A DNA stretch of 64,000 nucleotides, taken from assembly GCA_965216635.1 (NCBI GenBank), contig OZ244188.1, positions 219,205 to 283,204 on the forward strand, written 5' to 3'. Positions 1-64,000 of the stretch are shown in pieces (positions within the stretch are counted from its first letter, which is position 1; each line of letters opens with the position of its first letter). The notes beneath the pieces are model-generated. The model did no database searches, was not told where the DNA came from, and worked only from the letters and a program-made list of their open reading frames with translations. The translations under genes and the position numbers were made by a program. The stretch is from a bacterium. Its GTDB lineage: Bacteria > SAR324 > XYD2-FULL-50-16 > G965216635.

Positions 1-1357
1 AAACAGATCCCGCCCTTATTCTACGAGCGAGTTTGTGGGCTTTGCTTAAATTTTCAGTCCATAAAGAAGCAACCAATCCGTAGGTGCTGTCGTTGGCTTT
101 TTGGATAGCTTCGTCATCGGTCTTGAAAGTATCAACGACAACTACGGGTCCAAAAATTTCTTCTCGCACAATGCACGCGTCTTTTTTAGGTGCTTCAAAA
201 ATGGTAGGTTCTATAAAACAATTCACTCCTCCTATTTCTAGTCTGTTTCCTCCATAAACAAGGGTGGCTTCTGTTTTTCCTTTTTCAATATAGCCCATCA
301 CCTTGTCAGCGTGGGATTGCTCTACCATAGCTCCCAATTCGTTTTCTGGATCTAGCGGGTTGCCTACTTTGATTTTCTTTGTTTTTTCTATGATTTTTTT
401 CATCAACTCTTCTTTAAGGCTTTCGTGTATCAAAAGACGGGTATTTGCAGAACACATTTCTCCTTGATTAAAAGTAAAACCTTCTACAGATTTTTCTGCT
501 ATTTTATCTAAATCTTTGGCGTCTTCTAAAACTATGTTGGGAGATTTACCTCCAGCCTCTACCCAAATTCTTTTCATATTGGAACGAGCCGAGTATTCCA
601 AAAATAACTTGCCAATTTCAGTGGAACCAGTAAAAGCGACACAATCTATATCGGAATGTATACCGATAGCCTTGCCAGCGGTTTCTCCAAAGCCTGTTAC
701 TACATTAAAAACGCCATCTGGAATTCCAGCCTCCAAGGCTAATTCTGCTAATTTTAAGGCAGACGAGGGAGATTGTTCGGCTGGTTTTAAAATAAAAGAA
801 TTTCCAGAAATTAAAGCAGGTGCAGTTTTCCACATAGCCATATCCAAGGGAAAATTCCACGGCACTACAGCTCCGATAACTCCCATAGGCTCGCGGGTAA
901 TTGTAGCAAAAGCATCCTTTCTGACAGGAGCTATTTCGTCGTAAATTTTATCTATACTCTCAGCATACCATCTTAAAACACCGCAGGCTGCTGGAACATC
1001 GCTTACATAAGCCATTTGTACAGATTTTCCCATATCTAAACTTTCTAACAAAGCAAAGGTTTCGCTATTTCGCTCTATTAAGTCCACCAATTTAAGCAAA
1101 ATTTTTTTCTTCTCACTAGGATTCGTTTCGCTCCAAACTCCTTTGTTAAAAGATTGTCTTGCGGCTTGGACGGCTTTTTCTACATCTTCTTTATCGCAGG
1201 CAGCTACTTGGGCTAAAACTTCTCCGGTAGCAGGGTTTATGTTTTCAAAAGTTTTTCCGCTTACGGCAGAAACAAATTCTCCATCAATAAAAGCAAGATT
1301 GGGAAATTTTATTTTTTCAGCTTCTGTTTTCCAAAATTCATAAGTTTTTTCTTTCAT
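1..1357 (-). CDS. NAD(P)-dependent aldehyde dehydrogenase (C-terminus runs off window start)
   Basis: Absent from ORF track because cut by window edge. Reverse-strand translation from ATG at 1357 reads MKEKTYEFWKTEAEKIKF... and contains the ALDH catalytic Cys motif FNQGEMCSANTRL and the Glu motif VEAGGKSP. Track ORFs 516..944(+) and 1143..1343(+) are antisense shadows of this gene. Confidence 0.85.
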   Translation of the reverse strand, partial: MKEKTYEFWKTEAEKIKFPNLAFIDGEFVSAVSGKTFENINPATGEVLAQVAACDKEDVEKAVQAARQSFNKGVWSETNPSEKKKILLKLVDLIERNSETFALLESLDMGKSVQMAYVSDVPAACGVLRWYAESIDKIYDEIAPVRKDAFATITREPMGVIGAVVPWNFPLDMAMWKTAPALISGNSFILKPAEQSPSSALKLAELALEAGIPDGVFNVVTGFGETAGKAIGIHSDIDCVAFTGSTEIGKLFLEYSARSNMKRIWVEAGGKSPNIVLEDAKDLDKIAEKSVEGFTFNQGEMCSANTRLLIHESLKEELMKKIIEKTKKIKVGNPLDPENELGAMVEQSHADKVMGYIEKGKTEATLVYGGNRLEIGGVNCFIEPTIFEAPKKDACIVREEIFGPVVVVDTFKTDDEAIQKANDSTYGLVASLWTENLSKAHKLARRIRAGSV

Positions 1358-1405
1358 TTTTTATTTAGGTGATAATTTGATTAAAAATACACGCTCTACA
1401 CAATT

Positions 1406-1534
1406 AGATAGACCTTTGAATTTGCCAAATAGAACAAAACTAGCTGCGACGGCTAGCCAAATGGTTAGAACAGGAGCGAAAAAAACTTTCGCTCCTGGTC
1501 TAGCTTTCCTATAATGCTAAAGTTCAAAGGTCTC
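1406..1534. mobile_element. MITE-like intergenic repeat (family tagacctttgaatt / ggctagccaaatggttagaacagg modules)
   Basis: Shares the gacctttgaatttgccaaatagaacaaaactagctg...ggctagccaaatggttagaacagg module with 10990-11060 and 56861-56940; ends in ttcaaaggtct. Confidence 0.6.
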
Positions 1535-1713
1535 AACAGTATTGTCAAAAATACGCGCAGCTACAAAGTTATTCAGATTCTATCTCTAATTAAAATTGCA
1601 ACTGCACCTTGCCTCACACTTATCCTGGAATTTCCTTTCTTGTGTTTGAAATTTTATCAAATTATCTCAAAACCGCTAGAAAGCTAATTCAACAAATTGT
1701 AGGATAGTTACTA

Positions 1714-2766
1714 TCAATTATATCTATAGGGTCTTCCCGCTTTTTGCATATCAGAGTTATATTTTTTGAAGATATTAACGACCTTAGCCTTCGTTTTTGA
1801 CTCTGCTGCTATTTTGTCCCAAAACTTAACAGCTGCCTTTTCCACTCTAGCCCATTCGCTATCAGATATAGTTGTTAGTTTGAGTTTTTTACCATAAACT
1901 CTGAGAGAAGCTTCGCCTCCCCAATACCACCATTGCCTATAATAGTGTGAACTATCCATAGTAAGCTGCAGAAGCTCTTTCAAGTGAGCAGGTAATTTGT
2001 TATACTGCTTCATATTCGCAAAAAACGAACCCGCCCAAGCACCAGAAATATTGTTGGTGAGAAAATATTTCGTAACATCTGCCCAACCTACAGTATAGTC
2101 TTCTGTTATCCCAGACCACGCAATACCATCTAGTTCTCCAGTTTGAACAGCAACCTCAATATCTTCCCAAGGCAATGTAACAGGCACTACTCCAAACTGT
2201 TTAAGAAACCTTCCCGCTGTTGGAAATGTAAAGACTCTTAATCCTTTTAAATCAGACAGTTTACGGATAGGTTTCTTAGTTGCAAAATGACAAGGGTCCC
2301 AAGCACCTGCTGACAAATGTTTTACTCCGAGTTTTGAATATTCTGCATCCCAAATCTTATTCAATCCATATTGATTAAATAATACAGGAACATCCAGAGA
2401 GTACCTACTAGCAAAAGGGAAATAGCCTCCAAAAACAGTAACCTCAGTGGGAGAAGCCATAGAATCATCATCCGATTGCACTGCGTCTATTGTGCCTTTT
2501 TGCATTGCTCTGAAAAGCTCACTTGTAGGAACTAATTGATCAGAAAAATACAATTCTATTTTCATTTCACCCTTTGCAACTTTATTAAAACTATCAATTG
2601 CCGGTTTGATTACATGTTTTGCTAAGGCTGGTCCTGCATAGGTCTGCATTCTCCAGCGAATCTCCTTTTTAGCGTGAACTACAGGGGCTTTTGTTATCAA
2701 AGCAGCAGCCCCTACACCAGCTATTCCAGCTCCTTTGATGAATTTACGTCTAGTTGTTGTATTCAT
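1714..2766 (-). CDS. dctP: TRAP transporter periplasmic solute-binding protein (DctP family)
   Basis: 364-aa track ORF (1714..2808) with overall DctP-like pattern. N-terminus has a twin-arginine motif TRRKFIKGAGIAGVGAAA, so the true start is probably MNTTT at 2766. Lies downstream of the dctQM pair on the same strand. Confidence 0.75.
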   Translation of the reverse strand: MNTTTRRKFIKGAGIAGVGAAALITKAPVVHAKKEIRWRMQTYAGPALAKHVIKPAIDSFNKVAKGEMKIELYFSDQLVPTSELFRAMQKGTIDAVQSDDDSMASPTEVTVFGGYFPFASRYSLDVPVLFNQYGLNKIWDAEYSKLGVKHLSAGAWDPCHFATKKPIRKLSDLKGLRVFTFPTAGRFLKQFGVVPVTLPWEDIEVAVQTGELDGIAWSGITEDYTVGWADVTKYFLTNNISGAWAGSFFANMKQYNKLPAHLKELLQLTMDSSHYYRQWWYWGGEASLRVYGKKLKLTTISDSEWARVEKAAVKFWDKIAAESKTKAKVVNIFKKYNSDMQKAGRPYRYN

Positions 2767-2775
2767 AATTAATCT

Positions 2776-3172
2776 TGAGACCTTTGAATTAGCGTTCTGT
2801 TTAGCCAAAACAAGCTTATTGCTTCCAACCTATACGGGCTTTAGCAAAAGAGCCACTGGTATGACCATTTGGCTCTTTTGCAGTCTATATTGTGTTAGCT
2901 TTAAGTTTTGTGGTGTTTTTTGCTACGCCGTTAAAAAAAAAATTTAACTCTTGAAATATCGTAGTGCCACAATAATGGCACCAGGTACACTACAAAACTT
3001 GCGTTATGTGCTCTAAATAAGGCAAAAAAGAATGTAAAAGAGCCAGTGGATCTTCTACTGCAACCCTTATTTTGTGTTAAGAAATAAGAGAGTATTCCTG
3101 CAAGCTAAATTTTTTTTTTGCACTTTTCTAACCATTTGGCTAGCCGTCACATAACACTAATTCAAAGCTCTC
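2776..3172. mobile_element. Composite MITE-like repeat (about 400 bp) between dctP and dctM
   Basis: Begins tgagacctttgaattagcgttctgtttagcc and ends ggctagccgtcacataacactaattcaaagctctc, an inverted-end structure. Internal modules (gcaaaagagccactgg, ttaactcttgaaata, attcctgcaagctaaa) recur at 11100-11250, 14780-14860, 28960-29030 and 57040-57110. Confidence 0.7.
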
Positions 3173-3295
3173 GCCTTTAGTTAAGTTTAAAATTAAGCAA
3201 ACAATTATTAATTATTCGCTGTACTATAAAAACATAATCTGTTACCCTTAAAGATCTCTTTTTTTTTAAAAAATATTTTAACAGCTAACTAACTT

Positions 3296-4618
3296 TTATT
3301 TTCCATAGATATAATTTGGAAACCATAAACTAATATTAGGAAATAGCATAATTAGCAGCAATGCAAATATCATAATGAGAATAAAGGGCCAAATAGAGCT
3401 ATAAATATCTTTTATTGTAATTTCAGGAGGAGCCATAGCCCGCATTAGAAAAAGATTGTATCCAAATGGAGGAGTAATATAGGCAATTTGAGATGTAATA
3501 GTGTATAAGACACCATACCAAATAAGATTAAAGCCCAAATGATCTACAAGTGGAACATAGAGAGGAGCAACTATTACAAGCATTGCAGTATCATCAAGGA
3601 ATGTACCCATAACAAGAAAGGATATTTGCATTAAAATTAACACGGTCCAAGGGCTAAATCCGAGTTGATCTGTAAATAGATTTTCTATCACCTTAACTGC
3701 TCCCAGTCCGTCAAATACTGCCCCGAATCCCAACGCAGCAAGAATAATCCACATGAACATACAAGATATGGCTAGAGTTTGTTTGACTGATACTTCCAGA
3801 ACATGTTTATTCATCCTACCTTTGAGCACAGATGCCAACAATGCAGCCATAGCTCCGATTGCCGAACTTTCCACAAGACTTGTCCACCCTTTGACAAATG
3901 GAATCATCATTGCAGCAAAAATAAATAAAGGAAGCAAACCTGATCTTAGAAGAGCTAATTTTTCGCGAAGTGAAACTTTCCTATCATCTGATTTTAATGC
4001 AGGACCGAGTTCAGGTTGAAATTTACAGCGGACAATAATGTATATAATAAAGAGGGTCGCCATCAGCAATCCTGGAATAATTCCTGCTAGCCAAAGTCTT
4101 CCTACCGGTTGCCTTGCTATCAAGGCATATAGGACTAAGACTACAGAAGGTGGGATCAAAATTCCCAATGATGAACCAGCTTGAATTACCCCTGTAACCA
4201 TTTTTTTGTCATAATTTCGTTTTAAGAGTTCGGGTAGAGCAATTGTTGCCCCAATAGCCATACCTGCTACTGAAAGTCCATTCATAGCAGAAATAAGAAC
4301 CATTAAAATAATAGTGCCAATAGCCAAACCACCTCTAATTGGCCCCATCCATACATGGAACATACGGTATAAATCATCAGCCAGTTTTGATTCTGATAAA
4401 ATATATCCCATAAAAATAAACATAGGTAGAGTTAGTAAAGGATACCATTTCATCAATTTCATAGCAGCACCAAAAGGAATAGCCGAACCTCCAGTTCCCC
4501 ATAATGAAAGAGCAGCAATAGATGCAACAGCCCCGATAGCTCCAAAAACCCGTTGTCCTGTCAACAGCATTAGCATCATTGACGAGAACATAAAAACGGC
4601 AATAAATTCGTATGGCAT
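3296..4618 (-). CDS. dctM: TRAP transporter large permease (DctM family)
   Basis: 440-aa polytopic membrane protein with the DctM-type sequence pattern. Start overlaps the stop of the upstream dctQ-like gene (4618). Confidence 0.8.
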   Translation of the reverse strand: MPYEFIAVFMFSSMMLMLLTGQRVFGAIGAVASIAALSLWGTGGSAIPFGAAMKLMKWYPLLTLPMFIFMGYILSESKLADDLYRMFHVWMGPIRGGLAIGTIILMVLISAMNGLSVAGMAIGATIALPELLKRNYDKKMVTGVIQAGSSLGILIPPSVVLVLYALIARQPVGRLWLAGIIPGLLMATLFIIYIIVRCKFQPELGPALKSDDRKVSLREKLALLRSGLLPLFIFAAMMIPFVKGWTSLVESSAIGAMAALLASVLKGRMNKHVLEVSVKQTLAISCMFMWIILAALGFGAVFDGLGAVKVIENLFTDQLGFSPWTVLILMQISFLVMGTFLDDTAMLVIVAPLYVPLVDHLGFNLIWYGVLYTITSQIAYITPPFGYNLFLMRAMAPPEITIKDIYSSIWPFILIMIFALLLIMLFPNISLWFPNYIYGK

Positions 4619-5124
4619 TAGATTTTTTCTCCTTTAATACGTAATATATCCTTCAAAAATTCAGAAAAAATTTGTAACAACATCAGTACAAACCCCAAGC
4701 TTGTAATAAATTTTATTGGCCATAGGTAAGGTCTCCAAGCCGTTGGACTTCTTTCGCTGTATTGTAGAGAATAAGCGAGGCTTTCTATAGATCCATAAAA
4801 AAGAACTCCTAGATAAAATACGAGTAGTAATGAAGTGAAAATATCAAATTTTGCTTTTCGCCTTACACTCCAATTCCCATAAAACAAATCCATACGGACA
4901 TTAGAGCCGAGTTGAATAGAATAAGGTCCTCCTAAAATATAATACGCGACCAGTGCAAACTGTGCCATTTCTAGTGTCCAAAGAGATGGAACTAGAAAAG
5001 TTTTTGAGATAGACGACCACGCAAGTATTACTACTAGCAAGAAAATCCCATACATAACTACTCGTCCGATGCGATAATTGACGATGTCTATCAGATAAAT
5101 AATTTTGTTTAATATTTTCATCAT
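4618..5124 (-). CDS. dctQ: TRAP transporter small permease (DctQ family)
   Basis: 168 aa with 4 predicted TM helices, immediately upstream of and overlapping dctM. Confidence 0.7.
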   Translation of the reverse strand: MMKILNKIIYLIDIVNYRIGRVVMYGIFLLVVILAWSSISKTFLVPSLWTLEMAQFALVAYYILGGPYSIQLGSNVRMDLFYGNWSVRRKAKFDIFTSLLLVFYLGVLFYGSIESLAYSLQYSERSPTAWRPYLWPIKFITSLGFVLMLLQIFSEFLKDILRIKGEKI

Positions 5125-5163
5125 AAATTCAAATATAAGTTCACAAGCTAAATATAAAAAAAA

Positions 5164-5937
5164 TTATTCTGGAGTTACATACGCCGAAGTAATCCCTCCA
5201 TCCACTATAAACTCTGTTCCTGTAGTATAAGAAGATTCATCAGAGGCTAAGAATAAAGCTGATTTTGCCATTTCTTTTGCTTCTCCAAAACGTCCCATCG
5301 GAATATGAACCAGTCGCCTCTGTTTTTTAGCATCTGTATCCAAGAACTTCATTAATAATTCAGTCTGTAAGGGACCTGGACAAAGAGCATTAATACGAAT
5401 GTTTTCTCTAGCGTGTAGCACTGCCAGTTCACGAGTTAAAGCAATCACCCCGCCCTTGCTAGCAGTGTAGGCAACCTGTGGGGTTGCAGCTCCCATGAGA
5501 CCAACGAAAGATGCGGTATTAATAATAGAGCCCCCTCCAGCACGTCGCATAGCACTAATTCCATATTTGCAACCAAGAAAAACTCCTTTTAAATTAATTG
5601 CCATTGTTAAATCCCAAACTTCTTCCTCCGTTACTTGAGCGTTGTCGTCTCTACTATCCATAATCCCTGCATTATTAAACATTACATTAAGTTTTCCGAA
5701 TTGGGTTTCGGCAGTTTTTACCATATTTTCACAGTTTGTAGCTTTAGAAATATCAGCGTGAACATAAATAGCATCTCCTCCAGCAGATTGAATTTTAGCA
5801 ATCGTTTTTTCACCTTCTGCGTCATTCACATCTACAGCTACAATTTTTGCTCCCTCTTGTGCAAACAAAAGCGCAGCTTCTCTACCAATTCCACTAGATG
5901 CGCCCGTAATAAGAGCAACTTTATTTTGTAATCTCAT
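5164..5937 (-). CDS. SDR-family oxidoreductase
   Basis: TGASSGIG Rossmann motif at the N-terminus, NNAG, and a YTASKGGV catalytic Tyr/Lys motif; 257 aa. Confidence 0.85.
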   Translation of the reverse strand: MRLQNKVALITGASSGIGREAALLFAQEGAKIVAVDVNDAEGEKTIAKIQSAGGDAIYVHADISKATNCENMVKTAETQFGKLNVMFNNAGIMDSRDDNAQVTEEEVWDLTMAINLKGVFLGCKYGISAMRRAGGGSIINTASFVGLMGAATPQVAYTASKGGVIALTRELAVLHARENIRINALCPGPLQTELLMKFLDTDAKKQRRLVHIPMGRFGEAKEMAKSALFLASDESSYTTGTEFIVDGGITSAYVTPE

Positions 5938-6042
5938 AAGTTTTATTTTTGTTATTGATTAAATTTTTTTAAGTCTATTATTTAGATAGTCCCATTATTT
6001 TAGAACTGTAAATTTTATGGATTTTTTTAAGGTTAGAGAATT

Positions 6043-7422
6043 TCATAATTGGTTTTCTGTTTTCAAATCATCCTGAACTTTTACAATACTATCCCTAAGT
6101 GTAGCAATTAAAAAATCAGCTTCTTCTTTGCTTAAACAAAGAGGAGGAGACATTACATTTTTATCTCCAATCGGGCGAATAATGAGTCCAGCGTTTTGGG
6201 CGTATTTAGAGACTCTTTCCCCTACCTTCAAATTCGCATCAAAAGAAGTTTTGCTGCTTTTGTCTTTTACAAATTCTACACACATCATAAAATGGCTACC
6301 TCTAACATCCCCCACTATTTCTAAGTCGTCAAGTTCTCCGAGTTTTTTTTCAAAATAACCTCCTACTTTTTGCACATGCCCACAAAAATCCTCGTTTTCT
6401 AAAATCTCAATATTTTTCAAACCCACAGCACAGCTTACAGGATGTCCCGAATAGGTGAAGCCGTGTGCAAATTCTTTGCCTCCTCTAGGTTGGCTGATAG
6501 TATCAAAAATTTCATCCGAAATCAGAGTTGCTCCCAAAGGAATATAACCAGAAGTTAAACCTTTAGCACAGGTTATTATATCAGGTTGAATATCAAACAT
6601 TTTCTCTGAAGAAAAAAAATGCCCTAGCCTACCGAAAGCGGTGACTACTTCATCAGAAATATAGAAACAATCGTGTTTTTTACAAATTTCCAAAGCTCGT
6701 TTGTGATAACCTTTAGGCGCCATTAAAACCCCACCTGCTCCCATAATAGGTTCAGCTATAAAGGCGGCTACTTTGTCTGCTCCTATGCTTAAAATTTTGG
6801 CTTCCAATTCTTGCATTAGCTGGTCACAAAAATCGTTATCGGAAAGGCTACTTGGTTTTCTATAAAGATTCGGGCTAGAAATATGATGAATCCATTCTTT
6901 TTCTACGGTAAAATCTATATGGTCGTAATTTAGTCCTGTCAAAGACATCGCAAGATAGGTACTGCCGTGATAAGCACCCTCTCTCGCAATAATATGCTTT
7001 TTTTGGGGTTGTTTTTTTAGATGAAAATAATGGTGAATAGTGCGCACAGCAGTATCGTTCGCCCCCGAACCGCTTAAAGAATAAAAAACACGGTTTAAAT
7101 TTTGTGGAGCTAGTTCTGCTAATTTGGCTGCTAAAAATGCTGCTGGTTCTGTGGTATGAGCTCCAAAGGTAGAAAAATAAGCCATTTTGTCCATTTGTTT
7201 AGCGGCTACTTCCCCTAATTCTTTTCTGCCGTAGCCGATATTGATACACCACAAACCACCTATACCGTCCAAATATTTTTTACCATCAGAGTCAAAAACA
7301 AAAGAGCCTTTGGCTTCTTTAATTATGATAGAGCCTTCCTTCTTAAAAGATTCAAATTCAGTCCAAGGATGAATAAAATGATCTTTATCCGCTTGCCAAA
7401 TTTTTTGATTGTTTGTTTGCAT
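6043..7422 (-). CDS. Class III (omega) aminotransferase, PLP-dependent, amine:pyruvate type
   Basis: 459 aa; GIGGLWCINIGYGRKEL, AREGAYHGST, and DEVVTAFGRLG with the PLP lysine region CAKGLTSGYIPLG, typical of omega-amino-acid/putrescine/taurine-pyruvate aminotransferases. Confidence 0.8.
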   Translation of the reverse strand: MQTNNQKIWQADKDHFIHPWTEFESFKKEGSIIIKEAKGSFVFDSDGKKYLDGIGGLWCINIGYGRKELGEVAAKQMDKMAYFSTFGAHTTEPAAFLAAKLAELAPQNLNRVFYSLSGSGANDTAVRTIHHYFHLKKQPQKKHIIAREGAYHGSTYLAMSLTGLNYDHIDFTVEKEWIHHISSPNLYRKPSSLSDNDFCDQLMQELEAKILSIGADKVAAFIAEPIMGAGGVLMAPKGYHKRALEICKKHDCFYISDEVVTAFGRLGHFFSSEKMFDIQPDIITCAKGLTSGYIPLGATLISDEIFDTISQPRGGKEFAHGFTYSGHPVSCAVGLKNIEILENEDFCGHVQKVGGYFEKKLGELDDLEIVGDVRGSHFMMCVEFVKDKSSKTSFDANLKVGERVSKYAQNAGLIIRPIGDKNVMSPPLCLSKEEADFLIATLRDSIVKVQDDLKTENQL

Positions 7423-7444
7423 TTTAGTTTTTTGATAAAAATAA

Positions 7445-7560
7445 GAATGAACTTTCTATTTTGTAAGATAAGAAAAATAAACTAGAAAAAGCAAATTCTT
7501 TCTTTTAGACTAGAAAAATAAACTAGAAAAAGCAAATTCTTTCTTTTAGACTAGTAAAGC
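7445..7560. promoter_or_regulatory. 45-bp direct repeat x2 in divergent promoter region between aminotransferase and hdc
   Basis: aaataaactagaaaaagcaaattctttcttttagactag occurs twice in tandem (7468-7506 and 7514-7552). Confidence 0.4.
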
Positions 7561-7571
7561 TACAATAAAAC

Positions 7572-8672
7572 ATGATCACAAAACCCCCACTACTAAAATT
7601 CTTAAAAGAAATACAACACCATTTAGGCAATATGTTCGGTTATCCTGCCGCTCAAGATTTTAACTACGAAGAATTGCTTCCGTTTTTTCGCCACCCAATC
7701 AATAACATTGGTGATCCTTTTATTAAAGGCACCGCCAAAGATAATTGTCACCATTTAGAAAGAGAGGTATTAGGATTTTGGGCAAAATTGCTAAGAGCCC
7801 CCAAAAATAATTGGTGGGGTTACGTGACTAATGGAGGAACTGAAGGCAATCTGTATGGTCTTTGGTTGGCGAGAGAATGCTATCCTAAGGGAATTGTTTA
7901 TTACTCCGAAGATACGCACTATAGCATTGATAAAAATTTGCATTTTTTGAAGATGCAGCAGTGCCGCATTCCTTCCCAAAAAAATGGAGAGATAGACTAT
8001 AAAAAATTGCAAAAAACTTTAGCTAAAAATAGAAAAAAGCCCGCAATTATTTTTGCAAACATTGGAACTACAATGACAGAAGCAAAAGATGATATAGGAA
8101 AAATTCAGGAGATACTAAAAGATTTGATTATTTCTGATTACTATATTCACTGTGATTCAGCAATGAGCGGAGCCATTTCCCCTTTTTTAAAACCCAAACC
8201 GAATTTTGATTTTGCAGACGGGGCAGATAGTATTGTAATTAGCGGACACAAATTTATTGGCTCGCCTATCCCCTGTGGAATAGCCATAGTTCTCAAAAAA
8301 CATAAAAATCGCATCGCAGAATCCATTCCTTATATTGGCACAGTAGATACTACCATCAGCGGTTCTCGTAGCGGGCTAACTTCTCTTATTCTTTGGTATG
8401 CAATGAAGACACAATCCAAAAAAGGAATGGCTGCAAGAGTGCAGAAATCTTTGGATTTAGCGGGTTATGCAAAAACAAAATTAGTAGAAATGGGAGTGCA
8501 AGCGTGGAGAAATGAAAATGCTATCACTGTGGTATTTCCTGCAGCCAAAAAAGAGCTAAAAGAAAAATGGCAACTCGCCACAGCCAATAAAATCTCACAT
8601 ATTATCGTTATGCCTCACCTCACGAAAAAAGATATAGACAATTTTCTCGCAGATTATAAAAAAATTTTTTAG
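7572..8672 (+). CDS. hdc: Pyridoxal-dependent histidine decarboxylase (group II decarboxylase, Gram-negative Hdc type)
   Basis: WGYVTNGGTEGN, YYSEDTHYS, NGEIDY, IIFANIGTT, SGHKFIGSPIPCGIAIV (PLP Lys), SGSRSG and AWRNENAITVVFP track the Morganella/Klebsiella Hdc family essentially block by block; 366 aa. Confidence 0.8.
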   Translation: MITKPPLLKFLKEIQHHLGNMFGYPAAQDFNYEELLPFFRHPINNIGDPFIKGTAKDNCHHLEREVLGFWAKLLRAPKNNWWGYVTNGGTEGNLYGLWLARECYPKGIVYYSEDTHYSIDKNLHFLKMQQCRIPSQKNGEIDYKKLQKTLAKNRKKPAIIFANIGTTMTEAKDDIGKIQEILKDLIISDYYIHCDSAMSGAISPFLKPKPNFDFADGADSIVISGHKFIGSPIPCGIAIVLKKHKNRIAESIPYIGTVDTTISGSRSGLTSLILWYAMKTQSKKGMAARVQKSLDLAGYAKTKLVEMGVQAWRNENAITVVFPAAKKELKEKWQLATANKISHIIVMPHLTKKDIDNFLADYKKIF

Positions 8673-8768
8673 CTCGTAGGAATACTGAAGAGCATTTCTT
8701 CACAAATGGCAAGAGACAAATTTTTTTTGCCTTGCCTAGCCGTCACATAACGCAAATTCAAAGGTCTA
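8670..8768. mobile_element. Partial MITE-like repeat overlapping the hdc stop
   Basis: ttttttagctcgtaggaatactgaag ... ttgccttgcctagccgtcacataacgcaaattcaaaggtcta. Confidence 0.6.
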
Positions 8769-9424
8769 ATTTACTATGAAATGGAAAAAGAAGAGAAAAA
8801 GAAACAAATTAAAGCCAAAAATAAGCATAAATCAGTTATAAATTTAGTAAATTATTGAAAAATTTCTGTGATTTTTGGAAAAAATTTTAAAAAATAGAAT
8901 TTTTAATAATAAACTTTTTTTAAGAGACTAATTCAACAGTTTCTTTAAGAATTGAAAAAAATAAAATGACATTAATCTCCTTATTTTAATAAGCCTAAGA
9001 TACCTATCTTGTTAAAACAGTCAGAAAATGGTTGACAAGAGATTATTTTACTATTAAACTCAACATTATTTTTAGTGATTTAAAACAAAATATTTAAAGC
9101 TGACCTGAAACCGAGTGTTTTTCAATTATGAGAGCACTGATTTTTTATCAAGCAATATAGTGCCTGTTCTAGTTGATGATAGATTTGATTCCACATCAAG
9201 TTCGTTTAGACATCAGGTCGTTTAAGCATTAGGGACAACTTACTGCAGAAAATATCGACATAGTTATGAATATAATCACTAATAAGTTTTATAATGATAA
9301 TGTTTTATTGTGGTCACAGTTTTTGATAGTTTTATGCAAAACACTGAGACCTTATTTTTTAACCAGTTACCTGTTTTGATAAGGATATACCTTATTATCT
9401 AGGCTACTATTTTATGGATATATT

Positions 9425-10873
9425 ATGAAAAAAATTGTATCGTTTCTAACCCTTATTTTAGGGATTTTTCTTTTTGCATCGTCTAATCTTTTAGCTCAAG
9501 GTAGCGATGAAGATTTTGAATATTGTTTTGTATTTGAACGACTCAAAGCAAAAAATGAAGGCGCTAATACTATAGAATCTATAAATCAAGCGAAAGAAGT
9601 TTGTAATTTAAAACTTGGTAATAGTCAAGGAGATAATAACGCTACTGGAAGTTCTACAGAAGAGAATTTAGAAAATTCAGGTTCTAGGAAAGCTCCAATT
9701 TTTACTATAGATATTTTTACTGGTAAAAAAAAAGTAAAAGGAGAGAAGTCCGAAAAACTTGTCACAACTGGGGTTTTATTGAATTATTATATTACACCTA
9801 AATTTAGTTTGGCCGCAGGCTATCTATTGTCTAAAGGGGATGTAAATGGAACTGTTGTGGATTATGAAACTGAGAGCTATACGGACTATTCTGACTATTC
9901 TTATGTAGATGAAACTTACGACGCAACAGTAGCTCGCTATACAGATGAAACCCGTGATATACGAATAAAACAATATAAAGATGAAACCCGTGATATACAA
10001 GTAAAACAATATAAAGATGAAACCTATGATGATCGAATAGCCCGATATACAATCACAACCTCTGGTAATGAACTTAGACCAAATGAACTAACAAAACCCG
10101 GTGATAAATATTTCTGTTCTTTTGGTGATTTTTCTGGATCTCCCGATATTTGTTATGCTTGGAATTATGCTAGAAGGGTCTATGGAACTTTTTTCTGTGG
10201 TAGTTCGTTTGCTGACAGACTTGCTTCCAATTACTATCAGTGTATAAAAATAGTTCGTAAACCTGATGTTTTTAAGTCTTCTTGTAAAATACATGGAGGT
10301 AATGGGTGTATTCAGTGGCAATATCAAACTACTTATGGAGTATTCTCTTACTATGAAACAAAGACTCTCACTGAGCGAGTATTCTCTCACTTTGAAACAA
10401 AGACTTTCACTGAGCGAGTATTCTCTCACTATGAAACGGAAACTCTCATTAGCCAAGTCTTCTCTCACTATGAAACAGAGACTCTCACTCGCCAAGTAGC
10501 TAGTTATGTCACAAAGACACGCCAAGTACCTCGTCGTAGTCGCACAGAAAATCTATCCATTAAAAATATTGAGTCTTCTTTGGGGGCGAAATGGCATTTA
10601 TTGGGTAATGGTTTGGTGGATTTTTTTCTAGGAGCTGGTATAGTCAATATTTCGCATAGTAGAGAATATCTAAATACTGTAGAAAGCGGAAGTGGTTCTG
10701 GTACTTATTTTGAAACTGGTATAAAGTATATTTTTAATTCTGGTTTTAATATAGGCTACTATTGGCGAAGATCTTCGGCTACTTTTGAATTAACTAATAA
10801 TGCAAATCAGCAAACTACAGAAACAGATGGAGGAGGAATTACAAGCGGGTTGACATTTGGGTTTGCCTTTTAG
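9425..10873 (+). CDS. Secreted/outer-membrane repeat protein (signal peptide, Cys-containing N-domain, two tandem-repeat blocks, C-terminal beta-barrel-like segment ending in F)
   Basis: Signal peptide MKKIVSFLTLILGIFLFASSNLLAQ. 36-bp (12-aa DETRDIRIKQYK) repeats x3 at about 9937-10045 and 42-bp (14-aa FSHYETKTLTERV) repeats x4 at about 10325-10500. C-terminal ...GLTFGFAF. Confidence 0.6.
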   Translation: MKKIVSFLTLILGIFLFASSNLLAQGSDEDFEYCFVFERLKAKNEGANTIESINQAKEVCNLKLGNSQGDNNATGSSTEENLENSGSRKAPIFTIDIFTGKKKVKGEKSEKLVTTGVLLNYYITPKFSLAAGYLLSKGDVNGTVVDYETESYTDYSDYSYVDETYDATVARYTDETRDIRIKQYKDETRDIQVKQYKDETYDDRIARYTITTSGNELRPNELTKPGDKYFCSFGDFSGSPDICYAWNYARRVYGTFFCGSSFADRLASNYYQCIKIVRKPDVFKSSCKIHGGNGCIQWQYQTTYGVFSYYETKTLTERVFSHFETKTFTERVFSHYETETLISQVFSHYETETLTRQVASYVTKTRQVPRRSRTENLSIKNIESSLGAKWHLLGNGLVDFFLGAGIVNISHSREYLNTVESGSGSGTYFETGIKYIFNSGFNIGYYWRRSSATFELTNNANQQTTETDGGGITSGLTFGFAF

Positions 10874-10981
10874 TAATGAGACCAGTAGAAATGAGACCAG
10901 TAAAAATGAGACTGTTGAATTAGTGTGATGCTAGGCACAAGCAAAAAATTTTCTCAATTTGGCAATAGTTTGGAGAAAACA

Positions 10982-11256
10982 CTAATTCAAAAGTCTTAAA
11001 TAGACCTTTGAATTTCGCTGATGTGACGGCTAGCCAAATGGTTAGAACAGGTGCGAAAAATTTTTTTAGCTCGTAGGAATACTGAAGTATTTCAAGAGTT
11101 AAAAAAATTTTTCAATGGCGTAGTAAAAAACACTACGAACCTTAAAGCTAACACAATATAGACTGCAAAAGAGCCACTGGCTCTTTTGCTAAAGCCCGTA
11201 TAGAGTGAAAGCAACAAGCTTGTTTTGGCTAAACAGAATGCAAATTCAAAAGTCTA
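10982..11256. mobile_element. Composite MITE-like repeat (about 275 bp)
   Basis: Starts aattcaaaagtcttaaatagacctttgaatttcgctg...ggctagccaaatggttagaacaggtgcg and ends gcaacaagcttgttttggctaaacagaatgcaaattcaaaagtctat. Confidence 0.7.
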
Positions 11257-11268
11257 TTAAAATTATTT

Positions 11269-12063
11269 ATGAAAAAAACAATAATACTTCTTTTTGTTGG
11301 TTGTCTTTTGAGTTTGACTGATCTTTTGGCACAGGAGAATTTTGAAAATTGTTTTGCTCTAAAAAGGATAAGAGCTAAAGCTGGCGGAGCTAGCGCTTAT
11401 GAAGCTGTAGAAATTGCAGAAACAATTTGTTATAGAAAATTCTACCCTGATAAAAAAAGAATGGTTGCTAGTAAAAAACATGCTTTAAAAGAAAATTCTG
11501 ATAAGGATACAATTCAAGAAACAAGCAAAAAAGAAAACAATAATAACTGGGTGGTTGCTACTCAACTCAGAGTCCATTGGGAACTGCAAGATGTTAAAAC
11601 TCTAGTTTCTGATACTCGCTCAGCAAAAAAAATAATCACAAATGAAGAAACACCTATAGCTAAAATAACAGGCAACAGTGATAATCTAAATCTTAGATTT
11701 GCTGGAAAAAATAGCGACCTTATTCTCAACTACTCCAAAGATGGCAAACAGAAAATCATCACTTCTACTTCTCGTGAAATAGGAAAATGGAGTTTAGGAG
11801 GCTCTCTAACAATAGATAAAGATTCTGCAAACTCAAACGCTAATATTAGTGATTTTGGAAAAATTCATCTAAAACACCGCAGCGGACTTCGTTTGAATTT
11901 TAATAGAACCAATGTTTTGAAAGATGTTAATGGTAGTAGTTCTGTAAATAGTGGTGAAATCGGCTTTACCACTAAAAATAAAAAATACAACAGCACTTTA
12001 GACGGAAGCCTTTTATTTAACGATGGATTCTCAACTAGAATTCAAATGTACCAAAGTTTTTAA
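11269..12063 (+). CDS. Secreted hypothetical protein, paralog of the N-terminal domain of 9425..10873
   Basis: Signal peptide ...LLAQ, then a conserved CF..R.KA....A.E......C pattern shared with the 482-aa protein. Confidence 0.5.
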   Translation: MKKTIILLFVGCLLSLTDLLAQENFENCFALKRIRAKAGGASAYEAVEIAETICYRKFYPDKKRMVASKKHALKENSDKDTIQETSKKENNNNWVVATQLRVHWELQDVKTLVSDTRSAKKIITNEETPIAKITGNSDNLNLRFAGKNSDLILNYSKDGKQKIITSTSREIGKWSLGGSLTIDKDSANSNANISDFGKIHLKHRSGLRLNFNRTNVLKDVNGSSSVNSGEIGFTTKNKKYNSTLDGSLLFNDGFSTRIQMYQSF

Positions 12064-12199
12064 GTTTAAGAGAAATAGATACGACAAATTCTAATTCTAT
12101 GAAAAAAAAGCTGTACTTAAAACTTGTATCTACGATTCTAATAAAATTTATAATTCTTAAAAGATTCCATTATTGTTTTATAAGGTTATAAGAATTGTA

Positions 12200-12250
12200 C
12201 CCAAAGGCTATAGGTTTTTATCTTTGCCTTTGGGTTTTTTTATTTGCAGG
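12200..12250 (+). terminator. Rho-independent terminator candidate downstream of 11269..12063
   Basis: cccaaaggc...gcctttggg stem followed by a ttttttt run. Confidence 0.45.
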
Positions 12251-12461
12251 TTTAAGTTCTAAGTGCAACTTTTTACACTAAAGCGTTTGCGGTAACATTT
12301 ATTCTTTTTTAAAGACCACATATTCAACAGAATTATGAAAAAAAAATTATTATTTAATTACCTTTTTTTGTATTTACCTTTTTTCTTCTGTTAATCTTTT
12401 AGCTCAAAAAAATAACTTTGGTGGTGTATTAAAGCTGAAAGAATAAAAGCAAAAAACTTTT

Positions 12462-12506
12462 CTAGCCTTGCCTGTCCGTCACAGATAAGCAAATTCAAAA
12501 GTCTAT
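12462..12506. mobile_element. MITE-like repeat fragment (right-end module)
   Basis: tctagccttgcctgtccgtcacagataagcaaattcaaaagtctat. Confidence 0.55.
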
Positions 12507-12633
12507 CCTATTGTTTAAAACACTTAATTAATTAAAAAACAAATAACACTCCGACTCTAATCAGTATTCCTTGCCGTTTTGTGATATTTGAGTTATTTTT
12601 ACTATAGAAAAACACCAACTCCAAAATTTTTTT

Positions 12634-13455
12634 ATGAAATTTCTAATAAAAAAAGCAATAAAAAAAACAGGTTATGCCTTCTTTTTCATTTTATTTTTTC
12701 TGCTGTTTTATTTTTCCGCAACAAATTCTAAGACTTGGGCACAAGAAAACAACAATCAGAATAAAGATTTTTTATTTCGCTATTATGTAAAAATGGGAGA
12801 TCAGTTTTATCACCATCACTATTTTCAAACGAACCTTCAACTGGCTTTTGGATATTATAAAAAAGCCTTAGAGTTAGACGATTCGCAAGTAGAGCTTTAT
12901 TGGAAAATTTCTCGTGTTTTGTGGGTTGAGCAGGAGAAAACTCTAGCAAACAAGAAAAAAAACCAACTTTTAGAAGAGGCATTGAGATACATAGAAAAAG
13001 GGCTTGCTCTCTATCCACAAAATCTAGATATCCGTCTTTGGAGTGCCATTATTAAGGGAGGTTATGTTCTCAATCAAAATTTTGTGCAGGCTATTTTGTT
13101 TTTAAAAACAGATGTTAAGAGAGATTTGGAATTTGTTTTAAGTCAAAATCCTAAATCCACCCGCGCTCTTTTTGCGCTAGGTAGTTATTACTCGCTTGTG
13201 CCGAAAGTTTTAGGAGGCAATATAGAAAAAGGCATACAGTTTATTCAGGAGGCTATAAAGGTTAATCCTAATTTTCATAGAGCAAGAATTGGTTTGGCAG
13301 AAATTTATTTAAAAAACAAGCAATACGACGAAGCAATTCAGATTTTAGAGCCTACTTTAAAAGCCACAGTATGGGAAGAAAATGGTTATGCTTTATCCTA
13401 TAAACAAAGAGCAGAAAAACTCATCCAACAGGCTCAATTAGAAAAAAGTTTGTAG
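12634..13455 (+). CDS. TPR-repeat protein with N-terminal signal/anchor
   Basis: N-terminal hydrophobic segment, then recurring 34-residue helical repeats (...AFGYYKKALELD...; ...YDEAIQILEPTL...). Confidence 0.5.
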   Translation: MKFLIKKAIKKTGYAFFFILFFLLFYFSATNSKTWAQENNNQNKDFLFRYYVKMGDQFYHHHYFQTNLQLAFGYYKKALELDDSQVELYWKISRVLWVEQEKTLANKKKNQLLEEALRYIEKGLALYPQNLDIRLWSAIIKGGYVLNQNFVQAILFLKTDVKRDLEFVLSQNPKSTRALFALGSYYSLVPKVLGGNIEKGIQFIQEAIKVNPNFHRARIGLAEIYLKNKQYDEAIQILEPTLKATVWEENGYALSYKQRAEKLIQQAQLEKSL

Positions 13456-13466
13456 CTAAAATTTTT

Positions 13467-14762
13467 ATGAAAAAAAAATACAATATTTTTTTGGATACTT
13501 TAGGTTGTCGTCTCAATTTTTCAGAAACATTTGTGATTGCAGGCAGTTTTGAAGCATTAGGTCATCGGGTGGTGCAGACTGTTGAAAAAGCGGATCTTTG
13601 TGTTCTTAATAGCTGCACTGTAACAGCCCAAAGTGATGCAAAGTGCAGACAGAAAATTCGCCTTTTTCAAAAAAGAAATCCCCGAGCTTGGCTCGCTGTG
13701 ATTGGTTGCTATTCACAAATGGACGCTAAAAAAATCCAAAAAATGGGAGTGGATATTATTTTGGGAAACCAAGAAAAAATGCAATTAGCAAATTATTTTG
13801 GAATGTTTTTAAAAACCAAATCTCCCATTCTCAATGTGCGGAAAATTTCTAAAAAACCTTTTGTCTTACCAGAGACAAAACGGGTTTCGTTACAAACTAG
13901 GGCTAGTTTAAAAATTCAAGATGGTTGTGATTTTTGCTGTGCTTTTTGTATTATTCCTTTTGCAAGGGGTAGAGCCAGACCGCGTTTGTTTGCCGATATT
14001 ATAAAAGAGGCTCGCAGTTTAGCAAAACAGGGTTATCAAGAATTGGTTTTAACGGGGGTAAATATTGGCACTTACCAAGAGCAGGGTTTTTGTTTTATGG
14101 ATATTTTAGAAGCATTGGAATCCATTGAGTCTCTGCGAAGGATTAGAATTAGTTCCATAGAACCTACTACTATAGGAACAGAAATTTTTTCTTTAATGAA
14201 AGACGAGCAAAGCAAGTTAGTGCCTTTTTTGCACTTACCTTTGCAATCAGCTTCTAATAGAGTCTTAAAGGATATGCGAAGAAAATATTCCTTTGAAGAC
14301 TACCAAAATTTTATTCAGCAGGCTTATAACGAAGTTCCAGATATTTGCTTGGGAACAGATATTATTGTGGGATTTCCTACAGAAAATGAGGCAGAATTTG
14401 AAGAGAACTATCAAAACCTACAACAAGCGCCTTTGCACTTTTACCATGTTTTTCCTTTTTCTGCTCGCAAAAAAACAAGAGCCTATAATTTGGTAGAACA
14501 TCAATCAGCAGAGATAATCCAAAAAAGAGCTAGTATCGTTCGGAATTTGAGCCAAGAAAAAAGAAAATCTTTTTATCAAACACAGTTAGGAAAAATTAAA
14601 AAGGTTTTATTTGAGGTATGCAAAGAAGACAATGTTTGGTTTGGGTATACCGATAATTATGTTCGTGTAAAAACACAGGAAAGGAGCATACAAAAAAACT
14701 TTATTGCTTCTGTTAAAATTCAAGCTGTAGATAGTATGCTTGCTGAAGCTATTCTAGTATAG
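13467..14762 (+). CDS. Radical-SAM methylthiotransferase, MtaB/MiaB family (tRNA modification)
   Basis: N-terminal MTTase domain (LGCRLNFSE) and radical-SAM cluster motif CDFCCAFCIIP; 431 aa. Confidence 0.75.
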   Translation: MKKKYNIFLDTLGCRLNFSETFVIAGSFEALGHRVVQTVEKADLCVLNSCTVTAQSDAKCRQKIRLFQKRNPRAWLAVIGCYSQMDAKKIQKMGVDIILGNQEKMQLANYFGMFLKTKSPILNVRKISKKPFVLPETKRVSLQTRASLKIQDGCDFCCAFCIIPFARGRARPRLFADIIKEARSLAKQGYQELVLTGVNIGTYQEQGFCFMDILEALESIESLRRIRISSIEPTTIGTEIFSLMKDEQSKLVPFLHLPLQSASNRVLKDMRRKYSFEDYQNFIQQAYNEVPDICLGTDIIVGFPTENEAEFEENYQNLQQAPLHFYHVFPFSARKKTRAYNLVEHQSAEIIQKRASIVRNLSQEKRKSFYQTQLGKIKKVLFEVCKEDNVWFGYTDNYVRVKTQERSIQKNFIASVKIQAVDSMLAEAILV

Positions 14763-14968
14763 ACTTTTGCATTTGCATTCTGTTTAGCCTATGCAGCGTT
14801 GAAAATTTTTTTTAACTCTTGAAATACTTCAGTATTCCAGCGAGCTAAAAAAAATTTTCGCACCTGTTCTAACCATTTGGCTAGCCGTCACATAACGCAA
14901 ATTCAAAGGTCTATAATAGACTGTCGTATTTGCATTCTGTTTAGCCAATGCAGTGTTAAAAAAAATTT
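14761..14968. mobile_element. Composite MITE-like repeat between mtaB-like gene and hemH
   Basis: agacttttgcatttgcattctgtttagcctatgcagcgttgaaaa...accatttggctagccgtcacataacgcaaattcaaaggtctat, plus a second half-copy. Its read-through translation (SRHITQIQRS) produced the artificial N-terminal extension of track ORF 14877. Confidence 0.7.
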
Positions 14969-14969
14969 A

Positions 14970-16067
14970 ATGTCCGTAAAATACAGTTCCCAAAAAAATT
15001 TCAATCATTTAGAGCTACAAAAAATAGGGATTTTACTGGTTAATTTAGGCACTCCTGATGCACCAACAACAAAATCTCTTAAGAAATACTTAAAGCAATT
15101 TTTGAGCGATCCGAGGGTGATAGAGCTACCTAAATACATTTGGTTTTTTATTTTAAATTTTATTGTTTTGCCTTTTCGTGCTCCAAAATCATCCAAAAAA
15201 TACCGTACTATTTGGGGGAAAAAAGGCTCTCCGCTATTAGTTCAATCTCAAAACCTTACTTTCAAACTACAAAAAAAACTTCCTTCTTCTATGATTTGTG
15301 CGTTGGCGATGAGTTACGGCAAACCATCTATCTGCGATGCCCTAGAAAATTTGAGAGAGCAAAATTGTAAAAAATTGCTTGTTTTACCTATGTATCCGCA
15401 ATATTCTGCAACGACTGTAGCTTCTGTTTTTGACGAAGTTTGCACACAACTGAAAAAATGGCGATGGATTCCAGAATTAAGATTTGTCAATCAGTACCAC
15501 GACGAAGAAGCCTATATTAGGGCACTTGCTGCAAGTCTTCTTCCCTTTAAAAAAATAGCAAAAAACCAAAAAATTGTTTTTTCTTATCACGGAACGCCTT
15601 TACAATCATTATTAGATGGCGATCCCTACCACTGTCAATGCCATAAAACTTCTCGTTTAATAGCGGAAAAATTAAAACTAAAAAAAGAAAATTATCTAAC
15701 CTGTTTTCAATCTAGGTTTGGCTCAAGTGCTTGGTTGCAACCCTATACCGACGAAACCTTGAAAAGCCTACCTCAAAAAAAAATCAACGAAGTTTTTATA
15801 ATATGCCCCGGTTTTTCCATAGATTGTTTGGAGACTTTGGAGGAAATCAATTCAGAAAATAGAGAAATATTCTTAAAAAATGGCGGGAAAAAATTCACTT
15901 ATATTTCTTGTTTGAACGATTCAAAACACCAGCTAAAACTTTTTCAAACTTTAGTAGACATACATACTCAAAACTGGGCGAAACAAGAGAAAAAAACAAG
16001 AGAAAAACAAAACCATCTTTATCAACAATTATTTGAAAAACACAGCTTTTTCTCCACAAACCGATAG
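14970..16067 (+). CDS. hemH: Ferrochelatase
   Basis: GILLVNLGTPDAPT N-terminal ferrochelatase signature. Start moved from track 14877 to ATG 14970 (MSVKYS...) because the upstream extension is MITE sequence. Confidence 0.8.
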   Translation: MSVKYSSQKNFNHLELQKIGILLVNLGTPDAPTTKSLKKYLKQFLSDPRVIELPKYIWFFILNFIVLPFRAPKSSKKYRTIWGKKGSPLLVQSQNLTFKLQKKLPSSMICALAMSYGKPSICDALENLREQNCKKLLVLPMYPQYSATTVASVFDEVCTQLKKWRWIPELRFVNQYHDEEAYIRALAASLLPFKKIAKNQKIVFSYHGTPLQSLLDGDPYHCQCHKTSRLIAEKLKLKKENYLTCFQSRFGSSAWLQPYTDETLKSLPQKKINEVFIICPGFSIDCLETLEEINSENREIFLKNGGKKFTYISCLNDSKHQLKLFQTLVDIHTQNWAKQEKKTREKQNHLYQQLFEKHSFFSTNR

Positions 16068-16080
16068 CCCAACTGGATAA

Positions 16081-16118
16081 TGAGACCTTTGAATTAGAAT
16101 GCTAATTCAAAAGTCTAT
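16081..16118. mobile_element. Minimal 38-bp MITE hairpin (both inverted ends only)
   Basis: tgagacctttgaatt-agaatgct-aattcaaaagtctat. Confidence 0.6.
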
Positions 16119-16231
16119 ATAAAAAAGGAGCAGAAAAAATAAAAAAAACTGCCAATAGCCACTAAGTACTATTGACAAGAAGGTGTTTTTCTGTAATTAT
16201 TCTTTATAAAGGATAAGCAGAAAAAATAAAA

Positions 16232-16371
16232 AACTTTTGAATTAGCGTTCTGTTTAGCCTATGCAGCGTTAAAAAAAAATTTTAACTCTTGAAATATTAC
16301 ATATATTCCTGCGAGCTAAAATTTTTTTTTGCCTTGCCTAGCCGTCACATAACGCAAATTCAAAGGTCTAT
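16232..16371. mobile_element. MITE-like repeat (about 140 bp)
   Basis: aacttttgaattagcgttctgtttagcctatgcagcgtt...ttgccttgcctagccgtcacataacgcaaattcaaaggtctat; nearly identical to 28938-29080. Confidence 0.75.
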
Positions 16372-16459
16372 AAAAAACTGCCAACAACCAATAGTTTGCT
16401 ATTATTGTTTTTTTCTGCTAATTTTTATTTTAATACTAACATTTTCATTACAAATAATT

Positions 16460-17857
16460 ATGAAAAACATAAATTCCCAAGTTTTAAGGAAAACTTCAGC
16501 TGTTCGTTTTACTCTGGTTCGTTTCGTTTTGGCAGCTATTCTTATTCCCGCTATTCTTATAGGAAGTGCCTTTACTTTTGGAGGCAGTAATCTGCAAGCC
16601 CAAGCGAATGGTGGCAGCAAGCAGGGATTTTTCGCTGGTTTTGTCTATTTGAGTGGTTTTAAAGTGGATAGCACAAAAAAGGTCACCACAAATATCACAA
16701 CCACTGCAAACGCTATAACAGGCTATAGAATCACTGGCTCTTCAGACGCAACTTCTATAGTCGCCAACGTAGATGCCGTTTTTAATACTCAGATTAATGG
16801 TATTATTCATTATAACGGAGTAAAAGCTCTTTTGAAAGAGAGTTGTGAAACAGGAGTCACATCGGTTACAGCGTATGGTAGAACTTATAGTTATGGCAGC
16901 ATTGATCTGGATTCTTTTGATGCAGGCACAAGTAAAGGTGAAGGAACTAGTGTGACCACCACAAGTGATGGATCTGGCACGATAGTGCACAGTAATCAGA
17001 ATCTATTTCCTACGGGAACAAGAAATGATGGAGATGACACTAATTATTGTTTCACTTACTTTTTCGGTGATCTTTCCTCCGATAGAACCTCTATTACTCT
17101 TTCTGCTTATAAGGGGGTATCTGACGATTCAGAACCAACTACAACTGCTGTAATTGTGGATCCAACAGCAATCACTAGTAGTAGCAAGAGCGATAAAATC
17201 TCAGGTATTGGTCTGCAATTCGGCTTTAGGTGGGAAAAATGGAGAGCCTCCTTGACTCACTTTACTGGCAAGGGGGGAGATAACGAGCTCGCCAATACGC
17301 TAGTTATGGCGGATTATTTTGTAAACGAGGGTCTTTTTGTAGGAGGCGGTCTAGCGAGTATGAAGCTTACCAATGGCTCCGCCAGCGGCTCCGCCACAAG
17401 TCCAGCGCTTAGAGTCGGCTATAAGCAGAAATTAACCCCCAACCTATCGCTTAATTTTGGCTTGACTAAGTATATCTCGGGAGTTTCTCTAAAAAACAGT
17501 GTTACTACTAATAATACTACTACTGCTAATGCTAATGCTAATACTACTCCCATTGTGTTACGCTCTTTTGAAGAAACACAGACTCCTGACCGCGGCGATT
17601 CAGCAGTGGTTGGTGTTTCCAACATACGATTTGGTACCAGTCAAACTATTACCGCAAGATATTTTGTTGTACCTAGTACTCAAATGTTTGATAGTGATCG
17701 TAGAACACCAGTGACTCAAGTCCGCAGCAGAACTGTATATATAAACGAAATCCAGACTCCAGCAGGATCAGAAACTCAGACAACCACAACTACAGAAACC
17801 GATGCCGAACTCAAAGCACCACTCGTCATCAGCATCTCCTTCCACTTGAGTTTTTAA
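16460..17857 (+). CDS. Outer-membrane beta-barrel family protein with Thr/Ser/Asn-rich variable regions (paralog of 53281..54570)
   Basis: Start moved to MKNINSQ (16460) because the track start 16289 lies inside the MITE. Signal peptide ends NLQAQA. The C-terminal half (GLQFGFRWEKWRASLTHF...LVMADYFVNEGLFVGGGLA...LRVGYKQ) aligns with 53281 ORF. Terminal ...FHLSF. Confidence 0.6.
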   Translation: MKNINSQVLRKTSAVRFTLVRFVLAAILIPAILIGSAFTFGGSNLQAQANGGSKQGFFAGFVYLSGFKVDSTKKVTTNITTTANAITGYRITGSSDATSIVANVDAVFNTQINGIIHYNGVKALLKESCETGVTSVTAYGRTYSYGSIDLDSFDAGTSKGEGTSVTTTSDGSGTIVHSNQNLFPTGTRNDGDDTNYCFTYFFGDLSSDRTSITLSAYKGVSDDSEPTTTAVIVDPTAITSSSKSDKISGIGLQFGFRWEKWRASLTHFTGKGGDNELANTLVMADYFVNEGLFVGGGLASMKLTNGSASGSATSPALRVGYKQKLTPNLSLNFGLTKYISGVSLKNSVTTNNTTTANANANTTPIVLRSFEETQTPDRGDSAVVGVSNIRFGTSQTITARYFVVPSTQMFDSDRRTPVTQVRSRTVYINEIQTPAGSETQTTTTTETDAELKAPLVISISFHLSF

Positions 17858-17944
17858 TGGGAGCAGGGTACTATAAAATTTGCGTTATGTGCTCTAGGCA
17901 AAAAGTCTGTTTTATAAGAGCTACTTTTATTAACTTTTATTAAT

Positions 17945-18577
17945 ATGTATCAAAAAAAAGTTTATTTTTTAATTCTTTTGGTTGGGTTTTTCAGCACTTC
18001 TTTAGTTTTTAGCTGGGATAAGGAGTTTTTTGAAAATATTGAGCAACCTATTGCATTTCCTCATAAACTGCATACCGTCAACAATGGTATAAGCTGTGAG
18101 TATTGCCATTCTTCGGCTCGTAATTCTATAAATGCGGGAATTCCTCCCGTGAGAACCTGTATCGGCTGTCATGCTTTAGTAAAAGGTCGTAGCGAAGAAC
18201 AGAAAAAAGAAATCCAAAAAATCACGGATTATTGGCAGAAAAAAGAGCCTATTCCTTGGAAAAAAATACACGATTTACCAGATTTTGTTTATTTTTCGCA
18301 TAAAAGACATATCAAAGCAGGTTTTGATTGCACGAATTGCCACGGAGATGTATCGGAAACCAAGACTCCTGTTCCCAAACCTCTTTATGGGAAGACTCCT
18401 TTGAGTATGGGTTGGTGTATTAGCTGTCATCTTGACGATCATCCAGTGGATAAAAATGGCAAAATAATCACTCTTCCTCGTTTGACGCGTGGGGGAATAA
18501 GGCAGTATGATAAGCCGACTCCAAAAGCGGTTGGTGTAAAAAATGGGAGTTTGGATTGTTTAGTTTGCCACAAATGA
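17945..18577 (+). CDS. actA: Alternative complex III subunit A, pentaheme cytochrome c
   Basis: Five CxxCH motifs (CEYCH, CIGCH, CTNCH, CISCH, CLVCH), N-terminal membrane anchor, position upstream of actB. Confidence 0.8.
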   Translation: MYQKKVYFLILLVGFFSTSLVFSWDKEFFENIEQPIAFPHKLHTVNNGISCEYCHSSARNSINAGIPPVRTCIGCHALVKGRSEEQKKEIQKITDYWQKKEPIPWKKIHDLPDFVYFSHKRHIKAGFDCTNCHGDVSETKTPVPKPLYGKTPLSMGWCISCHLDDHPVDKNGKIITLPRLTRGGIRQYDKPTPKAVGVKNGSLDCLVCHK

Positions 18578-18637
18578 GAATCTTTGAATTAGATATTAAA
18601 CTTTGCATAACGCTAAAGATTTTAATAAAATAGAAAA

Positions 18638-20014
18638 ATGAAATATTTAAGTTTTTCATTAGAAAATTATAAAGGGATTAAAAAATTTTCAATTAATGTG
18701 GATCCAAACCAACCTATCTCGCTGGTAGGATTGAACGAGAGCGGTAAAACTACTATTTTAGAAGGTATAGACCATATAGGAAAACATTGTAAGCAATTAT
18801 CAACAAATAAGTTTCGGCAATTACTGAATAATGGAGAATTGGCAAAAGTAAGACCAAAAAAATTACCAGGTGTTTTTTTTAGTGATGAGATTAAATTTGC
18901 GTGTAAAGTTGTATGTGAAGAAAAAGTTTGCGAAATATCTTTTATCTATACTTTAGAAAAAGATAAAACCGCAGGCTACAAAGTGTTTTTTGATAAAGAG
19001 GAATTGAATTTTAAAGATGCTGATGTATTGGAAAAAATAAATAAATTTAGCGAAGAAATGCCAGAAATTATTTATTATTCTGATTTTACTCTTGAAGTTC
19101 CTCAAGAAATATTTTTTCATACAAATACTTATAAAAAAAAACAAACTCCAGGTATGTTGGCAAGTTTAGAAAGAGAAAATAAGAAATCCAATAACCCAGA
19201 ATGGCAAAAAATTTTACAGGATATAACGGATTCTCTATATTCTGAGGACGAAAAAGTGCTTTTTCAAGATGATATTGTAGATTATTTGGACGGTGACAAT
19301 ACTGGGGATGAAAATAGTTTTAGGGATAAGTTAACAGGTTTTAGCAGACATATAAACCAAAAAATCACCAAAAAATGGTTGCAAAGCCTACCAAAAAAAT
19401 CTTCTTTAAAAGAAATTGAATTTGTTTGTAATACAATGGAAAAAAATGCAAACACAAGAGAGTTTGCTTTTAAAGTTATCTCTAATGATGACGCTACATT
19501 TGATTTATCGGACAGATCTAAAGGCTGTAGGTGGTTTTTTGCTTTTATGTTATTTACAGAGTTTAGAAAATATAGAAAACAAAATACAATTTTTTTATTA
19601 GATGAGCCTGCTTCTAATTTACACTCTTATGTTCAAGAAAAAGTTATCCACGCTATTAATGAATTATGCGACGAAAAGACAGGCTCTATTGTTTTATATT
19701 CTACCCACTCTCCTTATTTACTAGATATAGAAAACGTAGAAACTATGTATCTTGTAGAAAATATCAATGCCTCTTCTGAGGTTAGGGAAGCAAGAATAGA
19801 AGTCAATTTATACACAGAAAACACTCGGGCAAGCAAGAAAGGAGAAGCGAAACCTATCTCTGATTATTTTCAGTTAAACTTGCAAAAAGTAATGAAATAT
19901 TTTGAAAAAAAAAATACTCCTAAAAAAATCGGAGCTATTGGTAAAAAATTTTTAGAAAATACAAGAAATATTAAAAATATAGCAGATGTGATTGAGTTTT
20001 CTAAGAATTTGTAA
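18638..20014 (+). CDS. Standalone ABC/OLD-family-type ATPase (AAA_15/AAA_21-like) inserted between actA and actB
   Basis: Walker A LVGLNESGKTTILEGI at the N-terminus; Walker B/D-loop IFLLDEPASNLH and H-loop YSTHSPYLLD near the C-terminus; no nuclease domain evident; 458 aa. Confidence 0.6.
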   Translation: MKYLSFSLENYKGIKKFSINVDPNQPISLVGLNESGKTTILEGIDHIGKHCKQLSTNKFRQLLNNGELAKVRPKKLPGVFFSDEIKFACKVVCEEKVCEISFIYTLEKDKTAGYKVFFDKEELNFKDADVLEKINKFSEEMPEIIYYSDFTLEVPQEIFFHTNTYKKKQTPGMLASLERENKKSNNPEWQKILQDITDSLYSEDEKVLFQDDIVDYLDGDNTGDENSFRDKLTGFSRHINQKITKKWLQSLPKKSSLKEIEFVCNTMEKNANTREFAFKVISNDDATFDLSDRSKGCRWFFAFMLFTEFRKYRKQNTIFLLDEPASNLHSYVQEKVIHAINELCDEKTGSIVLYSTHSPYLLDIENVETMYLVENINASSEVREARIEVNLYTENTRASKKGEAKPISDYFQLNLQKVMKYFEKKNTPKKIGAIGKKFLENTRNIKNIADVIEFSKNL

Positions 20015-20045
20015 TTTTTTGTTTATGATTTAAATATTAAAAAAA

Positions 20046-23000
20046 ATGTCCCATAATAATATTAAAAACAACAAAATAAAAAGAAGAGATTTTTTCAAAA
20101 TAGCTGCGACCAGTGGCGCTGCTGTAGCTGTAGCCAGCTGTAATAATGACCCTGTAGAAAAAATACTCCCTTCTTTATTGCCTCCAGACAATTACCAAAC
20201 TGGTGTAGCTTTACATTTTGCTTCTGTATGCCAAGAATGTCCTTCTCAGTGCGGCATAGTAGTCAAAACTCGCGAAGGTAGGGCTATTAAAATTGAAGGC
20301 AACCCTAATCACCCTCTCAATCAAGGCAAACTTTGTGCTATAGGACAATCTGCTTTGCAAGGTTTATACAGTCCTAATCGCATTAAAAAAGCGACCCAAA
20401 AAGGCAAACAGCTAGATTTAGCAACAGCCAAAAACGAATTTTATGGCAAAATAAAACGTCTAGTCGCAGAAAACAGAGGCAAAGAAATTCTGTTTATTAG
20501 CCCCGCTGGAGATAGCAGTCTGCAAAGAATGACTACTAAAATTATTTCCCGTCTTGGAGCCTCCCAAATTCAGTTGGACTTGAGTTCTGCTAATTCCATC
20601 AAAAACGCAAACAAAATTTTGTACGGGAAAAACGAAGTTCCAGATTACCAATTTTCAAAAGCAAACTTTTTACTCAATTTTGGAGCAGATTTTTTGGAAG
20701 GCTGGCTTAATGTGATGAAAAATTCTAGAGAATTTGCCGAATTTCATTCTTACAAAAGAAAAAACAAAAACGAGTATGTGCATATTTCACCTCATCTTTC
20801 TACGACTGGTGTACAAGCAGACGATTGGATAAACTGCCCTTCCAAAGCAGAAGAAGCGATTGCACTCGCTTTGGTAGCCCGTCTGGCAGCTAGCAATTCT
20901 TCTCTTTCTGCAGCGGAAAAAAGGATTATCCGTAGCTATACTAAAAACCACAACATTGCCGCTGTGGCGAAAAAATACCAGCTAGATGCAAAAAAATTAG
21001 AGCAGATTGCCAAAAAACTAGCTACTAAAAGTAGCCTGATTATTGGAGGCGGTAATGCTACTTCCAACGGAGAGCAAACAAAACTGCAAATAGCGATTGC
21101 TCTTTTGAACTATCTTACTGGAAATACAAATCTAAACTTTGGAGCAGATTATAAATTTGGAGGCAGTAGCTTTGCAGAAATCAAGAAGGCTGTTCAAAAA
21201 ATAAAAAATAAAAAATATAGCCTAGTCGTAATTTTAGAGTTAAACCCTGCTTATATTTTTTCTATTTTCTCCGAATGGTCGGATAAAAAAGAAATTCAAG
21301 GAAAAGTTCCCATAGTGAGTTTGTCTCTGTCTCATAGCGAGACCACCGAGCAAGCGGATTTAGTAATTCCCATCACTTCCAGTTTTGAAAATTGGGGAGA
21401 TAGTTTTGCTGCCAATGGAATTTACGCTTTGCAGCAACCAGTAATGGCAAAGTTGCCGGGTTTTGAAGCAGAGCCTTTGGGAGATATTTTGCTTGGTTTG
21501 ACAAAAGAATTAGGCTGGAGCGGAGATAATTTTGAAGCTGCTGATTTTAAAAATTATTTAAGAAGTCAATGGAGAGGGCTACAAACCCAACTGAAATATG
21601 TAGGCACTTTTGAAATGTTTTGGATAGCTGCTTTGAAAAAAGGAGGGATTTTTCAAAATTATACTCCACAAAGAGCGAGTTTAAAAACCAATGCTTTGGC
21701 ACAGCTTAACGCTAGCGAAACAAAAACAGCTAAAGGCATTTCTTTAATGGTCCTAAATTCTAATTTGCATTCTAACGACGGCAGAACGGGGGATAGATAC
21801 TGGCTTTTAGAAATTCCCCATCCTTTAACGCAGGTCGTTTGGGATTCTTGGCTAGAAATTAACCCCGATAAAGCACAAGAATTAGGTATTCAACATTTAG
21901 ACGAAGTGGAAGTTACTACTTCTGCGGGCAGTGTCAAATTAGCTGCCTATATTTATGATTTTATAGATAAAAATACAGTTGCCATTCCAGCGGGCATGGG
22001 TAGAAGTTTGAAATTTCCTAACTATTCTTCCAGAAGAAACAGTATTTTACCATTCAAAGGTGGGCATAAAAGGACAAACCTTGTAGAAAAAAAGGTAGGC
22101 TTGAATCCTTTTGAATTGATTCCTTTTGCGACTGATGATTCTGGAGAGCTGATTTTTTCTGCAGAAAATATTAGTCTTAAAAAGACTGGAAAAAAATCTT
22201 TTTTGGTCAGCAGCGATGGGCAGTATAAAGACGATTCCAAAGCTCTTATTGCTGATACACCTACTGGTTACGGAGATAGAAGCCAAAAAGGAAGGCATTT
22301 GATTAGGTCAGTTTCTTTGAAGGAATTGAATTCTGGCAAAATCCACAAAGAAGGACACCAACTCAAAGATAGATTTTATACTACCGATAGACAAAACACC
22401 CACGATTTTTATAAGGAAAAAAGGGACGGTTTAGATAATCATATTTTTGGAATAAAGGGAAGTAAAACAGGAAAATACTACGACCCCTACAAGTTTGAAA
22501 TGAGTATAGATTTAGATAAATGCACGGGTTGTTCTGCTTGTGTGGTTGCCTGCTACGCCGAAAATAATATTGCAGTGGTCGGTAAAGAAAGACAGGCTAT
22601 CGGCAGGGAAATGTCTTGGCTTAGAATAGAAAGATACTTAGACAAAGATAAAAAAACCGGAAAAATCCAAGCGCTTTTATCGCCGCAGATGTGTCAACAG
22701 TGCGGCAACGCAGGTTGCGAAGCAGTCTGCCCCGTTTATGCAACTTACCACAACCCTGATGGACTCAACGCACAGATTTACAACCGTTGCGTTGGCACTA
22801 GATATTGTGCCAATAACTGCGTTTATAAACAAAGAAGATTTAACTGGAGAAGCTATAGTTTTCCATCTCCTTTGCATTACCAACTTAACCCCGATGTTAC
22901 TGTTCGCGACAAAGGAGTAATGGAAAAATGCACCTTTTGTGTGCAAAGAATTGTAGCTGCAAAAGATAAGGCTAAGGACGATAACCGAATTGTTTTTGAC

Positions 23001-23180
23001 GGAGAAATCAAAACAGCGTGTCAGCAAACCTGTCCGACAGAGGCAATTGTTTTTGGCAATGCGATGGATAAAAAATCTTTGCTTACAAAAACAAAAAAAG
23101 ATATTCGCGGCTATCACCAACTAGAAGAATTGAATTTTCAACCTGGGGTTACCTATCTCAGTAAAATAAAAAGAGGGTAA
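20046..23180 (+). CDS. actB: Alternative complex III subunit B (molybdopterin-oxidoreductase-like domain fused to 4Fe-4S ferredoxin domain)
   Basis: Tat signal KRRDFFKIAATSGAAVAVASC. 1044 aa. C-terminal Cys clusters CTGCSACVVAC, CQQCGNAGCEAVCP, CVGTRYCANNC and CTFCVQRI. Confidence 0.85.
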   Translation: MSHNNIKNNKIKRRDFFKIAATSGAAVAVASCNNDPVEKILPSLLPPDNYQTGVALHFASVCQECPSQCGIVVKTREGRAIKIEGNPNHPLNQGKLCAIGQSALQGLYSPNRIKKATQKGKQLDLATAKNEFYGKIKRLVAENRGKEILFISPAGDSSLQRMTTKIISRLGASQIQLDLSSANSIKNANKILYGKNEVPDYQFSKANFLLNFGADFLEGWLNVMKNSREFAEFHSYKRKNKNEYVHISPHLSTTGVQADDWINCPSKAEEAIALALVARLAASNSSLSAAEKRIIRSYTKNHNIAAVAKKYQLDAKKLEQIAKKLATKSSLIIGGGNATSNGEQTKLQIAIALLNYLTGNTNLNFGADYKFGGSSFAEIKKAVQKIKNKKYSLVVILELNPAYIFSIFSEWSDKKEIQGKVPIVSLSLSHSETTEQADLVIPITSSFENWGDSFAANGIYALQQPVMAKLPGFEAEPLGDILLGLTKELGWSGDNFEAADFKNYLRSQWRGLQTQLKYVGTFEMFWIAALKKGGIFQNYTPQRASLKTNALAQLNASETKTAKGISLMVLNSNLHSNDGRTGDRYWLLEIPHPLTQVVWDSWLEINPDKAQELGIQHLDEVEVTTSAGSVKLAAYIYDFIDKNTVAIPAGMGRSLKFPNYSSRRNSILPFKGGHKRTNLVEKKVGLNPFELIPFATDDSGELIFSAENISLKKTGKKSFLVSSDGQYKDDSKALIADTPTGYGDRSQKGRHLIRSVSLKELNSGKIHKEGHQLKDRFYTTDRQNTHDFYKEKRDGLDNHIFGIKGSKTGKYYDPYKFEMSIDLDKCTGCSACVVACYAENNIAVVGKERQAIGREMSWLRIERYLDKDKKTGKIQALLSPQMCQQCGNAGCEAVCPVYATYHNPDGLNAQIYNRCVGTRYCANNCVYKQRRFNWRSYSFPSPLHYQLNPDVTVRDKGVMEKCTFCVQRIVAAKDKAKDDNRIVFDGEIKTACQQTCPTEAIVFGNAMDKKSLLTKTKKDIRGYHQLEELNFQPGVTYLSKIKRG

Positions 23181-23231
23181 ACATCAAATTTTGCCTATGC
23201 TTTGTCTAACGCCTAATTTAAAAATAAAAAA

Positions 23232-23921
23232 ATGGTAGAAGTGAATCTAGAACACAAATCGGATGAGCAATTTGATAAAGAGTTGAGTGAAAAAAAAGTT
23301 ACCCCTAACCTACAAAATATAGGTTATTTACCTTGGATTGGAAAGGATTATGCTGACTTGCCTGACAAAAATAAAATTTTTATTCTTGGCGAAAGTGTTT
23401 ATAATGGTTGGAATCCTGATAAAAACGCTTCTAGAGATATAATAAATGGTCACGCAATAAAGACAAATCCTAGTCGTCTTTTTAGAAATATGAGTTGGGC
23501 TATTTGTGGAGAAAAAAAAAAGAAAGAGTTAAATCCAAAAGAGTTTTGGAGTAAAGTTTGTTTTAATAATTTGGTGCAAACTAAAATGAAAACTAAGAAG
23601 TATAGACCTTCTACAAGTGATTATGAAAATGGAACTGAATATATTGCAAAACAAATAGATATATTAAAACCTGCTTTAGTTATTTGTTTTAATAATTCGG
23701 ATGTAGCTAATTCTTTTAAAGAAATATTTGCTGACGCTAAATTAGAAGTTAAAGAAAAAGTAGGTAGAATAAAACCAAAAATACTAACAGCAAACAAGCT
23801 AAAAATATTATTTATTAAACACGCTAGTAGTTATTTTAGTTGGAGCAAATGGAATGAGTTTATAAATAAAAATGCAAAAGAAAATATTGATTGCTTTCAA
23901 TCATTAGAAAATACAAACTAA
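23232..23921 (+). CDS. Hypothetical protein (cargo between actB and actC)
   Basis: 229 aa, no confident family. Weak resemblance to uracil-DNA-glycosylase-superfamily motifs (ILGESVY...; HASSYFS). Confidence 0.3.
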   Translation: MVEVNLEHKSDEQFDKELSEKKVTPNLQNIGYLPWIGKDYADLPDKNKIFILGESVYNGWNPDKNASRDIINGHAIKTNPSRLFRNMSWAICGEKKKKELNPKEFWSKVCFNNLVQTKMKTKKYRPSTSDYENGTEYIAKQIDILKPALVICFNNSDVANSFKEIFADAKLEVKEKVGRIKPKILTANKLKILFIKHASSYFSWSKWNEFINKNAKENIDCFQSLENTN

Positions 23922-23930
23922 GTTTTAAAA

Positions 23931-24062
23931 TTAAAAAATGCTAACCTACGAAAAAATTGATAATGATTTTTTATAATTTATGCTAGAATGTATTTTTAAT
24001 AAACTAAAAAACCAAAATGAATAAAACTATAATCACTTTTTGCGATAAAGGAGGCGGACTGC
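23931..24062. repeat. Duplicated actC 5' end (about 35 bp incl. ATG) plus about 95-bp element-end sequence, copy 1
   Basis: aaaaaatgctaacctacgaaaaaattgataatgat + tttttataatttatgctagaatgtatttttaat...gcgataaaggaggcggactgc; compare real actC start at 27583-27620. Confidence 0.8.
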
Positions 24063-24139
24063 CTTAAAACTAAATTTTGTGCTTTTAAAATTAAAGTTAT
24101 AGACTGTGCTATACTGCAAAATAAAAGATAAATATTATT

Positions 24140-24619
24140 ATGGAAAAACAAAATGTATTGAGTGTGGCGGATTTTTTTATCACAGAAGTTGATAAAAAGT
24201 ATGGTGTAGATAATTTAAAATTAAACAAAATAGCCTATATCTCTTTAGGATTTTCACTATCTATACGGAATTTTGATTTATTTTCTGAAGATGTAGAAGC
24301 TTGGAATTGGGGTCCGGTAATTCCAGAATTGTATTATTCTTTTAAAGAATATGGCTCTAGGATTATTACTAAGCCTTCTGAAAGAGAAAATTCAAGTGAG
24401 ATAAAAGATGAAGATACTTTGGGTTTGTTGAATCTAGTAAAAGATCTTTATCAAAGTAAGAGTGGGTTAGAAATTATGGAATTGACTCATGTAAAAAACA
24501 CACCTTGGGATTATTGTTATGATGGAGAAAAAAATACAATTATAGATAAGAATATTATTAAAGATTACTATGATATTCTTATAAAAAACTTAAAAAAAAG
24601 TAATATTCTTATAGATTAG
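24140..24619 (+). CDS. Panacea-domain (DUF4065, SocA/PanA-like) antitoxin
   Basis: AWNWGPVIPELYYSFKEYGS matches the W.GPV....Y hallmark of DUF4065. Paralogous to the 195-aa protein at 39866..40453 (shared NLKLNKIAY, EAW.WGPVIPE.Y). Confidence 0.7.
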   Translation: MEKQNVLSVADFFITEVDKKYGVDNLKLNKIAYISLGFSLSIRNFDLFSEDVEAWNWGPVIPELYYSFKEYGSRIITKPSERENSSEIKDEDTLGLLNLVKDLYQSKSGLEIMELTHVKNTPWDYCYDGEKNTIIDKNIIKDYYDILIKNLKKSNILID

Positions 24620-24623
24620 TTTT

Positions 24624-25031
24624 ATGGTAAAATGTAATACTAAAGAAAAATTTTTATACTCAAAAGTTAGTGATGATAGTTCTGTAAGTGAATCCAAAGA
24701 AAAATTTAAAGCATCTGCTCCGATCAAGACAGAGATAAGTAAAGAATTTGAAGAGACGATAAGTAAAGAATTTGAATTGCTATATAACAATAGATTTAAA
24801 CAAGATACAGAATTAAGTAAAGATTTCTTTTACTTTGCTAAAGAAATTACTGGTTGGTGGATATTGATTTTATTTATAGTCTTATTGTGGCAATTATTTT
24901 TACCATTTGAAGGATACGGACAACGACTTTCTGATATTCAATTTTCTGTATTATTCAGCACTACTACTGTAACAGTGCTTGGTTTTTGGGGAATAGTTGG
25001 TTTGTATTTATTTCCTAAAAAAGGAAAATAA
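24624..25031 (+). CDS. Small membrane protein, candidate toxin partner of the Panacea antitoxin
   Basis: 135 aa, starts 4 bp after the antitoxin stop. Soluble charged N-terminal half, then two TM helices (WWILILFIVLLWQLF; VLFSTTTVTVLGFWGIVGLYLF). Confidence 0.45.
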   Translation: MVKCNTKEKFLYSKVSDDSSVSESKEKFKASAPIKTEISKEFEETISKEFELLYNNRFKQDTELSKDFFYFAKEITGWWILILFIVLLWQLFLPFEGYGQRLSDIQFSVLFSTTTVTVLGFWGIVGLYLFPKKGK

Positions 25032-25047
25032 AAAATAATTTTAATAA

Positions 25048-25177
25048 ACAAAAAATGCTAACTTACGCACAAATTGATAAGGATTTTTTATAATTTATGC
25101 TAGAATGTATTTTTAATGAACTAAAACCAAAATGAATAAAACTATAATCACTTTTTGCGATAAAAGAGGCGGACTGC
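25048..25177. repeat. Duplicated actC 5' end plus element-end sequence, copy 2
   Basis: aaaaatgctaacttacgcacaaattgataaggat (identical to real actC start) + ttttttataatttatgctagaatgtatttttaatgaac...gcgataaaagaggcggactgc. Confidence 0.85.
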
Positions 25178-25610
25178 AGAAAACCAGAATTTGTGATATT
25201 TTTGAAATAAGGATTGTTACTTACTCAACAGTTTAATAGCAATACTTTCAGGCGTAGAGTTATTTATTTTGACATCTGGAATTTGGATTGCTTACTCTAG
25301 TATTCAATCCCATAAAAACAGGCAAATTTAACCATTTTTGCACAAAAATCGCCTTTTTTAATTATTTAATTCTAAAAAAAAACTTTTTGTAAATGCTTTA
25401 AAAATCTTATAAAATTCCTTGAATTAAGGAAAATATTGAATTTTTGTGAAAAAAAAGTTACTATTTTAATAAATTTATTAAAAACAATAAACGGATTTTA
25501 AGACTTTTTGGGGCGGTTGTTAAGAATGGTTTTAAATTTCCTTCGTTAAAGTTTTATATCATAAAAACTAAAACAGACATATTTCTTTGTCTGTGCGTAA
25601 TAAATAAAAT

Positions 25611-26132
25611 ATGGAACAAAGAAAAGTTGAGTTTCTTTTAGAATATCAACAAAGAATAGATCAAAAAGCTAGAGAGAACTCTAGTGAGTTGATTTCTAAC
25701 GGAACCATTGAACACGCTAGAATCTTAATTGCTTCTATTTTTAGTGTTGCAAATAAAAAAATAGAAATATTTACAGGATTTCTTAATCCAATAATCTACA
25801 ATGATAAAAAAATCATTGACAGCGCCTTTAATTTTCTAAAAAAACAAAACACTAAAATAGAAGTTGTAGTGCAAGAAAATGACCACTCATTAGGTTTGAA
25901 TGAATTTGTGAATGAAGCTAAGAATAATAAACAATTTGTTCTTAAAGAAGCAAATGAAATTGATAAAAATGAACAGTATCATTTTATAGTTGCTGATAGT
26001 AAATCATTCCGTTATGAACCTGATAAAGCAAAAAATATAGGTATAGGTTGTTTTAACAAACCAGCATTTGCTGAGAAACTTAATAATCGCTTTCAAGAAA
26101 TATTTAAACAAGCAAAAACGCTGGAAATTTAA
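25611..26132 (+). CDS. Hypothetical protein (cassette cargo)
   Basis: 173 aa, no recognisable family; preceded by an about 400-bp AT-rich leader with a hairpin acagacatatttctttgtctgt. Confidence 0.35.
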   Translation: MEQRKVEFLLEYQQRIDQKARENSSELISNGTIEHARILIASIFSVANKKIEIFTGFLNPIIYNDKKIIDSAFNFLKKQNTKIEVVVQENDHSLGLNEFVNEAKNNKQFVLKEANEIDKNEQYHFIVADSKSFRYEPDKAKNIGIGCFNKPAFAEKLNNRFQEIFKQAKTLEI

Positions 26133-26147
26133 AAGAAAGAATATTCT

Positions 26148-26714
26148 ATGGATTTTTTTTATATTATAGAAATTTCTTTTTTATTAAATATAGCTTATAG
26201 AGAGCTAAAATCTTCTCGTTGGAAGCAAGAATTTGAGAAAAAATATTCTACTTATTTCAACGCATTTGAGATGACAGAATCTATTGGTAGAGATATTCTA
26301 AAAAAAGATAATCTGTTCCAACCAGAAGGAAAACAGTTTGTTGAGGGATTAGAAAAAGGGGAAAAGAATGCTTGGGAGAACAAATTTTTTATTCCTTTTT
26401 ATTACCGCAATTTTATTTGCAAAGAATGGAGTAAAAAATTTACTGGTTGTATTATATTAGGTATAATTATTATTATAGGAATATTGTATTTTTTTGCAGG
26501 ATATAATTATTATATTTACATAAAAAACACTTCCTTTGTCGCATTTTTAATCTTTTCTATGTGCCCTTTTATTTTTAGTTTTTTTGATAATCGGTGTTAT
26601 AATTATTTATTTGGTGATAATGGAAGAATAGAATTTATTATAAAAGAAATAACAAGAAAAAATAAATCTATGATGGATGATGAGCTAGATTTACCAGAAA
26701 GAGCATTAAAGTAA
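26148..26714 (+). CDS. Hypothetical membrane protein (cassette cargo)
   Basis: 188 aa; central hydrophobic segments (FTGCIILGIIIIIGILYFFAG; SFVAFLIFSMCPFIFSFF); 16 bp after the preceding ORF. Confidence 0.35.
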   Translation: MDFFYIIEISFLLNIAYRELKSSRWKQEFEKKYSTYFNAFEMTESIGRDILKKDNLFQPEGKQFVEGLEKGEKNAWENKFFIPFYYRNFICKEWSKKFTGCIILGIIIIIGILYFFAGYNYYIYIKNTSFVAFLIFSMCPFIFSFFDNRCYNYLFGDNGRIEFIIKEITRKNKSMMDDELDLPERALK

Positions 26715-26799
26715 TTAACTTACCAACCTCTTATATCCTTACCATTTTTATACCGATTCCTTAAAAATACTCTTCAATAAAAAAACAAATAAATGAAAA

Positions 26800-27048
26800 A
26801 TGGCTAGTTTAGCAGAAAAAGAGGTAGATGCAAATTTTGATTATTTTCAAACACTACTTCCAGAATTAAAACAAACTCACTTTGAAAAATTTGCTTTATT
26901 GCATAAAAAAAAAATTATTGAATTTTTTGATACTGCTAGAGATGCAGCAAAGTTTGGGATAGTAAAATTCGGAAAAGGCAATTTTTCTGTGCAACAAGTA
27001 GCTGATAGACGTGTTGATTTAGGATATCAAGGACATGTCCTCTTTTAG
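26800..27048 (+). CDS. Small hypothetical protein overlapping the downstream aspartic protease gene
   Basis: 82 aa; 14-nt overlap with 27035..27538 suggests translational coupling. Confidence 0.35.
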   Translation: MASLAEKEVDANFDYFQTLLPELKQTHFEKFALLHKKKIIEFFDTARDAAKFGIVKFGKGNFSVQQVADRRVDLGYQGHVLF

Positions 27049-27538
27049 GCAAACTTTAAATAAAAACAGGCAGTTTATTATTACTGTAAAAGTTATTGAG
27101 TCACCTTTGGAAAAAGAGAAATACAAAGACGGCACAGCACAAAGATTTCTTATTAAGGCGGAAACTCAAAAAGCTTTGATTGATACAGGTGCTAATACGA
27201 CTAGTATATCTCAAAAATATGCGAATGAATCAGGTTTAGTTGCTACTGGAAAAACCATTACAAGTACTGCTGGAGGAGATTGTAGAGAAAATTTATTTTT
27301 GATTGATATTGCTATTCCGATTACTCAAACTGCATTAAAACCTTTTACAGCAAAAGACGGTAGTCAGCAGTTTAAACCATTTATAATTGGAGAAGAACAT
27401 TGGGCTCACGCAGAACTTGAGGTTACTTCTTTTGCAGTTGGTGAAGGATATTATGGTTTTGATATTCTTTTAGGTATGGATATACTATCTCAAATGCATA
27501 TTACTATGTTTCATAATGAGATTATTATGTCTTTTTAA
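27035..27538 (+). CDS. Retropepsin-like (clan AA) aspartic peptidase
   Basis: ALIDTGANTTSIS contains the D-T/S-G-A catalytic motif in a hydrophobic-hydrophobic-D-T-G-A context; about 170 aa, typical of single-domain bacterial retropepsins. Confidence 0.55.
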   Translation: MSSFRQTLNKNRQFIITVKVIESPLEKEKYKDGTAQRFLIKAETQKALIDTGANTTSISQKYANESGLVATGKTITSTAGGDCRENLFLIDIAIPITQTALKPFTAKDGSQQFKPFIIGEEHWAHAELEVTSFAVGEGYYGFDILLGMDILSQMHITMFHNEIIMSF

Positions 27539-27588
27539 AAAATTGTAAAATTTATTACACAAGTTTTCTTAATTTTAAAAAATAAAAA

Positions 27589-28935
27589 ATGCTAACTTAC
27601 GCACAAATTGATAAGGATGTTTTAAAATCAATGGAGCCACCCGGCAAAAAATGGTTTTTGTGCATCGCAGTTTCTTTGACCGCTTTGGCTATGGGGATTT
27701 ATGCCCTTTATATCCAAGTTGCCGGAGGACTAGAGATTAGCGGAATTTCGCATCCTATTGGTTGGGGAGTTTATATTACTGACTTTGTTTTTTGGGTAGG
27801 TATTGCACACGCGGGAACCTTAATTTCTGCAGTGCTTTTTCTAACGCGAGCTCCTTACAGAACTTCTATCTATAGAACTGCAGAGGCGATGACAGTTTTT
27901 GCGGTAATGACGGCTGGGCTTTTTCCTATTATCCATGTAGGGCGGATTTGGAACGCCTACTGGTTAGTGCCTTATCCCAATCAAAGAGAGCTTTGGGTCA
28001 ATTTCAAATCTCCGCTCCTTTGGGATGTTTTTGCGGTTTCTACCTATATGTCGGTTTCCATTGCCTTTTTTATTGTAGGGTTGATTCCAGACTTTGCCAC
28101 AGTGCGAGATCGCACCAAAGGTTTGATGAAATTTTTTTACGGGTTTTTGGCATTAGGCTTTAGAGGCACCAATCACCAGTGGGTGCATTATTTGAGAGGC
28201 TACCTACTTTTTGCAGCACTGGCTACTCCTCTAGTTTTTTCCGTTCACTCCATAGTCTCTTGGGATTTTGCAATGTCTAGTATACCGGGCTGGCATACCA
28301 CAATTTTTGCTCCTTACTTTGTAGCAGGTGCGATTTTTTCGGGCTGTGCTATGGTCTTGACGATTGTGATTCCTATGAGAAAAATTTTTAGAGGCTTTGA
28401 AGAAATTATAAAAATAGAACACTTAGAGGCTTTGGGTAAACTGATTTTACTCACGGGAACGATTGTAACCTATTCTTACACCATAGAATTTTTTATTGCC
28501 TATTATAGCGGTAATCCTTACGAAAAAGCTATTTTTTGGTTTCGCCCTTTTGGAGAATTAAAGGGATTTTTCTGGTTGATGGTGCTTTGTAATTGTATTG
28601 GTCCCATTCCCCTTTGGAGAAAGAAAATTCGCACCAATCTCGCTGCTCTTTTTGTGATTTCTATTATTGTCAATGTAGGTATGTGGTTGGAAAGATTTAA
28701 CATAGTCGTCACTTCGCTGTCTCACGATTTTGTGCCTTTTGTTTGGAGCAACTACCAGTTTCAGTGGGGCGAAATTTGGATTACTATCGGTAGTTTTGGT
28801 TGGTTTTTCACTTGGTTTTTTCTATTTGTTAAAATTATGCCTTCTATGTCGGTTACAGAATTGAAGGAAGCATTGCCTCCAATGTTGCGAAAAGGTAAAA
28901 TGACACCTAGGCCAGTTTCTGGCTTCTATAAATAA
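27589..28935 (+). CDS. actC: Alternative complex III subunit C (NrfD/PsrC-like polytopic membrane subunit)
   Basis: 448 aa, about 10 TM helices, positioned between actB and actDEF. Confidence 0.8.
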   Translation: MLTYAQIDKDVLKSMEPPGKKWFLCIAVSLTALAMGIYALYIQVAGGLEISGISHPIGWGVYITDFVFWVGIAHAGTLISAVLFLTRAPYRTSIYRTAEAMTVFAVMTAGLFPIIHVGRIWNAYWLVPYPNQRELWVNFKSPLLWDVFAVSTYMSVSIAFFIVGLIPDFATVRDRTKGLMKFFYGFLALGFRGTNHQWVHYLRGYLLFAALATPLVFSVHSIVSWDFAMSSIPGWHTTIFAPYFVAGAIFSGCAMVLTIVIPMRKIFRGFEEIIKIEHLEALGKLILLTGTIVTYSYTIEFFIAYYSGNPYEKAIFWFRPFGELKGFFWLMVLCNCIGPIPLWRKKIRTNLAALFVISIIVNVGMWLERFNIVVTSLSHDFVPFVWSNYQFQWGEIWITIGSFGWFFTWFFLFVKIMPSMSVTELKEALPPMLRKGKMTPRPVSGFYK

Positions 28936-28937
28936 AT

Positions 28938-29080
28938 TAGAGACCTTTGAATTAGCGTTCTGTTTAGCCTATGCGTCGTTGAAAAAAATTTTTAACTCTT
29001 GAAATACTTGAGTATTCCTGCGAGCTAAATTTTTTTTTTGCCTTGCCTAGCCGTCACATAACGCAAATTCAAAGGTCTAT
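28938..29080. mobile_element. MITE-like repeat (about 143 bp) between actC and actD
   Basis: tagagacctttgaattagcgttctgtttagcctatgcgtcgttgaaaaa...ttgccttgcctagccgtcacataacgcaaattcaaaggtctat; clear inverted termini. Confidence 0.8.
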
Positions 29081-29097
29081 AAATTTTACTAAAAAAA

Positions 29098-29628
29098 ATG
29101 AATAAAAAATTTTGCGGAGTTTGGGCAACTTTTGAATATTTAGACGACTTTTGCAACAGCGTAAAAGATTTGCGTAGCAAAAATTTTAAAAAAATCACTA
29201 CCTATTCGCCTTGCCCTCGTCATGAGATTTTGGACGCTTTGGGTAATCCAGTGAGTAGAGTGCCTTTTTTCACTTTAGCGTTTGGAATTTTAGGAGTAAC
29301 CATAGCCTATACTTTAGCAAGCTGGATGTCGCTGGATTGGGTTTTACCAGTGTCTAATAAACCGATTGTGTCTCTTCCTCCGTTCACTATTATAGCTTTT
29401 GAATTAATGGTGCTTTTGGGAGCCTACGGCACTATGGTTGGAGTTGTTTTTTTGATAATCCGAGAAACTAGAAAATTTACTTTCCCGAAAAGTAATAAAT
29501 TCAAAAACTACGACAGATTTACCCACGATAGGTTTGGTTTGGTAGTGCGGTGCAAAAAAAAAGATATTAAAAAATTGATACAAATTGTCAAAATACATCA
29601 ACCAGAAGAAATCAACAATGAAAGTTAA
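29098..29628 (+). CDS. actD: Alternative complex III subunit D (small membrane subunit)
   Basis: 176 aa, two TM helices, operon position. Confidence 0.65.
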   Translation: MNKKFCGVWATFEYLDDFCNSVKDLRSKNFKKITTYSPCPRHEILDALGNPVSRVPFFTLAFGILGVTIAYTLASWMSLDWVLPVSNKPIVSLPPFTIIAFELMVLLGAYGTMVGVVFLIIRETRKFTFPKSNKFKNYDRFTHDRFGLVVRCKKKDIKKLIQIVKIHQPEEINNES

Positions 29629-30199
29629 AAAAAGATTTTTGGCTACAGTTCTTGCTATAGCTCTCTGCGGTTTGATTTTTACGGTTTCCGCTTATGGCAC
29701 TTCCACGATTTGGTCTTGGATGAAGGATATGTATAACCAACCGAGCATCAAACCTCAAGAAGAAGGTTCTTTTAAACATTTTCCTATTGGCTCTGTTACA
29801 ACAGAAGGCTTGCAAATTAGTAGTGATGGAGAAAAGCACTTAAAAGCAACAGATTTTACTTGGATAGCTGCCAGAAATAGTGTTGCACTAGCTCCCAAAA
29901 ATCCTCAAAAAGCAACGGCAGAATCTTTGAAGCAAGGAGAGTTTTTTTTTAATTCTTACTGTATTGCCTGCCACGGGGCAGATGGTAAATCAACCACTCC
30001 TGTAGCTCTTTTTAGAGGAGGAGTTATTCCTTTAGATTTGATTTTAACCGACCCTACTATTACCGACGGCTACCTTTTTTACAAAATTACTTATGGAGGT
30101 TTTGGAGATGTAGCTATGCCTCCTTTTGGCTATTCCATCACAGAAAAAGAAAGATGGCACATAGTAAATTATATAACCCATAGATGGCAGAACAAATGA
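29618..30199 (+). CDS. actE: Alternative complex III subunit E (monoheme cytochrome c)
   Basis: Single CIACHG heme motif. Signal peptide starts at MKVKKRFLATVLAIALC, so start placed at 29618 rather than track 29585 (either overlaps the actD stop). Confidence 0.7.
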   Translation: MKVKKRFLATVLAIALCGLIFTVSAYGTSTIWSWMKDMYNQPSIKPQEEGSFKHFPIGSVTTEGLQISSDGEKHLKATDFTWIAARNSVALAPKNPQKATAESLKQGEFFFNSYCIACHGADGKSTTPVALFRGGVIPLDLILTDPTITDGYLFYKITYGGFGDVAMPPFGYSITEKERWHIVNYITHRWQNK

Positions 30200-31521
30200 C
30201 AAGAGAACAAGAAATAAAAAATATTCTACAGAAAATTTCTTTTAAGCTAGATTCTAAAGCAAAACTTTCTTTATTTGTTTTGTTTGGGGTAGGGGTTGTA
30301 GGACTATTACTAGGAATTTTTACTGGCCATTTAGAGTTGGCTTGGCAAGCCTTACTTATCAACAGTATTTATTTTACTGGAATAGGCTACGCTGGACTGG
30401 CATTTTCTGTGATTTTTACTATCAGTGATGCATTTTGGGGCAGACCCATCAAACGCATTGGAGAAGCTTTCGCTAGTTTTATTCCTATAGGCACTATTAT
30501 CTTTTTTATTTTGTTTTTTGCAGGCAATTCAATCTTTGAATGGTATGATCACGACAAGGTCATCCACTCCAAAGAAGGCTGGCTCAATATTCCTTTTTTT
30601 GTTGGTAGAAATCTAGTACTTTTCTTGTTTTCTGCTTGGCTTGCTTCCCTTTATCTTAAAAACTCTATCCGCCCTGATATAGTCTTGGCTAGAAAAATGG
30701 GGGATTATTTTAAAAATAAGTTTGCTGATAAATTTGTCAAAAACTTCTGTGACTCTGAAAAAGAAATTGAAACTGCTTACCATAAAAACAAAAGAATAGC
30801 ACCTGTATTAGCTTTAACTTACGCCCTTTTGACTTCATTTATTGCCTTTGATTGGATGATGTCCATTGATCAAGAATGGTTTAGCACTATGTTTGGAGTG
30901 CAGTTCACTGTCTCTAGCTTGATGGGAGCAGGCGCTTTTTTGATTATAATTACTGGAATTCTTCGCAGAAAATTCCAACTTACAGATTATCTTTCTATCA
31001 ATCGTCACCACGATTTAGCAAAACTCACCTTTGCTTTTTGTCTACTCTGGACCTATATGATTTTTTCGCAAGTCCTTGTGATTTGGTATGCTAATTTGCC
31101 TGAGGAAACTCCATTTTTGGTTTTAAGAATGTTCTCATTAGAATGGGGTTGGCTCTTTTGGGTTATTTTCTTTATGCTTTTTATTACTCCTTTTTTTGGT
31201 TTAATGGCTCGTACTGCCTGCTGCTCTATTTGGTTTTCCAGACTGGTTGCTTTCATTATTTTGAGCGGACTTTGGCTAGAAAAATATTTTATCATAACCC
31301 CCTCGCTACAAGAAAATGCACTCGTGGCTGGACATGCTGTATCGCATGGAGCAGCCTCTATTGAAAAAGTAGCAGGTTTTGAATTTTTTCCTTTCCTTGT
31401 GGATTTGTTTGTAGGTATGGGATTTTTAGGAATTTTCTTAGGCTGTTTCTTCTTCTTTATCCAAAGAGTTCCTCTCGTTCCTATCTCTGACTACCGTTTC
31501 TTTAAAGACGGGCATCACTAA
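30184..31521 (+). CDS. actF: Alternative complex III subunit F (NrfD-like membrane subunit)
   Basis: 445 aa polytopic membrane protein, overlaps the actE stop. Confidence 0.7.
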   Translation: MAEQMTREQEIKNILQKISFKLDSKAKLSLFVLFGVGVVGLLLGIFTGHLELAWQALLINSIYFTGIGYAGLAFSVIFTISDAFWGRPIKRIGEAFASFIPIGTIIFFILFFAGNSIFEWYDHDKVIHSKEGWLNIPFFVGRNLVLFLFSAWLASLYLKNSIRPDIVLARKMGDYFKNKFADKFVKNFCDSEKEIETAYHKNKRIAPVLALTYALLTSFIAFDWMMSIDQEWFSTMFGVQFTVSSLMGAGAFLIIITGILRRKFQLTDYLSINRHHDLAKLTFAFCLLWTYMIFSQVLVIWYANLPEETPFLVLRMFSLEWGWLFWVIFFMLFITPFFGLMARTACCSIWFSRLVAFIILSGLWLEKYFIITPSLQENALVAGHAVSHGAASIEKVAGFEFFPFLVDLFVGMGFLGIFLGCFFFFIQRVPLVPISDYRFFKDGHH

Positions 31522-31562
31522 TTCAAGGGGTCTCACTTAATTCATAACTTAAAAAATATAAA

Positions 31563-32438
31563 ATGGAAATTACTAGTGGTCTTATTATTGGGGTAGCTCT
31601 TGTAGCTACTGTACTTTTCACACTTTATTTGGGGGTCAAAATAGTTCCTCAATCTGAAGTATTTGTTATCGAGCGATTTGGAAAATATACTAAAACTCTT
31701 TCCTCTGGGTTGTCTTTGATTGTCCCTTATTTGGATCGGGTGGCTCATAGAGTTTCTGTTCTTGAACGGCGTTTAGAAGAATTTGATGTTTCGGTCATCA
31801 CTAAAGATAATGTTGAAGTTGGATTGAGCACTTCTGTTTTCTATCGCGTTATTGATGCTTCGCGATCTGTGTATCGCATTCGCAATATTGATGGGGCTAT
31901 TTATACAGCAGCAGCTTCTATTGTGCGCTCGGCTGGTGGTAAGCTAGAATTAGACGAATTGCAATCTAGCCGCGAGGCTATGAATGCAGAAATTTCTAAA
32001 AACTTGGGCGAAGCTGCGGAAGTTTGGGGAATTGAAATTACTAGAACGGAAATCACTGATGTGCAAATAGACGAGCAAACCAAAAACGCACAAAGACAAC
32101 AACTTAATGCTGAAAGAGAACGGCGAGCCGAAATTGCCCGTGCTGAAGGTTCAAAAAAATCTGCCGAACTATCTGCTGAAGCTTCTCTTTACACAGCTCA
32201 GAAGTCCGCTGAAGCAGTTATAGTAAAAGCGGATGCAGAATCCCATCGCGTCCGTGTAGAAGGAGCGGCTGCGGCTTCTGTGATTGAAATACAAGGTAAG
32301 GCTCTTAAGAGTAATGAGAAAATTATTGAATTGGAAAAAGCTCGTAGCTGGGATGGAGTTTTGCCTACAACTAATGTTGGAGGCGATAGTGGGGCTAATT
32401 TCTTGTTTGAATTGAAATCTAGTAAAAGCAAAAAATAA
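31563..32438 (+). CDS. SPFH/band-7 (stomatin/prohibitin-like) membrane protein
   Basis: N-terminal TM helix, then an SPFH core (VPQSEVFVIERFGKY...) and an Ala/Glu-rich coiled-coil tail. Confidence 0.8.
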   Translation: MEITSGLIIGVALVATVLFTLYLGVKIVPQSEVFVIERFGKYTKTLSSGLSLIVPYLDRVAHRVSVLERRLEEFDVSVITKDNVEVGLSTSVFYRVIDASRSVYRIRNIDGAIYTAAASIVRSAGGKLELDELQSSREAMNAEISKNLGEAAEVWGIEITRTEITDVQIDEQTKNAQRQQLNAERERRAEIARAEGSKKSAELSAEASLYTAQKSAEAVIVKADAESHRVRVEGAAAASVIEIQGKALKSNEKIIELEKARSWDGVLPTTNVGGDSGANFLFELKSSKSKK

Positions 32439-32704
32439 TGCTTGTTTTATTGACAAATCCTACGACGTGGTTTGTTATCGGAGCCTTATTGCTGATTATA
32501 GAAATGTTTGAAGGCTCTTTGGCATTCTTTCTTCCTATAGGTATTGCTTCTTTGGTTATCTCGGGTTTGGTTGCTTTTTGGGAAATAAATATCTCTACGA
32601 TTCTAGTACTTTTTGCAGTTTTTTCACTTGTTTTTGCTACAACTCTTAGGTTTTATTCCAAATCCATCAAAAAGAAAAAAACGAAGGATATTAACAAATA
32701 CTAA
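32438..32704 (+). CDS. NfeD-like small membrane protein (SPFH partner)
   Basis: 88 aa, two TM helices, start overlaps the SPFH stop; classic SPFH-NfeD pairing. Confidence 0.55.
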   Translation: MLVLLTNPTTWFVIGALLLIIEMFEGSLAFFLPIGIASLVISGLVAFWEINISTILVLFAVFSLVFATTLRFYSKSIKKKKTKDINKY

Positions 32705-32926
32705 AAAAAAATTCTGAATCTAAAAAATCGCCAAACCTTGTTATTTATCTATCAAAAATTCTTTGTTTGCTTTATTTTTTATTCTTTATTATATTTATAA
32801 TTATTAACAATAAACTTAAAATGAGAATTCTTATGTACTTTGTTCTTACCTGTCTTTTTCTACTTCCATTTGCTTGTTCAACTGTTTTTGCTTAATACTA
32901 AAACTTCCATTCCTAAAAATAATTTG

Positions 32927-34810
32927 ATGAAAATTTTGAAAAAGAAAAAAATCAATTTTTCTAGAAGAGTTTATCTTGTTCTCGCCTGTTTCTTTCTTGG
33001 TTCTTACTGTTTCTCTGGTTCGGGGGTTATTTTCGCTCAAAACTTTGAGTTAGTAGATAAAGAAACTTATGAAGAATATTACAAAAAACCGCTCTATGTT
33101 CCAGATGTGCGTTTTTCTGGAGAATACCAATATAATGCTTTAAATTTTGAAGATTTTGCTGGTAATAGGCATATATCTTCTTGGCAGGGTTTTGAATTGC
33201 GTCTACGAAGTGAGGTCAAAGAAAATTTGAAGCTTAATCTTTTATTTACCAACGAGCCTTACGAATGGGGCGAAACGAAGGAGGTTTATCGCTCTCGTGG
33301 GAACGGCAATAGGCAAAATCAAGCAAGACAGAATATCGGAATTTCTTTGCGGGAGTTTTACTTGGAATACAATAGCAATCCTCACGCTATTTTTCGTGCG
33401 GGTCGCCAGCCTATCAGCTTGGGTGATAAATTAGGCTTGATTTATGAGGGGGAAGCAGATGCTTTTACTATTAGCTGTCGTATTGGCACTTGGTGTTTGG
33501 AAGCAGGGCAGGCTAATTTTGGTGGTGGGATAAAAGCCTACGAATCGTATGGAATTACTACTTGGCTAGAGTTTTTTTATCCCGTCTATGAATCGGAGGA
33601 GACAATAGAAAACTATTGGATTGACAACGAGGAGAAGAAAAGAAAACATTCCCGATTGGATGTAGATATCTATCGTATAGACGACAAGCAAGACAGAGTC
33701 GCTGTGACTTCTTATGGGGGTAGAACCCATAACCCTTATCAAAATTCTGTAGGGGATATAGTCTATAGTCCTGATCATTTGCAAGTTGGAGTAATAGATG
33801 ATTTTACTCTACAAACTAGAAGTTTTGATTTTAATGGAGATGAGACTATTGACGCTACTAATGATATTTTAGGAAGAGATGTGAAAGCTGGAATAGAAAA
33901 TTCTATTTTCAGTGAATATGCTACGAGTAGCCCTTTTGATATTAATGGAGATGGTACTTTTGATAATCCCAACAAAGACGAATTCCTATTTCTAATAAGA
34001 CTTCCTGTTTTGAGAATAGATGCTATAGATAGCTATAGATCCATCAGTGTAGTTAAAAGTAATAACAAAGATATTAGCGCTGACTTTGCCTTTGACTTAC
34101 CCTTAAATCTAGAACGTGTTTATTTTGATAGGGAGCAACAAACTTTTGGTATTAATATTAAATGGTATGCCGGCAATTTTGGTTTGCTTTTTCATACTGC
34201 TCAAAATTTTGGTAAAAAAGCCTACCACTATGGAGGAGGTGATAGCGATGCTGTGCCTGGTGCAGAAAGACAGACATTAGGAAGATTTTACCGTTTGGAA
34301 TGGCAACAGCTAGCTGGCAGTTCTACCCAATTTGGGGCAGTAGCTTTTATGGCATCAGGTGGGAAAGCTAATTCTAACGATGACTTTCCTTGGAGCAATA
34401 ACGATGGTTATTTTGAATGGAATAAAGGCACTTATGGAGATGCTCTGTTATATTTTGGAGGAAAAGAAAGCTATCTAGGACAGGCTCATTCGGTGAATAA
34501 TTTAGTTTATAGTAGTTTTTATTACAAATACCACGGTGCCGAACAAAATATCGGAGGCATTACGCGACTATTTAGCTTTAGTAGGAACGAACCTGTCTAT
34601 AACGCAGCAGGTAAAAAAGTATCCTACATAGGTTGGGAGTGGGATTTAGAATTTTATAAATATATCTCTGATTCTTTAAAAATAAGTCTAGAGGCTGCTT
34701 ATTTCAAACCTGGAAATGCTTACAGTCCAGATGATTCTACAAAACCCGGAGTAGATCCCATTCCTTCTAATATTACGCAGTATAATTTTAAGATAGAGTA
34801 TAAATTCTAA
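32927..34810 (+). CDS. Putative outer-membrane beta-barrel protein/porin
   Basis: Start moved to MKILKKKK (32927), giving signal peptide ...VIFAQ. About 628 aa rich in Y/G/N/D. Ends YNFKIEYKF (C-terminal aromatic OMP signature). Confidence 0.5.
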   Translation: MKILKKKKINFSRRVYLVLACFFLGSYCFSGSGVIFAQNFELVDKETYEEYYKKPLYVPDVRFSGEYQYNALNFEDFAGNRHISSWQGFELRLRSEVKENLKLNLLFTNEPYEWGETKEVYRSRGNGNRQNQARQNIGISLREFYLEYNSNPHAIFRAGRQPISLGDKLGLIYEGEADAFTISCRIGTWCLEAGQANFGGGIKAYESYGITTWLEFFYPVYESEETIENYWIDNEEKKRKHSRLDVDIYRIDDKQDRVAVTSYGGRTHNPYQNSVGDIVYSPDHLQVGVIDDFTLQTRSFDFNGDETIDATNDILGRDVKAGIENSIFSEYATSSPFDINGDGTFDNPNKDEFLFLIRLPVLRIDAIDSYRSISVVKSNNKDISADFAFDLPLNLERVYFDREQQTFGINIKWYAGNFGLLFHTAQNFGKKAYHYGGGDSDAVPGAERQTLGRFYRLEWQQLAGSSTQFGAVAFMASGGKANSNDDFPWSNNDGYFEWNKGTYGDALLYFGGKESYLGQAHSVNNLVYSSFYYKYHGAEQNIGGITRLFSFSRNEPVYNAAGKKVSYIGWEWDLEFYKYISDSLKISLEAAYFKPGNAYSPDDSTKPGVDPIPSNITQYNFKIEYKF

Positions 34811-34895
34811 ATTAGACATTAGCGTTTTGCTTAGCCTATGCTTCGTTAATTTTTTTTTATCCCTTGCCTAGCCATCACATAACACTAATGCAATA
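34806..34895. mobile_element. Degenerate MITE-like copy
   Basis: aaattagacattagcgttttgcttagcctatgcttcgtt...cccttgcctagccatcacataacactaatgcaata. Confidence 0.5.
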
Positions 34896-35036
34896 AGCCT
34901 CTTTTAAATTAGACATTATTCGGAATTTAGTTTTTTAAAATTTTTTTGCAGTGTCTAGTTTGTCCTAGCTAGTTTGTACTATCTGGCCAATTCAATAAAT
35001 CTCTTTTAAACGAAATATAAGCTAAACAGAATACTA

Positions 35037-36362
35037 ATGAAAACAACACAATCCCAAAGACTATTCCAAGCCGCTAGCCAAAGTATAGCAGGCGGAGTCA
35101 ATAGCCCTGTCCGAGCTTTTAAATCTGTTAATCTCCAACCTCTTTTTATTGAAAGAGCTACTGGCTCTAAAGTTTATGATGTAGATGGCAACGAATACAT
35201 AGATTTTGTAGGCTCCTGGGGACCTATGATATTGGGGCACAATCATCCCGCTGTGCAAAAAAAAGTATGCGAAGCTGCAAAAAACGGCTTATCTTTCGGT
35301 GCTCCTTGCAGAAGTGAAGTGATTTTAGCAGAGAAAATCAAAAGTTTTTTTCCATCTATTGATCTGTTAAGAATGGTCAATTCTGGAACAGAGGCGGCTA
35401 TGTCTGCTATCCGTTTAGCTCGTGGTTTCACTGGCAAAAATAAAATTATCAAGTTCATTGGTTGCTATCACGGTCACGCTGACTTTCTTTTAGTGCAGGC
35501 TGGTTCTGGTTCTAGCACTCTGAATACTCCAAATTCTGCGGGAGTGCCTCCTAATCTAGTGCAGGATACTTTGCTTGCAGATTTTAATTCTTTAGAGCAA
35601 GTAGAACAGTTAGTAGAAGAAAACTCGGACGAAATTGCAGCGATAATTATAGAGCCTATTGCGGGGAATATGGGCTTAATCACTCCTCAAAATAATTTTT
35701 TGAAAGATTTAAGAAAATTTTGTGATTTGCACTCTATCTTGCTGATTTTTGACGAAGTTATGACGGGATTTCGGGTAGCCAAAGGAGGAGCGCAAGAGCT
35801 TTTTTCTATTCAAGCAGATTTGACTATTTTAGGAAAAATTATTGGTGGAGGTATGCCCGTCGGTGCTTATGGAGGAAGAAAAGATATTATGGATTGTCTT
35901 GCTCCTTTAGGAAAAGTCTATCAAGCTGGCACTCTTTCGGGAAATCCTATTGCAATGGCATCGGGTATAGCTACTTTAGAAGAATTGGAAAAAGAAGGTG
36001 TTTATGAAGAATTAGGACAAAAAACGAACTGGTTTATACAGTGTTTGCGTTCTGTTTTTGAAAAACACAATCTCCATTTTAGTATGAACTATGCGGGAGC
36101 TATGTTTGGTTTTTTTATAATGCAAAAAGATTTGCCACCAGAAAAATTCTCGGGAGATGTAAAAAACTACTCCGATGCTCAAAAAACCGATCAAGATCTT
36201 TTTAGCAAACTTTTTAAACAACTTTTGATAAGAGGCGTCTACATTGCCCCTTCTGTTTTTGAGGCTGGTTTTATTTCGCTTGCTCACAGCGAAGAAGATT
36301 TACAAAAAACGGTGGATGTTTTTGATGAAGCACTGGGTAAAGTATTGAGCGAGCTGTTGTAA
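35037..36362 (+). CDS. hemL: Glutamate-1-semialdehyde 2,1-aminomutase
   Basis: 441 aa; GSWGPMILGH and FDEVMTGFRV with PLP-lysine region GKIIGGGMPVGAYGG; HemL-typical N-terminus. Confidence 0.85.
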   Translation: MKTTQSQRLFQAASQSIAGGVNSPVRAFKSVNLQPLFIERATGSKVYDVDGNEYIDFVGSWGPMILGHNHPAVQKKVCEAAKNGLSFGAPCRSEVILAEKIKSFFPSIDLLRMVNSGTEAAMSAIRLARGFTGKNKIIKFIGCYHGHADFLLVQAGSGSSTLNTPNSAGVPPNLVQDTLLADFNSLEQVEQLVEENSDEIAAIIIEPIAGNMGLITPQNNFLKDLRKFCDLHSILLIFDEVMTGFRVAKGGAQELFSIQADLTILGKIIGGGMPVGAYGGRKDIMDCLAPLGKVYQAGTLSGNPIAMASGIATLEELEKEGVYEELGQKTNWFIQCLRSVFEKHNLHFSMNYAGAMFGFFIMQKDLPPEKFSGDVKNYSDAQKTDQDLFSKLFKQLLIRGVYIAPSVFEAGFISLAHSEEDLQKTVDVFDEALGKVLSELL

Positions 36363-36377
36363 GCAATTCTATCCATA

Positions 36378-37286
36378 GTGCAAAGTCCTTTTTTTTCTGT
36401 TGTAATTCCTACCTATAACCGCAAAGAATTTTTAAAAAAAGCTATAGATTCTGTTTTGCAACAAAGCGAAAAAGATTGGGAGCTTTTGATTGTGGACGAT
36501 GGCTCTACCGATGGAAGTTCGCTAAAAGAAGAAATAGCCAAAAAAGATTATTCTCAAGAAAATATTCATTGGTTCACAAGAAAACATTTTGGAGTAAGTA
36601 GTGCTAGAAATCATGGAGTCAAACAAGCAAAAGGCGAGTGGATAGCGTTCTTGGATTCTGATGATTTGTGGCATCCTGAAAAACTTAAAAAACAAAAAGA
36701 GTTTGCCCGCCAATTCCCCAAGTATAGTATTTTTCAATGTGAAGAATTTTGGATGAAAAACAATTCACAGGTTAATTTACCACAAAAACATTATAAAAAA
36801 GCAGGTGATATTTTTAAAAAATCGTTGGAACTTTGCTTTATCACTCCGTCTGCTGTTTGTATAAAAAAAAAACTTTTTGAAATGTTTGGAGGCTTTGATG
36901 AAAATATGCCTTGCTGCGAGGATTACGATCTTTGGCTAAGAATCACAGCACAACAACCTGTCGGATTACTTGCAGAAAATTTAGTTACTCGCTACGAAGG
37001 ACACCCAGAGCAACTTTCCCACACTTTTTTTGCTATGGATAGATTTCGTATTTATAGCCTTTGCAAATTGTTTCTTTTTGAATCACTAACCAAAACTCAA
37101 AGAAATTTAGCAAAAGCTGTTTTTTTTAAAAAATCTGCTATCTATCTCCAAGGAGCAAAAAAAAGAAATAAAGATAGTCAAAAACTAAAAAATTTACTTC
37201 AAATTGTCACAGATGTTTTTATCTCCAGTGAAGAAGAAAAAGAATTTTTTCTTGAATCTATTCGCGAGCTCCTATGGAAAAGTTAA
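36378..37286 (+). CDS. Family-2 glycosyltransferase
   Basis: [10 protein letters not shown]...[11 protein letters not shown]...FLDSDD (DxD) motifs. Confidence 0.75.
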
Positions 37287-37292
37287 AGCTCT

Positions 37293-37643
37293 TTAGGCAT
37301 TTGTTCTTTCACAGCGAATCAAAATAAAATCTGCTTTTGCTAAAGCCTTAGGTTTTAGACATTCTACTTCCAGCCATTTTAAACGAGTATCTTGAATCAA
37401 GAAATCAGCTACTTCATTCGCTAAAGTTTCTAGGAGAGAAAATTTTTTCTCTGATAAAAAGTTTTGTAACTTTTCACAAAGTTGGGAATAATCTACTGTC
37501 TGTTCTAAAGCATCTTTTTCTAGCTCTGGTTCTTTTTTCAGTCTGTATTTTAGATTAAAAACAACCCTTCTTTTTTTTTTCTGCTCCCAAGCAAAACAGC
37601 CAAGATAAACTTTTAGGGATAAGTTTTGAATTTCTACTTGCAT
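37293..37643 (-). CDS. folB: Dihydroneopterin aldolase
   Basis: 116 aa; MQVEIQNLSLKVYLGCFAWEQKKKRRVVFNL matches the FolB N-terminal GVYDWE...Q pattern and size. Confidence 0.7.
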   Translation of the reverse strand: MQVEIQNLSLKVYLGCFAWEQKKKRRVVFNLKYRLKKEPELEKDALEQTVDYSQLCEKLQNFLSEKKFSLLETLANEVADFLIQDTRLKWLEVECLKPKALAKADFILIRCERTNA

Positions 37644-37663
37644 ATTTTGAACTTTTTGAAAAG

Positions 37664-37737
37664 TAGCGATGGGGTGAATTGAACACCCGACCTTACGATT
37701 ATGAGTCGTACGCTCTAACCATCTGAGCTACATCGCC
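37664..37737 (-). tRNA. tRNA-Met (anticodon CAT; could be Ile2-lysidine type)
   Basis: Reverse complement reads GGCGATG-TA-GCTC-AGATGGTT-AGAGC-G-TACGA-CTCATAA-TCGTA-AGGTC-GGGTG-TTCAATT-CACCC-CATCGCT-A: full cloverleaf, T-loop TTCAATT, anticodon CAT. Confidence 0.85.
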
Positions 37738-37908
37738 TTTGCAATTGTTTTAGTCTAATCTGAATAATTTTCCAAGAAAAATTTTAAACAGAAATAGGAG
37801 CTTTAATACTTGGATGAAACTGATAATTTTCTAAAGCAAAATAATCAAGATAAACTTTTAGGGATAAGTTTTGAATTTCTACTTGCATATTTTAAACTTT
37901 TTGAAAAG

Positions 37909-37982
37909 TAGCGATGGGGTGAATTGAACACCCGAACTTATGATTATGAGTCGTATGCTCTAACCATCTAAGCTACATCGCC
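37909..37982 (-). tRNA. Diverged duplicate of tRNA(CAT), likely pseudo-tRNA
   Basis: Same 74 nt with 6 substitutions, including a C-A mismatch in the anticodon stem (ATACGA/TCATA). Sits in a duplicated block with a folB 5' fragment. Confidence 0.5.
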
Positions 37983-38055
37983 TTTATTTTTGAGATTTTT
38001 GAATTAACTCTATATAGATGCTAGGCAAGACGCGTGAACTCTACACAATAGCAAA

Positions 38056-38310
38056 TCAGTTATAAATATTACCTCTAAAATCTGCCTTATCAACAACAAT
38101 TTTATCGTCAAGCACATAAAAAATAAAACGAATTTTTCCGATTCGTAGCCGATAAAAACCTTTTGCCTTACCTTTAAGCATTTTTATATCTAAATTGACT
38201 TGATTGGTTTTAAAAAATTTTAAATCTTCAAGTTTTAATAAATATTTTGATGAATTCTTTAAACTACTGATAAATTTATAAACTGATTTTCTGATAATAA
38301 GGCGATACAT
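38056..38310 (-). CDS. RelE/ParE-family type II toxin
   Basis: 84 aa; ...GKAKGFYRLRIGKIRFIFYVLDDKIVV... matches the RelE/ParE G..YRLR.G.YR..Y core. Confidence 0.7.
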   Translation of the reverse strand: MYRLIIRKSVYKFISSLKNSSKYLLKLEDLKFFKTNQVNLDIKMLKGKAKGFYRLRIGKIRFIFYVLDDKIVVDKADFRGNIYN

Positions 38311-38312
38311 CT

Positions 38313-38489
38313 TTATAATTCTACAAAATCATCTTCCGTTATCTGTTTATCAAAAGCATCATTTTTATATATACTTTCAATTTCTGCTTGCTCCTTATCA
38401 GATATAAAATTGTATCTTGGGAAATATTCTTTTAGAGCATCTTGTATTAATGATTTTAATTCACTTTTTTTTATAATAACTGTATCCAT
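38313..38489 (-). CDS. Small antitoxin partner of the RelE/ParE toxin
   Basis: 58-aa ORF (MDTVIIKKSELKSLIQDALKEYFPRYNF...) not in track (<60 aa), ending 3 nt before the toxin start. Confidence 0.5.
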   Translation of the reverse strand: MDTVIIKKSELKSLIQDALKEYFPRYNFISDKEQAEIESIYKNDAFDKQITEDDFVEL

Positions 38490-38612
38490 AGTATTTTTAA
38501 TTTTATTTGGGATAGCTCTCCATTAGTTTGATTTAGATTAACCTAACCTAGCTAATTTTTAAAGTAAAAATATCAACAATTTTTGGCTTTTAAAATTTAT
38601 TTTTTTAAAGAA

Positions 38613-39446
38613 CTAAACAGAGATAGGAGCTTTAATACTTGGGTGAAACTGATAATTTTCCAAAGCAAAATCTTTCACTTCGTATTCTTCTAAAGAGTTT
38701 CTTTTTTTCAAAATAGCTAGTTTTGGTAAAGAGTAGGGTTTTCTCGTTAGTTGTAATTTTGCCTGCTCTAAATGGTTTTTATAAAGGTGAATGTCGCCTC
38801 CAGACCATATTAGTTCGCCTACTTCTAAACCACTATGCAAAGCGAGTAGGTGTGTAAGTAGAGCATAGCTTGCGATATTGAAAGGAGTTCCTAAAAAATA
38901 ATCTTGACTACGAGCAAAGAAAAATAAAGATAATTTATCTTGATTGACAAAAAGCTGTGTTAAAAGATGACAACAAGCTAAAGCCATTTTACCCTGTTTG
39001 ATGTTCTCTTGGGGGCTAATGTCTTCGTCTGGCAAATCTTCTACATTCCAACCGCTCAAAATCATCCTACGGCTATGAGGTTTTTTTTTTAGACTCCGCA
39101 GCAGTGTTTTTATTTGGTCGTAATTTTTACCTTTACTACCGCTCCAATTTCTCCACTGTTTGCCATAAATAGGACCTAAATTGCCATCCTCAGCTGCCCA
39201 TTTATCCCAGATACTACAACCGTTATCTTTTAAGAATTGAATGTTTGTATCACCGCGTAAAAACCATAAAAGCTCAGCTACTACGCTTTTAAAATGAATT
39301 TTTTTAGTGGTGATAATCGGAAAGCCAGCCTGTAAATCAAATCTTTGCTGTCTAGCAAATAAAGAAAAAGTGCCAGTACCAGTGCGGTCTTTTTTTTCTG
39401 CTCCTTCTTCTATAATCTGCTTCAATAAATCTAAATAACTTTGCAT
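38613..39446 (-). CDS. thyA: Thymidylate synthase
   Basis: 277 aa; DRTGTGT, LPPCH-equivalent region CCHLLTQLFV, sizes and C-terminus typical of ThyA. Confidence 0.85.
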   Translation of the reverse strand: MQSYLDLLKQIIEEGAEKKDRTGTGTFSLFARQQRFDLQAGFPIITTKKIHFKSVVAELLWFLRGDTNIQFLKDNGCSIWDKWAAEDGNLGPIYGKQWRNWSGSKGKNYDQIKTLLRSLKKKPHSRRMILSGWNVEDLPDEDISPQENIKQGKMALACCHLLTQLFVNQDKLSLFFFARSQDYFLGTPFNIASYALLTHLLALHSGLEVGELIWSGGDIHLYKNHLEQAKLQLTRKPYSLPKLAILKKRNSLEEYEVKDFALENYQFHPSIKAPISV

Positions 39447-39565
39447 TTTTTATGCGATTAAACTTAAAATTTTATATTTTTTGTTTTTCTGTAAGTGGTT
39501 TGTAGACAGGATTTTTTTCTTATTTTTTTCTTGGTTAGTTTTTTAGGTATTTTTATTGTTTTTAA

Positions 39566-39865
39566 TTATAACCCTAGTTCCGAATGGGAACCTGTTCTAA
39601 TTAAAATAAGTTCGTCATTTTTTATTCTATATTCTAAAAGCCAATCTCCTTTTATGTGGCATTCTTTGTTACCTTTACTACTACCTTTCAATTTATGGTC
39701 TTTATTGATTTCAGGGAGCTTGATTCCTTGGGCTAATAATCCAATAATTTCATTAAGATCATTAATATCTCTATTTTTGCTTTTACCTTGTCGGTTTATT
39801 TTTTCTAGATCGTCTTTAAATTTTTTTTTATATTTTAGAGTATAATTATATTCTGACTCTGACAT
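39566..39865 (-). CDS. YafQ/RelE-family type II toxin (mRNA interferase)
   Basis: 99 aa; KDHKLKGSSKGNKECHIKGDWLLEYRIKNDELILIRTGSHSEL matches the YafQ C-terminal signature (H...DW.L.Y......L.L.RTG.HS.L). Confidence 0.7.
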   Translation of the reverse strand: MSESEYNYTLKYKKKFKDDLEKINRQGKSKNRDINDLNEIIGLLAQGIKLPEINKDHKLKGSSKGNKECHIKGDWLLEYRIKNDELILIRTGSHSELGL

Positions 39866-40453
39866 CTAAATCCCTAAATCTTTTAGCATAGACTTAAAAT
39901 CACTATAACTTTTTGGTTCAGGTTCGGATAATAAAGCCACTATAGTTTCTCTGTTGGGAAGTCCAAATGATGGTATAGGATAATATGCTTTTATTTCTTC
40001 TTTGGGTATTTTGATATTTTTAATGTTTGGTTTATACAATCTTGCCCAAGGACTGTTTTCATCGTGAAATTCGTCATAAAAATACTTTTTACTCATTGAG
40101 GAATAAATTTCTATAACAGTATCTAGTATTTCTTCAGTCTTCCTCTGTAGGCTACTACTGGCATTATCTATTATAGATGGAATAGTTTTTTTACCATTTT
40201 TTAAAAAATAATATTTTTCTTTTATATTTTTATTACCATAATTCTTAAATTTACAATAAACCTCAGGTATGACAGGCCCATGTTCCCAAGCCTGAATTTC
40301 ATCTTTAAATAATTCTAAATTGTAATAAGCAGAACCTATTCCATAAGCACTGTAAACAAATTTGTTTAATTTAAAATTGTCTATCTCTTTAACTTTATCA
40401 ATAAAATAATTTGCTATTTGGACTGCGGTGTATTTATTATTTTCAGTTTCCAT
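39866..40453 (-). CDS. Panacea-domain (DUF4065) antitoxin, immediately upstream of the YafQ-like toxin
   Basis: QAWEHGPVIPEVYCKFKNYGN hallmark; 195 aa; its stop abuts the toxin start. Confidence 0.7.
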   Translation of the reverse strand: METENNKYTAVQIANYFIDKVKEIDNFKLNKFVYSAYGIGSAYYNLELFKDEIQAWEHGPVIPEVYCKFKNYGNKNIKEKYYFLKNGKKTIPSIIDNASSSLQRKTEEILDTVIEIYSSMSKKYFYDEFHDENSPWARLYKPNIKNIKIPKEEIKAYYPIPSFGLPNRETIVALLSEPEPKSYSDFKSMLKDLGI

Positions 40454-40740
40454 TTTTAGTATCGGGCAATTTCTATAAATATTTTTTAGGTTTTGGAATA
40501 AAGGATATATTTTGAAAATCGTCGCTTATATCAACAAATAAGTGATGATTTTCTTCTTTTATCAGCTCAAATATTCTCCAATTTTCTCTTTTTTTTGATC
40601 TCTGTAGATATTTTTTTTTAAGTATCTTTTTTCCCCTAATTTATGAAAGTCGTATTTGTTATCAAACATAAATTTTATAGTTGGTGATATTGAGTTTATT
40701 TAACTAAAAATAATAGTAAAAGTCAAGGTTTTATAAAAAA

Positions 40741-40870
40741 TTTTTCATACAATCAAATTTTGTTTGTCTAGCAAATAAAGAAAAAGTGCCAGTACCAGTG
40801 CGGTCTTTTTTTTCTGCTCCTTCTTCTATAATCTGCTTCAATAAATCTAAATAACTTTGCATTTTTTATG
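40741..40870. repeat. Duplicate of thyA promoter-proximal/5' coding region (copy b)
   Basis: ttttcatacaatcaaattttgtttgtctagcaaataaagaaaaagtgccagtaccagtgcggtc...ctaaataactttgcattttttatgcg identical to 39346-39465 (real thyA start). Confidence 0.9.
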
Positions 40871-42569
40871 CGCTAGGAGATAAATTTTCTTTAAAAAAAT
40901 TTAATATAGTGCGGGAAAATTTATCTTCTCGTTTTTCAATATCTTCTTTTAGCCAATCGTCTTTAGTATATCGTGATAATTTTTGAACCTCTGCTATATT
41001 AGAATTTTTATATACTTCTTTTTTTGTTTTGAAGTTATCATTGCTTGCTTGATTATTAGTTTTTTTCTCTATAGCAACCTTGTTGCCGAATTTTTCTCTA
41101 TATTTCTTTGCATCTTCTTCACTCCATCCATGATAATTCTTCCACCGCCAAGGAAAAATATGTTCAATCTCAAATTTTTCTGAAATCAATTCTTCTTGTT
41201 TTGGGTTTTGATAAGCGTGCACTAAAATTAGTCCTCTTGCTATTCTTAAGTTGTTTGCATTACTAATCCTAGTTTTCAAAGGTGGATTTTGGTATTTTTC
41301 TAATTCAATATTCATTTCATAATTTTTATTTTGGCATAAATTTTCACACTCTTTATGAGTATCGTTTTTAATTTCATTTACAGTTGGTTTTTCTATAAAT
41401 TTGACATACAAAAATGCAGTTAGTTTTTTTAAAAATTGTAGAAAATTTTCTTCAAAATTAGGTCCATCTTTTTTTTTCAGATAAAAAACGCTAGTGAGAT
41501 ATCTCCAATGTTCGTTTGGATAATTTTGTAAGCAATGCAGATATTTATACGTTTCTTGGATAATTTTTTTATTTTTAAAATCTAAATCTCTTCCATTTAT
41601 AGCTACCCAAAAAGTAGCTAGTTTATCTAAATTTTCCAGCAAATTAGGCTCTGCTAGTTTTTTGTAACCGTCTCTTGCATAAAATTTTCTTAAACTCACT
41701 TCAACTTCCTTTTTAGTATTTTTTGCTTTTCCTCCAAGATAGCGCATATAATAGGTAAATAAATTATTTAAAAAAATTTTAGCGGGTTCAAGTTTTTTTA
41801 CTTTTTCTACCAATTCTTTCCAATCATTAATAAATTTTTCTTTTTCTTCATCTGTTTTTTTTGTTTTATAAATTTCTGCTTTAAAAATATCAGAGTCATT
41901 CAAAGGCAATCCTCTATCGTTAAGTGTAGAAAAAATTGTTAAGGCAGCGCCAGCATTATTGCATTCAATAGGTAAAATGATACATTTATTTAGTATAACA
42001 CTGAGTAAAGAGTGCCATTTTAAAGGCTCATTTCTAGCGTATTTTTCGCATTGGTTATAAAAAAAATTATAATTTTTTTGGTACCTGTTTTTTTCATCAA
42101 TATCTAATTTTCCTTCTGTTAAAATGGTATGAAATATTTTATTATCACTTTCAGTAACAACTTTTGATTCAATATTTATTTTTGTTTTATTTTCTGCTCT
42201 ATGATAGGTTTCATCCACTTCCCAAATGCAAGGTTCAATATCTCTTTTTAAGATATCAATGTTACTATCTTCATTCATTTCTTCTAGTTTTTTATAAAAG
42301 GCTCGCAACAATAAAAAAAATGAAATAACTCTCTGCTGTCCGTCAATAACTTCTATATTTTTTTGTTCATCTTTGCTGGTAACTATTGTACCCAAAAAGT
42401 ATTCTTCCTCTTTTTTATCTTTAGAAAAATTATCTATATCATCCCATAAAATTTCACATTTTTCTTCATCCCAGCTGTAAGGTCTTTGGTATTCAGGAAT
42501 AATAAATTTCCCTTTCTTAATGCTTAAAAAACTTTTTATACTTTCTCTGCTTACATTTAATTCTGCCAT
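40866..42569 (-). CDS. GmrSD-family type IV (modification-dependent) restriction enzyme, DUF262+DUF1524
   Basis: N-terminal DUF262 with IPEYQRPYSW and DGQQR motifs; C-terminal DUF1524/HNH-like EIEHIFP...; 567 aa. Confidence 0.7.
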   Translation of the reverse strand: MAELNVSRESIKSFLSIKKGKFIIPEYQRPYSWDEEKCEILWDDIDNFSKDKKEEEYFLGTIVTSKDEQKNIEVIDGQQRVISFFLLLRAFYKKLEEMNEDSNIDILKRDIEPCIWEVDETYHRAENKTKINIESKVVTESDNKIFHTILTEGKLDIDEKNRYQKNYNFFYNQCEKYARNEPLKWHSLLSVILNKCIILPIECNNAGAALTIFSTLNDRGLPLNDSDIFKAEIYKTKKTDEEKEKFINDWKELVEKVKKLEPAKIFLNNLFTYYMRYLGGKAKNTKKEVEVSLRKFYARDGYKKLAEPNLLENLDKLATFWVAINGRDLDFKNKKIIQETYKYLHCLQNYPNEHWRYLTSVFYLKKKDGPNFEENFLQFLKKLTAFLYVKFIEKPTVNEIKNDTHKECENLCQNKNYEMNIELEKYQNPPLKTRISNANNLRIARGLILVHAYQNPKQEELISEKFEIEHIFPWRWKNYHGWSEEDAKKYREKFGNKVAIEKKTNNQASNDNFKTKKEVYKNSNIAEVQKLSRYTKDDWLKEDIEKREDKFSRTILNFFKENLSPSA

Positions 42570-42601
42570 AATAATTTTTAAAGTTTAGGTTTATAATACT
42601 A

Positions 42602-42664
42602 TAGACCTTTGAATTTGCGTTATGTTTAGCCTTGCCGTCGCATCAGCGAAATTCAAAGGTCTAT
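42602..42664. mobile_element. Short MITE (63 bp)
   Basis: tagacctttgaatttgcgttatgtttagccttgccgtcgcatcagcgaaattcaaaggtctat. Confidence 0.8.
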
Positions 42665-42779
42665 AATAAAAAAAAGTAAGTTTGTATAGTTTAGCAAAAA
42701 AAACTTCTTTGTCAAGTATAAAATATAATTTTTAGCAAAAAAACTTCTTTGTCAAGTATAAAATAGACTTTTGATTTTA

Positions 42780-42965
42780 ATGGTTTTTTTGTCTGGAAAT
42801 AATTTTTCTATTATAAGGAGTATGTTTTTCTATTTTCATACAATCAAATTTTGTTTGTCTAGCAAATAAAGAAAAAGTGCCAGTACCAGTGCGGTCTTTT
42901 TTTTCTGCTCCTTCTTCTATAATCTGCTTCAATAAATCTAAATAACTTTGCATTTTTTATGCGCT
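42780..42965. repeat. Junction block: 5' fragment of the 410-aa methyltransferase gene + duplicate of thyA 5'/promoter region (copy a)
   Basis: 42785-42850 is the reverse complement of atgaaaatagaaaaacatactccttataatagaaaaattattt (compare 46040-46085). 42838-42990 repeats the thyA start plus 40 bp of its upstream region. Confidence 0.85.
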
Positions 42966-43862
42966 TAAACTTAAAATTTTATATTTTTTTTCTACTAATT
43001 TTAATTCCTTATTTTTATTTTCCCAAATATTAACAAAATCTTTGTTTTGCATAGTGCGAATTTTCCCCAGATAGATTGAAACAAAAGAGTCATTAATTTT
43101 TGTTTCTTTTGCTTCTACTACATTTTTTTTTGCTATTTCCACATAGTCAGAATCTAGCTCTATTCCAATATAGTTTCTTCCTAATTGTTTTGCTGCTATT
43201 GCTGTAGTTCCAGTTCCTATAAATGGATCTAAAACCACATCGTTTTCTTCTGTGGACATTAAAATCAACCTTTCTAAAAGAGGAATGGGTAACTGGCAAG
43301 GATGGTTATCTCGTCTTTTTTTGTGACGGAGTCTATGAATATCTGTCCATACATCTGAAAGTAAGGGACCGAATCCATGGGCTTGATCTTTTTTACCGCC
43401 ATAATCTTTTAGAAATTCTTTACAACTACGGCAACTAGAATGCGGAGCTCTAATATCATAAAATTTAAAATCTTTATAATTTTGCGAACGAGTGTAGTAT
43501 AAAATTCCATAATGATTTGGTAGTAAAGTTTTGCCAAGCGGAACCCCACCAGAGTCCCAAGAAATCCAGTGTTTAAAGCAAGCAATTTTATTTAGATATC
43601 CTGCATAGTAATTAAGCCAACGAGGAATGTTATGCACAAAAATAGAACCGCTAGGTTTTGTTACTCTTACCATTTCACTAATCCATTCTTTACACCAATT
43701 CAAATAGTCTTCTTGTTCTTTCGTATCTTCATAGGAAGTATAATTTTTTTTGAGGTTAAAAGGTGGGTCAGCAAAGCTCATATCTGCAGACTCATTTGGT
43801 ATTTTTTTTAGCCATTGCAGGCAATCTCCTTCTATAATTTTATTGAGGTATTTTTTAAGCAT
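42957..43862 (-). CDS. Beta-class N6-adenine/N4-cytosine DNA methyltransferase
   Basis: N-terminal NKIIEGDCLQWLKKIP...FADPPFN (motif IV) and C-terminal VLDPFIGTGTTAIAA (motif I); pfam N6_N4_Mtase order IV then I. Confidence 0.8.
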   Translation of the reverse strand: MLKKYLNKIIEGDCLQWLKKIPNESADMSFADPPFNLKKNYTSYEDTKEQEDYLNWCKEWISEMVRVTKPSGSIFVHNIPRWLNYYAGYLNKIACFKHWISWDSGGVPLGKTLLPNHYGILYYTRSQNYKDFKFYDIRAPHSSCRSCKEFLKDYGGKKDQAHGFGPLLSDVWTDIHRLRHKKRRDNHPCQLPIPLLERLILMSTEENDVVLDPFIGTGTTAIAAKQLGRNYIGIELDSDYVEIAKKNVVEAKETKINDSFVSIYLGKIRTMQNKDFVNIWENKNKELKLVEKKYKILSLSA

Positions 43863-43864
43863 AA

Positions 43865-44848
43865 TTATTTTTTAAAAGTTTGAATGAGAAGTTTTTTAAA
43901 TCTTTCTAACTCTTCTTTATGAAAAGTAAAAACTTCATTATAAGCGCTAACCATTCTTTTTAAATCTCCTTTTCTTACATACCATCCAATACCATCTATA
44001 AATCCAATAAATTTCGCTTTTGGATAATGAGATTTGATAAGATAATCTACAGAAATTTCTGTTTTAGATTTGTCTCCCTGTCCTGATGAAGTTGTAACTA
44101 AAAATGAACTTTCACCAATAATTAAAGGATTTCTTTTGTCTGGTATTATAAAATCCATTGTTCTTTTAGTGGTAGGAGCGTTAGTAACTAATTCGTTTAA
44201 ATCTCCTTTTTCAAAAGGAATATTTAAATCTTTTAATATTTTTTCTATCAGTGTTTCAGGATTATTTTCTTTTTTTCCAGAATAGCTCCCTTTTTCTTTA
44301 TACCTTACTAGAGTATCTATCATTTCTGGTATTTCAAATTTAAGTTTTGAAATACTTAATTTTTTGAGCTCAAATAAAGGAATAGTTTTAGCTAAAAATG
44401 GAATAGTAGAACCTTCAAAAAAAATATTCACTATCCCTTTCCTAAAAGATTGATTTTCTTTTATTATTTTTCTAATCTGACTGTCTGACCATTCTTTAAT
44501 ATCACTACTTTTTTCTTCAAACCATTCTTCTTTATTTACTAATCTATTAAGTTCATCATCATTAACTACTCTAATAATTGTTGTTAATCTTTTTAAAGTT
44601 TCATTAGAAAAACCTGTTAATGCCAATAACGCTCTCAAACCATTTTCTTTTTCAAGGAGTATTTTTTCAAATAACTCTTTCTTTAGTCCATTATTTTCAA
44701 TTTCATTTTTTAAAAATAAAAGTATTTCTTTTAATGAATTCAGATAACCCTCATATTTTTCTTCAAAAATTGGGTTGAAAAAATAAAAAGTATTTTTACT
44801 GATTATAGTCTGAAATTTTGATTCTATTGTTGGTAAGTTTGTTTGCAT
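43865..44848 (-). CDS. Hypothetical protein, candidate restriction endonuclease of the R-M cassette
   Basis: 327 aa, sandwiched between two MTase genes with 2-4 bp spacing; possible PD-(D/E)xK-like segment MDFIIPD...IIGESSF...K; no firm motif. Confidence 0.35.
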   Translation of the reverse strand: MQTNLPTIESKFQTIISKNTFYFFNPIFEEKYEGYLNSLKEILLFLKNEIENNGLKKELFEKILLEKENGLRALLALTGFSNETLKRLTTIIRVVNDDELNRLVNKEEWFEEKSSDIKEWSDSQIRKIIKENQSFRKGIVNIFFEGSTIPFLAKTIPLFELKKLSISKLKFEIPEMIDTLVRYKEKGSYSGKKENNPETLIEKILKDLNIPFEKGDLNELVTNAPTTKRTMDFIIPDKRNPLIIGESSFLVTTSSGQGDKSKTEISVDYLIKSHYPKAKFIGFIDGIGWYVRKGDLKRMVSAYNEVFTFHKEELERFKKLLIQTFKK

Positions 44849-44852
44849 AGCA

Positions 44853-46085
44853 TTATTTTAAATTTTTAAAAAATAGAATAGATTCATTTTTCATACTATT
44901 TTGAAGACCCCTAATAGGCTTGCTCATTTTTAGATTTAAACACAAATTTTGTTCTTTTGCTATTTCAATAATTTTATTTTCTAAATTTACTCCTTTTGTT
45001 TGAATCTCATTTGTTCCTATAATTATAATAATAAAAGAATCTTTCTTAGAAACTCTCTTCATTTCTTTTAAAGCTACTGCCATTTTTTCAAAATACAATT
45101 CTAATTTACTTTCTATTCCTCGTCCTGACAAGCCAATCATTTCTTCTCTTAAGGTATTCAGATTATATCCGAGGTATTCTAGTTGAGGTTGATCGTTCTT
45201 TAGATAATCAATAGCAAAAGAATATGGAGGAGAAGTTATAATAGCGTCCACAGAATCGTCGTCAATAGGTAATTGTAATGCACTTGCTTGAATTATTTTA
45301 CTGTTGCCTATTTTTAATTTAACTTCTTTTCTTGCTTTTTGAAAATTACCTATAGTCGCAACATATCTTTCTAATACTCTCGGGAAAAGTTTTTCAATAG
45401 AAGCACTAATTCTATTTGAGAATCCCATAGCATCTAAAAAAGCCAACAAAACTATTTCATAGTATCTTTTTTTATCACAAGGACTATTTGACAAATAATT
45501 AAGGATTTTTTTACTTTTAAGTCCATTTAATAATCCTATTGGATTTTTTGTAATTTCTTGCAATATTTCAATATCTAAATTTAAAGCGAAGGTTTTTACT
45601 TGACCCATTAAATTACAAAAAGGACTCAAATCTACAGCAATAGAATTAAGATTAAGCAAATTTGCTTCTACTGAAAAAGTAGAACTCCCAGCCATTGGAT
45701 CTAAAACTACATCTCCTTTTTTAATTTTTAAGATATTTAATAAAGCTCTAATTAATTGTGGATGAAATTTTCCACGGTATGGAAAAAGACTATGTGTAGA
45801 ATAACCTGTAGAATATTTTCCATTTAAGAAAAATACTTTTGTTCTAAATGAACTTTCTTTATGAATTTCTTCAAGATTGTGTAAATTACAAGTTTTAAAA
45901 TGAATCGTTTCTATTCCAGCCACCGTTTTGAAAAAGGCACTTCTATCAATTAATTCTGTTTTTGATAAATTTTCATATTCCCACAAAGCCAAATCTAATT
46001 CAAAAATATCATCTGTACCTTCAATTAACTGGTAACCTTCTGGAAATAATTTTTCTATTAAAGGAATATGTTTTTCTATTTTCAT
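44853..46085 (-). CDS. Gamma-class-like DNA methyltransferase (motif I before motif IV)
   Basis: HSLFPYRGKFHPQLIRALLNIL...GDVVLDPMAGSSTFSVEA (AdoMet motif I) then IITSPPYSF (motif IV); 410 aa. Confidence 0.7.
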   Translation of the reverse strand: MKIEKHIPLIEKLFPEGYQLIEGTDDIFELDLALWEYENLSKTELIDRSAFFKTVAGIETIHFKTCNLHNLEEIHKESSFRTKVFFLNGKYSTGYSTHSLFPYRGKFHPQLIRALLNILKIKKGDVVLDPMAGSSTFSVEANLLNLNSIAVDLSPFCNLMGQVKTFALNLDIEILQEITKNPIGLLNGLKSKKILNYLSNSPCDKKRYYEIVLLAFLDAMGFSNRISASIEKLFPRVLERYVATIGNFQKARKEVKLKIGNSKIIQASALQLPIDDDSVDAIITSPPYSFAIDYLKNDQPQLEYLGYNLNTLREEMIGLSGRGIESKLELYFEKMAVALKEMKRVSKKDSFIIIIIGTNEIQTKGVNLENKIIEIAKEQNLCLNLKMSKPIRGLQNSMKNESILFFKNLK

Positions 46086-47620
46086 ACAATCAAATTTTGT
46101 TTGTCTAGGAAGCGGTAGTGCACAGCTTCGGCGAGGTGGGCGACTGCTACCGTTTCTTTTTTGTCAAGGTCTGCGATGGTGCGAGAAATTTTCAAAATTC
46201 TATCATAAGCTCTACTAGAAAAATTAATTTTTTCCATTGTGGCACGCAGAAAATTAGAACCTTCTTTATTCAGTTCACAAAAAATTTCAATTTGCCTGCG
46301 ACTCATATCAGAATTTGTTTTAGTTGTACTTTTTTTAAATCGTTCTTTTTGGATAGCAGCAACAGCCATCACTTTTTCTAAAACCATACGACTGCTAGAT
46401 TCCGTTTCTGTTTGCTGCATTTCATCAAAGGAAAGATGGGGCATTTCTATTTGTAGGTCAATTCTGTCTAATAGTGGTCCAGAAATACGCGAGCGATATT
46501 TTTGAATTTGGTAGGGAGTGCAATTACAACTATGCAGCGAGCTTCCATAATAACCGCAAGGGCAGGGGTTCATTGCACATACAAGCAAAAATCCAGTGGG
46601 TAGGGTGATACTCATATTTGCTCGGGAAATAGTGACCTCTTTGGCTTCCATAGGTTGTCTAAGGTTTTCTAAAGTTGTTCTTTGAAATTCTGGAAGTTCA
46701 TCTAAAAAAAGCACTCCATTATGAGCGAGGGATGCTTCTCCAGCTTTAGGTTGACTACCTCCTCCAATAAGTCCAGCGGGTGAAATTGTATGGTGCGGAG
46801 AGCGGAAAGGTCTTTCAGTTGAGATTTCTTCGGTTTTTCTTAAATTTCCAGTCGCTGAATGAATTTGGATTAAGCTTAAACACTCTGCTATACTCAACGG
46901 AGGTAGGATTGTTTTTAATCTACGAGCAAGCATTGTTTTTCCAGTTCCTGGGGGACCACAAAATAAAATATTGTGATTACCAGCAGCAGCTATTTCTAAA
47001 GCTCTTTTTGCTTTTTGTTGTCCTTTTACTTCGTTTAAATCTTCAGCGTAGTAGGGCAATTCTATTTTAGGTGGCTGATATTGAGCTAGAATAAGTTCTT
47101 TTCCAAAATCAAAAAAATCTATCACCTGTTTTAAATTTTCGGCTAGATATATTTCCATTCCTTCTACTAGGCTTGCTTCTTTTTGGTTTTCTGCAGGTAA
47201 AATGATTTTGCGGATGCCTTTTTTTTTAGCAGCTAAAAGAATTGGCAAGATGCCCTGCACCGAGCGAATTTTTCCTTGCAAAGACAATTCTCCGACTAAA
47301 AGAAATTCTTTGATTTTGTCTTTGGGTATGTTGTGATTAGCGGCAAGAATAGCAATCGCCAAGGGTAAGTCAAATCCTGTGCCCTGTTTTTTTAAGTTCA
47401 CAGGGGCAAGATTGACTATGACTTTATAAAGATAAAAACCTTTGAGGAGATAGTTGAGAGAAGCAAAAATACGGTCTCTACTTTCACGAATAATATTATC
47501 GGGCAAGCCTACGATATTAAAATAACTAGTGCCTGAACTAACCTCTACTTCTACAGTTACTAGGTGGGCTTCTATACCCCAAAGAGTGGCGGTGTTTGTA
47601 ATTGCAATACTAGAAGCCAT
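46082..47620 (-). CDS. comM: Mg-chelatase-like AAA+ protein ComM/YifB
   Basis: Lon-like N-domain, Walker A GPPGTGKTML, Walker B VLFLDE, C-terminal Mg-chelatase domain. Probable start MASSIAITNT (47620). Last six codons KQNLIV are supplied by the cassette junction sequence. Confidence 0.8.
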   Translation of the reverse strand: MASSIAITNTATLWGIEAHLVTVEVEVSSGTSYFNIVGLPDNIIRESRDRIFASLNYLLKGFYLYKVIVNLAPVNLKKQGTGFDLPLAIAILAANHNIPKDKIKEFLLVGELSLQGKIRSVQGILPILLAAKKKGIRKIILPAENQKEASLVEGMEIYLAENLKQVIDFFDFGKELILAQYQPPKIELPYYAEDLNEVKGQQKAKRALEIAAAGNHNILFCGPPGTGKTMLARRLKTILPPLSIAECLSLIQIHSATGNLRKTEEISTERPFRSPHHTISPAGLIGGGSQPKAGEASLAHNGVLFLDELPEFQRTTLENLRQPMEAKEVTISRANMSITLPTGFLLVCAMNPCPCGYYGSSLHSCNCTPYQIQKYRSRISGPLLDRIDLQIEMPHLSFDEMQQTETESSSRMVLEKVMAVAAIQKERFKKSTTKTNSDMSRRQIEIFCELNKEGSNFLRATMEKINFSSRAYDRILKISRTIADLDKKETVAVAHLAEAVHYRFLDKQNLIV

Positions 47621-49052
47621 AAAAATTATTTTTAGTAAATAGCTTAGACTGTGCATTTAATTTAGCATAAAAATCTCCTAAAAGATAGATAGAGCCAGTC
47701 ACCAAAAAAATAGAATAATTTGCAAACATTCCTTTAAGGAATTTTTCTATAACCTCTTCTAAAGTTTGCGGGCTGTTGGTTTTTAAATGAGCTTTTTTTA
47801 AAGTAGTTTGAATACTAGCAATATCGCCAGCTTTGGAGTGTTTAAAATCTATGGGTAAAAACTCTATATTCAGGTGAGAGAATTTTTTGAGGGATACAAA
47901 AATTTCCTTTTTTTGTACCCAATGGATGGCACAAAGAATTTTATCTTTAAAATGATGTTGCTGGAGATGTTTTGCTAAAGATTCTATTCCTTGAGAGTTA
48001 TGAGCAGCGTCTAAAAGCAAAGTAGGTTTTATTTTTGAAATATAATGCAACCGTGCGGGCCAATGGCTCTTTTGTAGACTGGATGCTATTTTTTTTTTTG
48101 TTAGCCTTTTTTGAGGAGGCACAATAGAAAAGTAAGAAGCGAGAGCTGTAGCTATATTTTCTAATTGGTAGGTAGATATTGTCTGGTTTTTTACTGGGTT
48201 TTTTGCTGGGTTTTTTATTGGGTTTTTTACTGGGCTTTTTATTGGGCTTTTTATTGGGCTTTTATTCTTTGTCCGAATGGGAATTTCTAAAGTTTGTTCT
48301 GTTTTTTTTTTTTGCCATTTTTTTTGTTTAGAGAGAAAAAAATAGGTGTCTTTTCTTTTTTCTAAAAAAAAATCGTTCCCAAAAATTGTTTTTTCATTAT
48401 TCGGGAATTTATCTTGCAAAAGTTTTAAAACAGAATTTTCTTGTGAAGAGCTGATGATAAGGGATTTTTTTTTAACAATACCAAATTTTTCTTGAGCGAT
48501 TTCAAGCAAACTATTCCCTAGAAATTCTGTGTGATCTAAAGAAATAGGAGAAAAAATACAGGCAAGACTTTTAGGGATTGCATTGGTAGAATCCATTCTT
48601 CCTCCCATACCCGTCTCTAATAAAATGTAGTCTGGTTTTTTTTTTTTAAACCAAAAAAAAGCAAGTCCGATACTAAATTCAAAAAAAGTCGGTTTGACGA
48701 GCCAATTTTTATCATTCTTAGAATAAGGGTCTATGCAGCAAATTTCACAAATTTCATCAAAATTTTCTTTTAACTCTGCATCGGAAATCTGTTTGGCTTG
48801 AAAACGAAATCTTTCATTGTAGTCTAATAAATGCGGTGAGGTTGTCATACATACTTTAAAACCACTATCTATTAAGAGTCTTTCTAAAAAACTTAGAATA
48901 GAGCCTTTGCCATTTGTGCCTGCTATGTGAATGATGGCTGGGTGGATCTGTGGATTACCTAGTTTCTCTAAAAATTTATACGTTGTCTCTAATCCTAGTC
49001 TAATATGAAACTCTCCTAATCTATAAATAAAATCCAGCAAATAGTTATCCAT
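47610..49052 (-). CDS. folC: Folylpolyglutamate synthase/dihydrofolate synthase (Mur ligase family)
   Basis: HIAGTNGKGS P-loop and Mur ligase central/C-terminal domains. Start probably MDNYLLD (49052). Carries an in-frame low-complexity insert KSPIKSPIKSPVKNPIKNPAKNPVKN. Confidence 0.75.
   Translation of the reverse strand: MDNYLLDFIYRLGEFHIRLGLETTYKFLEKLGNPQIHPAIIHIAGTNGKGSILSFLERLLIDSGFKVCMTTSPHLLDYNERFRFQAKQISDAELKENFDEICEICCIDPYSKNDKNWLVKPTFFEFSIGLAFFWFKKKKPDYILLETGMGGRMDSTNAIPKSLACIFSPISLDHTEFLGNSLLEIAQEKFGIVKKKSLIISSSQENSVLKLLQDKFPNNEKTIFGNDFFLEKRKDTYFFLSKQKKWQKKKTEQTLEIPIRTKNKSPIKSPIKSPVKNPIKNPAKNPVKNQTISTYQLENIATALASYFSIVPPQKRLTKKKIASSLQKSHWPARLHYISKIKPTLLLDAAHNSQGIESLAKHLQQHHFKDKILCAIHWVQKKEIFVSLKKFSHLNIEFLPIDFKHSKAGDIASIQTTLKKAHLKTNSPQTLEEVIEKFLKGMFANYSIFLVTGSIYLLGDFYAKLNAQSKLFTKNNFYGF
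48175..48255. repeat. 15-bp tandem repeat array (about 6 units) inside the folC coding sequence
   Basis: ttttttactggg/ttttttgctggg/ttttttattggg units; in-frame (5 codons each). Confidence 0.8.
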
Positions 49053-49056
49053 TTTT

Positions 49057-49710
49057 TTAGTCTTCAGTGTTACGAAGCATCGGCACAAAAGAAACTCCAC
49101 AAATTTTTCTAATAGCCAGTTTCGGGTTCTTTGGATTTTCGGATTCTTTGGTTATCTCTAGTAAATCTTGATATCCTCTTTCTCCTACGGGGGTGATAAT
49201 TTTTCCTCCTATTTTTAACTGACTGACTAATTCTTTAGGAATGAGTTTGGGAGCGCAGGAGATAAGAATAGCATCATAAGGAGAATGCTCTTGCCAGCCT
49301 TGGTGTCCATCCCCTAGTTTTAAGTGAACGTTAGAAAGAGCCATTTTTTTTAAATTATTTTTTCCCTTTAAATGAAGATAGCGAATTCTTTCAACACTAA
49401 AAACTTGCCCCTGTGAACTTAACAAAAGTTTTGCTAAGATAGCTGTTTGGTAACCGCACCCTGTGCCTATTTCCAAGATATTTTGACACTTTGCTTTTAA
49501 GACAAGTTCTGTCATTAAGGCTACAATGTAAGGTTGTGATATTGTCTGTCCCGCTCCTATAGGTAGAGGTCTATCGTCGTAGGCTTGGAGTTGGTAGTTT
49601 TCTGCTACAAAAAGATGACGAGGCACCTGCTCCATAGCCTTTAATAGATCTGGATTTTGAACGCCCCGAAAAATGATTTGCTCGCGTATCATTTTTTCGG
49701 TTTTTTTCAT
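49057..49710 (-). CDS. pcm: Protein-L-isoaspartate O-methyltransferase
   Basis: GTGCGYQTAILA AdoMet motif and ISQPYIVALM; track start 49728 lies inside the tandem repeat array, so MKKTEK (49710) is preferred. Confidence 0.75.
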   Translation of the reverse strand: MKKTEKMIREQIIFRGVQNPDLLKAMEQVPRHLFVAENYQLQAYDDRPLPIGAGQTISQPYIVALMTELVLKAKCQNILEIGTGCGYQTAILAKLLLSSQGQVFSVERIRYLHLKGKNNLKKMALSNVHLKLGDGHQGWQEHSPYDAILISCAPKLIPKELVSQLKIGGKIITPVGERGYQDLLEITKESENPKNPKLAIRKICGVSFVPMLRNTED

Positions 49711-49721
49711 CCAGTTATTTT

Positions 49722-49800
49722 TTGCCATTGATTTTTTGCCAATTATTTTTTACCAATTATTTTTTACCAGTTATTTTTTGCCAGTATTTTTTTTATGGGT
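49722..49800. repeat. 15-bp tandem repeat array (5-6 units) upstream of pcm
   Basis: ttattttttgccat tgattttttgccaa ttattttttaccaa ttattttttaccag ttattttttgccag; unit related to the folC internal repeat. Confidence 0.8.
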
Positions 49801-49808
49801 AGCATCCA

Positions 49809-50225
49809 CTAATTCAAAATATCTGGTTTTACCAGACTAAAAGTAGGGATAAGAACTTCAAAGGTTTCTGAAGAAGTAATATAACACATTGTAAAAGCAC
49901 CATGCATAGAACCTACAGGAGTAGATATTTGAGCCCAGCTATCGTATTCAAATTTTTCTTGTGGTGCAAAAAATGGTTGTTGCCCTACTACCCCCTCTCC
50001 TTGCACGATGCGTTTTTCTCCATCTGCGTTTTCAATAACCCATCTACGAGATAAAAGCTGCACATTCTCTTCGGTTAAATTTTGAATAGTTATAAAATAA
50101 CCAAAAGCATAAATATTTTCTGTATCACTAGAATATTGCGGCAAATAAAATGTTTGTATGGAAATAGATATATTTTTATCTATGGATTGTATTTTTTCTG
50201 ATAAATTTTTTTTTGAAAAAAGCAT
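49809..50225 (-). CDS. apaG: ApaG (DUF525) protein
   Basis: 138 aa; YAFGYFITIQN...RRWVIENADGEKRIVQGEGVVGQQP matches the ApaG core. Confidence 0.7.
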   Translation of the reverse strand: MLFSKKNLSEKIQSIDKNISISIQTFYLPQYSSDTENIYAFGYFITIQNLTEENVQLLSRRWVIENADGEKRIVQGEGVVGQQPFFAPQEKFEYDSWAQISTPVGSMHGAFTMCYITSSETFEVLIPTFSLVKPDILN

Positions 50226-50392
50226 AGCTCAAAAGGTCTCTCTAATTAATTGATAACTCCTAGCAAGAAGTCTTTGTAGCATATTTTTAGGAAAAATCCA
50301 AACTTCAGTTTTTACAAAATTTTACTTCTTTTTTTCTGTGTTGAATAAAATTGTAGATATTTGTAAACTAAAAGAGACTAAAAAAACAAAAA

Positions 50393-52801
50393 ATGGCATA
50401 CAACCCCGCAAAAATAGAGCCCAAGTGGCAAAACTACTGGCTTAAAAACAAAATTTTTAAAGCAGAACTTAACCACGAAAAAAAAAAATTTTATTGTCTT
50501 GATATGTTTCCTTATCCTTCAGGGAATGGATTGCATGTGGGGCATCCCGAAGGCTATACGGCAACGGATATCTATTGTCGTTATAAAAGAATGAAAGGCT
50601 TTAATGTTTTGCATACAATGGGCTGGGATGCTTTTGGCTTGCCTGCTGAACAATACGCCTTAAAAACAGGAGTACATCCCGCAAAGACAACGAAAAAAAA
50701 TATTGCTACCTTTAAAAAACAGATCCAATCACTAGGTTTTTCTTACGACTGGGATAGAGAAATCAACACTACAGATCCTGATTATTATAAATGGACTCAA
50801 TGGATATTTTTGAAAATTTTCAAAAAAAATTTGGCTTATCAAGAAGAAGCTCCAGTAAATTGGTGTCCTGGGTTAAAAGCTGTTTTATCCCACGAAGAAG
50901 TAGCTGATGGACTTTCTGTAGAAGGGGGGCATCCAGTCTATCAAAAAAATTTAAGACAATGGAAATTAAAAATCACTGCCTATGCAGATGCACTTTTAAA
51001 AGATTTAGAAAAACTAGATTGGCCCGAGGCTATTAAAGAGCAGCAACGCAACTGGATCGGAAAATCGCAAGGTGTGATTGTTAAATTTTTGGTAGCACAA
51101 AAGCAAAATTTATTTTTTGAGATTTATACGACAAGAGCAGACACTCTTTTTGGAGCGACCTACTGCGTGTTAGCACCCGAACACCCACTTTTGACGAAGA
51201 TTACTACCCTTGAAAAACTTGATGCAGTAGAAAAATATTTAGCACAAAGCCTCGTTAAAAGTGAACGAGAAAGGATGAGTGAAAAAAAAAAAACAGGAGT
51301 TTTCACTGGTGCTTATGCTATCAATCCAGTGAACCAAGAAAAAATACCGATTTGGGTTTCCGATTATGTTTTGATTAGCTATGGCACAGGAGCTATTATG
51401 GCAGTTCCAGCCCACGATCAAAGAGACTACGAATTTGCAAAAAACTTCAATTTAGAAATCAGGAAAGTTGTATTTGGGGGCAACCTCAGTGAAGAAGCTT
51501 ATAGCGGAGAAGGAAAAATTGTAAACAGTGATTTTCTTAATGGTCTAAACTCTAAAGAAGCAATCCAAAAAATCACAGAATACTTAGTGCAAAAAAAACT
51601 AGGAAAAAAAGAAACTCACTACAAACTGAGAGATTGGCTTTTTTCAAGACAACGTTATTGGGGCGAGCCTATACCTATATTTTTTGACGAAAAGGGCAAT
51701 CCAGTTCCTCTGGACGAAAAAGAATTGCCTTTGCTACTACCTGAAACAGATTCTTTTACTCCGTTGGATAACGGAGAAAGCAGACTAGCAGCTATAGAAA
51801 ATTGGATAAAGTTCAAAAAAGAAGACAAAAATTATACAAGAGAAAGCAATACTATGCCGCAATGGGCTGGTAGTTGTTGGTATTATTTGAGATTTGTGGA
51901 CCCGCAAAATAAAAATCAGGCTTGGTCTGAAGAAGCAGAAAAATATTGGATGCCGGTAGACCTTTATGTAGGCGGAGCGGAGCACGCCGTTTTGCACCTT
52001 TTGTATGCCCGATTTTGGCATAAGGTTCTTTATGACTGTGGATTGGTTCATACCAAAGAGCCTTTTCAAAAATTGCTTAATCAAGGAATGATTTTAGGTA
52101 GTGACGGTCAGAAGATGTCTAAATCTAGAGGAAATGTAATCAACCCCGATGAGATTGTAGCTGAGTTCGGCGCAGATTCTTTAAGGCTTTACGAAATGTT
52201 TATGGGTCCCTTAGACAAAGCCAAGCCTTGGCAAATAAACGGAGCGGATGGGATTTTTCGCTTCTTAAATCGTGTTTGGAATATGGTTGTGGACTCCGTT
52301 GACAAGCTGGATTCTAGCATCCAAGAAATAGAAGCGAGTGAAGAAGATAAAAAATTGTTACACCGCACAATCAAAAAAGTAGGCGAAGATATAGAAGCTA
52401 TCCATTTAAATACAGCCATCTCAGAAATGATGATTTTCGTCAATCAATTTTCTAAAAACAGAGTAAAACCCTTAGAAATTGTAAGAAATTTTATTTTATT
52501 ACTCTCCCCCTTTGCTCCTCATCTGGCAGAAGAGCTTTGGCAAAAAATTGGAGAAAAAGAAAGTCTCGCTTACCACCCTTGGCCCCTTTATCAAGAAAAA
52601 TATCTAGTCCAAGAGAGCTATATATTACCCGTACAAATCAATGGAAAAGTGCGGCTACAACTCAAGGCACGAATAGGAGAAACCCAAGAAAATATACTGA
52701 AAAAAATAAGGCAAGAAGAAAAACTAGAAAAATATCTCAAAGGAAAAGAAATCAAAAAAATCATCTTTGTTCCAGATAAAATAATGAATTTGGTGCTCTG
52801 A
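50393..52801 (+). CDS. leuS: Leucyl-tRNA synthetase
   Basis: 802 aa; [12 protein letters not shown] (HIGH) and KMSKS motifs; LeuS-specific editing/anticodon-binding regions. Confidence 0.9.
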
Positions 52802-53129
52802 TACCCTAATACCTGATACCCGAAACTATGAAATTAAGATATTTTTTTGAGTAAGTTAGGGGTTGATAATATTTCAATAAAGTATTAAAAATAAAAGAAA
52901 TACAGACCTAGAAGAAAAGAGACCTATTTTTGACTATTTAAAATTGAACACAGAAACAATAGAAAAATATTTAAAAAAAGAAAAAAACAACATTACTAAC
53001 ACTAAGGTCAAAAATTTTAGTCAAAAATTCTTATCAGGGATAAAAGATGCTAAAAATATGGTGACTGTGTTTGAATTTTTTAAAGATTTGTTTTAAAGAA
53101 AAATAAAAAAGTTATGTTTTTTTATTTTT

Positions 53130-53275
53130 GTGTTATTATTCTTTGTAAAGTTTTATAAAAATAAAACTGAATAACCTAAATTAACTAAAAAAAAGATTGA
53201 CTATTTTTATTTTTTTAGTTACTCTTTGTAAAGTTTTATAAAAATAAAACTGAATAACCTAAATTAACTATAAAA
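53130..53275. repeat. About 60-bp direct repeat x2 upstream of OMP gene 53281
   Basis: ctttgtaaagttttataaaaataaaactgaataacctaaattaacta at about 53141-53200 and 53222-53275. Confidence 0.7.
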
Positions 53276-53280
53276 AGACT

Positions 53281-54570
53281 ATGGAATCTCAAAAAATTAT
53301 GCAAACAAAAGAAATTATGCAAACAAAAGAAATCATGCAAACAAAAAAAACTATGCAAACAAAAGAAATTGTGAAATTAAGCAAAATAACACTGGCAATT
53401 TTAGCTTCGCTTTCGTGCTTGCTTTTACTTTTTGCGGGAGTAAATAATCTGCAAGCCCAAGAAGCAAGACAGCAAGGTTGGTCTATCGGGGTTAGTCCCT
53501 TTTATCTAGGTGCTAAAATCAAAACCACTACAGAAAACACCACCCTTAGAGAAGTAGTAACAACTGGAACCAGAACATTGGATTCTACGAGTGTGGCATT
53601 CAGTGCGAGTACCACCGATAATGTATCTTCGGGCGAAACTGCAGGTGTAGAGGGTGCATTGTTAGCGACTGGTGCTATAAGTTACAGCTCCAATTACAAC
53701 GCAATAGTAATCGCTGCTGTAGTGAATATTTGTGAAGATGGCACCTACGATAATAGTCCTGGAATCTATTCTTCTCGTCAGTTTGACGCAAATTCTAATC
53801 CAGCATCCTCTACAGCAACGACAGATACAGCTGCCTGTTTCAAGTACTTCCAAGGGCTAGATCTAACCTCTTTTAGTGAATTTTTAACAGGAACAGTTGT
53901 AGATTCTTCCACTACATCTGTTTCCGTTAGCAACGAAAATACCAATTTAGCAGGTAACGGATTGGAACTAGGCTACAGCTTTGAAAAGTTTCGCCTTTCT
54001 TTTAGCCTACACCAATGGAGTGCTGGAGACGATAAACTGAACAGTCAAATGGTGCTGGTGGATTACTTCCTGCCCTACGGGCTTTATGCAGGAGCTGGTT
54101 TAGCCCAAGCCAAGCTAGAAACTCCGCTAGGCTCAGATTCAAAAATAGCCCCCGCCGTTCGTTTTGGCTATAAGCGAAATTTTAGCAAAAACTTTTCTAT
54201 AGAAGCGGGACTGCTGTGGGTGGGGACAAAGCTCTCTATAAAACATACCAATGCAGCACCATTAGCAACAACAAGCTCAGCAGCGGAGCCGCTACCGATT
54301 CCTATTACCAGATCTGCATTGGTTGGAGGTCTTATAAATGCTCCAATTAGTAATATTTTATTGTATTTTGTAGATGATAGAAATAATCAATTAAGCCTCG
54401 CAGGAACTACTGATGAAGATAGAAGAATACGAGTAGACGGAACAGTAACTCCAACCTACACTGAAGGACAACAGGAGCCCCTACCCCCAAGAACTGTACC
54501 TACAAAAACAACAATAGAAGTAGAAGCACCAGCTTCTCTTTTTATTCGCTTCGTCTTAAAATTTCGCTAA
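53281..54570 (+). CDS. Outer-membrane beta-barrel family protein (paralog of 16460..17857) with N-terminal MQTKEI x4 repeat
   Basis: Four tandem 18-bp units atgcaaacaaaagaaatt at the 5' end, each beginning with ATG. Signal peptide ...NNLQAQ. C-terminal region aligns with the 522-aa paralog (LVLVDYFLPYGLYAGAGLA...VRFGYKRNF). Confidence 0.6.
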   Translation: MESQKIMQTKEIMQTKEIMQTKKTMQTKEIVKLSKITLAILASLSCLLLLFAGVNNLQAQEARQQGWSIGVSPFYLGAKIKTTTENTTLREVVTTGTRTLDSTSVAFSASTTDNVSSGETAGVEGALLATGAISYSSNYNAIVIAAVVNICEDGTYDNSPGIYSSRQFDANSNPASSTATTDTAACFKYFQGLDLTSFSEFLTGTVVDSSTTSVSVSNENTNLAGNGLELGYSFEKFRLSFSLHQWSAGDDKLNSQMVLVDYFLPYGLYAGAGLAQAKLETPLGSDSKIAPAVRFGYKRNFSKNFSIEAGLLWVGTKLSIKHTNAAPLATTSSAAEPLPIPITRSALVGGLINAPISNILLYFVDDRNNQLSLAGTTDEDRRIRVDGTVTPTYTEGQQEPLPPRTVPTKTTIEVEAPASLFIRFVLKFR

Positions 54571-54690
54571 AGAAAATATCAAGAAATTTATCGTTTTTTT
54601 TTCTTTAAAGCCTATCAGAATTTTAGACGGTTTTTTATTATTTGCTTGACTTTAGCGGATTTGTTTATTATTATTATAGAAATAAATAAT

Positions 54691-54770
54691 ATAGACTGTC
54701 GTTTTGTCCTATTTGGCAAATAGGACAAAACTAGCTGTTTAGCCTAAACAGAACGCAAATTCAAAAGTCT
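54691..54770. mobile_element. MITE-like repeat
   Basis: atagactgtcgttttgtcctatttggcaaataggacaaaactagctgtttagcctaaacagaacgcaaattcaaaagtct. Confidence 0.65.
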
Positions 54771-54787
54771 TATTTTTATTTACTGTA

Positions 54788-56041
54788 CTACAGACTGGAA
54801 GTAAAAAGAGCAGGACGACTAGCAGAAAAAGATGAAATAAGAGATTGATAGCTTGTTTTTTCTTGGACAGCTAAATCCACGAGTATTCTTCCGTAGAGCG
54901 GTGTGAATTTAAAACTACGGCCCGAAGAATCGCAAAAAACAGCTGCTTTGGGAAAGTAGTTATCCGACTCTGGTGTAGTAGGTATTCTACTCAATATTAT
55001 TTCTCCATCTGGACTAACAGAATAGGGGCAAGCTGCTTCTAATTGGGGCGTTAAATCTAATACACCTTCTCGGATTCGGTTTTGCAGATGATTTTTTATA
55101 TCTTCTATGATTTGGGGATCAAAATTTTCTTTTTTGGCTTGCTCTGGTTTTTCTAGCTTTGTGTTTGTGCAGTCTTTTGCTGTTTTTAGCATTCCTTTAG
55201 TCGCTTCGTTAAAATCCAAATTGGTAATAGCGTAAAAAAGATTTTGGTCTGTCTGTGTAAAATTACCAAATTCATACCAGATAGGCAAACACGATTGTTC
55301 GTAGGATTTTAGCAAAATCTTAAAATAGGCGTAGCTCATCATCCATATTTCCCAGTTTTTAGGAGCTAGTCTGAAATGTTTCAAACATTCGCTCAACCAA
55401 ATTCCAGGGCAGAGAATCAGACTTGTAGTTTGTAGACTTTGGCTCGTCTGCTCTCCTGTGCACTGGAGATGCCATTCTTCCGCTTCCCTTGAAATATTTG
55501 ATACTGTGGTGTTTTCGTAGATGCTCAAATTCCCTGTTTTCAAGCCGTATTCTTTCAAAACAGAAAAAGAGCTGGTTAAATCAATAGAGGCTGCGTTGTT
55601 TTGTAGCATCCCTACATATTCTTTCGGAAATTTATTGCAATCAAAAATGGGAAAGGCTTCTGCTATTTCTTGCGGTGATTTGAAGTATTGGTAAGGAATA
55701 CCCATTTCTTGCATTTGGGTTTTTACTTTTAATATGCTATTTTCATAAGGGTTGTATCCTTGCTCGTATCCAAAAAATAATAGGCTGTTTTCTGCTAGTA
55801 TTTTTCTTTGTGCCATTTTTTCTAGTTCGTACCAGCCTGCAAGGGAGGCTTCTGCTAACCTGACTTTTTCTTCTTTGGAGTAAAGAATACGAAAGCACCT
55901 ATCAAATCCTCGTGAGCTATTTTTGTCACTATGAATCTGGTGCTGTTCTATTAAGGCAGTTTTTAATCCTCGTTTTGCAGAGTTGAAAGCAGCTGATAGT
56001 CCTATAGTGCCTCCTCCTATTACAATAAGATCGTATTTCAT
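54788..56041 (-). CDS. FAD-dependent oxidoreductase (DAO/sarcosine-oxidase-like family)
   Basis: N-terminal dinucleotide-binding MKYDLIVIGGGTIGLSAAF...ALIE; start chosen at MKYDL (56041) rather than track 56095. Confidence 0.6.
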   Translation of the reverse strand: MKYDLIVIGGGTIGLSAAFNSAKRGLKTALIEQHQIHSDKNSSRGFDRCFRILYSKEEKVRLAEASLAGWYELEKMAQRKILAENSLLFFGYEQGYNPYENSILKVKTQMQEMGIPYQYFKSPQEIAEAFPIFDCNKFPKEYVGMLQNNAASIDLTSSFSVLKEYGLKTGNLSIYENTTVSNISREAEEWHLQCTGEQTSQSLQTTSLILCPGIWLSECLKHFRLAPKNWEIWMMSYAYFKILLKSYEQSCLPIWYEFGNFTQTDQNLFYAITNLDFNEATKGMLKTAKDCTNTKLEKPEQAKKENFDPQIIEDIKNHLQNRIREGVLDLTPQLEAACPYSVSPDGEIILSRIPTTPESDNYFPKAAVFCDSSGRSFKFTPLYGRILVDLAVQEKTSYQSLISSFSASRPALFTSSL

Positions 56042-56427
56042 AAAAAAATAGTTCGTGTGAGGTAAATACCCAACAAAGTAGCCAACAGGGCGCAAAAAAC
56101 ATTCAATACTAAATTACTTATAGCGTAAAAATAATTTCCTTGCCCTAAAAGTTGGATGGTTTCCAAAGAAAAAGTTGAAAAAGTAGTTAAAGCTCCTAAA
56201 AAACCTACCTTCAAAAAAAGATGCCAAGCCTCGCTTAAAGCGAGTTTTTGGGTGGCTATTACAAAAACAACGCCTAGCAAAAAAGAGCCTAGTAAATTTG
56301 CAGTTAAAGTTGCCCAAGGAAAAAAAATAGCGGAGTTTTTTTGTACAAAGACAGAAATTGTATAACGTCCTAAAGAGCCTAAAGCTCCGCCAAAAGCTAC
56401 AGCTAGAATTATATTGATCTTAAACAT
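56038..56427 (-). CDS. crcB: Fluoride channel CrcB/Fluc
   Basis: 129 aa, 4 TM; GGALGSLGRY and FLGALTTFSTFS motifs typical of CrcB. Confidence 0.8.
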   Translation of the reverse strand: MFKINIILAVAFGGALGSLGRYTISVFVQKNSAIFFPWATLTANLLGSFLLGVVFVIATQKLALSEAWHLFLKVGFLGALTTFSTFSLETIQLLGQGNYFYAISNLVLNVFCALLATLLGIYLTRTIFL

Positions 56428-56650
56428 CTTTTACTGTTTTTTTCTTAAAATAAATTGAGACACTTATACAAGTGTTTTGGCTAAACAAGCTAAGCTAATC
56501 TATTTAAGTTTTTTTTGCAAAGCCATCAAAAAAGTCACAATTTGAGAATTTTTACAGCGGCAGTTTTTTTTTATTAGTATTGTTTGACGAAAGGTTTTAT
56601 TTTTAGTATTCTTTAAAGAAATTTTAAGAAACTAATCAGATAAAAATACT

Positions 56651-56830
56651 ATGGCTGTTCCTAAAAGAAGAAAATCTCACAGCACAACAAGGCAAGGTAG
56701 AAATCATAAAAATATGAAATTTATCACTTTAACTCCTTGTTCTCATTGCGGAGAATTAAAATTACCGCATGTGGTGTGTGGTGCTTGTGGTTATTATAAC
56801 AATAAACTTATTAGGGAGGTAGCTTCCTAA
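56651..56830 (+). CDS. rpmF: 50S ribosomal protein L32
   Basis: 59-aa ORF missing from the track (<60 aa): MAVPKRRKSHSTTRQGRNHKN...CSHCGELKLPHVVCGACGYY with a C4 zinc ribbon; upstream of plsX as in the canonical rpmF-plsX cluster. Confidence 0.85.
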   Translation: MAVPKRRKSHSTTRQGRNHKNMKFITLTPCSHCGELKLPHVVCGACGYYNNKLIREVAS

Positions 56831-56860
56831 CTAGTAGACCCAACTAATTTTCCTAACTAA

Positions 56861-57167
56861 TAGACCTTTGAATTTGCCAAATAGAACAAAACTAGCTGTG
56901 ATGGCTAGCCAAATGGTTATAACAGGTGCGAAAATTTACAAAAAAGCGGAGCATACACGGTAGTATGTGAGTGTTTTTTGTAAATTTTTAATGGCGTAGT
57001 GCCACAATATAACGGGATCAGGGCACTACAAAACTTAAAGCTAGCACAATATAGACTGCAAAAGAGCCACTAACAAAAGAGCCAGTGGCTCTTTTGCTAA
57101 AGCCTGTATTGGCGTAAAAGCAATAAGCTTGTTTTGGCTAAACTAGACAAGCAAATTCAAAAGTCTA
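56861..57167. mobile_element. Composite MITE-like repeat (about 300 bp) between rpmF and plsX
   Basis: tagacctttgaatttgccaaatagaacaaaactagctgtgatggctagccaaatggtt...gcaataagcttgttttggctaaactagacaagcaaattcaaaagtcta. Confidence 0.75.
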
Positions 57168-57177
57168 ACTAATTTGA

Positions 57178-58167
57178 ATGATAGGTTTAGATGTCATGGG
57201 GGGAGATTTTTCTCCAGAAGTCCCTATTAGAGCTGCGATCCAAACAGTGCAAAAGCATAAAATCCCTATTCTTTTAATAGGCGATAAGTCTTTGATTGAG
57301 GAGCAGTTGAAAATACAAAATTACAAAGGAAATTTGTTATCTGTTTTTCATACAGAGGATTTTGTAAGTATGGAAGATTCAGTTTTACACGCTCTTAGAA
57401 AAAAAGAATCTTCTTTATACAAGGCTTTTGCGTTGCACAAAGAAAAAGAAATACAAGGCGTTGTTAGTGCGGGAAATTCTGCTGCATTTTTGGCGATTGG
57501 CAAATGCATTCTCAAATCTATAGAAGGGATTGATAGACCTTGCATTAGTGCGGTTATGCCTCATCTAAAGGGGAGATTAGTCTTTTTGGATGCTGGAGCT
57601 AATACAGATTGTGAAGCAAAACATCTATTGCAATTTTCTATTTTAGGCTCTATCTATGCTACTGAGTTTTTAAATATTTCCAAACCTAAGGTTGCTCTTT
57701 TGAATATTGGATCAGAAAAAGGCAAAGGGAATAGGGTGGTAAAAGAAGCTTATGATCTTTTAGAAAAGGCTCCTATTCATTTTATTGGTAATATAGAGGG
57801 AAAAATTTTTTTTAGCGGAGAAGCGGATGTGGTGGTAGCAGATGGTTTTGTTGGCAATGTTTTGTTGAAATCTGTAGAAGGATCCGCTAGTTTTATGAAG
57901 AATTTAGCTAAAAAACATTTCACAGAATCCTTGCTGAGTAAATTGGGAAGTGTTTTTCTTATGAGAAGTATAAAAAAAATCCAAAAAACTATAGATTATG
58001 CGGAATATGGCGGAGCTCCTCTTTTGGGGTTGAATGGAGTAGCTATAGTTTGCCACGGTGCTTCTCGGGACGATGCTATTGTCTACGCTTTGCGTTTAGC
58101 TCAAAAGAGTGCTGATTGTGGGTATGTTCGCCAAGTTACGGAGAAAATTTTTAATCTTAATTTTTAA
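57178..58167 (+). CDS. plsX: Phosphate acyltransferase PlsX
   Basis: MIGLDVMGGDFSPEV N-terminus and FLDAGAN/VADGFVGN motifs. Confidence 0.85.
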   Translation: MIGLDVMGGDFSPEVPIRAAIQTVQKHKIPILLIGDKSLIEEQLKIQNYKGNLLSVFHTEDFVSMEDSVLHALRKKESSLYKAFALHKEKEIQGVVSAGNSAAFLAIGKCILKSIEGIDRPCISAVMPHLKGRLVFLDAGANTDCEAKHLLQFSILGSIYATEFLNISKPKVALLNIGSEKGKGNRVVKEAYDLLEKAPIHFIGNIEGKIFFSGEADVVVADGFVGNVLLKSVEGSASFMKNLAKKHFTESLLSKLGSVFLMRSIKKIQKTIDYAEYGGAPLLGLNGVAIVCHGASRDDAIVYALRLAQKSADCGYVRQVTEKIFNLNF

Positions 58168-58183
58168 TTACTTTAAAAAATCT

Positions 58184-59107
58184 ATGTCTATTGCGTTTCT
58201 TTTTGCGGGGCAAGGATCTCAAAAAGTGGGTATGGGAAAATCTTTTGCCGATGATTCTCTTTGCCAAGAATCTTTTCAGATAGCAAATCAAGCATTAGGC
58301 TATGATTTACAAAAAATTTGCTGGGAGGGACCTGAAGATAAACTGACTCTTTCTGAAAACGCACAGCCTGCTATTTTAACAGTAGCTATTATTGCCTACC
58401 GAATATTTACCCAAATGCATAAAATTCAACCTAGTCTTATGGCTGGACATTCTTTAGGTGAATATAGTGCTTTAGTTGCTTCTGAAGTTTTAGATTTAGC
58501 AGACGCAGTGAAATTAGTGCATAAAAGAGGACAGTTGATGCAAGAGGCAGTACCCGCTGGAGTAGGAGCAATGGCCGCAGTGTTGGGAAAAAGCAACGAA
58601 GAAATTAAGTTACTTTGCTCACAAATAAGCAGCGCAGAAAAAATGGTTTCGGCTGCGAATTTTAATTGCAATGGACAGGTTGTGGTCTCAGGACATAAAG
58701 AAGCAGTTTTAGAGCTTTTAGAACAGGTGAAAGGTAAGATGCTTCAAGTCAGTGCCCCTTTCCATTGCCCTTTAATGAGTCCAGTAAAAGAAAAATTTGC
58801 TCCGTTTTTAAAGGAAGTTACTTTTAAGGACGCTAAAACAGCTATAGTCAATAATGTTCGTGGTGACATTCAAGAAAAAGCAGATAGTTTTCAAGAATCT
58901 CTGTTGAGTCAAATAGATAGTGCGGTTCTCTGGGAAAGTGGTATCCAAAAAATGCTTCAAAAAGGAATAAAAAATTTTTTAGAATTTGGAGAAGGCAAAG
59001 TTCTTACAAATCTCTTGAAAAGAATAGATAAAGAGGCTATGTTTGTGAATGTAAATTCTTTAGAGGCAATAAACGAATATAGACTGTCGTATTTGCATTC
59101 TGTTTAG
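58184..59107 (+). CDS. fabD: Malonyl-CoA:ACP transacylase
   Basis: Start moved to MSIAFLFAGQGSQKVGM (58184); GHSLGEYSA active-site Ser motif. Confidence 0.85.
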   Translation: MSIAFLFAGQGSQKVGMGKSFADDSLCQESFQIANQALGYDLQKICWEGPEDKLTLSENAQPAILTVAIIAYRIFTQMHKIQPSLMAGHSLGEYSALVASEVLDLADAVKLVHKRGQLMQEAVPAGVGAMAAVLGKSNEEIKLLCSQISSAEKMVSAANFNCNGQVVVSGHKEAVLELLEQVKGKMLQVSAPFHCPLMSPVKEKFAPFLKEVTFKDAKTAIVNNVRGDIQEKADSFQESLLSQIDSAVLWESGIQKMLQKGIKNFLEFGEGKVLTNLLKRIDKEAMFVNVNSLEAINEYRLSYLHSV

Positions 59108-59280
59108 CCAAAACAAGCTTATTGCTTTAAATAGGTTATGGGCTATAGTAAAAGCTCCACAAAGCAAAAAGAGTAAAAATTTAGCGTTAAGCAAAAACGA
59201 ACTGCCAAAAGGCACTTTGGCAATAATCTGTCTGAAGTTTAAAACAAAAACGTCACATTGGCGAAATTCAAAGTTCTAGG
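59079..59280. mobile_element. Two MITE-end fragments between fabD and fabG
   Basis: atagactgtcgtatttgcattctgtttagccaaaacaagcttattgc (59079-59130) and cgtcacattggcgaaattcaaagttctagg (59254-59280). Confidence 0.6.
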
Positions 59281-59331
59281 ATATACAGAACCTTTGCATT
59301 AAAGGTTTAAAATAGATAAAAAACATATAAG

Positions 59332-60072
59332 ATGTTAGATTTAAAAAATAAAGTAGCTTTCATCACGGGAGCAAATAGAGGCATAGGGAAAGCTTGTGCT
59401 TTGAAATTAGCAAAAAATGGTTGTAAGATAGCTTTTTTGAATAGAGATGAAGCTTCTGCAAAAACAGCACAGCAAGAAATTTCAGCTTTGGGAGTAGACT
59501 GTATCTATTTTAATGGTGATATTACAGATTCCAAAATGGTAGAAAAATCGGTATCGTCTACTATAGAACGGTTTGCTAAAATTGATTTTTTGATTAACAA
59601 TGCAGGACTTACCCAAGATACTTTATTCATTAGAATGACAGAAGAGCATTGGGATAAAGTTTTGAATGTAAATTTAAAAGGATTGTTTTTTGTTTCTAGA
59701 GAAGTAGCCAAATACATGATGAAAGCGAGAAGTGGCAGGATTATCAATATAGGCTCTATTGTAGGGCATACTGGAAATCCAGCTCAAGTCAATTACTCCT
59801 CTAGTAAAGCAGCACTTGTTGGCTTTACAAAATCTATTGCTTTAGAGTTGGCAGCTAGGAATATTTTATGCAATTTAATATCGCCGGGTTTTATAGAAAC
59901 GGATATGACCGATAAACTTAACGAAAAACAAAAAGAAGATATTTTAAACAAAATTCCTTTAAAAAAAATAGGAACCGCAGAATATATTGCGAATGGAGTG
60001 CTTTTTTTATGTTCTCCTATGTCTGATTATATAACTGGCACTACTTTGCATATTAATGGAGGTTTGTTATGA
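59332..60072 (+). CDS. fabG: 3-oxoacyl-ACP reductase
   Basis: TGANRGIG, NNAG and YSSSKAA SDR motifs; 246 aa; position in the fab cluster. Confidence 0.85.
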   Translation: MLDLKNKVAFITGANRGIGKACALKLAKNGCKIAFLNRDEASAKTAQQEISALGVDCIYFNGDITDSKMVEKSVSSTIERFAKIDFLINNAGLTQDTLFIRMTEEHWDKVLNVNLKGLFFVSREVAKYMMKARSGRIINIGSIVGHTGNPAQVNYSSSKAALVGFTKSIALELAARNILCNLISPGFIETDMTDKLNEKQKEDILNKIPLKKIGTAEYIANGVLFLCSPMSDYITGTTLHINGGLL

Positions 60073-60130
60073 TAAAATCTTATGGTGATTTTTTTATTTA
60101 AACTTAATAATAACTTAAACTTAATAAAAA

Positions 60131-60367
60131 ATGAGTGATCAATTTGAAGATATAAAAAAAATAATTGTAGATCAATTGGGAGTGGAAGAAAGTAAAGTTG
60201 TTCCTGAAGCAAAATTTATAGATGATTTAGGAGCAGATTCTCTAGATATAGTAGAGCTAATTATGGCGTTTGAAGAAAAATTTCAGGTAGAAATTTCTGA
60301 GACAGAAGCGGAAAACATCCAAACCGTCCAAACTGTGATGGATTATTTGGAAAAGTCTACCAGTTAA
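60131..60367 (+). CDS. acpP: Acyl carrier protein
   Basis: 78 aa with LGADSLD phosphopantetheine-attachment motif. Confidence 0.9.
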
Positions 60368-60423
60368 CAATACGAGAGCATTGCATTAGATAGTAGCTAG
60401 GCGAAGCGTTCACCTTTTTAAAA

Positions 60424-61656
60424 ATGGAGAGAAAAGTAGTAGTAACAGGGATAGGTAGTATTAACGCACTAGGTAATTCTTTGACAGAAAGTTGGAGAAA
60501 AGCAGCTGCGGGTATAGGTGGTATTGATACTATCACGAAATTTGATGCTTCTGAGTTTAAAAGTCAGATGGCAGCAGAAGTAAAAGGATTTGATCCCTCT
60601 GCGGTGATTCCCCATAAAGAACTAAAAAAACTAGGTCTTTTTATCCAATACTCTCTTTGTGCTACTAAAGAAGCACTAGAAGATGCCAATTTAACTATTA
60701 CTGAAGAAATTGCAGAATCTGTTGGTGCTTTAGTGGGAGTAGGTATAGGAGATTTAGATTATATCTATAGAACTTCTGTTTTGATTAAAGATGGCAGACA
60801 AAACAGAGTATCCCCTTTTTTTATTCCAGCGACTCTGCCTAATATGGCATCAGGACAAATTTCCATTTTTTTTGGAGCTAAAAACTACAATGCTTCTGTT
60901 GTTTCAGCCTGTTCTTCTTCTAATCATTCCATAGGCGATTCTGCGAAAATCATTAAAAGAGGAGATGCTCAGGTAATGATTTGCGGTGGTGCAGAATCTA
61001 CTATTTGCTCTTTAGCTATTGGAGGTTTTGCCGCAATGCGGGCTTTATCCTGTCGTAATGACAGTCCTAAAACAGCTAGTCGTCCTTATGATACAGGTAG
61101 AGATGGTTTTGTTTTGGGAGAAGGTAGCGGTATTTTGATTTTAGAAGACGAAGAATTTGCCAAAAGTAGAGGAGCGAAAATTTATGCAGAAATAGCAGGG
61201 TATGGTTTTAGTGCTGATTCTTTTCATATGACTGCTCCTTCTTTGGAGGGACCAGCTCAATCTATGAAAATGGCTCTTAAAAATGCTCGAATCAATACTT
61301 CAGAAATAGACTACATTAACGCACACGGTACTTCCACCCCATTAGGAGACAAAAACGAAATCAAAGCTATTAAATCCGTTTTTGGAGAATATGCTAAAAA
61401 AATATCTATTAGTGCGACAAAATCTATGCACGGACATGTGCTAGGAGGTGCTGGAGGAATTGAAGCAGCTCTTAGTCTTAAAGCTATGCAGGAAGGAATA
61501 GTTCCTCCCACTATCAATATTGAAAATCTTGATCCAGAATGCGACCTAGATGTCACACCCAACAAAGCCAAAGAAAGAAAAATAGATGCGTTAATGAGCA
61601 ACAGTTTTGGTTTTGGAGGCACCAATGCTACTCTTATCTTCAAGAAATACAGTTGA
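60424..61656 (+). CDS. fabF: 3-oxoacyl-ACP synthase II
   Basis: 410 aa; active-site Cys context SACSSS, HGTSTP and HGHVLGGAG His motifs. Confidence 0.85.
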   Translation: MERKVVVTGIGSINALGNSLTESWRKAAAGIGGIDTITKFDASEFKSQMAAEVKGFDPSAVIPHKELKKLGLFIQYSLCATKEALEDANLTITEEIAESVGALVGVGIGDLDYIYRTSVLIKDGRQNRVSPFFIPATLPNMASGQISIFFGAKNYNASVVSACSSSNHSIGDSAKIIKRGDAQVMICGGAESTICSLAIGGFAAMRALSCRNDSPKTASRPYDTGRDGFVLGEGSGILILEDEEFAKSRGAKIYAEIAGYGFSADSFHMTAPSLEGPAQSMKMALKNARINTSEIDYINAHGTSTPLGDKNEIKAIKSVFGEYAKKISISATKSMHGHVLGGAGGIEAALSLKAMQEGIVPPTINIENLDPECDLDVTPNKAKERKIDALMSNSFGFGGTNATLIFKKYS

Positions 61657-62327
61657 GTATTCAAGAGAACTATCTGAAAATCCTAGAAAAAATTCAAAAA
61701 TGCAAAGAGTTCACAGAGCGTGTGAAATTAGTTGCTGTTTCTAAATTTAAGCCCTATTTAGATATGCTGCAGCTTTATCAAGCAGGGCATAGAATATTTG
61801 CAGAAAGTAGAATCCAAGAAGCAAGAGATAAAAAACCTTATTTGCCGCAAGACCTTAGGCTTCATTTTGTGGGTAGGGTACAAACCAATAAAGTCAAATA
61901 TATTCCTAGTATTTTTAATACTGTGCATTCTCTTTCTGATTTAAAAGTAGCTCAGATTTTAGAGCAAAAATGTTTGGAGCAAGATAAAAAAATGGAGGTT
62001 TTGCTACAGATGAATCTCTGTCAAGAACAACAAAAAAGCGGTTTATTGAATTACGAGGAACTTGCTCTATTAGGGACAGAATTATTAAAGCTGAAACAGC
62101 TCAAACTCGTTGGTTTAATGACTATTCCAGCCTTCAATCTTAATACAAAAGAAACTACTAAAATCTACTCCAAATTGCGAGAGCATAAAGAAAAATTAGC
62201 AAGAGAATTAGGTATAGAAACACAACTCACAGAGCTTTCTATGGGTATGAGTGGAGATTTTGAAATAGCCATAGAGGAAGGAGCGACCTATGTGCGCATC
62301 GGCACGGCGTTATTTGGCGAACGTTAA
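61653..62327 (+). CDS. yggS: PLP-homeostasis protein YggS (alanine-racemase-fold)
   Basis: VAVSKFKP PLP-Lys motif; track start 61539 overlaps fabF. A TTG at 61653 overlapping the fabF stop gives a typical 224-aa YggS. Confidence 0.65.
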   Translation: MSIQENYLKILEKIQKCKEFTERVKLVAVSKFKPYLDMLQLYQAGHRIFAESRIQEARDKKPYLPQDLRLHFVGRVQTNKVKYIPSIFNTVHSLSDLKVAQILEQKCLEQDKKMEVLLQMNLCQEQQKSGLLNYEELALLGTELLKLKQLKLVGLMTIPAFNLNTKETTKIYSKLREHKEKLARELGIETQLTELSMGMSGDFEIAIEEGATYVRIGTALFGER

Positions 62328-62399
62328 TTCAACAGACGCGAGAATGTCTCTAAAAGCCTTATAATATTGATTGAAATTATAAGGTAAGTAATATTTTTA

Positions 62400-63122
62400 T
62401 TAAAATAATTTTGGGAGTGTATCCCTTGTGTGATTTTTACACAACAATCCAGCTGAGTAGTTTTGTTTTAATAAACTACGATCAATTATGCTGATAAAAT
62501 TTTGTTGGGAATTTAATGCATTATCAAATAAATTAAGTTGAAGTAATGATACCAACAAAGCACAAGTTCTAGCTTGGCAAGCTATGGACTTTTTAGGGTT
62601 AAATTCAATATCTGTAAAACCTTTAAATTTTAATAGTTTTTCTAGATAATCTTGATGAGGGTGAAGGGCAGTGAGGTACAACCAATCATAAAATGCAGTC
62701 TCTGGTTTCAATGACCATTTTTGTCCAAAATAATCAAATCCAATAAGTTTTCCTGATTCTTTAAGTATAAGGTCTTGTCTTGCTGATCTACTATCTTTTT
62801 CATAAATATCTGTATAAGGTCCTCCTTGTTCAAATACTTTACTCCCTTGATAAGCAGATTCAATGCTTATATATCCTCTACTAGTTTTTATTTTTAGATT
62901 GAATGCACTCAATCGCTTTCCGAGCAATACTTCAGATTTTGTAGAAGCCTCTAATAATGGCAACAAGCCTTTTTTTTTTGCTGCTTTATGTAGGGCTGCA
63001 ATATTTTTTTTCTTTTGTTCAACTGCAAAGCCAGGGTTCCATTCAAACTCAACTTGCAGTTCTTCAACTAGATTTTCTGTTTTACCAACAGGAATAAATA
63101 CGGGTCGTTTAGCCATTTTCAA
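62400..63122 (-). CDS. NADAR (YbiA-like, DUF1768) domain protein, candidate antitoxin for the adjacent DarT-like toxin
   Basis: LSAFNLKIKTSRGYISIESAYQGSKVF parallels the NADAR core FSNF....G.....SEHYFQAQKF; 240 aa; start overlaps the toxin gene end by 14 nt. Confidence 0.5.
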   Translation of the reverse strand: MKMAKRPVFIPVGKTENLVEELQVEFEWNPGFAVEQKKKNIAALHKAAKKKGLLPLLEASTKSEVLLGKRLSAFNLKIKTSRGYISIESAYQGSKVFEQGGPYTDIYEKDSRSARQDLILKESGKLIGFDYFGQKWSLKPETAFYDWLYLTALHPHQDYLEKLLKFKGFTDIEFNPKKSIACQARTCALLVSLLQLNLFDNALNSQQNFISIIDRSLLKQNYSAGLLCKNHTRDTLPKLF

Positions 63123-63633
63123 TACTTATAATCATATTTAATGGAATACAATCAGGGACAAGAATTTCTGATTTTACTGCTAATCTACGTCGCTTTTTAA
63201 TCTCTGGGTCATTCCAATCCATACCTTTGTACTTGAAAATGACATCAAAATCAATTCTTTTTTCTGCCTCCTCTGATGTAAAAAGAATAGCATCTGATTT
63301 ATTGGCTACCTCAGAGCAAAATTGTATCCCTTCTTGTAAAAGTATAGAAGATTTAATTTTCAACCACTTTGGATTTTTTATCCTTTGCTTTGATTTTACT
63401 GTATAGAGCATTGGATGTTCCTTGATAAATGTTAAATGCACAAATTTATGTAGATTTTTTTGTTTATCTGCATCATGACTCCATTTATTTCCTCCAAAAA
63501 CAGGGTGAATTTGTTGCCTTTCAATTTCTTCTAAAGAAAATATACCTTTATGTTTCTTTATTAACGCAATATTTGATTCTTCCGTAAAATGCCAGACGCT
63601 ATTAATTATATATTTTTTAATTATTTCTTTCAT
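63109..63633 (-). CDS. DarT-like (DUF4433) ADP-ribosyltransferase toxin
   Basis: N-terminal VWHFTEESNIALI (H-x-T NAD-binding element) and C-terminal RRRLAVKSEILVPDCIPL (ARTT-loop Glu, compare DarT ...AEFLV...LPL); 174 aa. Confidence 0.5.
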   Translation of the reverse strand: MKEIIKKYIINSVWHFTEESNIALIKKHKGIFSLEEIERQQIHPVFGGNKWSHDADKQKNLHKFVHLTFIKEHPMLYTVKSKQRIKNPKWLKIKSSILLQEGIQFCSEVANKSDAILFTSEEAEKRIDFDVIFKYKGMDWNDPEIKKRRRLAVKSEILVPDCIPLNMIISIENG

Positions 63634-63860
63634 TCTAGGAGTGCATTTTTATTTTTATCTATTCCAGAGAGATTTTGCGCTAATGTTTTGTTTAGCACCA
63701 ATGTATTAAATAATTTTACTTTAAAAAGTTATTAAACTATTGATTTAGCTGAATAAAATAATAAAAAACTGTGTGCTAAACGGCTAGTTTTTAAGGAAAA
63801 TAGTTTATTTTCTGGTTGTTTTCTAAACTTGTAAATCACTAATGTAATGCTTTTGTATTG

Positions 63861-64000
63861 TATAGACTTTTGAATTTGCATTCTGTTTAGCCTATGCAAG
63901 CTTATTGCTTTCACCCTATACAGGCTTTAGCAAAAGAGCCATTGGCTCTTTTGCAGTCTATCTTGTGTTAGCTTTAAGTTTTGTAATGCATTGCACTACG
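63861..64000. mobile_element. MITE-like repeat at window edge (truncated)
   Basis: tatagacttttgaatttgcattctgtttagcctatgcaagcttattgc...gcaaaagagccattggctcttttgcagtctat. Confidence 0.7.

Follow-up and report, generated by a model that had tools for sequence, protein, structure and literature searches.

Tandem alleles of a thyA–folB interval, with and without a RelE-like toxin–antitoxin pair, and their probable origin by recombinational stacking in a SAR324 bacterium

The closest known system to the locus described here is Kobayashi's 'insertion with long target duplication', which has been described for restriction-modification (R-M) gene complexes (Nobusato et al. 2000; Furuta, Abe and Kobayashi 2010, PMC2853133). 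In these cases, R-M systems are inserted with target duplications of 46–423 bp and carry no mobility genes, and the mechanism of such insertions of addictive cassettes is still unknown (PMC2853133). The insertions have been found mostly in naturally transformable bacteria. Two further processes are tied to the uptake of DNA: homology-facilitated illegitimate recombination (HFIR), reportedly described by de Vries and Wackernagel in 2002 during natural transformation, and the exchange of the Neisseria minimal mobile elements of Saunders and Snyder, which are said to be alternative cassettes between the same conserved genes, swapped by homologous recombination in their flanks after transformation. 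A definition of HFIR is given in PMC3240628. Lastly, chromosomal addictive modules resist allelic replacement (Handa et al. 2001; Sadykov et al. 2003, both as cited in PMC3874152).

The window that we analysed is the whole stretch of 64,000 nucleotides at positions 219,205 to 283,204 of contig OZ244188.1 (assembly GCA_965216635.1). Within it, two alternative versions of the thyA–folB interval, one with and one without a toxin–antitoxin (TA) pair, sit in tandem. All features of this interval lie on the minus strand. At its upstream side is an intact thyA (38613–39446; an open reading frame (ORF) with PF00303), followed by the ORF of a putative antitoxin of 58 aa (38313–38489), which is placed 2 nt upstream of the gene for a RelE-like toxin of 84 aa (38056–38310). 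These are succeeded by a tRNA(CAT) gene (copy 2, 37908–37982), a 5' fragment of folB, an orphan thyA 3' end, a 47-nt spacer from the thyA stop to the next tRNA (37738–37784), a further tRNA(CAT) gene (copy 1, 37663–37737), and an intact folB, the ORF of a 116-aa dihydroneopterin aldolase (37293–37643; PF02152, E = 3.6e-24). Scanning 37.2–38.8 kb for promoters and terminators found no enrichment over shuffled sequences.

Self-BLAST recovered two pairs of direct repeats in the interval, and both pairs are real and well beyond chance. The D1 repeat spans 152 nt with 94.7% identity between its copies (E = 1e-62): copy a (37589–37740) holds tRNA1, a 19-nt leader and folB codons 1–18 and belongs to the unit with the empty allele, and copy b (37834–37985) holds tRNA2, the leader and the folB 5' fragment and belongs to the TA-filled unit. 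The D2 repeat spans 58 nt with 94.8% identity (E = 1e-18), where copy a is the orphan thyA 3' end (37785–37842, with its TAA stop at 37784–37786) and copy b the terminal 58 nt of the intact thyA (38614–38671). Both duplications had been proposed from the letters alone, namely a block of ~150 bp with the tRNA, leader and folB 5' end, and a thyA 3' end present twice as direct repeats that bracket the TA genes and the extra tRNA block. The alignments bear this out, and the D2 copies do flank both; the folB piece, given earlier as 15 codons, comprises 18, and the repeats had been placed correctly but with limits that were off by at most about 14 nt.

D1 and D2 overlap by 9 nt (37834–37842, copy b with copy a), and this overlap, ATTTTGCTT, is the junction microhomology, a sequence common to folB codons 16–19 and the thyA 3' end. 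At this head-to-tail joint, folB codon 18 is fused in frame to thyA 58 nt ahead of its stop, which yields a chimeric ORF of 34 codons (37784–37888) that joins folB codons 1–18 to the final 16 residues of thyA (MQVEIQNLSLKVYLDYFALENYQFHPSIKAPISV and the stop). The chimeric ORF is a by-product of the joint. At the far ends of the repeats, the thyA stop codon marks the exact end of the D2 homology and the D1 homology ends 3 nt 5' of the tRNA, and both of these limits coincide with edges of conserved sequence. Head-to-tail copies with one novel joint at a microhomology are what a tandem duplication would leave. However, the copies are not the same sequence: one spacer measures 47 nt, and the other, which bears no relation to it, about 630 nt including the TA pair.

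Relatives that are ~83% identical at the nucleotide level in thyA carry each of these versions singly. The empty allele (thyA, 47 nt, tRNA, folB) is known from one relative contig, L081, which is an artefact-like palindromic concatemer inside which the arrangement recurs four times. The filled allele (thyA, antitoxin, toxin, tRNA, folB) is present in six contigs (L086, L087, L089, L090, L091, and L092), and was confirmed in short-read scaffolds (L090, L091) and in an NCBI MAG contig (L092); the related contigs from ERZ26869290, being palindromic concatemers with chimeric joints, were used for local gene order only. Every relative has one tRNA per thyA–folB unit, one thyA 3' end, and no joint of folB to thyA. 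Unit a of the window is colinear with the empty allele of L081 (window 37842–37235), including the 47-nt spacer, which aligns with the thyA–tRNA spacer of L081, and the same colinearity holds between unit b and the TA alleles in the six filled relatives (window 38001–37836). The spacers of the two alleles differ throughout, with no common remnant. Since the two spacers of the window have their counterparts in different alleles of the relatives, DNA must have come in from a second source. Variability of the TA cassette at the thyA–tRNA junction, as suggested previously, is evident from the empty site in L081 and the filled sites in the six other contigs, and spacers that are wholly different would fit an exchange of cassettes via flanking homology, not a clean insertion. 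A scan of the genome collection with thyA gave a best match of 60% identity and no close representative of the species, and a metagenome scan for the exact window-specific 38-mer of the tRNA and leader returned 0 matches. Look-ups by exact protein sequence likewise yielded no record for thyA or folB of the window or for P0001. With LeuS, the nearest named matches were 59–63% identical (MAGs labelled Proteobacteria, SAR324, and Myxococcales), which supports no placement finer than a deep uncultured lineage.

With regard to the TA pair, the 84-aa ORF taken alone falls below family thresholds (TIGR02385, E = 0.043; PF05016, E = 0.12). A profile built from 72 homologues matched aRelE (1wmi_A; 8.6e-15), RelE3 (3bpq_B; 2.5e-12), and E. 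coli RelE (1e-5), and 39 of these 72 homologues match PF05016. The AF2 model of the toxin (pLDDT 92.4) found its best Foldseek matches in RelE, YoeB, and YafQ (TM 0.7–0.77). The protein can be regarded as RelE-like on the basis of the homologue profile and the predicted fold, which agrees with the RelE/ParE toxin gene named in the sequence-only reading, albeit with a single sequence that is sub-threshold. For the 58-aa putative antitoxin, there was no match in Pfam or NCBIfam and no antitoxin family was matched; it accompanies the toxin in every TA-bearing relative, and 37843–38612 contains no ORF of 40 aa or more besides these two genes. The toxin family was also found in other genomes between murG and an aas-like gene. 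Both the TA genes (90–97% identical to those of relatives, vs. about 83% for thyA and folB) and an R-M cassette elsewhere in the window (92–95%) are closer to relatives than thyA and folB are, which indicates that the cassettes move between lineages.

A cassette that is bracketed by direct repeats, lies at a tRNA gene, and is present or absent among relatives had been read from the sequence as the 'signature of an integrative element', i.e., a site-specific element made of the TA pair and the tRNA block that targets the thyA–tRNA–folB junction, with the thyA 3' copies as attL and attR. We consider this very improbable, and the reading is already largely refuted. No recombinase is found within the 829-nt segment bounded by the repeats or within 10 kb: the ORFs scanned with Pfam over 37–47 kb gave no match to a recombinase family, and the cassette ORFs matched YafQ, Panacea, GmrSD, MTases, a DpnII-like enzyme, and ComM. 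The thyA repeat is missing from the six TA-filled relatives; with one thyA 3' end and one tRNA in each of these, the repeat was not made by insertion of the TA pair and is not an att site. The extent of the repeats also argues against att sites, since D2 is 58 nt of coding sequence up to the stop and D1 covers an entire tRNA and the folB 5' end. The joints are without a folded or palindromic site (z about 0), and attC-like folding of the joints and the composite stubs described below, evaluated as single-stranded DNA on both strands, gave z of -0.8 to +0.1. There were no Rfam matches other than tRNA, and the TA cassette had no match among plasmid and phage records. An insert that holds a second copy of the downstream target, joined to the thyA 3' end at a 9-nt microhomology, is built like a segmental duplication in tandem or the product of an illegitimate joint.

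The region is probably a natural tandem merodiploid that formed by recombinational allele stacking, through one illegitimate joint and homologous exchange, with no site-specific recombinase. The duplicated segment extends from 58 nt before the thyA stop through folB codon 18 and is present twice, head to tail. The upstream unit b, joined to the intact thyA, carries the TA-filled allele (antitoxin, RelE-like toxin, and tRNA2), and the downstream unit a, joined to the intact folB, the empty allele (47-nt spacer and tRNA1). Outside the joint, all of the sequence has its homologue in one or other of the alleles that relatives carry singly. Most likely, DNA of a close strain with the other allele recombined through a single homologous crossover within a flanking gene together with a joint at the microhomology, a pathway that would correspond to HFIR or, equivalently, to Campbell-type integration of a circularised fragment, and the incoming allele would have been added beside the resident allele rather than replacing it. 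We infer the pathway, the direction of the event, and its one-step or two-step course: arrival of the TA unit is marginally favoured, arrival of the empty unit is possible if doubtful, and a microhomology duplication in situ with subsequent allele conversion seems unlikely. Once the alleles were stacked, cells that resolved to the empty allele would be disfavoured by the addictive TA pair, and the redundant tRNA2 is now probably decaying. The 58-nt and 152-nt direct repeats would let RecA resolve the locus to either single allele, where recombination of D2 with D2 would loop out an 829-nt circle with the TA genes and recombination of D1 with D1 would remove the 245-nt empty unit.

The differences between the two copies bear on where unit b came from. 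About 15 lineage-specific states set copies a and b jointly apart from the relatives, which indicates that they are sister copies from this species, and they are about 5% apart compared with about 17% to relatives. Nine of the 11 polarisable differences are derived in unit b, a 9:2 asymmetry that is marginally significant (one-sided binomial about 0.03). Among these nine, four are synonymous AT-to-GC changes in the functional thyA end, and the orphan fragment (D2 copy a) has none, being ancestral at 4/4 of the sites at which it differs from the real thyA end. Changes in the functional gene end and none in the unconstrained orphan would seem to be the opposite of simple decay in situ, and the pattern of substitutions suggests that unit b came from a diverged donor.

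It is this pattern that sits poorly with a tandem duplication in situ, by replication slippage or illegitimate recombination at ATTTTGCTT, of either the 245-nt or the 829-nt segment, in which one copy was converted later by foreign DNA; four derived changes in the functional thyA end and none in the orphan are unexpected under such a scenario. The scenario does provide for the microhomology joint and the head-to-tail order. It would also explain why, upstream of thyA, the comM stub of the second unit is still followed by about 50 nt from the 5' end of MTase410, a remnant that duplication and later overwriting of an R-M-bearing unit would leave, and the same joint in two units fits duplication with unequal crossing-over. 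Nevertheless, at least two events are needed where one suffices, the conversion requires a crossover within an arm of 58 nt or 152 nt, and we regard this course as unlikely.

Both tRNA(CAT) genes were called by ARAGORN and by Rfam (RF00005; 72 bits for copy 1 and 64 bits for copy 2, against a threshold of 29). The intact tRNA1 is the tRNA of the relatives apart from two T-loop positions in the alignment, and it has 0 unique changes. tRNA2, which is the toxin-proximal copy and lies upstream in gene orientation, carries four unique GC-to-AT changes (C13U, G26A, G41A, and G46U) that are absent from tRNA1 and from seven relatives. The G41A change breaks the 29:41 pair and leaves a C-A mismatch in the anticodon stem; C13, G46, and the 29:41 pairing, all lost in tRNA2, are invariant in tRNA1 and the seven relatives. 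On these grounds tRNA2 is probably decaying. The upstream tRNA had been called a probable pseudo-tRNA with stem mismatches: one such mismatch is present, and the four changes unique to this copy make pseudo-tRNA status plausible, if not proven. Had both tRNAs been conserved in relatives, an ancient duplication would have been the simpler account, as the sequence-only reading itself had noted, but the duplication was found in this genome only. If tRNA2 was the donor's sole copy of the tRNA, the stem-breaking change must postdate the stacking, and the 9:2 asymmetry would then be a sum of imported polymorphism and decay.

The same tRNA2 changes, at positions invariant among relatives, are hard to square with a sole copy in a real strain, and hence with an assembly artefact in which the TA-filled and empty strain alleles of one sample were concatenated by the assembler. 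Both alleles do co-occur in a related population, in a single sample whose contigs are clearly artefactual concatemers. Yet the joint in our window is a clean, in-frame 9-nt joint, the duplicated flanks of 58 and 54 nt are not of read scale, and a like architecture is seen at two other loci on the same contig. We therefore judge an artefact to be highly improbable.

The first of these other loci lies between comM and thyA, where a composite stub of 133 nt (40742–40874, minus strand) consists of a 13-nt leader, thyA codons 1–33, and the last 33 nt of comM. It parts a GmrSD cassette from a Panacea–YafQ cassette, and a second copy of the thyA-5'/comM-3' composite (42833–42965, minus strand), 100% identical to the first, parts the R-M cassette from the GmrSD cassette. 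The 'A' half of the composite stubs derives from the 3' end of the intact comM (46079–46108, minus strand), and CTAGACA is common to this 3' end and thyA codons 31–33. At the second locus, an actB–actC composite repeat on the plus strand (23907–24081; about 59 nt of the actC 5' end and about 115 nt of other sequence) lies between cassettes, with a second copy at 25024–25195 and the real actC start at 27570–27628. A CTAGA motif common to the thyA/comM and actC joints was noticed post hoc and set aside, as its 135 occurrences in the window equal the compositional expectation.

The two identical thyA-5'/comM-3' joints cannot each have arisen by a separate illegitimate event, which leaves spread of the joint by homologous recombination or some directed process. 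As a tentative suggestion, the comM–thyA, thyA–tRNA–folB, and actB–actC arrays could reflect one systematic, recombinase-free way of accreting defence and TA cassettes, integron-like but integrase-free. A composite stub, made of the 5' end of the downstream gene and the 3' end of the upstream gene, would then act as a portable pair of homology arms; a neighbouring cassette would loop out by RecA as a circle bearing the stub, and the circle would enter a conspecific genome by Campbell integration or a double crossover. The 133-nt thyA/comM composite, 100% identical between different cassettes, would be the signature of such traffic, and post-segregational killing by both kinds of cassette, R-M and TA, would tip the balance from replacement towards stacking.

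What makes the thyA–folB locus an unusually legible case is that relatives reveal both parental alleles, the one illegitimate joint can be placed to 9 nt, the homology limits fall at conserved gene ends, and the arrangement recurs at two nearby loci. If our interpretation is correct, small TA and defence cassettes can join the flanks of essential genes by general recombination alone. Compared with insertion with long target duplication, the locus is alike in its small addictive or defence cassette, in having no transposase or integrase, and in flanking direct repeats, tens to hundreds of bp long and present once at the empty site, which permit amplification or loop-out. Specifically, the repeat is 58 nt (>30 bp) with a period of 829 nt, and L081 has a single copy followed by the 47-nt spacer. 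In contrast to those insertions, the insert is a RelE-like TA pair rather than an R-M system and carries a copy of the downstream target (tRNA and folB 5' end), the two repeat pairs overlap at a microhomology joint, and the cassette replaces the entire spacer instead of interrupting it. Moreover, the TA-bearing relatives without the duplication indicate that duplication is not obligatory in the arrival of the cassette.

The likeness to HFIR lies in one end fixed by homologous recombination and the other joined at a few bases of microhomology, here 9 nt (within the 3–10-nt range) with long homology to either side, towards thyA and towards folB. HFIR usually adds foreign DNA, often with deletion of recipient DNA, whereas here the DNA gained is another allele of the locus itself and a duplication results. 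Islands and prophages that target tRNA genes with tyrosine recombinases share the tRNA gene beside a variable cassette and the bracketing direct repeats. They differ in that our locus has no recombinase, its repeat is absent from the filled sites of relatives, and what is repeated is an entire tRNA with 54 nt of the gene that follows it and, as a separate repeat, 58 nt of the gene that precedes it. Direct repeats around a tRNA-adjacent cassette should thus not be taken for an integrase footprint unless empty and filled sites have been compared. The minimal mobile elements of Neisseria replace one another, whereas the alleles here are stacked and separated by stubs of the genes on either side. 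Lastly, in the Handa and Sadykov cases, as cited in PMC3874152, addictive and competing alleles are likewise kept side by side, with repeats that permit amplification or resolution; those cases are laboratory selections of R-M systems with much larger rearrangements, and ours is a natural structure of 245/829 nt with a TA pair, whose selective role we infer. If the stacking was indeed selected by toxin addiction, the locus would be a natural counterpart of the laboratory experiments on 'resistance to allelic replacement'.

The junction between thyA and folB is a real and well-resolved feature, whose genes all lie on the minus strand. Along the direction of transcription, thyA (38613-39446) is followed by a 58-aa ORF, the putative antitoxin gene (38313-38489), an 84-aa toxin ORF (38056-38310), a copy of tRNA-CAT (copy 2; 37908-37982), and a 19-nt leader with folB codons 1-18. 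This folB fragment is fused directly to an orphan copy of the last 58 nt of thyA (37842-37785), after which come a 47-nt spacer, tRNA-CAT copy 1 (37663-37737), and intact folB (37293-37643). The repeats claimed by the sequence-only reading were confirmed by a repeat finder (identities) and self-BLAST (E values), its coordinates being within ~14 nt: a 152-nt pair (37589-37740 and 37834-37985; 95% identity, E 1e-62) and a 58-nt pair (37785-37842 and 38614-38671; 95% identity, E 1e-18). The pairs overlap by 9 nt at 37834-37842. Because ATTTTGCTT, within this overlap, is common to folB (TAT TTT GCT TGG) and thyA (GAT TTT GCT TTG) in the identical frame, the joint forms a chimeric 34-codon ORF. Homology ends precisely at the stop codon in the thyA repeat and 3 nt before the tRNA in the tRNA-block repeat.

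The source is a 2.39-Mb contig of a deep-branching bacterium, and its nearest available relatives are 90% (amino acid) and ~83% (nucleotide) identical to the window thyA. The relatives compared, which belong to three metagenome samples plus a single NCBI MAG, carry two alleles of the junction. The empty allele (thyA, 47 nt, tRNA, folB; contig L081) matches window 37842-37235 in one unbroken alignment, which covers the orphan thyA end, the spacer, tRNA copy 1, and folB. The filled allele (thyA, antitoxin, toxin, ~150 nt, tRNA, folB; contigs L086, L087, L089, L090, L091, and L092) matches window 39465-37836, a stretch that takes in the 19 nt before tRNA copy 2. Every relative has a single tRNA per thyA-folB unit, and the folB/thyA joint was absent from all those compared. 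The window therefore holds both alleles in tandem: the filled one joined to intact thyA (unit b) and the empty one joined to intact folB (unit a). We note that the filled allele has independent support from short-read scaffolds (L090 and L091) and the MAG contig (L092), and that L081 is the sole source of the empty allele. Contigs of the ENA sample ERZ26869290 (L081, L082/L085, L086-L089, L095, and L096) are palindromic concatemers, in which 2-4-kb segments from the thyA neighbourhood are arranged head-to-head and tail-to-tail and chimeric joints fall within genes. They have the appearance of artefacts of amplification or long-read sequencing, and local gene order alone was taken as evidence from them.

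Direct repeats around a toxin-antitoxin (TA) cassette had also been read as the signature of an integrative element that targets the thyA-tRNA-folB junction. This was not borne out: neither the repeat-bounded segment nor 37-47 kb contains a recombinase, the joints are neither folded nor palindromic in character, and the thyA repeat is missing from relatives in which the TA cassette sits alone. It also speaks against an integrative element that the bracketed DNA contains a copy of the downstream target and that the entire spacer differs between alleles, with no remnant in common. An integrase origin is thus not supported; the junction features are those of recombination via homologous flanks combined with a single illegitimate joint.

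With regard to the age of the two copies, ~15 states in the T-loop, leader, folB codons, and thyA 3' end are common to both and distinguish the window from all relatives. Copies a and b differ by ~5% from each other vs. ~17% from relatives, and are sister sequences that originated in this species or in one very near it. Of the 11 differences that could be polarised against the relatives, 9 were derived in unit b, a modest asymmetry (one-sided binomial ~0.03): four in tRNA copy 2, one in the folB fragment, and four in the functional thyA 3' end, the latter all synonymous AT->GC changes that include TAA->TAG. Real folB has two derived changes and the unconstrained orphan thyA fragment none. Had the copies diverged in situ, the opposite pattern would be expected at the thyA ends. 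This suggests instead that unit b, with its TA cassette, came from a diverged conspecific donor, and that tRNA copy 2 decayed later.

Both tRNA copies were called by ARAGORN and Rfam (72 and 64 bits for copies 1 and 2). Copy 2, on the toxin side, has four changes (C13U, G26A, G41A, and G46U), at which copy 1 and seven related sequences all agree in the alignment; G41A disrupts the 29:41 anticodon-stem pair. All four are GC->AT, the direction of the mutational bias of this genome (34% GC), and copy 2 looks released from constraint. Three anticodon-stem G-C pairs, typical of initiator tRNAs, are absent from this tRNA-CAT. ARAGORN labels every CAT anticodon as Met, and the tools used do not separate elongator Met from lysidine-modified Ile2.

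The 84-aa protein alone scored below every threshold (Pfam PF05016, E 0.12; TIGR02385, E 0.043; PDB RelE3, E 0.03). An exhaustive HMMER search returned 155 homologues; 39 of the 72 aligned matched PF05016, and the profile of all 72 matched archaeal RelE 1wmi_A (8.6e-15), RelE3 3bpq_B (2.5e-12), and also E. coli RelE and YoeB. In the homologue alignment, R54 and R61 are invariant and R56, R79, and Y83 nearly so, and the AlphaFold model (pLDDT 92.4) has TM 0.7-0.77 against RelE, YoeB, and YafQ structures. The protein belongs to the RelE type within the RelE/ParE superfamily. It is always accompanied by the 58-aa partner, encoded here 2 nt upstream; since the latter matched no known antitoxin family, it is named a putative antitoxin from its position.

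The TA genes are 90-97% identical to those of relatives vs. ~83% for flanking core genes. At the nucleotide level, the cassette reaches ~91% (window 38058-38509 vs. L086-L092) and adjacent thyA and folB ~80-84%; the restriction-modification (R-M) cassette upstream of thyA reaches 92-95% (window 42957-46085 vs. L096, a related contig). Because both cassettes resemble relatives more than the adjacent core genes do, recent exchange between lineages is implied. Two other genomes have toxin homologues located between murG and an aas-like gene. The cassettes thus move between lineages and loci without a linked recombinase. Those two genomes have a further small slot of variable content, flanked by core genes for a riboflavin synthase (Pfam Lum_binding) and an ABC-F protein (L093 4040-5929 vs. 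L094 5553-5798): GmrSD occupies it in one genome, and a ParD-like gene does so in the other.

Similar stacking is seen on the other side of thyA. comM directly abuts thyA in distant relatives, and close relatives have one cassette (an R-M system or Mrr-type enzyme) abutting whole thyA. The window gap (39447-46111) holds three defence/TA cassettes: two MTases with a DpnII-like endonuclease (R-M), GmrSD, and a Panacea antitoxin with YafQ. Between them lie two 133-nt composite stubs (40742-40874 and 42833-42965; 100% identical), each made up of a 13-nt piece of thyA leader, the first 33 thyA codons, and the final 33 nt of comM including its stop (comM 3' end, 46079-46108), fused at CTAGACA, present in both genes. 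The actB-actC array of the alternative-complex-III operon (23181-27588) holds a UDG-like gene, a Panacea antitoxin with a 135-aa ORF, DUF7931, and an aspartyl-protease-like ORF; ~59 nt of the actC 5' end recur after each cassette, within a 175-nt composite repeat of 88% identity (23907-24081 and 25024-25195; the start of actC itself is at 27570-27628). In this operon, a gene for a 458-aa AAA_15/AAA_21 (AbiEii-like/OLD-like) ATPase stands alone between actA and actB (18638-20014), with no flanking repeat of at least 25 nt detected around it. Two identical thyA/comM illegitimate joints are unlikely as independent events. Once formed, a composite stub may have been copied onward by homologous recombination: loop-out between direct repeats would yield a circle carrying the composite, and its re-integration, or a double crossover in another genome, would add one unit. 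Because the stub pattern recurs at three loci, we leave a rather small chance to a more systematic way of accreting cassettes that needs no recombinase.

Other repeats in the window include a dispersed MITE/REP-like palindromic family (termini TATAGACCTTTGAATTTGCG...CGCAAATTCAAAGGTCTATA; 65-165 nt, ~1 per 5 kb, mostly intergenic), with copies at 1408-1482, 2770-2859, 3123-3171, 8702-8772, 10948-10996, 14753-14962, 16223-16374, 28933-29083, 34851-34899, 42597-42667, 56860-56934, 59073-59162, and 63856-63945. One copy (42590-42672) has a hairpin fold (z -5.8), and no transposase was seen within the window. A MITE-like repeat adjoins a DarT toxin (PF14487) with its DarT1-associated NADAR antitoxin (PF22397, E 8e-88) at 62400-63633 (minus strand). 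Tandem repeats occur within folC (48185-48268; 12 nt, KSPIKNP), upstream of pcm (49692-49793; 14 nt), and at the beginning of a gene for a putative outer-membrane protein (53254-53397; 18 nt, MQTKEI), and an 83-nt duplication lies at 53094-53259.

We regard the thyA-folB region as a new case of an addictive cassette stacked by recombination, or inserted with long target duplication. The nearest described class is the "insertion with long target duplication" of R-M complexes, found mainly in transformable species, without mobility genes and by an unknown mechanism, with direct repeats of 46-423 bp of which the empty site has one copy (PMC2853133). The joint is consistent with homology-facilitated illegitimate recombination (PMC3240628), and retention of both alleles fits chromosomal addictive modules resisting allelic replacement (PMC3874152, which cites Handa 2001 and Sadykov 2003). 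The locus differs in that its cassette is a TA rather than an R-M system, that two overlapping repeat pairs include a whole tRNA, and that the cassette can arrive without duplication.

Follow-up and report, generated by a model that had tools for sequence, protein, structure and literature searches.

The intergenic site between comM and thyA (hotspot 1) harbors a stack of three alternative alleles, namely a methyltransferase–putative restriction enzyme–methyltransferase cassette (M-R-M), a GmrSD-like type IV enzyme, and a Panacea/YafQ toxin–antitoxin (TA) pair. The alleles were probably added in tandem by illegitimate and homologous recombination and partly kept by addiction; the stacking looks like a recombinase-free adding rather than swapping of defense/TA genes. 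The array does not constitute a new element class, and it did not arise by site-specific insertion. It represents a multi-unit form, extended beyond RM systems, of insertion with long target duplication (Nobusato 2000; Furuta 2010). Two further loci, thyA–tRNA-folB (hotspot 2) and actB–actC (hotspot 3), display the same architecture with other joints, and all three arrays lie within the 64-kb window (the whole stretch of DNA analyzed) of an uncultured, deep-branching, low-GC bacterium.

Anatomy of the comM–thyA array

Pairwise comparison within the window confirmed that the thyA start region is present in three copies with 0 to 1 mismatch. Their TGTCTAG anchors are located at 39349, 40765, and 42856 (plus strand), corresponding to start-to-start spacings of 1416 and 2091 nt. 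The functional thyA start differs from copy 3 by one mismatch over 129 nt and from copy 2 by none over about 108 nt. The original prediction had placed the limits of the copies at about −40 and +105. The upstream limit holds for the functional copy and copy 3 (about −38), but copy 2 begins only at about −10 to −14, and the duplicated piece stops at +98, the end of the sequence CTAGACA.

At CTAGACA, each of the two extra thyA copies is fused to a duplicate of the terminal 20 nt of the ComM/YifB-like gene, aacaaaatttgattgtatga (46082–46101, stop codon included). This string had been taken for the first codons of the gene encoding the 410-aa methyltransferase (MTase-410), with which it is shared only through an ATGA overlap. 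Since the comM 3′ end is conserved in relatives, aacaaaatttgattgtatga is native comM sequence, and the joint thyA(+98)::comM(−20) unites native fragments of two host genes. The 7-nt CTAGACA is part of a 17/21-nt patch, the best 21-mer similarity between the thyA and comM ends, which was reached in 11 of 2000 shuffles. The joint is used twice in the array, and the exact fusion was absent from every other assembly searched. A fourth TGTCTAG anchor is located inside comM itself, at 46102. The array therefore consists of three head-to-tail units rather than of three insertions behind a single att site.

Each unit comprises a comM 3′ end, the cargo, and a thyA 5′ end (3246, 2091, and 1416 nt; Table 1), and the direct repeats flanking units 2 and 1 cover about 108–129 nt with 0 to 1 mismatch. 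The cargo is foreign in composition, with a GC content of 24–29% versus 36–40% in the core genes. The functions initially assigned to it were supported by Pfam: SocA/Panacea with a YafQ-like protein, GmrSD_N plus GmrSD_C, and two methyltransferases enclosing a 327-aa protein that matched DpnII weakly. Remnants of the ends of other alleles are retained as well. These are the MTase-410 gene start in unit 2, a fragment of about 60 nt that had been noticed before, the end of the gene for the 301-aa methyltransferase (MTase-301) in unit 1, and the GmrSD 3′ end in the array of a relative (L038).

Table 1. Features of the three hotspots (positions counted from the first nucleotide of the window)
Feature	Position	Strand	Basis or remark
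ComM/YifB-like Mg-chelatase-family ATPase, upstream core gene of hotspot 1	46082–47656	−	Pfam Mg_chelatase/ChlI/Mg_chelatase_C; folC-comM-thyA synteny
comM, last 20 nt	46082–46101	−	preceded in the gene by CTAGACA 46102–46108
Unit 3, 3246 nt	42856–46101	−	comM last 20 nt + M-R-M + thyA 5′ copy 3
MTase, 410 aa, N6_N4 MTase	44853–46085	−	Pfam
Putative restriction enzyme, 327 aa	43865–44848	−	weak DpnII match
MTase, 301 aa, N6_N4 MTase	42957–43862	−	Pfam
thyA 5′ copy 3	42856–42953	−	part of fused 58-aa ORF 42777–42953
Unit 2, 2091 nt	40765–42855	−	comM-3′ copy + GmrSD + thyA 5′ copy 2
comM-3′ copy	42836–42855	−	sequence comparison
Remnant of MTase-410 gene start, ~60 nt	about 42785–42838	−	sequence comparison
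Two 40-nt TTGACA promoter-like repeats	42697–42776	−	
Dispersed palindromic repeat (genome-wide)	42590–42675	−	inverted-repeat search
GmrSD-like type IV enzyme	40866–42569	−	GmrSD_N + GmrSD_C
thyA 5′ copy 2	40765–40862	−	sequence comparison
Unit 1, 1416 nt	39349–40764	−	comM-3′ copy + Panacea/YafQ TA + thyA 5′ end in use
comM-3′ copy	40745–40764	−	sequence comparison
Small ORF, frameshifted	about 40475–40669	−	intact counterpart in L038
SocA/Panacea-domain antitoxin	39866–40453	−	Pfam
YafQ-like toxin	39566–39865	−	Pfam
Remnant of MTase-301 3′ end, ~35 nt	about 39450–39485	−	sequence comparison
thyA 5′ end in use	39349–39446	−	sequence comparison
Functional thyA, 277 aa	38613–39446	−	downstream core gene of hotspot 1, upstream core gene of hotspot 2
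Hotspot 2 unit 1, filled allele	37834–38671	−	thyA 3′ end + TA pair + tRNA-Met + folB start
thyA, last ~58 nt	38614–38671	−	
TA pair, 58 aa + 84 aa	38313–38489, 38056–38310	−	
Second intact tRNA-Met	37908–37982	−	
folB start copy		−	reaches about +50 of folB
Joint to second thyA-3′ copy	about 37836–37848		ATTTTGC/TTTTGCTT patch, 7–8 nt
Hotspot 2 unit 2, empty allele	37589–37842	−	colinear with empty allele of relative L001
thyA-3′ copy	37785–37842	−	55/58 identical
tRNA-Met	37663–37737	−	after native-type intergenic region
folB	37293–37643	−	its start in hotspot 2 unit 2
Hotspot 3, three cargo blocks	23181–27633	+	between actB-like (20046–23180) and nrfD/actC-like (27589–28935)
Cargo block 1: 229-aa ORF	within 23181–27633	+	
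Cargo block 2: Panacea 159 aa + 135 aa	within 23181–27633	+	
Cargo block 3: DUF7931 173 aa + 188 aa + 82 aa + 167 aa	within 23181–27633	+	
Separators, actC −20 to +48 copies	23919–23985, 25036–25102	+	real start region 27570–27633

Alleles in relatives and at the other hotspots

The empty site is represented by four distant relatives (L003, L004, L005, and L007), in which folC-comM-thyA synteny is maintained and comM abuts thyA with 0–24 nt between the stop codon and the ATG. In closer relatives, the M-R-M allele alone adjoins thyA (L040, L001, and L002) or GmrSD alone is located between comM and thyA (L035); L035, L040, and L001 carry one allele and a single thyA 5′ end each. A further mosaic is present in L039. 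Relatives thus show presence/absence polymorphism, and the original view is supported that cargo arrived in successive additions to a single position, each of which regenerated an intact start of thyA. The comM–thyA site thus appears, from these comparisons, to be a hotspot that holds different defense/addiction modules in different lineages. L038 contains a stacked array of its own at this hotspot, with the breakpoint thyA(+~380)::comM(−~51) and the 6-nt microhomology CATAGC within 12/14.

At hotspot 2, a filled and an empty allele are stacked, which match two alleles found separately in a relative. The repeats of 58 and 152 nt are 95% identical (55/58 and 144/152), and the two units differ throughout the intergenic region, so that neither derives from the other. 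The site is empty in L001, and identity to L002/L035 amounts to 91% for the TA pair, compared with 83% for thyA. At hotspot 3, the repeats cover about 64–68 nt with 86–91% identity, and the GC content is 0.27–0.28 in the cargo versus 0.38–0.40 in the flanking genes. In L005, actB and actC are only 8 nt apart. A joint partner sequence was looked for at hotspot 3 and not identified.

The supporting relatives originate from a single ENA sample (ERZ26869290), in which palindromic chimeric artefacts are frequent among the contigs. L038 is colinear with intact ORFs, and its array seems to be genuine rather than a chimera, albeit not with absolute certainty. The array in the window could likewise be an assembly artefact, in which strain haplotypes were concatenated or reads were chimeric and no single cell carries all units. 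The genome appears to be a metagenome-type assembly, single alleles occur as alternatives in related populations, the related sample is rich in chimeric contigs, and the exact joint was not recovered elsewhere. However, the sequences overlap exactly over just 7–8 nt at the joints, far below any assembler overlap or k-mer, and reads containing the joint must therefore exist; the 2.39 Mb contig implies long reads that span units of 1.4–3.2 kb. Random chimeras would neither repeat one joint nor spare the flanking genes at three loci. In addition, the repeat copies at hotspots 2 and 3 are 5–14% diverged, a second intact tRNA included, and L038 displays the same architecture with its own joint. An artefact is hence very unlikely.

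Another explanation would place all events in situ: a microhomology-mediated tandem duplication of the segment from the comM 3′ end to the thyA 5′ end was amplified, and the interiors were later replaced illegitimately by unrelated DNA. Short repeats commonly give rise to tandem duplications spontaneously, the identical thyA pieces are as expected for a recent duplication of this kind, and the remnants of M-R-M ends in units 2 and 1 point in the same direction. Against such a history, relatives contain the unit 1 leader and a GmrSD allele sharing the GmrSD–thyA boundary as separate comM-linked alleles, and the hotspot 2 units correspond to two pre-existing alleles. Moreover, cassettes are more alike between lineages than their flanks: the M-R-M cassette is 92.7% identical to that of relatives versus about 83% for thyA, in line with the 91% of the hotspot 2 pair. 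This order of events, the only point in which it differs from the addition of existing alleles, is considered unlikely.

Relation to known insertion systems

In accordance with the original prediction, which had listed no integrase or transposase gene, integrase, transposase, and resolvase domains were not found in any ORF of at least 120 aa in the window (Pfam scan); the search covered 64 kb of the 2.39 Mb genome. Genomic island/CIME accretion and integron cassette arrays also present cargo blocks bounded by a repeated junction at one chromosomal site, and tandem accretion is classically recognized by arrays of islands that each carry a copy of the target gene end at their border. The array shares this layout and could consist of decayed, cis-mobilizable islands that accreted at an att site in thyA through a recombinase acting in trans, each carrying a replacement thyA 5′ end. 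The twofold use of the joint, the near identity of the copies, and the extent of the recombinase search are compatible with such islands. The sequence beyond the crossover, however, is the native comM 3′ end and not element DNA, which makes the junction a pair of native gene fragments. The breakpoint of L038 differs at the same hotspot, the joints of hotspots 2 and 3 are unrelated, with no attC-like or att core common to the loci, and hotspot 2 stacks an empty unit devoid of cargo. The sequence TGCTAGA common to two joints is unremarkable, given a CTAG observed/expected ratio of 1.06 in the window. Site-specific insertion by an unrecognized element class, as initially proposed, conflicts with the same findings, and accreted islands are highly improbable. 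A tandem array of integrase-mediated islands/CIMEs was rejected because of the lack of a tyrosine or serine recombinase in the window, and a fixed att core because of the native comM and the other joints. For an integron, neither an integrase in the window nor anything at the cassette ends in an inverted-repeat search was detected.

The behavior had been regarded as unknown for any element class; it has been described for RM systems as insertion with long target duplication, in which RM genes are flanked by direct variable target repeats that range from 30 to more than 400 bp and frequently include a start or stop codon, most cases being from competent species (PMC2853133). The original papers left the mechanism open, and double-strand breakage caused by RM was suggested (PMC2853133). 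As in those systems, the loci combine defense cargo, which can be a type IV enzyme alone, with long variable direct target repeats, and integrases and transposases are lacking. The repeats exceed the 30 bp of Furuta (2010) at all three loci, related genomes without the insert and with a single repeat copy exist for each of them, and the units of 0.25–3.2 kb, in which the Pfam scan revealed no integrase or transposase, remain below the 20 kb limit. In both cases, the repeated segment includes a start or stop codon, which leaves the target gene intact. Unlike the described cases, the units are stacked (three at two loci and two at the third). RM cargo is present in unit 2 (GmrSD, type IV) and unit 3 (M-R-M), whereas unit 1, hotspot 2, and most of hotspot 3 hold TA-like genes or nothing, one unit being empty. 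A further difference is that the 3′ end of the core gene lying upstream opens every insert, and the structure is thus a head-to-tail array of whole hotspot alleles.

Homology-facilitated illegitimate recombination reportedly combines a homologous anchor with a nearby illegitimate join at short microhomology, as is said to have been found by de Vries and Wackernagel in 2002 and by Prudhomme et al. in the same year. The joints described here, CTAGACA, ATTTTGC/TTTTGCTT (7–8 nt), and CATAGC, adjoin thyA or folB homology, and their 6–8 nt lie within the 3–10 nt typical of this process. The anchor, the microhomology join, and the independence from mobile-element functions are shared with this process, for which the two studies are cited in PMC3784515 and PMC3240628; the classical events are insertion-deletions, in contrast to the net duplication of the anchor-proximal target and the reuse of a joint.

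In Streptococcus pneumoniae, when substitution by the incoming allele in transformation is lethal, tandem merodiploids are obtained that bear the resident and incoming alleles; they are true merozygotes formed by unequal exchange with exogenous DNA (Johnston et al. 2013, PMC3784515). Different alleles side by side in tandem are found here as well (two at hotspot 2 and three at hotspot 1). The pneumococcal duplications cover 100–900 kb and arise by homologous pairing at IS-derived repeat borders of about 1 kb (PMC3784515), whereas the present units of 0.25–3.2 kb have 6–8 nt microhomology joints and are apparently stably fixed. A merodiploid formed via long IS-like repeats, of at least about 100 kb, was rejected on account of such joints between unrelated genes and of the unit size (at most 3.2 kb). 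The widespread gene comM is the only competence-related gene seen in the window.

RM complexes reportedly resist replacement: surviving cells keep the RM genes by rearranging or duplicating them, and the long direct repeats at the flanks make amplification possible (Handa et al. 2001; Sadykov et al. 2003; cited in PMC3031569 and PMC2853133). Addictive modules that are not cleanly replaceable and repeats permitting amplification are common to both situations. Those laboratory constructs underwent large rearrangements, in contrast to the natural mini-arrays of mixed modules, including TA, reported here.

Proposed mechanism and implications

Direct observation covers the structure of the array, the native source of each joint half, the relatives with empty sites or single alleles, the independently placed breakpoints, and the foreign cargo composition. 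From these, we infer the order of events, the entry route of the DNA, and selection by addiction as follows. In a first step, the thyA 5′ region would have been joined illegitimately to the comM 3′ end, guided by CTAGACA within its 17/21 patch. This could have occurred by one-sided homology-facilitated integration of incoming DNA, by Campbell-type integration of a circularized fragment, or by unequal exchange, routes that the sequence appears to fit equally well. Through the resulting repeat of about 130–175 nt, units could then be gained, amplified, exchanged, or lost by ordinary homologous recombination; the same joint may be present twice because recombination acted through this once-formed repeat. 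Finally, tandem products with both alleles would persist because a clean replacement of resident RM/TA modules is lethal (post-segregational killing) and comM and thyA are always left intact. Addiction would explain the retention only in part, because GmrSD is not addictive and one hotspot 2 unit is empty. A dedicated recombinase would play no part.

As a more speculative and rather doubtful extension, the fused thyA-5′::comM-3′ segment, like its counterparts at the other hotspots, might serve as a portable recombinase-free attachment handle, with RecA releasing a unit between two repeats as a circle that reinserts through a single crossover. If so, defense/TA cassettes would circulate like integron cassettes, yet without an integrase, into any genome with both core genes. 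This would be the release-and-reinvade cycle that Kobayashi's group hypothesized for RM systems and that was never demonstrated, broadened to include TA and type IV modules, with addiction enforcing it.

Many defense islands and hotspots gather genes without visible mobile-element machinery, and the mechanism of long target duplication has been open since 2000. Here and in the relatives, the terminal piece of the core gene upstream forms the beginning of the inserted DNA, so that the insert is best seen as a further hotspot allele, placed in tandem via a microhomology joint. A descriptive category thereby becomes a testable model of additive, homology-anchored illegitimate recombination, with post-segregational killing removing clean replacements. 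The model would account for the accumulation of addictive modules between essential genes, and even within an operon (actB–actC), with those genes left undisrupted, and it predicts a reversible, RecA-driven gain and loss of defense cassettes.

Tandem units between comM and thyA

The genes within 37.3–49.7 kb of the window are all encoded on the minus strand; their order is folC, comM (YifB-like ATPase), MTase-410, a 327-aa protein, MTase-301, a GmrSD-like gene, a Panacea antitoxin, a YafQ-like toxin, thyA, a toxin–antitoxin (TA) pair of 58 and 84 aa, tRNA-Met, and folB. The thyA start region is indeed present in triplicate, as originally noted. The functional thyA 5′ end aligns with copy 3 over 129 nt (1 mismatch) and with copy 2 over approximately 108 nt (0 mismatches). 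Domain annotation agreed with the cargo assignments made from the sequence, namely the Panacea/YafQ-like TA module, the GmrSD-like enzyme, and the unit of methyltransferase, putative endonuclease, and methyltransferase (M-R-M), and the remnant of the MTase-410 start (approximately 60 nt) was also recovered. The junction string following the extra thyA pieces is present, too, but had been taken for the first codons of MTase-410; aacaaaatttgattgtatga is the last 20 nt of the comM-like gene, whose stop codon overlaps the MTase-410 start (ATGA). Since CTAGACA is also found in comM itself, there are four anchors in the array and, between them, three complete units arranged head to tail (3246, 2091, and 1416 nt). 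Each unit consists of the last 20 nt of comM, the cargo, and the thyA leader with the first 98 nt of the gene. The GC content of the cargo is 0.24–0.29 versus 0.36–0.40 in the flanking core genes.

Both halves of the joint, in which thyA (+98) is fused to comM (−20) at CTAGACA, are native gene sequence; relatives without an insert share the comM 3′ end (F-L-D-K-Q) as well as the thyA site (F-x-R-Q-Q-R-F). The two gene ends have a patch of 17/21 nt in common (CTAGACAAACAAAATTTGATT / CTAGACAGCAAAGATTTGATT). Of all 21-mers in the last 150 nt of comM, this one has the best counterpart in the first 400 nt of thyA; a match as good was reached in only 11 of 2000 shuffles. The joint is located exactly on this patch. 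In a database of 5.8 billion proteins, the sole matches of the fused joint peptide were the two fused ORFs of the window itself, and no other genome there has the exact joint. The statement that a recombinase gene is missing held for the 64 kb window, where no integrase, transposase, or resolvase domain was detected in any ORF of at least 120 aa.

Alleles of the hotspot in relatives

The genome containing the window is a single 2.39 Mb contig, and no assembly of the same species was found in the genome and metagenome collections searched. The nearest species-level genome is OZ253454.1, with a ComM just 70% identical, followed by matches of ≤47%. A search of genome contigs with the single ComM protein gave no match, while a ComM alignment retrieved one useful relative (L007; the rest ≤47% identical). 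In metagenomes, a DNA probe fitting the thyA 5′ region of both lineages had 0 matches and the ComM alignment distant matches only.

The order apaG-pcm-folC-comM-thyA is kept in four distant relatives (contigs L003, L004, L005/L006, and L007), in which 0–24 nt separate the comM stop from the thyA start; the site is cleanly empty in them, with a single thyA 5′ end. L004 also carries a split Cas9-like gene (1474–4688; Cas9_a, RuvC_III, and HNH_4 matches), situated a few kb upstream of this block (from pcm onward). The closer relatives (approximately 82–85% nucleotide identity) all stem from ENA sample ERZ26869290. An M-R-M allele lies immediately 5′ of thyA in contigs L040, L001, and L002, and GmrSD takes this place, without duplication, in L035. 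L039 is a mosaic with the 3′ end of another DUF1524-type gene before MTase-301. The empty and the single-allele relatives together show a presence/absence polymorphism of the cargo. The M-R-M cassette (92.7% identity) and the TA pair (91%) are more alike between the lineages than the neighboring thyA (approximately 83%), a pattern that fits a lateral exchange of cargo.

The ERZ26869290 contigs, the source of the informative close relatives, often carry palindromic chimeras. L001, L002, L035 (first 1.6 kb), L039, and L040 contain forward/reverse/forward concatemers with inserts of 2–4 kb, which look like missed-adapter or amplification artefacts. Frameshifts in some of the passes explain many "truncated ThyA" proteins in databases. 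An assembler is unable to make joints from overlaps of 7–8 nt, so the array in the window most likely reflects real molecules.

A further contig, L038, carries an independent stacked array. It comprises comM, GmrSD, thyA from −9 to approximately +380, the joint, approximately the last 51 nt of comM, two small ORFs, a 45-nt remnant of the GmrSD 3′ end, and the full thyA. The repeats inside this array show 94% and 86% identity, and its joint lies in another patch than in the window (CCxCATAGCxGAAG, 12/14). A frameshifted remnant homologous to the first small ORF of the second unit lies at the left margin of unit 1 in the window. The relevant part of L038 is colinear with intact ORFs, and an artefact would require a local direct chimera between two strains, which is unlikely. 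The TA pair downstream of thyA in L038 (10706–10942) is without its toxin: the antitoxin ORF continues straight into the toxin's last codons (…DDFVEFRGNIYN), an apparent internal deletion disarming the module.

Further stacked loci and sequence features of the window

Locus 2 is situated directly downstream of thyA. After the thyA body, its first unit consists of the last approximately 58 nt of the gene, the TA pair, a tRNA-Met copy, and the start of folB to approximately +50. The joint falls within an ATTTTGC/TTTTGCTT microhomology, beyond which the final 58 nt of thyA appear again, followed by an intergenic region, tRNA-Met, and folB. The intergenic regions of the units are different over their whole length, which means that neither unit derives from the other. 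Because the first unit matches the TA-filled allele of L002 and L035 and the second is colinear with the empty allele of L001, a filled and an empty allele stand in tandem here. Such a stack is predicted by additive recombination, not by cassette insertion. The duplication left two intact tRNA-Met(CAT) genes, which score 72 and 64 bits in Rfam and differ at several positions.

Locus 3 lies within the operon of an alternative complex III. In L005, 8 nt lie between the actB-like gene and the nrfD/actC-like gene; in the window, three cargo blocks intervene, with copies of actC −20 to +48 that are 86–91% identical. The cargo again consists of two-gene modules, among them a second Panacea antitoxin. 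A common segment of approximately 110–160 nt follows each actC 5′ copy; no origin for it was found in the actB 3′ end, across the window, or in the loci compared with it.

Two other insertions were not counted as examples. An AAA_15/AAA_21 (AbiEii/OLD-like) ATPase gene (GC 0.29) lies between the actA-like cytochrome gene and the actB-like gene, which directly adjoin each other in L005. It has only a marginal flank repeat of 16 nt (TGAATTAGATATTAAA / TGATTTAAATATTAAA, 14/16) that could be an abbreviated case of the gene-end duplication or chance. A DarT toxin and NADAR antitoxin pair (DarTG-type) adjoins fatty-acid synthesis genes and has no long direct repeats at its flanks.

The sequence TGCTAGA was considered as a common recognition site. 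It occurs at the joints of locus 1 and locus 3 but also elsewhere in the window, where CTAG is not depleted (213 observed vs. 201 expected, 1.06), and it is missing from the joints of locus 2 and L038; it was rejected as evidence for a site-specific enzyme. Across the window, some 4-bp palindromes are extremely avoided (TCGA 4 observed vs. 201 expected, 0.02; ACGT 0.09, CATG 0.15, GTAC 0.25, GATC 0.38), but CTAG and AGCT (1.48) are not. The avoidance suggests long-term pressure by several restriction systems.

In unit 2, GmrSD is preceded by a tandem pair of 40-nt repeats, each with a perfect TTGACA hexamer. The GmrSD alleles of L035 and L038, in which the comM stop and the GmrSD start are approximately 55 nt apart, lack this pair. 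Apart from these repeats, a promoter and terminator scan gave nothing above shuffles. A dispersed, intergenic REP/MITE-like palindromic family with ends like TATAGACCTTTGAATTTGCG...CGCAAATTCAAAGGTCTATA has at least 9–12 copies in the 64 kb of the window; one copy precedes GmrSD in unit 2, and relatives of the palindrome are found 3′ of the TA pair in L002, L035, and L038. The family had no match in Rfam, in which the scan retrieved the two tRNA-Met genes and nothing else.

Positions of sequence features in the window
Feature	Position	Strand	Remark
TGTCTAG anchors	39349, 40765, 42856		thyA start regions
CTAGACA	46102–46108		in comM
Tandem 40-nt repeats	42697–42776	−	unit 2
tRNA-Met(CAT) genes	37663–37737, 37908–37982	−	locus 2
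actC 5′ copies	23919–23985, 25036–25102	+	locus 3
AAA_15/AAA_21 ATPase gene	18638–20014	+	actA|actB
DarT–NADAR pair	62400–63633	−	
REP/MITE-like palindromes	1408–1482, 2770–2859, 8702–8772, 11022–11062, 14753–14917, 16223–16374		
REP/MITE-like palindromes	28933–29083, 42590–42675, 54729–54770, 56860–56937, 59073–59162, 63856–63945		
12-nt tandem repeat	48185–48268		inside folC-like gene (PIKS/PVKN peptide repeats)
14-nt tandem repeat	49692–49793		around pcm start
83-nt (×2) and 18-nt (×6) repeats	53094–53397		upstream of and within 429-aa ORF at 53281

Origin of the arrays and relation to long target duplications

The data show that alternative hotspot alleles are stacked in tandem. A dedicated site-specific system is ruled out as the main explanation by these findings, because the joints differ between loci and lineages and are made of native gene ends in microhomologies of 6–8 nt. 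Of the originally proposed successive insertion into thyA, the repeated addition of blocks with regenerated gene ends stands, but not the site-specific insertion by an unknown class of element.

The first step would be an illegitimate head-to-tail join of the downstream and upstream flanking genes at their best short similarity. It might proceed by homology-facilitated illegitimate integration of an incoming fragment with an upstream arm of only tens of nucleotides, by single-crossover integration of a circularised fragment, or by unequal exchange and subsequent allelic replacement of one copy. All three routes would give the observed structure. Ordinary homologous recombination on the resulting repeat of 130–175 nt would then explain why the identical joint was used a second time in the window; it predicts that units can be reversibly lost or excised. 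The arrays may finally be retained because clean replacement of a resident restriction-modification (RM) or TA module would trigger post-segregational killing, an effect described for replaced resident modules (Naito 1995 and Handa 2001, as cited in PMC3031569). In an experiment, transformation with an allele lethal on substitution led to tandem merodiploids with both alleles (PMC3784515). A further advantage would be that both flanking genes stay intact, which was noted for published cases, too (PMC2853133).

These cases are known as "insertion with long target duplication", initially observed in H. pylori (Nobusato 2000) and later for RM types I–IV, orphan methyltransferases, and one mcrA gene in several, mostly competent, species. 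Their repeats measure 30 to >400 bp and often extend across a start or stop codon, and mobility genes are absent; the mechanism was left open, and a life cycle of insertion, amplification, and release was hypothesised (PMC2853133). The present loci have the structure of this class. They differ from the published cases in that several units are stacked at one site, TA modules are among the cargo and one unit is empty, and three loci occur in 64 kb, one inside an operon. In addition, the upstream core gene contributes its 3′ end to the start of the insert, and the insert contains remnants of other alleles; together they mark the inserted DNA as a further allele of this hotspot. The loci extend a known but under-appreciated phenomenon and are of interest because they suggest a concrete, testable mechanism.

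Follow-up and report, generated by a model that had tools for sequence, protein, structure and literature searches.

[quoted passage not shown] Two types, DarTG1 and DarTG2, were reportedly defined by LeRoux et al. in 2022. In operational terms, a DarT system associated with a NADAR protein is a DarTG1 system (Schuller et al., 2023; PMC11543638). Mechanistic knowledge of this NADAR-linked branch comes from a single toxin clade, represented by the proteins of E. coli C7 and Geobacter (Trichlorobacter) lovleyi (PDB 8BAQ/8BAR/8BAS and 8BAT; PMC11543638), and the NADAR-linked toxins tested so far, from these two organisms, are both of the C7 type. In DarT1, R52, D54, M71, N104 and E152 are essential, and guanine is recognised through N104, K74 and Y75 (Schuller et al., 2023; PMC11543638). 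M71 is the proposed stabiliser of the oxocarbenium intermediate. On the side of the antitoxin, E88, K95 and D171 are needed for guanine de-ADP-ribosylation (Schuller et al., PMC11543638), and in the NADAR of E. coli C7, rescue in vivo depends on K115 while catalysis does not (PMC11543638). Guanine-ADPr is a substrate of the DarG1 NADARs from E. coli, T. lovleyi and S. fredii, and thymine-ADPr is not (PMC11543638), and DarG1 NADARs leave cytidine-ADPr uncleaved (PMC12945103). The E. coli C7 enzyme also reverses G-ADPr on RNA (PMC11833690).

In DarTG2 systems (Thermus sp. 2.9/T. aquaticus, M. tuberculosis, and the fusion of Thermosipho africanus; PDB 7OMV, 7YK3, 7OMU), the antitoxin is a macrodomain. 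Thymine-ADPr is not removed by NADARs. The myxobacterial YarT-YbiA system (PMC11125620) and the ScARP and pierisin systems likewise associate an ADP-ribosyltransferase with a hydrolase of the NADAR superfamily. Their NADARs belong to YbiA or stand-alone families, have a catalytic Glu rather than an Asp and are devoid of the N-terminal beta-beta-alpha extension. Moreover, the toxins YarT, ScARP and pierisin are not of the DarT fold, ScARP and pierisin being cholera-toxin-like. A 2026 report on cytidine ADP-ribosylation (PMC12945103) concerns pierisin-type toxins and not DarT, and bears on the present pair only through its result on DarG1 NADARs and C-ADPr.

The locus considered here lies in a stretch of 64,000 nucleotides from a bacterium of the SAR324 lineage (contig OZ244188.1; the whole stretch is called the window hereafter). 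According to the list of open reading frames, two genes are located on the minus strand at the positions given by a first, sequence-only reading of this DNA. The first one (63109..63633, minus strand, ATG start) encodes a 174-aa DarT-family ADP-ribosyltransferase that belongs to a short, window-type clade. The second reading frame, as listed, extends over 62400..63122 (minus strand) and begins with a TTG codon (240 aa). The most likely start is, however, the ATG at 63116, because homologues and the database entry P0036, which is the database copy of the window NADAR itself (238 aa), begin with MAKRP. The corresponding gene (62400..63116, minus strand) encodes a 238-aa DarT1-associated NADAR of the DarG1 type, a predicted ADP-ribosyl-guanine hydrolase. 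As read from the sequence, the stop codon of the toxin gene and the start of the NADAR gene overlap by 8 nt, ATGGCTAA (63109..63116, minus strand). The two genes probably form a toxin-antitoxin module with the architecture of DarTG1, where DarT would write ADP-ribose on a nucleobase and NADAR would erase it.

The 174-aa protein had been attributed to DUF4433/DarT from short motifs, and family searches agree with this attribution. The Pfam model PF14487 (DarT/DUF4433) matches residues 14-171 with 64.7 bits (gathering score 22.5; E = 1.3e-17) and the PADLOC DarT model matches with E = 3.8e-10. The NCBIfam DarT equivalog, based on DarT2, gives 26.6 bits only, for a cut-off of 150. When the toxin alone is compared to the PDB sequences using phmmer, zero matches are obtained, DarT included, whereas the profile of its family does find DarT among these sequences, with 40.6 bits for T. 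africanus DarT and 28.5 bits for E. coli C7 DarT1. The slightly higher score of the macrodomain-linked T. africanus protein counts against the reading of the pair as a DarTG1-type module. In profile-profile alignments (hhalign), the toxin family and canonical DarT1 are matched with 97.3% probability (E = 1.8e-11), and with 98.2% probability (E = 4.9e-14) when larger alignments are used.

An AlphaFold2 model of the toxin, built from a family alignment of 21 sequences, is compact and confident (mean pLDDT 94.9, pTM 0.89). Using Foldseek, all eight matches of this model in the PDB at E <= 1e-3 are DarT structures, from Thermus (DarT2), T. africanus (DarTG), E. coli C7 (DarT1) and M. tuberculosis. 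The best TM-score, 0.74, is obtained with E. coli C7 DarT1, and Tpt1/KptA as well as the cholera- and pertussis-type toxins rank far below the DarT structures. Thus, the HMM search and the structure prediction called for by the sequence-only reading both lead to the DarT family of ADP-ribosyltransferases, and the modelled fold of the toxin is that of DarT rather than a non-ART one.

The downstream protein had been proposed to be a NADAR rather than a macrodomain, and the searches bear this out. The model PF22397, which describes the DarT1-associated NADAR antitoxin, matches it with 293.9 bits (cut-off 27; E = 7.9e-88) over 211 of its 212 positions, and residues 3-214 match the structure of the G. 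lovleyi DarT1-associated NADAR (8BAT) with E = 3.2e-63. The window NADAR has no match among the PADLOC models. With 294 bits on a DarT1-specific model, it is unlike YbiA and the stand-alone NADARs, and the 238-aa protein is specifically a DarT1-associated NADAR. Its residues E86 and K93, which lie in SIESAYQGSKVF, correspond to the catalytic E88 and K95 (E. coli C7 numbering), and D169, in the motif FTDIEFNP, corresponds to the DarG1-specific D171. E86, K93 and D169 are conserved in all of the 82 aligned NADARs, and E171 is also conserved. At the position of K115, the window NADAR has an arginine, R113, a residue seen in 2 of the 82 aligned proteins (80 have Lys); the change from Lys to Arg is a conservative one. 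The window NADAR is 47-68% identical to the NADARs that have a canonical DarT1 as partner, and by similarity the NADARs of the two kinds of pair are intermingled. For instance, a Sulfurimonas NADAR associated with a C7-type toxin (L033) is closest, with 68% identity, to a NADAR associated with a window-type toxin (L036). NADARs do not separate cleanly according to the type of their toxin.

The association of the two genes was studied in 80 loci kept from a scan of GTDB representatives with a NADAR alignment, the upstream gene being classified in each case; the window's own locus is not among them. A window-type toxin, typically of 170-180 aa, stands beside the NADAR gene in about 73 of these 80 loci, and a C7-type DarT1 (204-225 aa) in only three (L033 from Sulfurimonas, L068 from Halarcobacter and L076 from Enterobacter), in a sample that is ranked by similarity to the window NADAR, so that the ratio between toxin types does not estimate their overall abundance. 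Approximately 61 window-type loci were scored for the ATGGCT(G/A)A overlap, and 38 of them carry it. In canonical DarT1-NADAR pairs, the genes are 6-110 nt apart and the 8-nt overlap thus distinguishes the window pair from them. The same overlap occurs in a pair carried by a Xanthomonas plasmid, where it adjoins a restriction endonuclease. In some loci of the window type, the NADAR is part of a fusion protein, together with a UvrD-type helicase in L007 and with an N6/N4 DNA methylase in L035. In several related loci, the toxin is truncated or missing and the NADAR is intact (L003, L004, L019, L027, L034, L037, L049, L057, L074, L075). The darT and NADAR genes of the window are adjacent and co-oriented, and their pairing recurs in other genomes, including on plasmids, as in the operational definition of DarTG1. 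The sequence-only reading had called the pair a toxin-antitoxin system of the DarT1-NADAR type. This call is supported, as the pair fits that definition, with one qualification: the cross-scores of profiles and the residues described below place the toxin outside the characterised DarT1 clade.

The toxin is a member of a discrete clade of proteins of about 173 aa, distinct from the characterised DarT1 clade, whose members have about 210 aa. A profile HMM of the window type gives at least 178 bits (median 271) with its own 64 members. Elsewhere, it gives 17-48 bits with nine C7-type DarT1s, 47 with the T. africanus protein and 15 with Thermus DarT2. Reciprocally, a C7-type HMM gives 245-323 bits with its own members, a median of 28 bits with the window type and 8-28 bits with DarT2-type proteins. 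Judging from profile scores and structure, the window clade is about equally far from DarT1 and DarT2. In profile alignments, the window toxin is 18-23% identical to the DarTG1 toxins, and it does not have their C-terminal extension. With BLASTP, it shows 25% identity to G. lovleyi DarT1 over 61 aa (E = 0.002). The latter, recovered through its NADAR (locus L081, CP001089.1), has 211 aa and is 43% identical to E. coli C7 DarT1; identities among C7/G. lovleyi-type members are in the range 35-43%. The DarTs encoded upstream of the G. lovleyi-type NADARs of P. aeruginosa, Aeromonas dhakensis, Brucella intermedia and Sulfuriferula have 209-215 aa.

The window-type clade is large. A search of its profile in a set of 1.84 billion cluster representatives (50% identity) retrieved 2,414 DarT-like proteins at E <= 1e-3, of which 263 at E <= 1e-30, and the best 150 matches are mostly of 165-185 aa. 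The hosts are Gamma-, Beta- and Alphaproteobacteria, Desulfobacterota, Campylobacterota, Acidobacteriota and Bacteroidota, and also Planctomycetota, Chloroflexota, Cyanobacteria and others. Members of the clade are found on 14 plasmids, 8 of which are predicted to be conjugative. In a collection of phages, zero matches to the toxin were obtained. Databases label the clade proteins "thymidine ADP-ribosyltransferase family" or DUF4433; the plasmid copies carry the annotation "DarT ssDNA thymidine ADP-ribosyltransferase family protein" for the toxin and "hypothetical protein" for the NADAR. In the literature examined, we found no publication on the window-type toxin clade. We also found there no named third DarT subfamily (DarT3, DarTG3) and no split of the NADAR-linked DarTs into two clades, the tree of LeRoux et al. 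(2022) lying outside this comparison.

The motifs quoted in the sequence-only reading are present in the toxin and in the NADAR, and alignments show that they correspond to functional motifs of characterised relatives. In the toxin, the H-F-T motif noticed near the N-terminus, H15-F16-T17 (63583..63591, minus strand), is the NAD+-binding motif on strand beta-1; it is invariant in the clade, and HMMER and hhalign both place it on H17-F18-T19 of E. coli C7 DarT1. Similarly, the presumed catalytic Glu of KSEILVP is Glu156 (63166..63168, minus strand), which aligns with E152 of the same protein within a QAE(I/V)LV motif and is conserved in 64 of 64 clade members. M75, in H73-P74-M75 (63409..63417, minus strand), aligns with M71 of DarT1 according to BLASTP and hhalign; H73 and P74 are found in all 64 members and M75 in 63 of them. 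At least 95% conservation among the 64 members is observed for H15, F16, T17, N21, G47, S52, D56, H66, L67, H73, P74, M75, N111, D128, R148, A152, E156, L158 and P160. The window toxin carries every one of these residues; its only departures from the clade are a Glu in place of D18 and a Val in place of A79.

The conserved set of the C7-type DarT1s is another one: H17, F18, T19, N48, D49, R52, D54, S63, M71, N104-A-A, Q150 and E152. The segment that contains N48, D49, R52 and D54 is replaced in the window clade by a specific GGNxWSHDAD sequence (G47-G48-N49-K-W51-S52-H53-D54-A55-D56 in the window toxin; 63466..63495, minus strand, with an uncertain register) that would form the NAD-binding loop and a helix. 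In the hhalign alignment, WSHDAD appears as a six-residue insertion. The positions aligned with R52 and D54 are then position 57, which is variable in the clade (R/K/Q/G), and Lys59. Alignments disagree on the register of this loop; N49 may instead fall on N48, and H53 on R52. Because of this uncertainty, functional substitutes for R52 and D54 may exist, for instance H53 or D56. At the base-coordinating position, occupied by N104 in DarT1 and by H119 in DarT2, the window toxin has V109, within V109-A110-N111 (63301..63309, minus strand), and this correspondence is the same in HMMER, in BLASTP and in two hhalign alignments. V109 is found in 53 and N111, two residues downstream, in 62 of the 64 members, and N111 may take over the guanine-coordinating role of N104. 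Opposite K74 and Y75 of DarT1 stand a variable residue and an Ala (Val79 in the window toxin), and Q150 aligns with Lys154. The comparison with DarTG2 is similar: the Tyr of its H-Y-E triad is missing, position 68 being a Thr in the window toxin and Cys or Ala in the clade, and His119 and Arg51 have no equivalents. Judging from these alignments, it is clear that the known active-site solution of DarT1, with the R52/D54 dyad and the guanine readers, is not conserved in the window clade. The clade has its own invariant set, made of S52 and D56 in GGNxWSHDAD and of H66, H73, N111 and R148. The absence of the guanine readers and of R52/D54, together with cross-scores of 17-48 bits as compared to at least 178 bits within the clade, counts against a module of DarTG1 architecture.

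The same residues allow another, tentative proposal, which we consider possible though not probable. The NADAR-linked DarTs of about 173 aa may be a third subfamily with an active site built differently, which would have reached guanine-N2 by an independent route or would write a different mark that a NADAR can erase (a different sequence context, RNA or another atom). The clade shows no Arg/Asp dyad, the canonical site of the base reader holds neither Asn nor His, and the residues of the clade's own set are invariant.

For a module of DarTG1 architecture, the following sequence of events can be proposed. The toxin would hold NAD+ by means of H15-F16-T17 and of the GGNxWSHDAD loop. Glu156 being the catalytic residue, it would attach ADP-ribose to a nucleobase, most likely to guanine in single-stranded DNA at the N2 amino group, leading to a block of replication. 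Translation of the NADAR would be coupled to that of the toxin through the 8-nt overlap, and the NADAR would hydrolyse the bond between guanine and ADP-ribose, allowing the cell to survive. If the balance tips, for example upon phage infection or loss of the module, the mark would persist on DNA and replication of phage or host DNA would halt. What the data establish in this scheme is the fold of the toxin, the families of both proteins, the conserved catalytic residues and the recurrent pairing and overlap of the genes. By analogy with the characterised relatives, toxicity, rescue and phage defence may be expected from the window pair. As a member of a separate clade, the toxin must read the base in another way than E. 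coli C7 DarT1 does. Moreover, as the guanine readers of DarT1 have no conserved counterparts in the toxin, the proposal of guanine-N2 in single-stranded DNA as the target comes from the antitoxin family and not from the toxin. Fusions of NADARs with a helicase or a DNA methylase point to a DNA substrate. The action of the E. coli C7 NADAR on RNA G-ADPr makes an RNA target also possible.

This raises the question of the mark itself. It is rather unlikely, in our view, that the pair has the same architecture but makes a mark distinct from that of DarT1, by its context, by the nucleic acid concerned (RNA guanine, for instance) or by the base or atom modified, the NADAR hydrolysing this mark or acting in part by binding the toxin. 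N104, K74, Y75 and R52/D54 are indeed not conserved at the aligned positions, and the clade lies as far from DarT1 as from DarT2 and possesses invariant residues of its own; N111, located on an extended segment of the model, could nevertheless replace N104. Furthermore, whatever the divergence of the toxin, the NADAR remains close to the partners of canonical DarT1s, with which it is interleaved and shares identical catalytic residues, and the tested DarG1 NADARs accept guanine adducts only. Reversal of RNA G-ADPr by the E. coli C7 NADAR (PMC11833690) would be in favour of an RNA mark, but the fusions with a helicase and a DNA methylase argue for DNA. Finally, the requirement of K115 for rescue and not for catalysis hints at a non-enzymatic component (PMC11543638).

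It is very improbable that the toxin is an inactive remnant, or the module a non-toxic one in which only the NADAR is functional as an orphan de-ADP-ribosylase directed against foreign ADP-ribosyltransferases: ten related loci do have a truncated or missing toxin beside an intact NADAR and the window toxin does not have the canonical Arg at the position of R52, but this absence is common to the whole conserved clade and is not a lesion of the window copy, the toxin is of full length and keeps all the clade-invariant residues, including H-F-T, Met75 and Glu156, its model is compact and confident, and the 8-nt overlap is intact.

Whether the preferred reading, a module of DarTG1 architecture, or one of the alternatives is considered, the type of system is known and modelled in Pfam, and any Pfam run would recognise the pair. 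What the pair adds to this type is a toxin from a large clade of NADAR-linked DarTs whose active site the DarT1 structure does not explain. This second NADAR-linked clade, with its 263 representatives at 50% identity, extends over many phyla and conjugative plasmids. As the residues behind guanine recognition and proton abstraction in DarT1 are missing from it, one of its members could be used to test where the base specificity of DarT comes from. The question posed by the clade is whether base specificity is set by the known readers or can be reached in another way. Better knowledge of the clade would also help in annotating defence systems. For the source genome alone, the pair is an ordinary accessory toxin-antitoxin module.

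The sequence-only reading had located the pair between yggS and a MITE. On the left, a YggS-like PLP protein (PF01168) is indeed found, at the end of a plsX-fabD-fabG-fabF cluster, the pair being on the opposite strand. This flank is thus a housekeeping cluster for fatty-acid synthesis and not a defence island. A promoter and terminator scan around the pair gave sites no more frequent than in shuffled sequence. The nature of this left flank, the chance level of promoter and terminator signals and the presence of R113 in place of K115 in the NADAR count against the reading as a DarTG1-type module. The GC content of the pair (0.31-0.33) is slightly lower than that of the flanks (0.35-0.39), which is not convincing evidence of recent transfer. 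On the right, a sub-threshold match to the Qrr sRNA on one copy of the flanking repeat was rejected, as such matches are no more frequent over the window than chance would give and the other copies lack it. The repeat itself (about 63860 to the end of the window) measures approximately 125-150 nt and contains a perfect 12-bp hairpin; it occurs three times in the window, and MITE is for it a putative designation only.

For the toxin-antitoxin pair of the window (62400-63633), no PADLOC-DB v2 model matches the NADAR partner, and the NCBIfam DarT equivalog scores far under its cut-off on the toxin. In the plasmid records that were examined, the toxin is named 'thymidine ADP-ribosyltransferase family' and the NADAR protein 'hypothetical protein'. 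Because of these gaps in PADLOC-DB v2 and NCBIfam and of these labels, short-clade DarT-NADAR pairs may be counted too low in defense-system censuses.

In two genomes, a DarT1-type NADAR antitoxin encoded 3' of a window-type toxin carries an extra C-terminal fused domain: a UvrD-type helicase in an 860-aa protein from Sedimentisphaerales (locus L007, 2684-5266) and an N6/N4 DNA methylase in a 901-aa protein from Salinispira (locus L035, 3989-6694). NADAR and UvrD domains are also found together in a database protein of 337 aa (P0121). On the toxin side, a Parabacteroides distasonis plasmid (NZ_OY725823.1; locus L084, 2257-3516) encodes a protein of 419 aa whose DarT domain, at the C-terminus, shares 30% identity with the window toxin and follows an N-terminal region of about 260 aa in which no Pfam match was found. 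Many of the representatives recovered with the clade profile among proteins clustered at 50% identity are also extended at the N-terminus and measure 230-440 aa in all. These extended DarT proteins, including that of the plasmid, could be true fusions or could result from wrongly called start codons.

Among the genome loci fetched with the NADAR alignment, seven (L003, L004, L019, L027, L034, L037, and L049) show a window-type toxin ORF that is truncated or frameshifted, at about 3480-4008 in locus coordinates, next to an intact NADAR gene. Several of these loci belong to MAGs associated with sponges or invertebrates (Ca. Spongiihabitans, Kistimonas). At three further loci (L057, L074, and L075), a recognizable toxin was not found. 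Such damaged or absent toxins could reflect toxin decay leaving orphan antitoxins behind, or errors in MAG assembly.

Concerning translation of the window pair, a recognizable Shine-Dalgarno sequence is found neither at 63634-63650, ahead of the toxin start (GCACTCCTAGA-ATG), nor at 63117-63130, ahead of the NADAR gene. Taken with a GC content of ~33-38%, this may indicate a lineage, such as Bacteroidota, in which Shine-Dalgarno sequences are seldom used.

To the right of the pair lies a repeat of ~125-150 nt, present in three copies in the window (63860-64000, plus strand; 11120-11260 and 57028-57170, minus strand). In the three copies, a perfect 12-bp hairpin, GCAAAAGAGCCA/TGGCTCTTTTGC, sits inside ATAGACT...AGTCTAT, and the repeat folds as single-stranded DNA better than shuffled sequence (z = -3.4). 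The sequence-only reading had called this element a MITE, a plausible name for what stays a putative assignment. Identity with a Qrr sRNA was rejected, the match in one copy (31.4 bits, cut-off 50) being at chance level across the window. Elsewhere in the window, the ribosomal protein L20 leader is matched weakly, below the threshold (54512-54606, plus strand; 33.7 bits, cut-off 58.7), and there are two tRNA genes (37664-37982, minus strand); neither feature is connected with the toxin-antitoxin pair.
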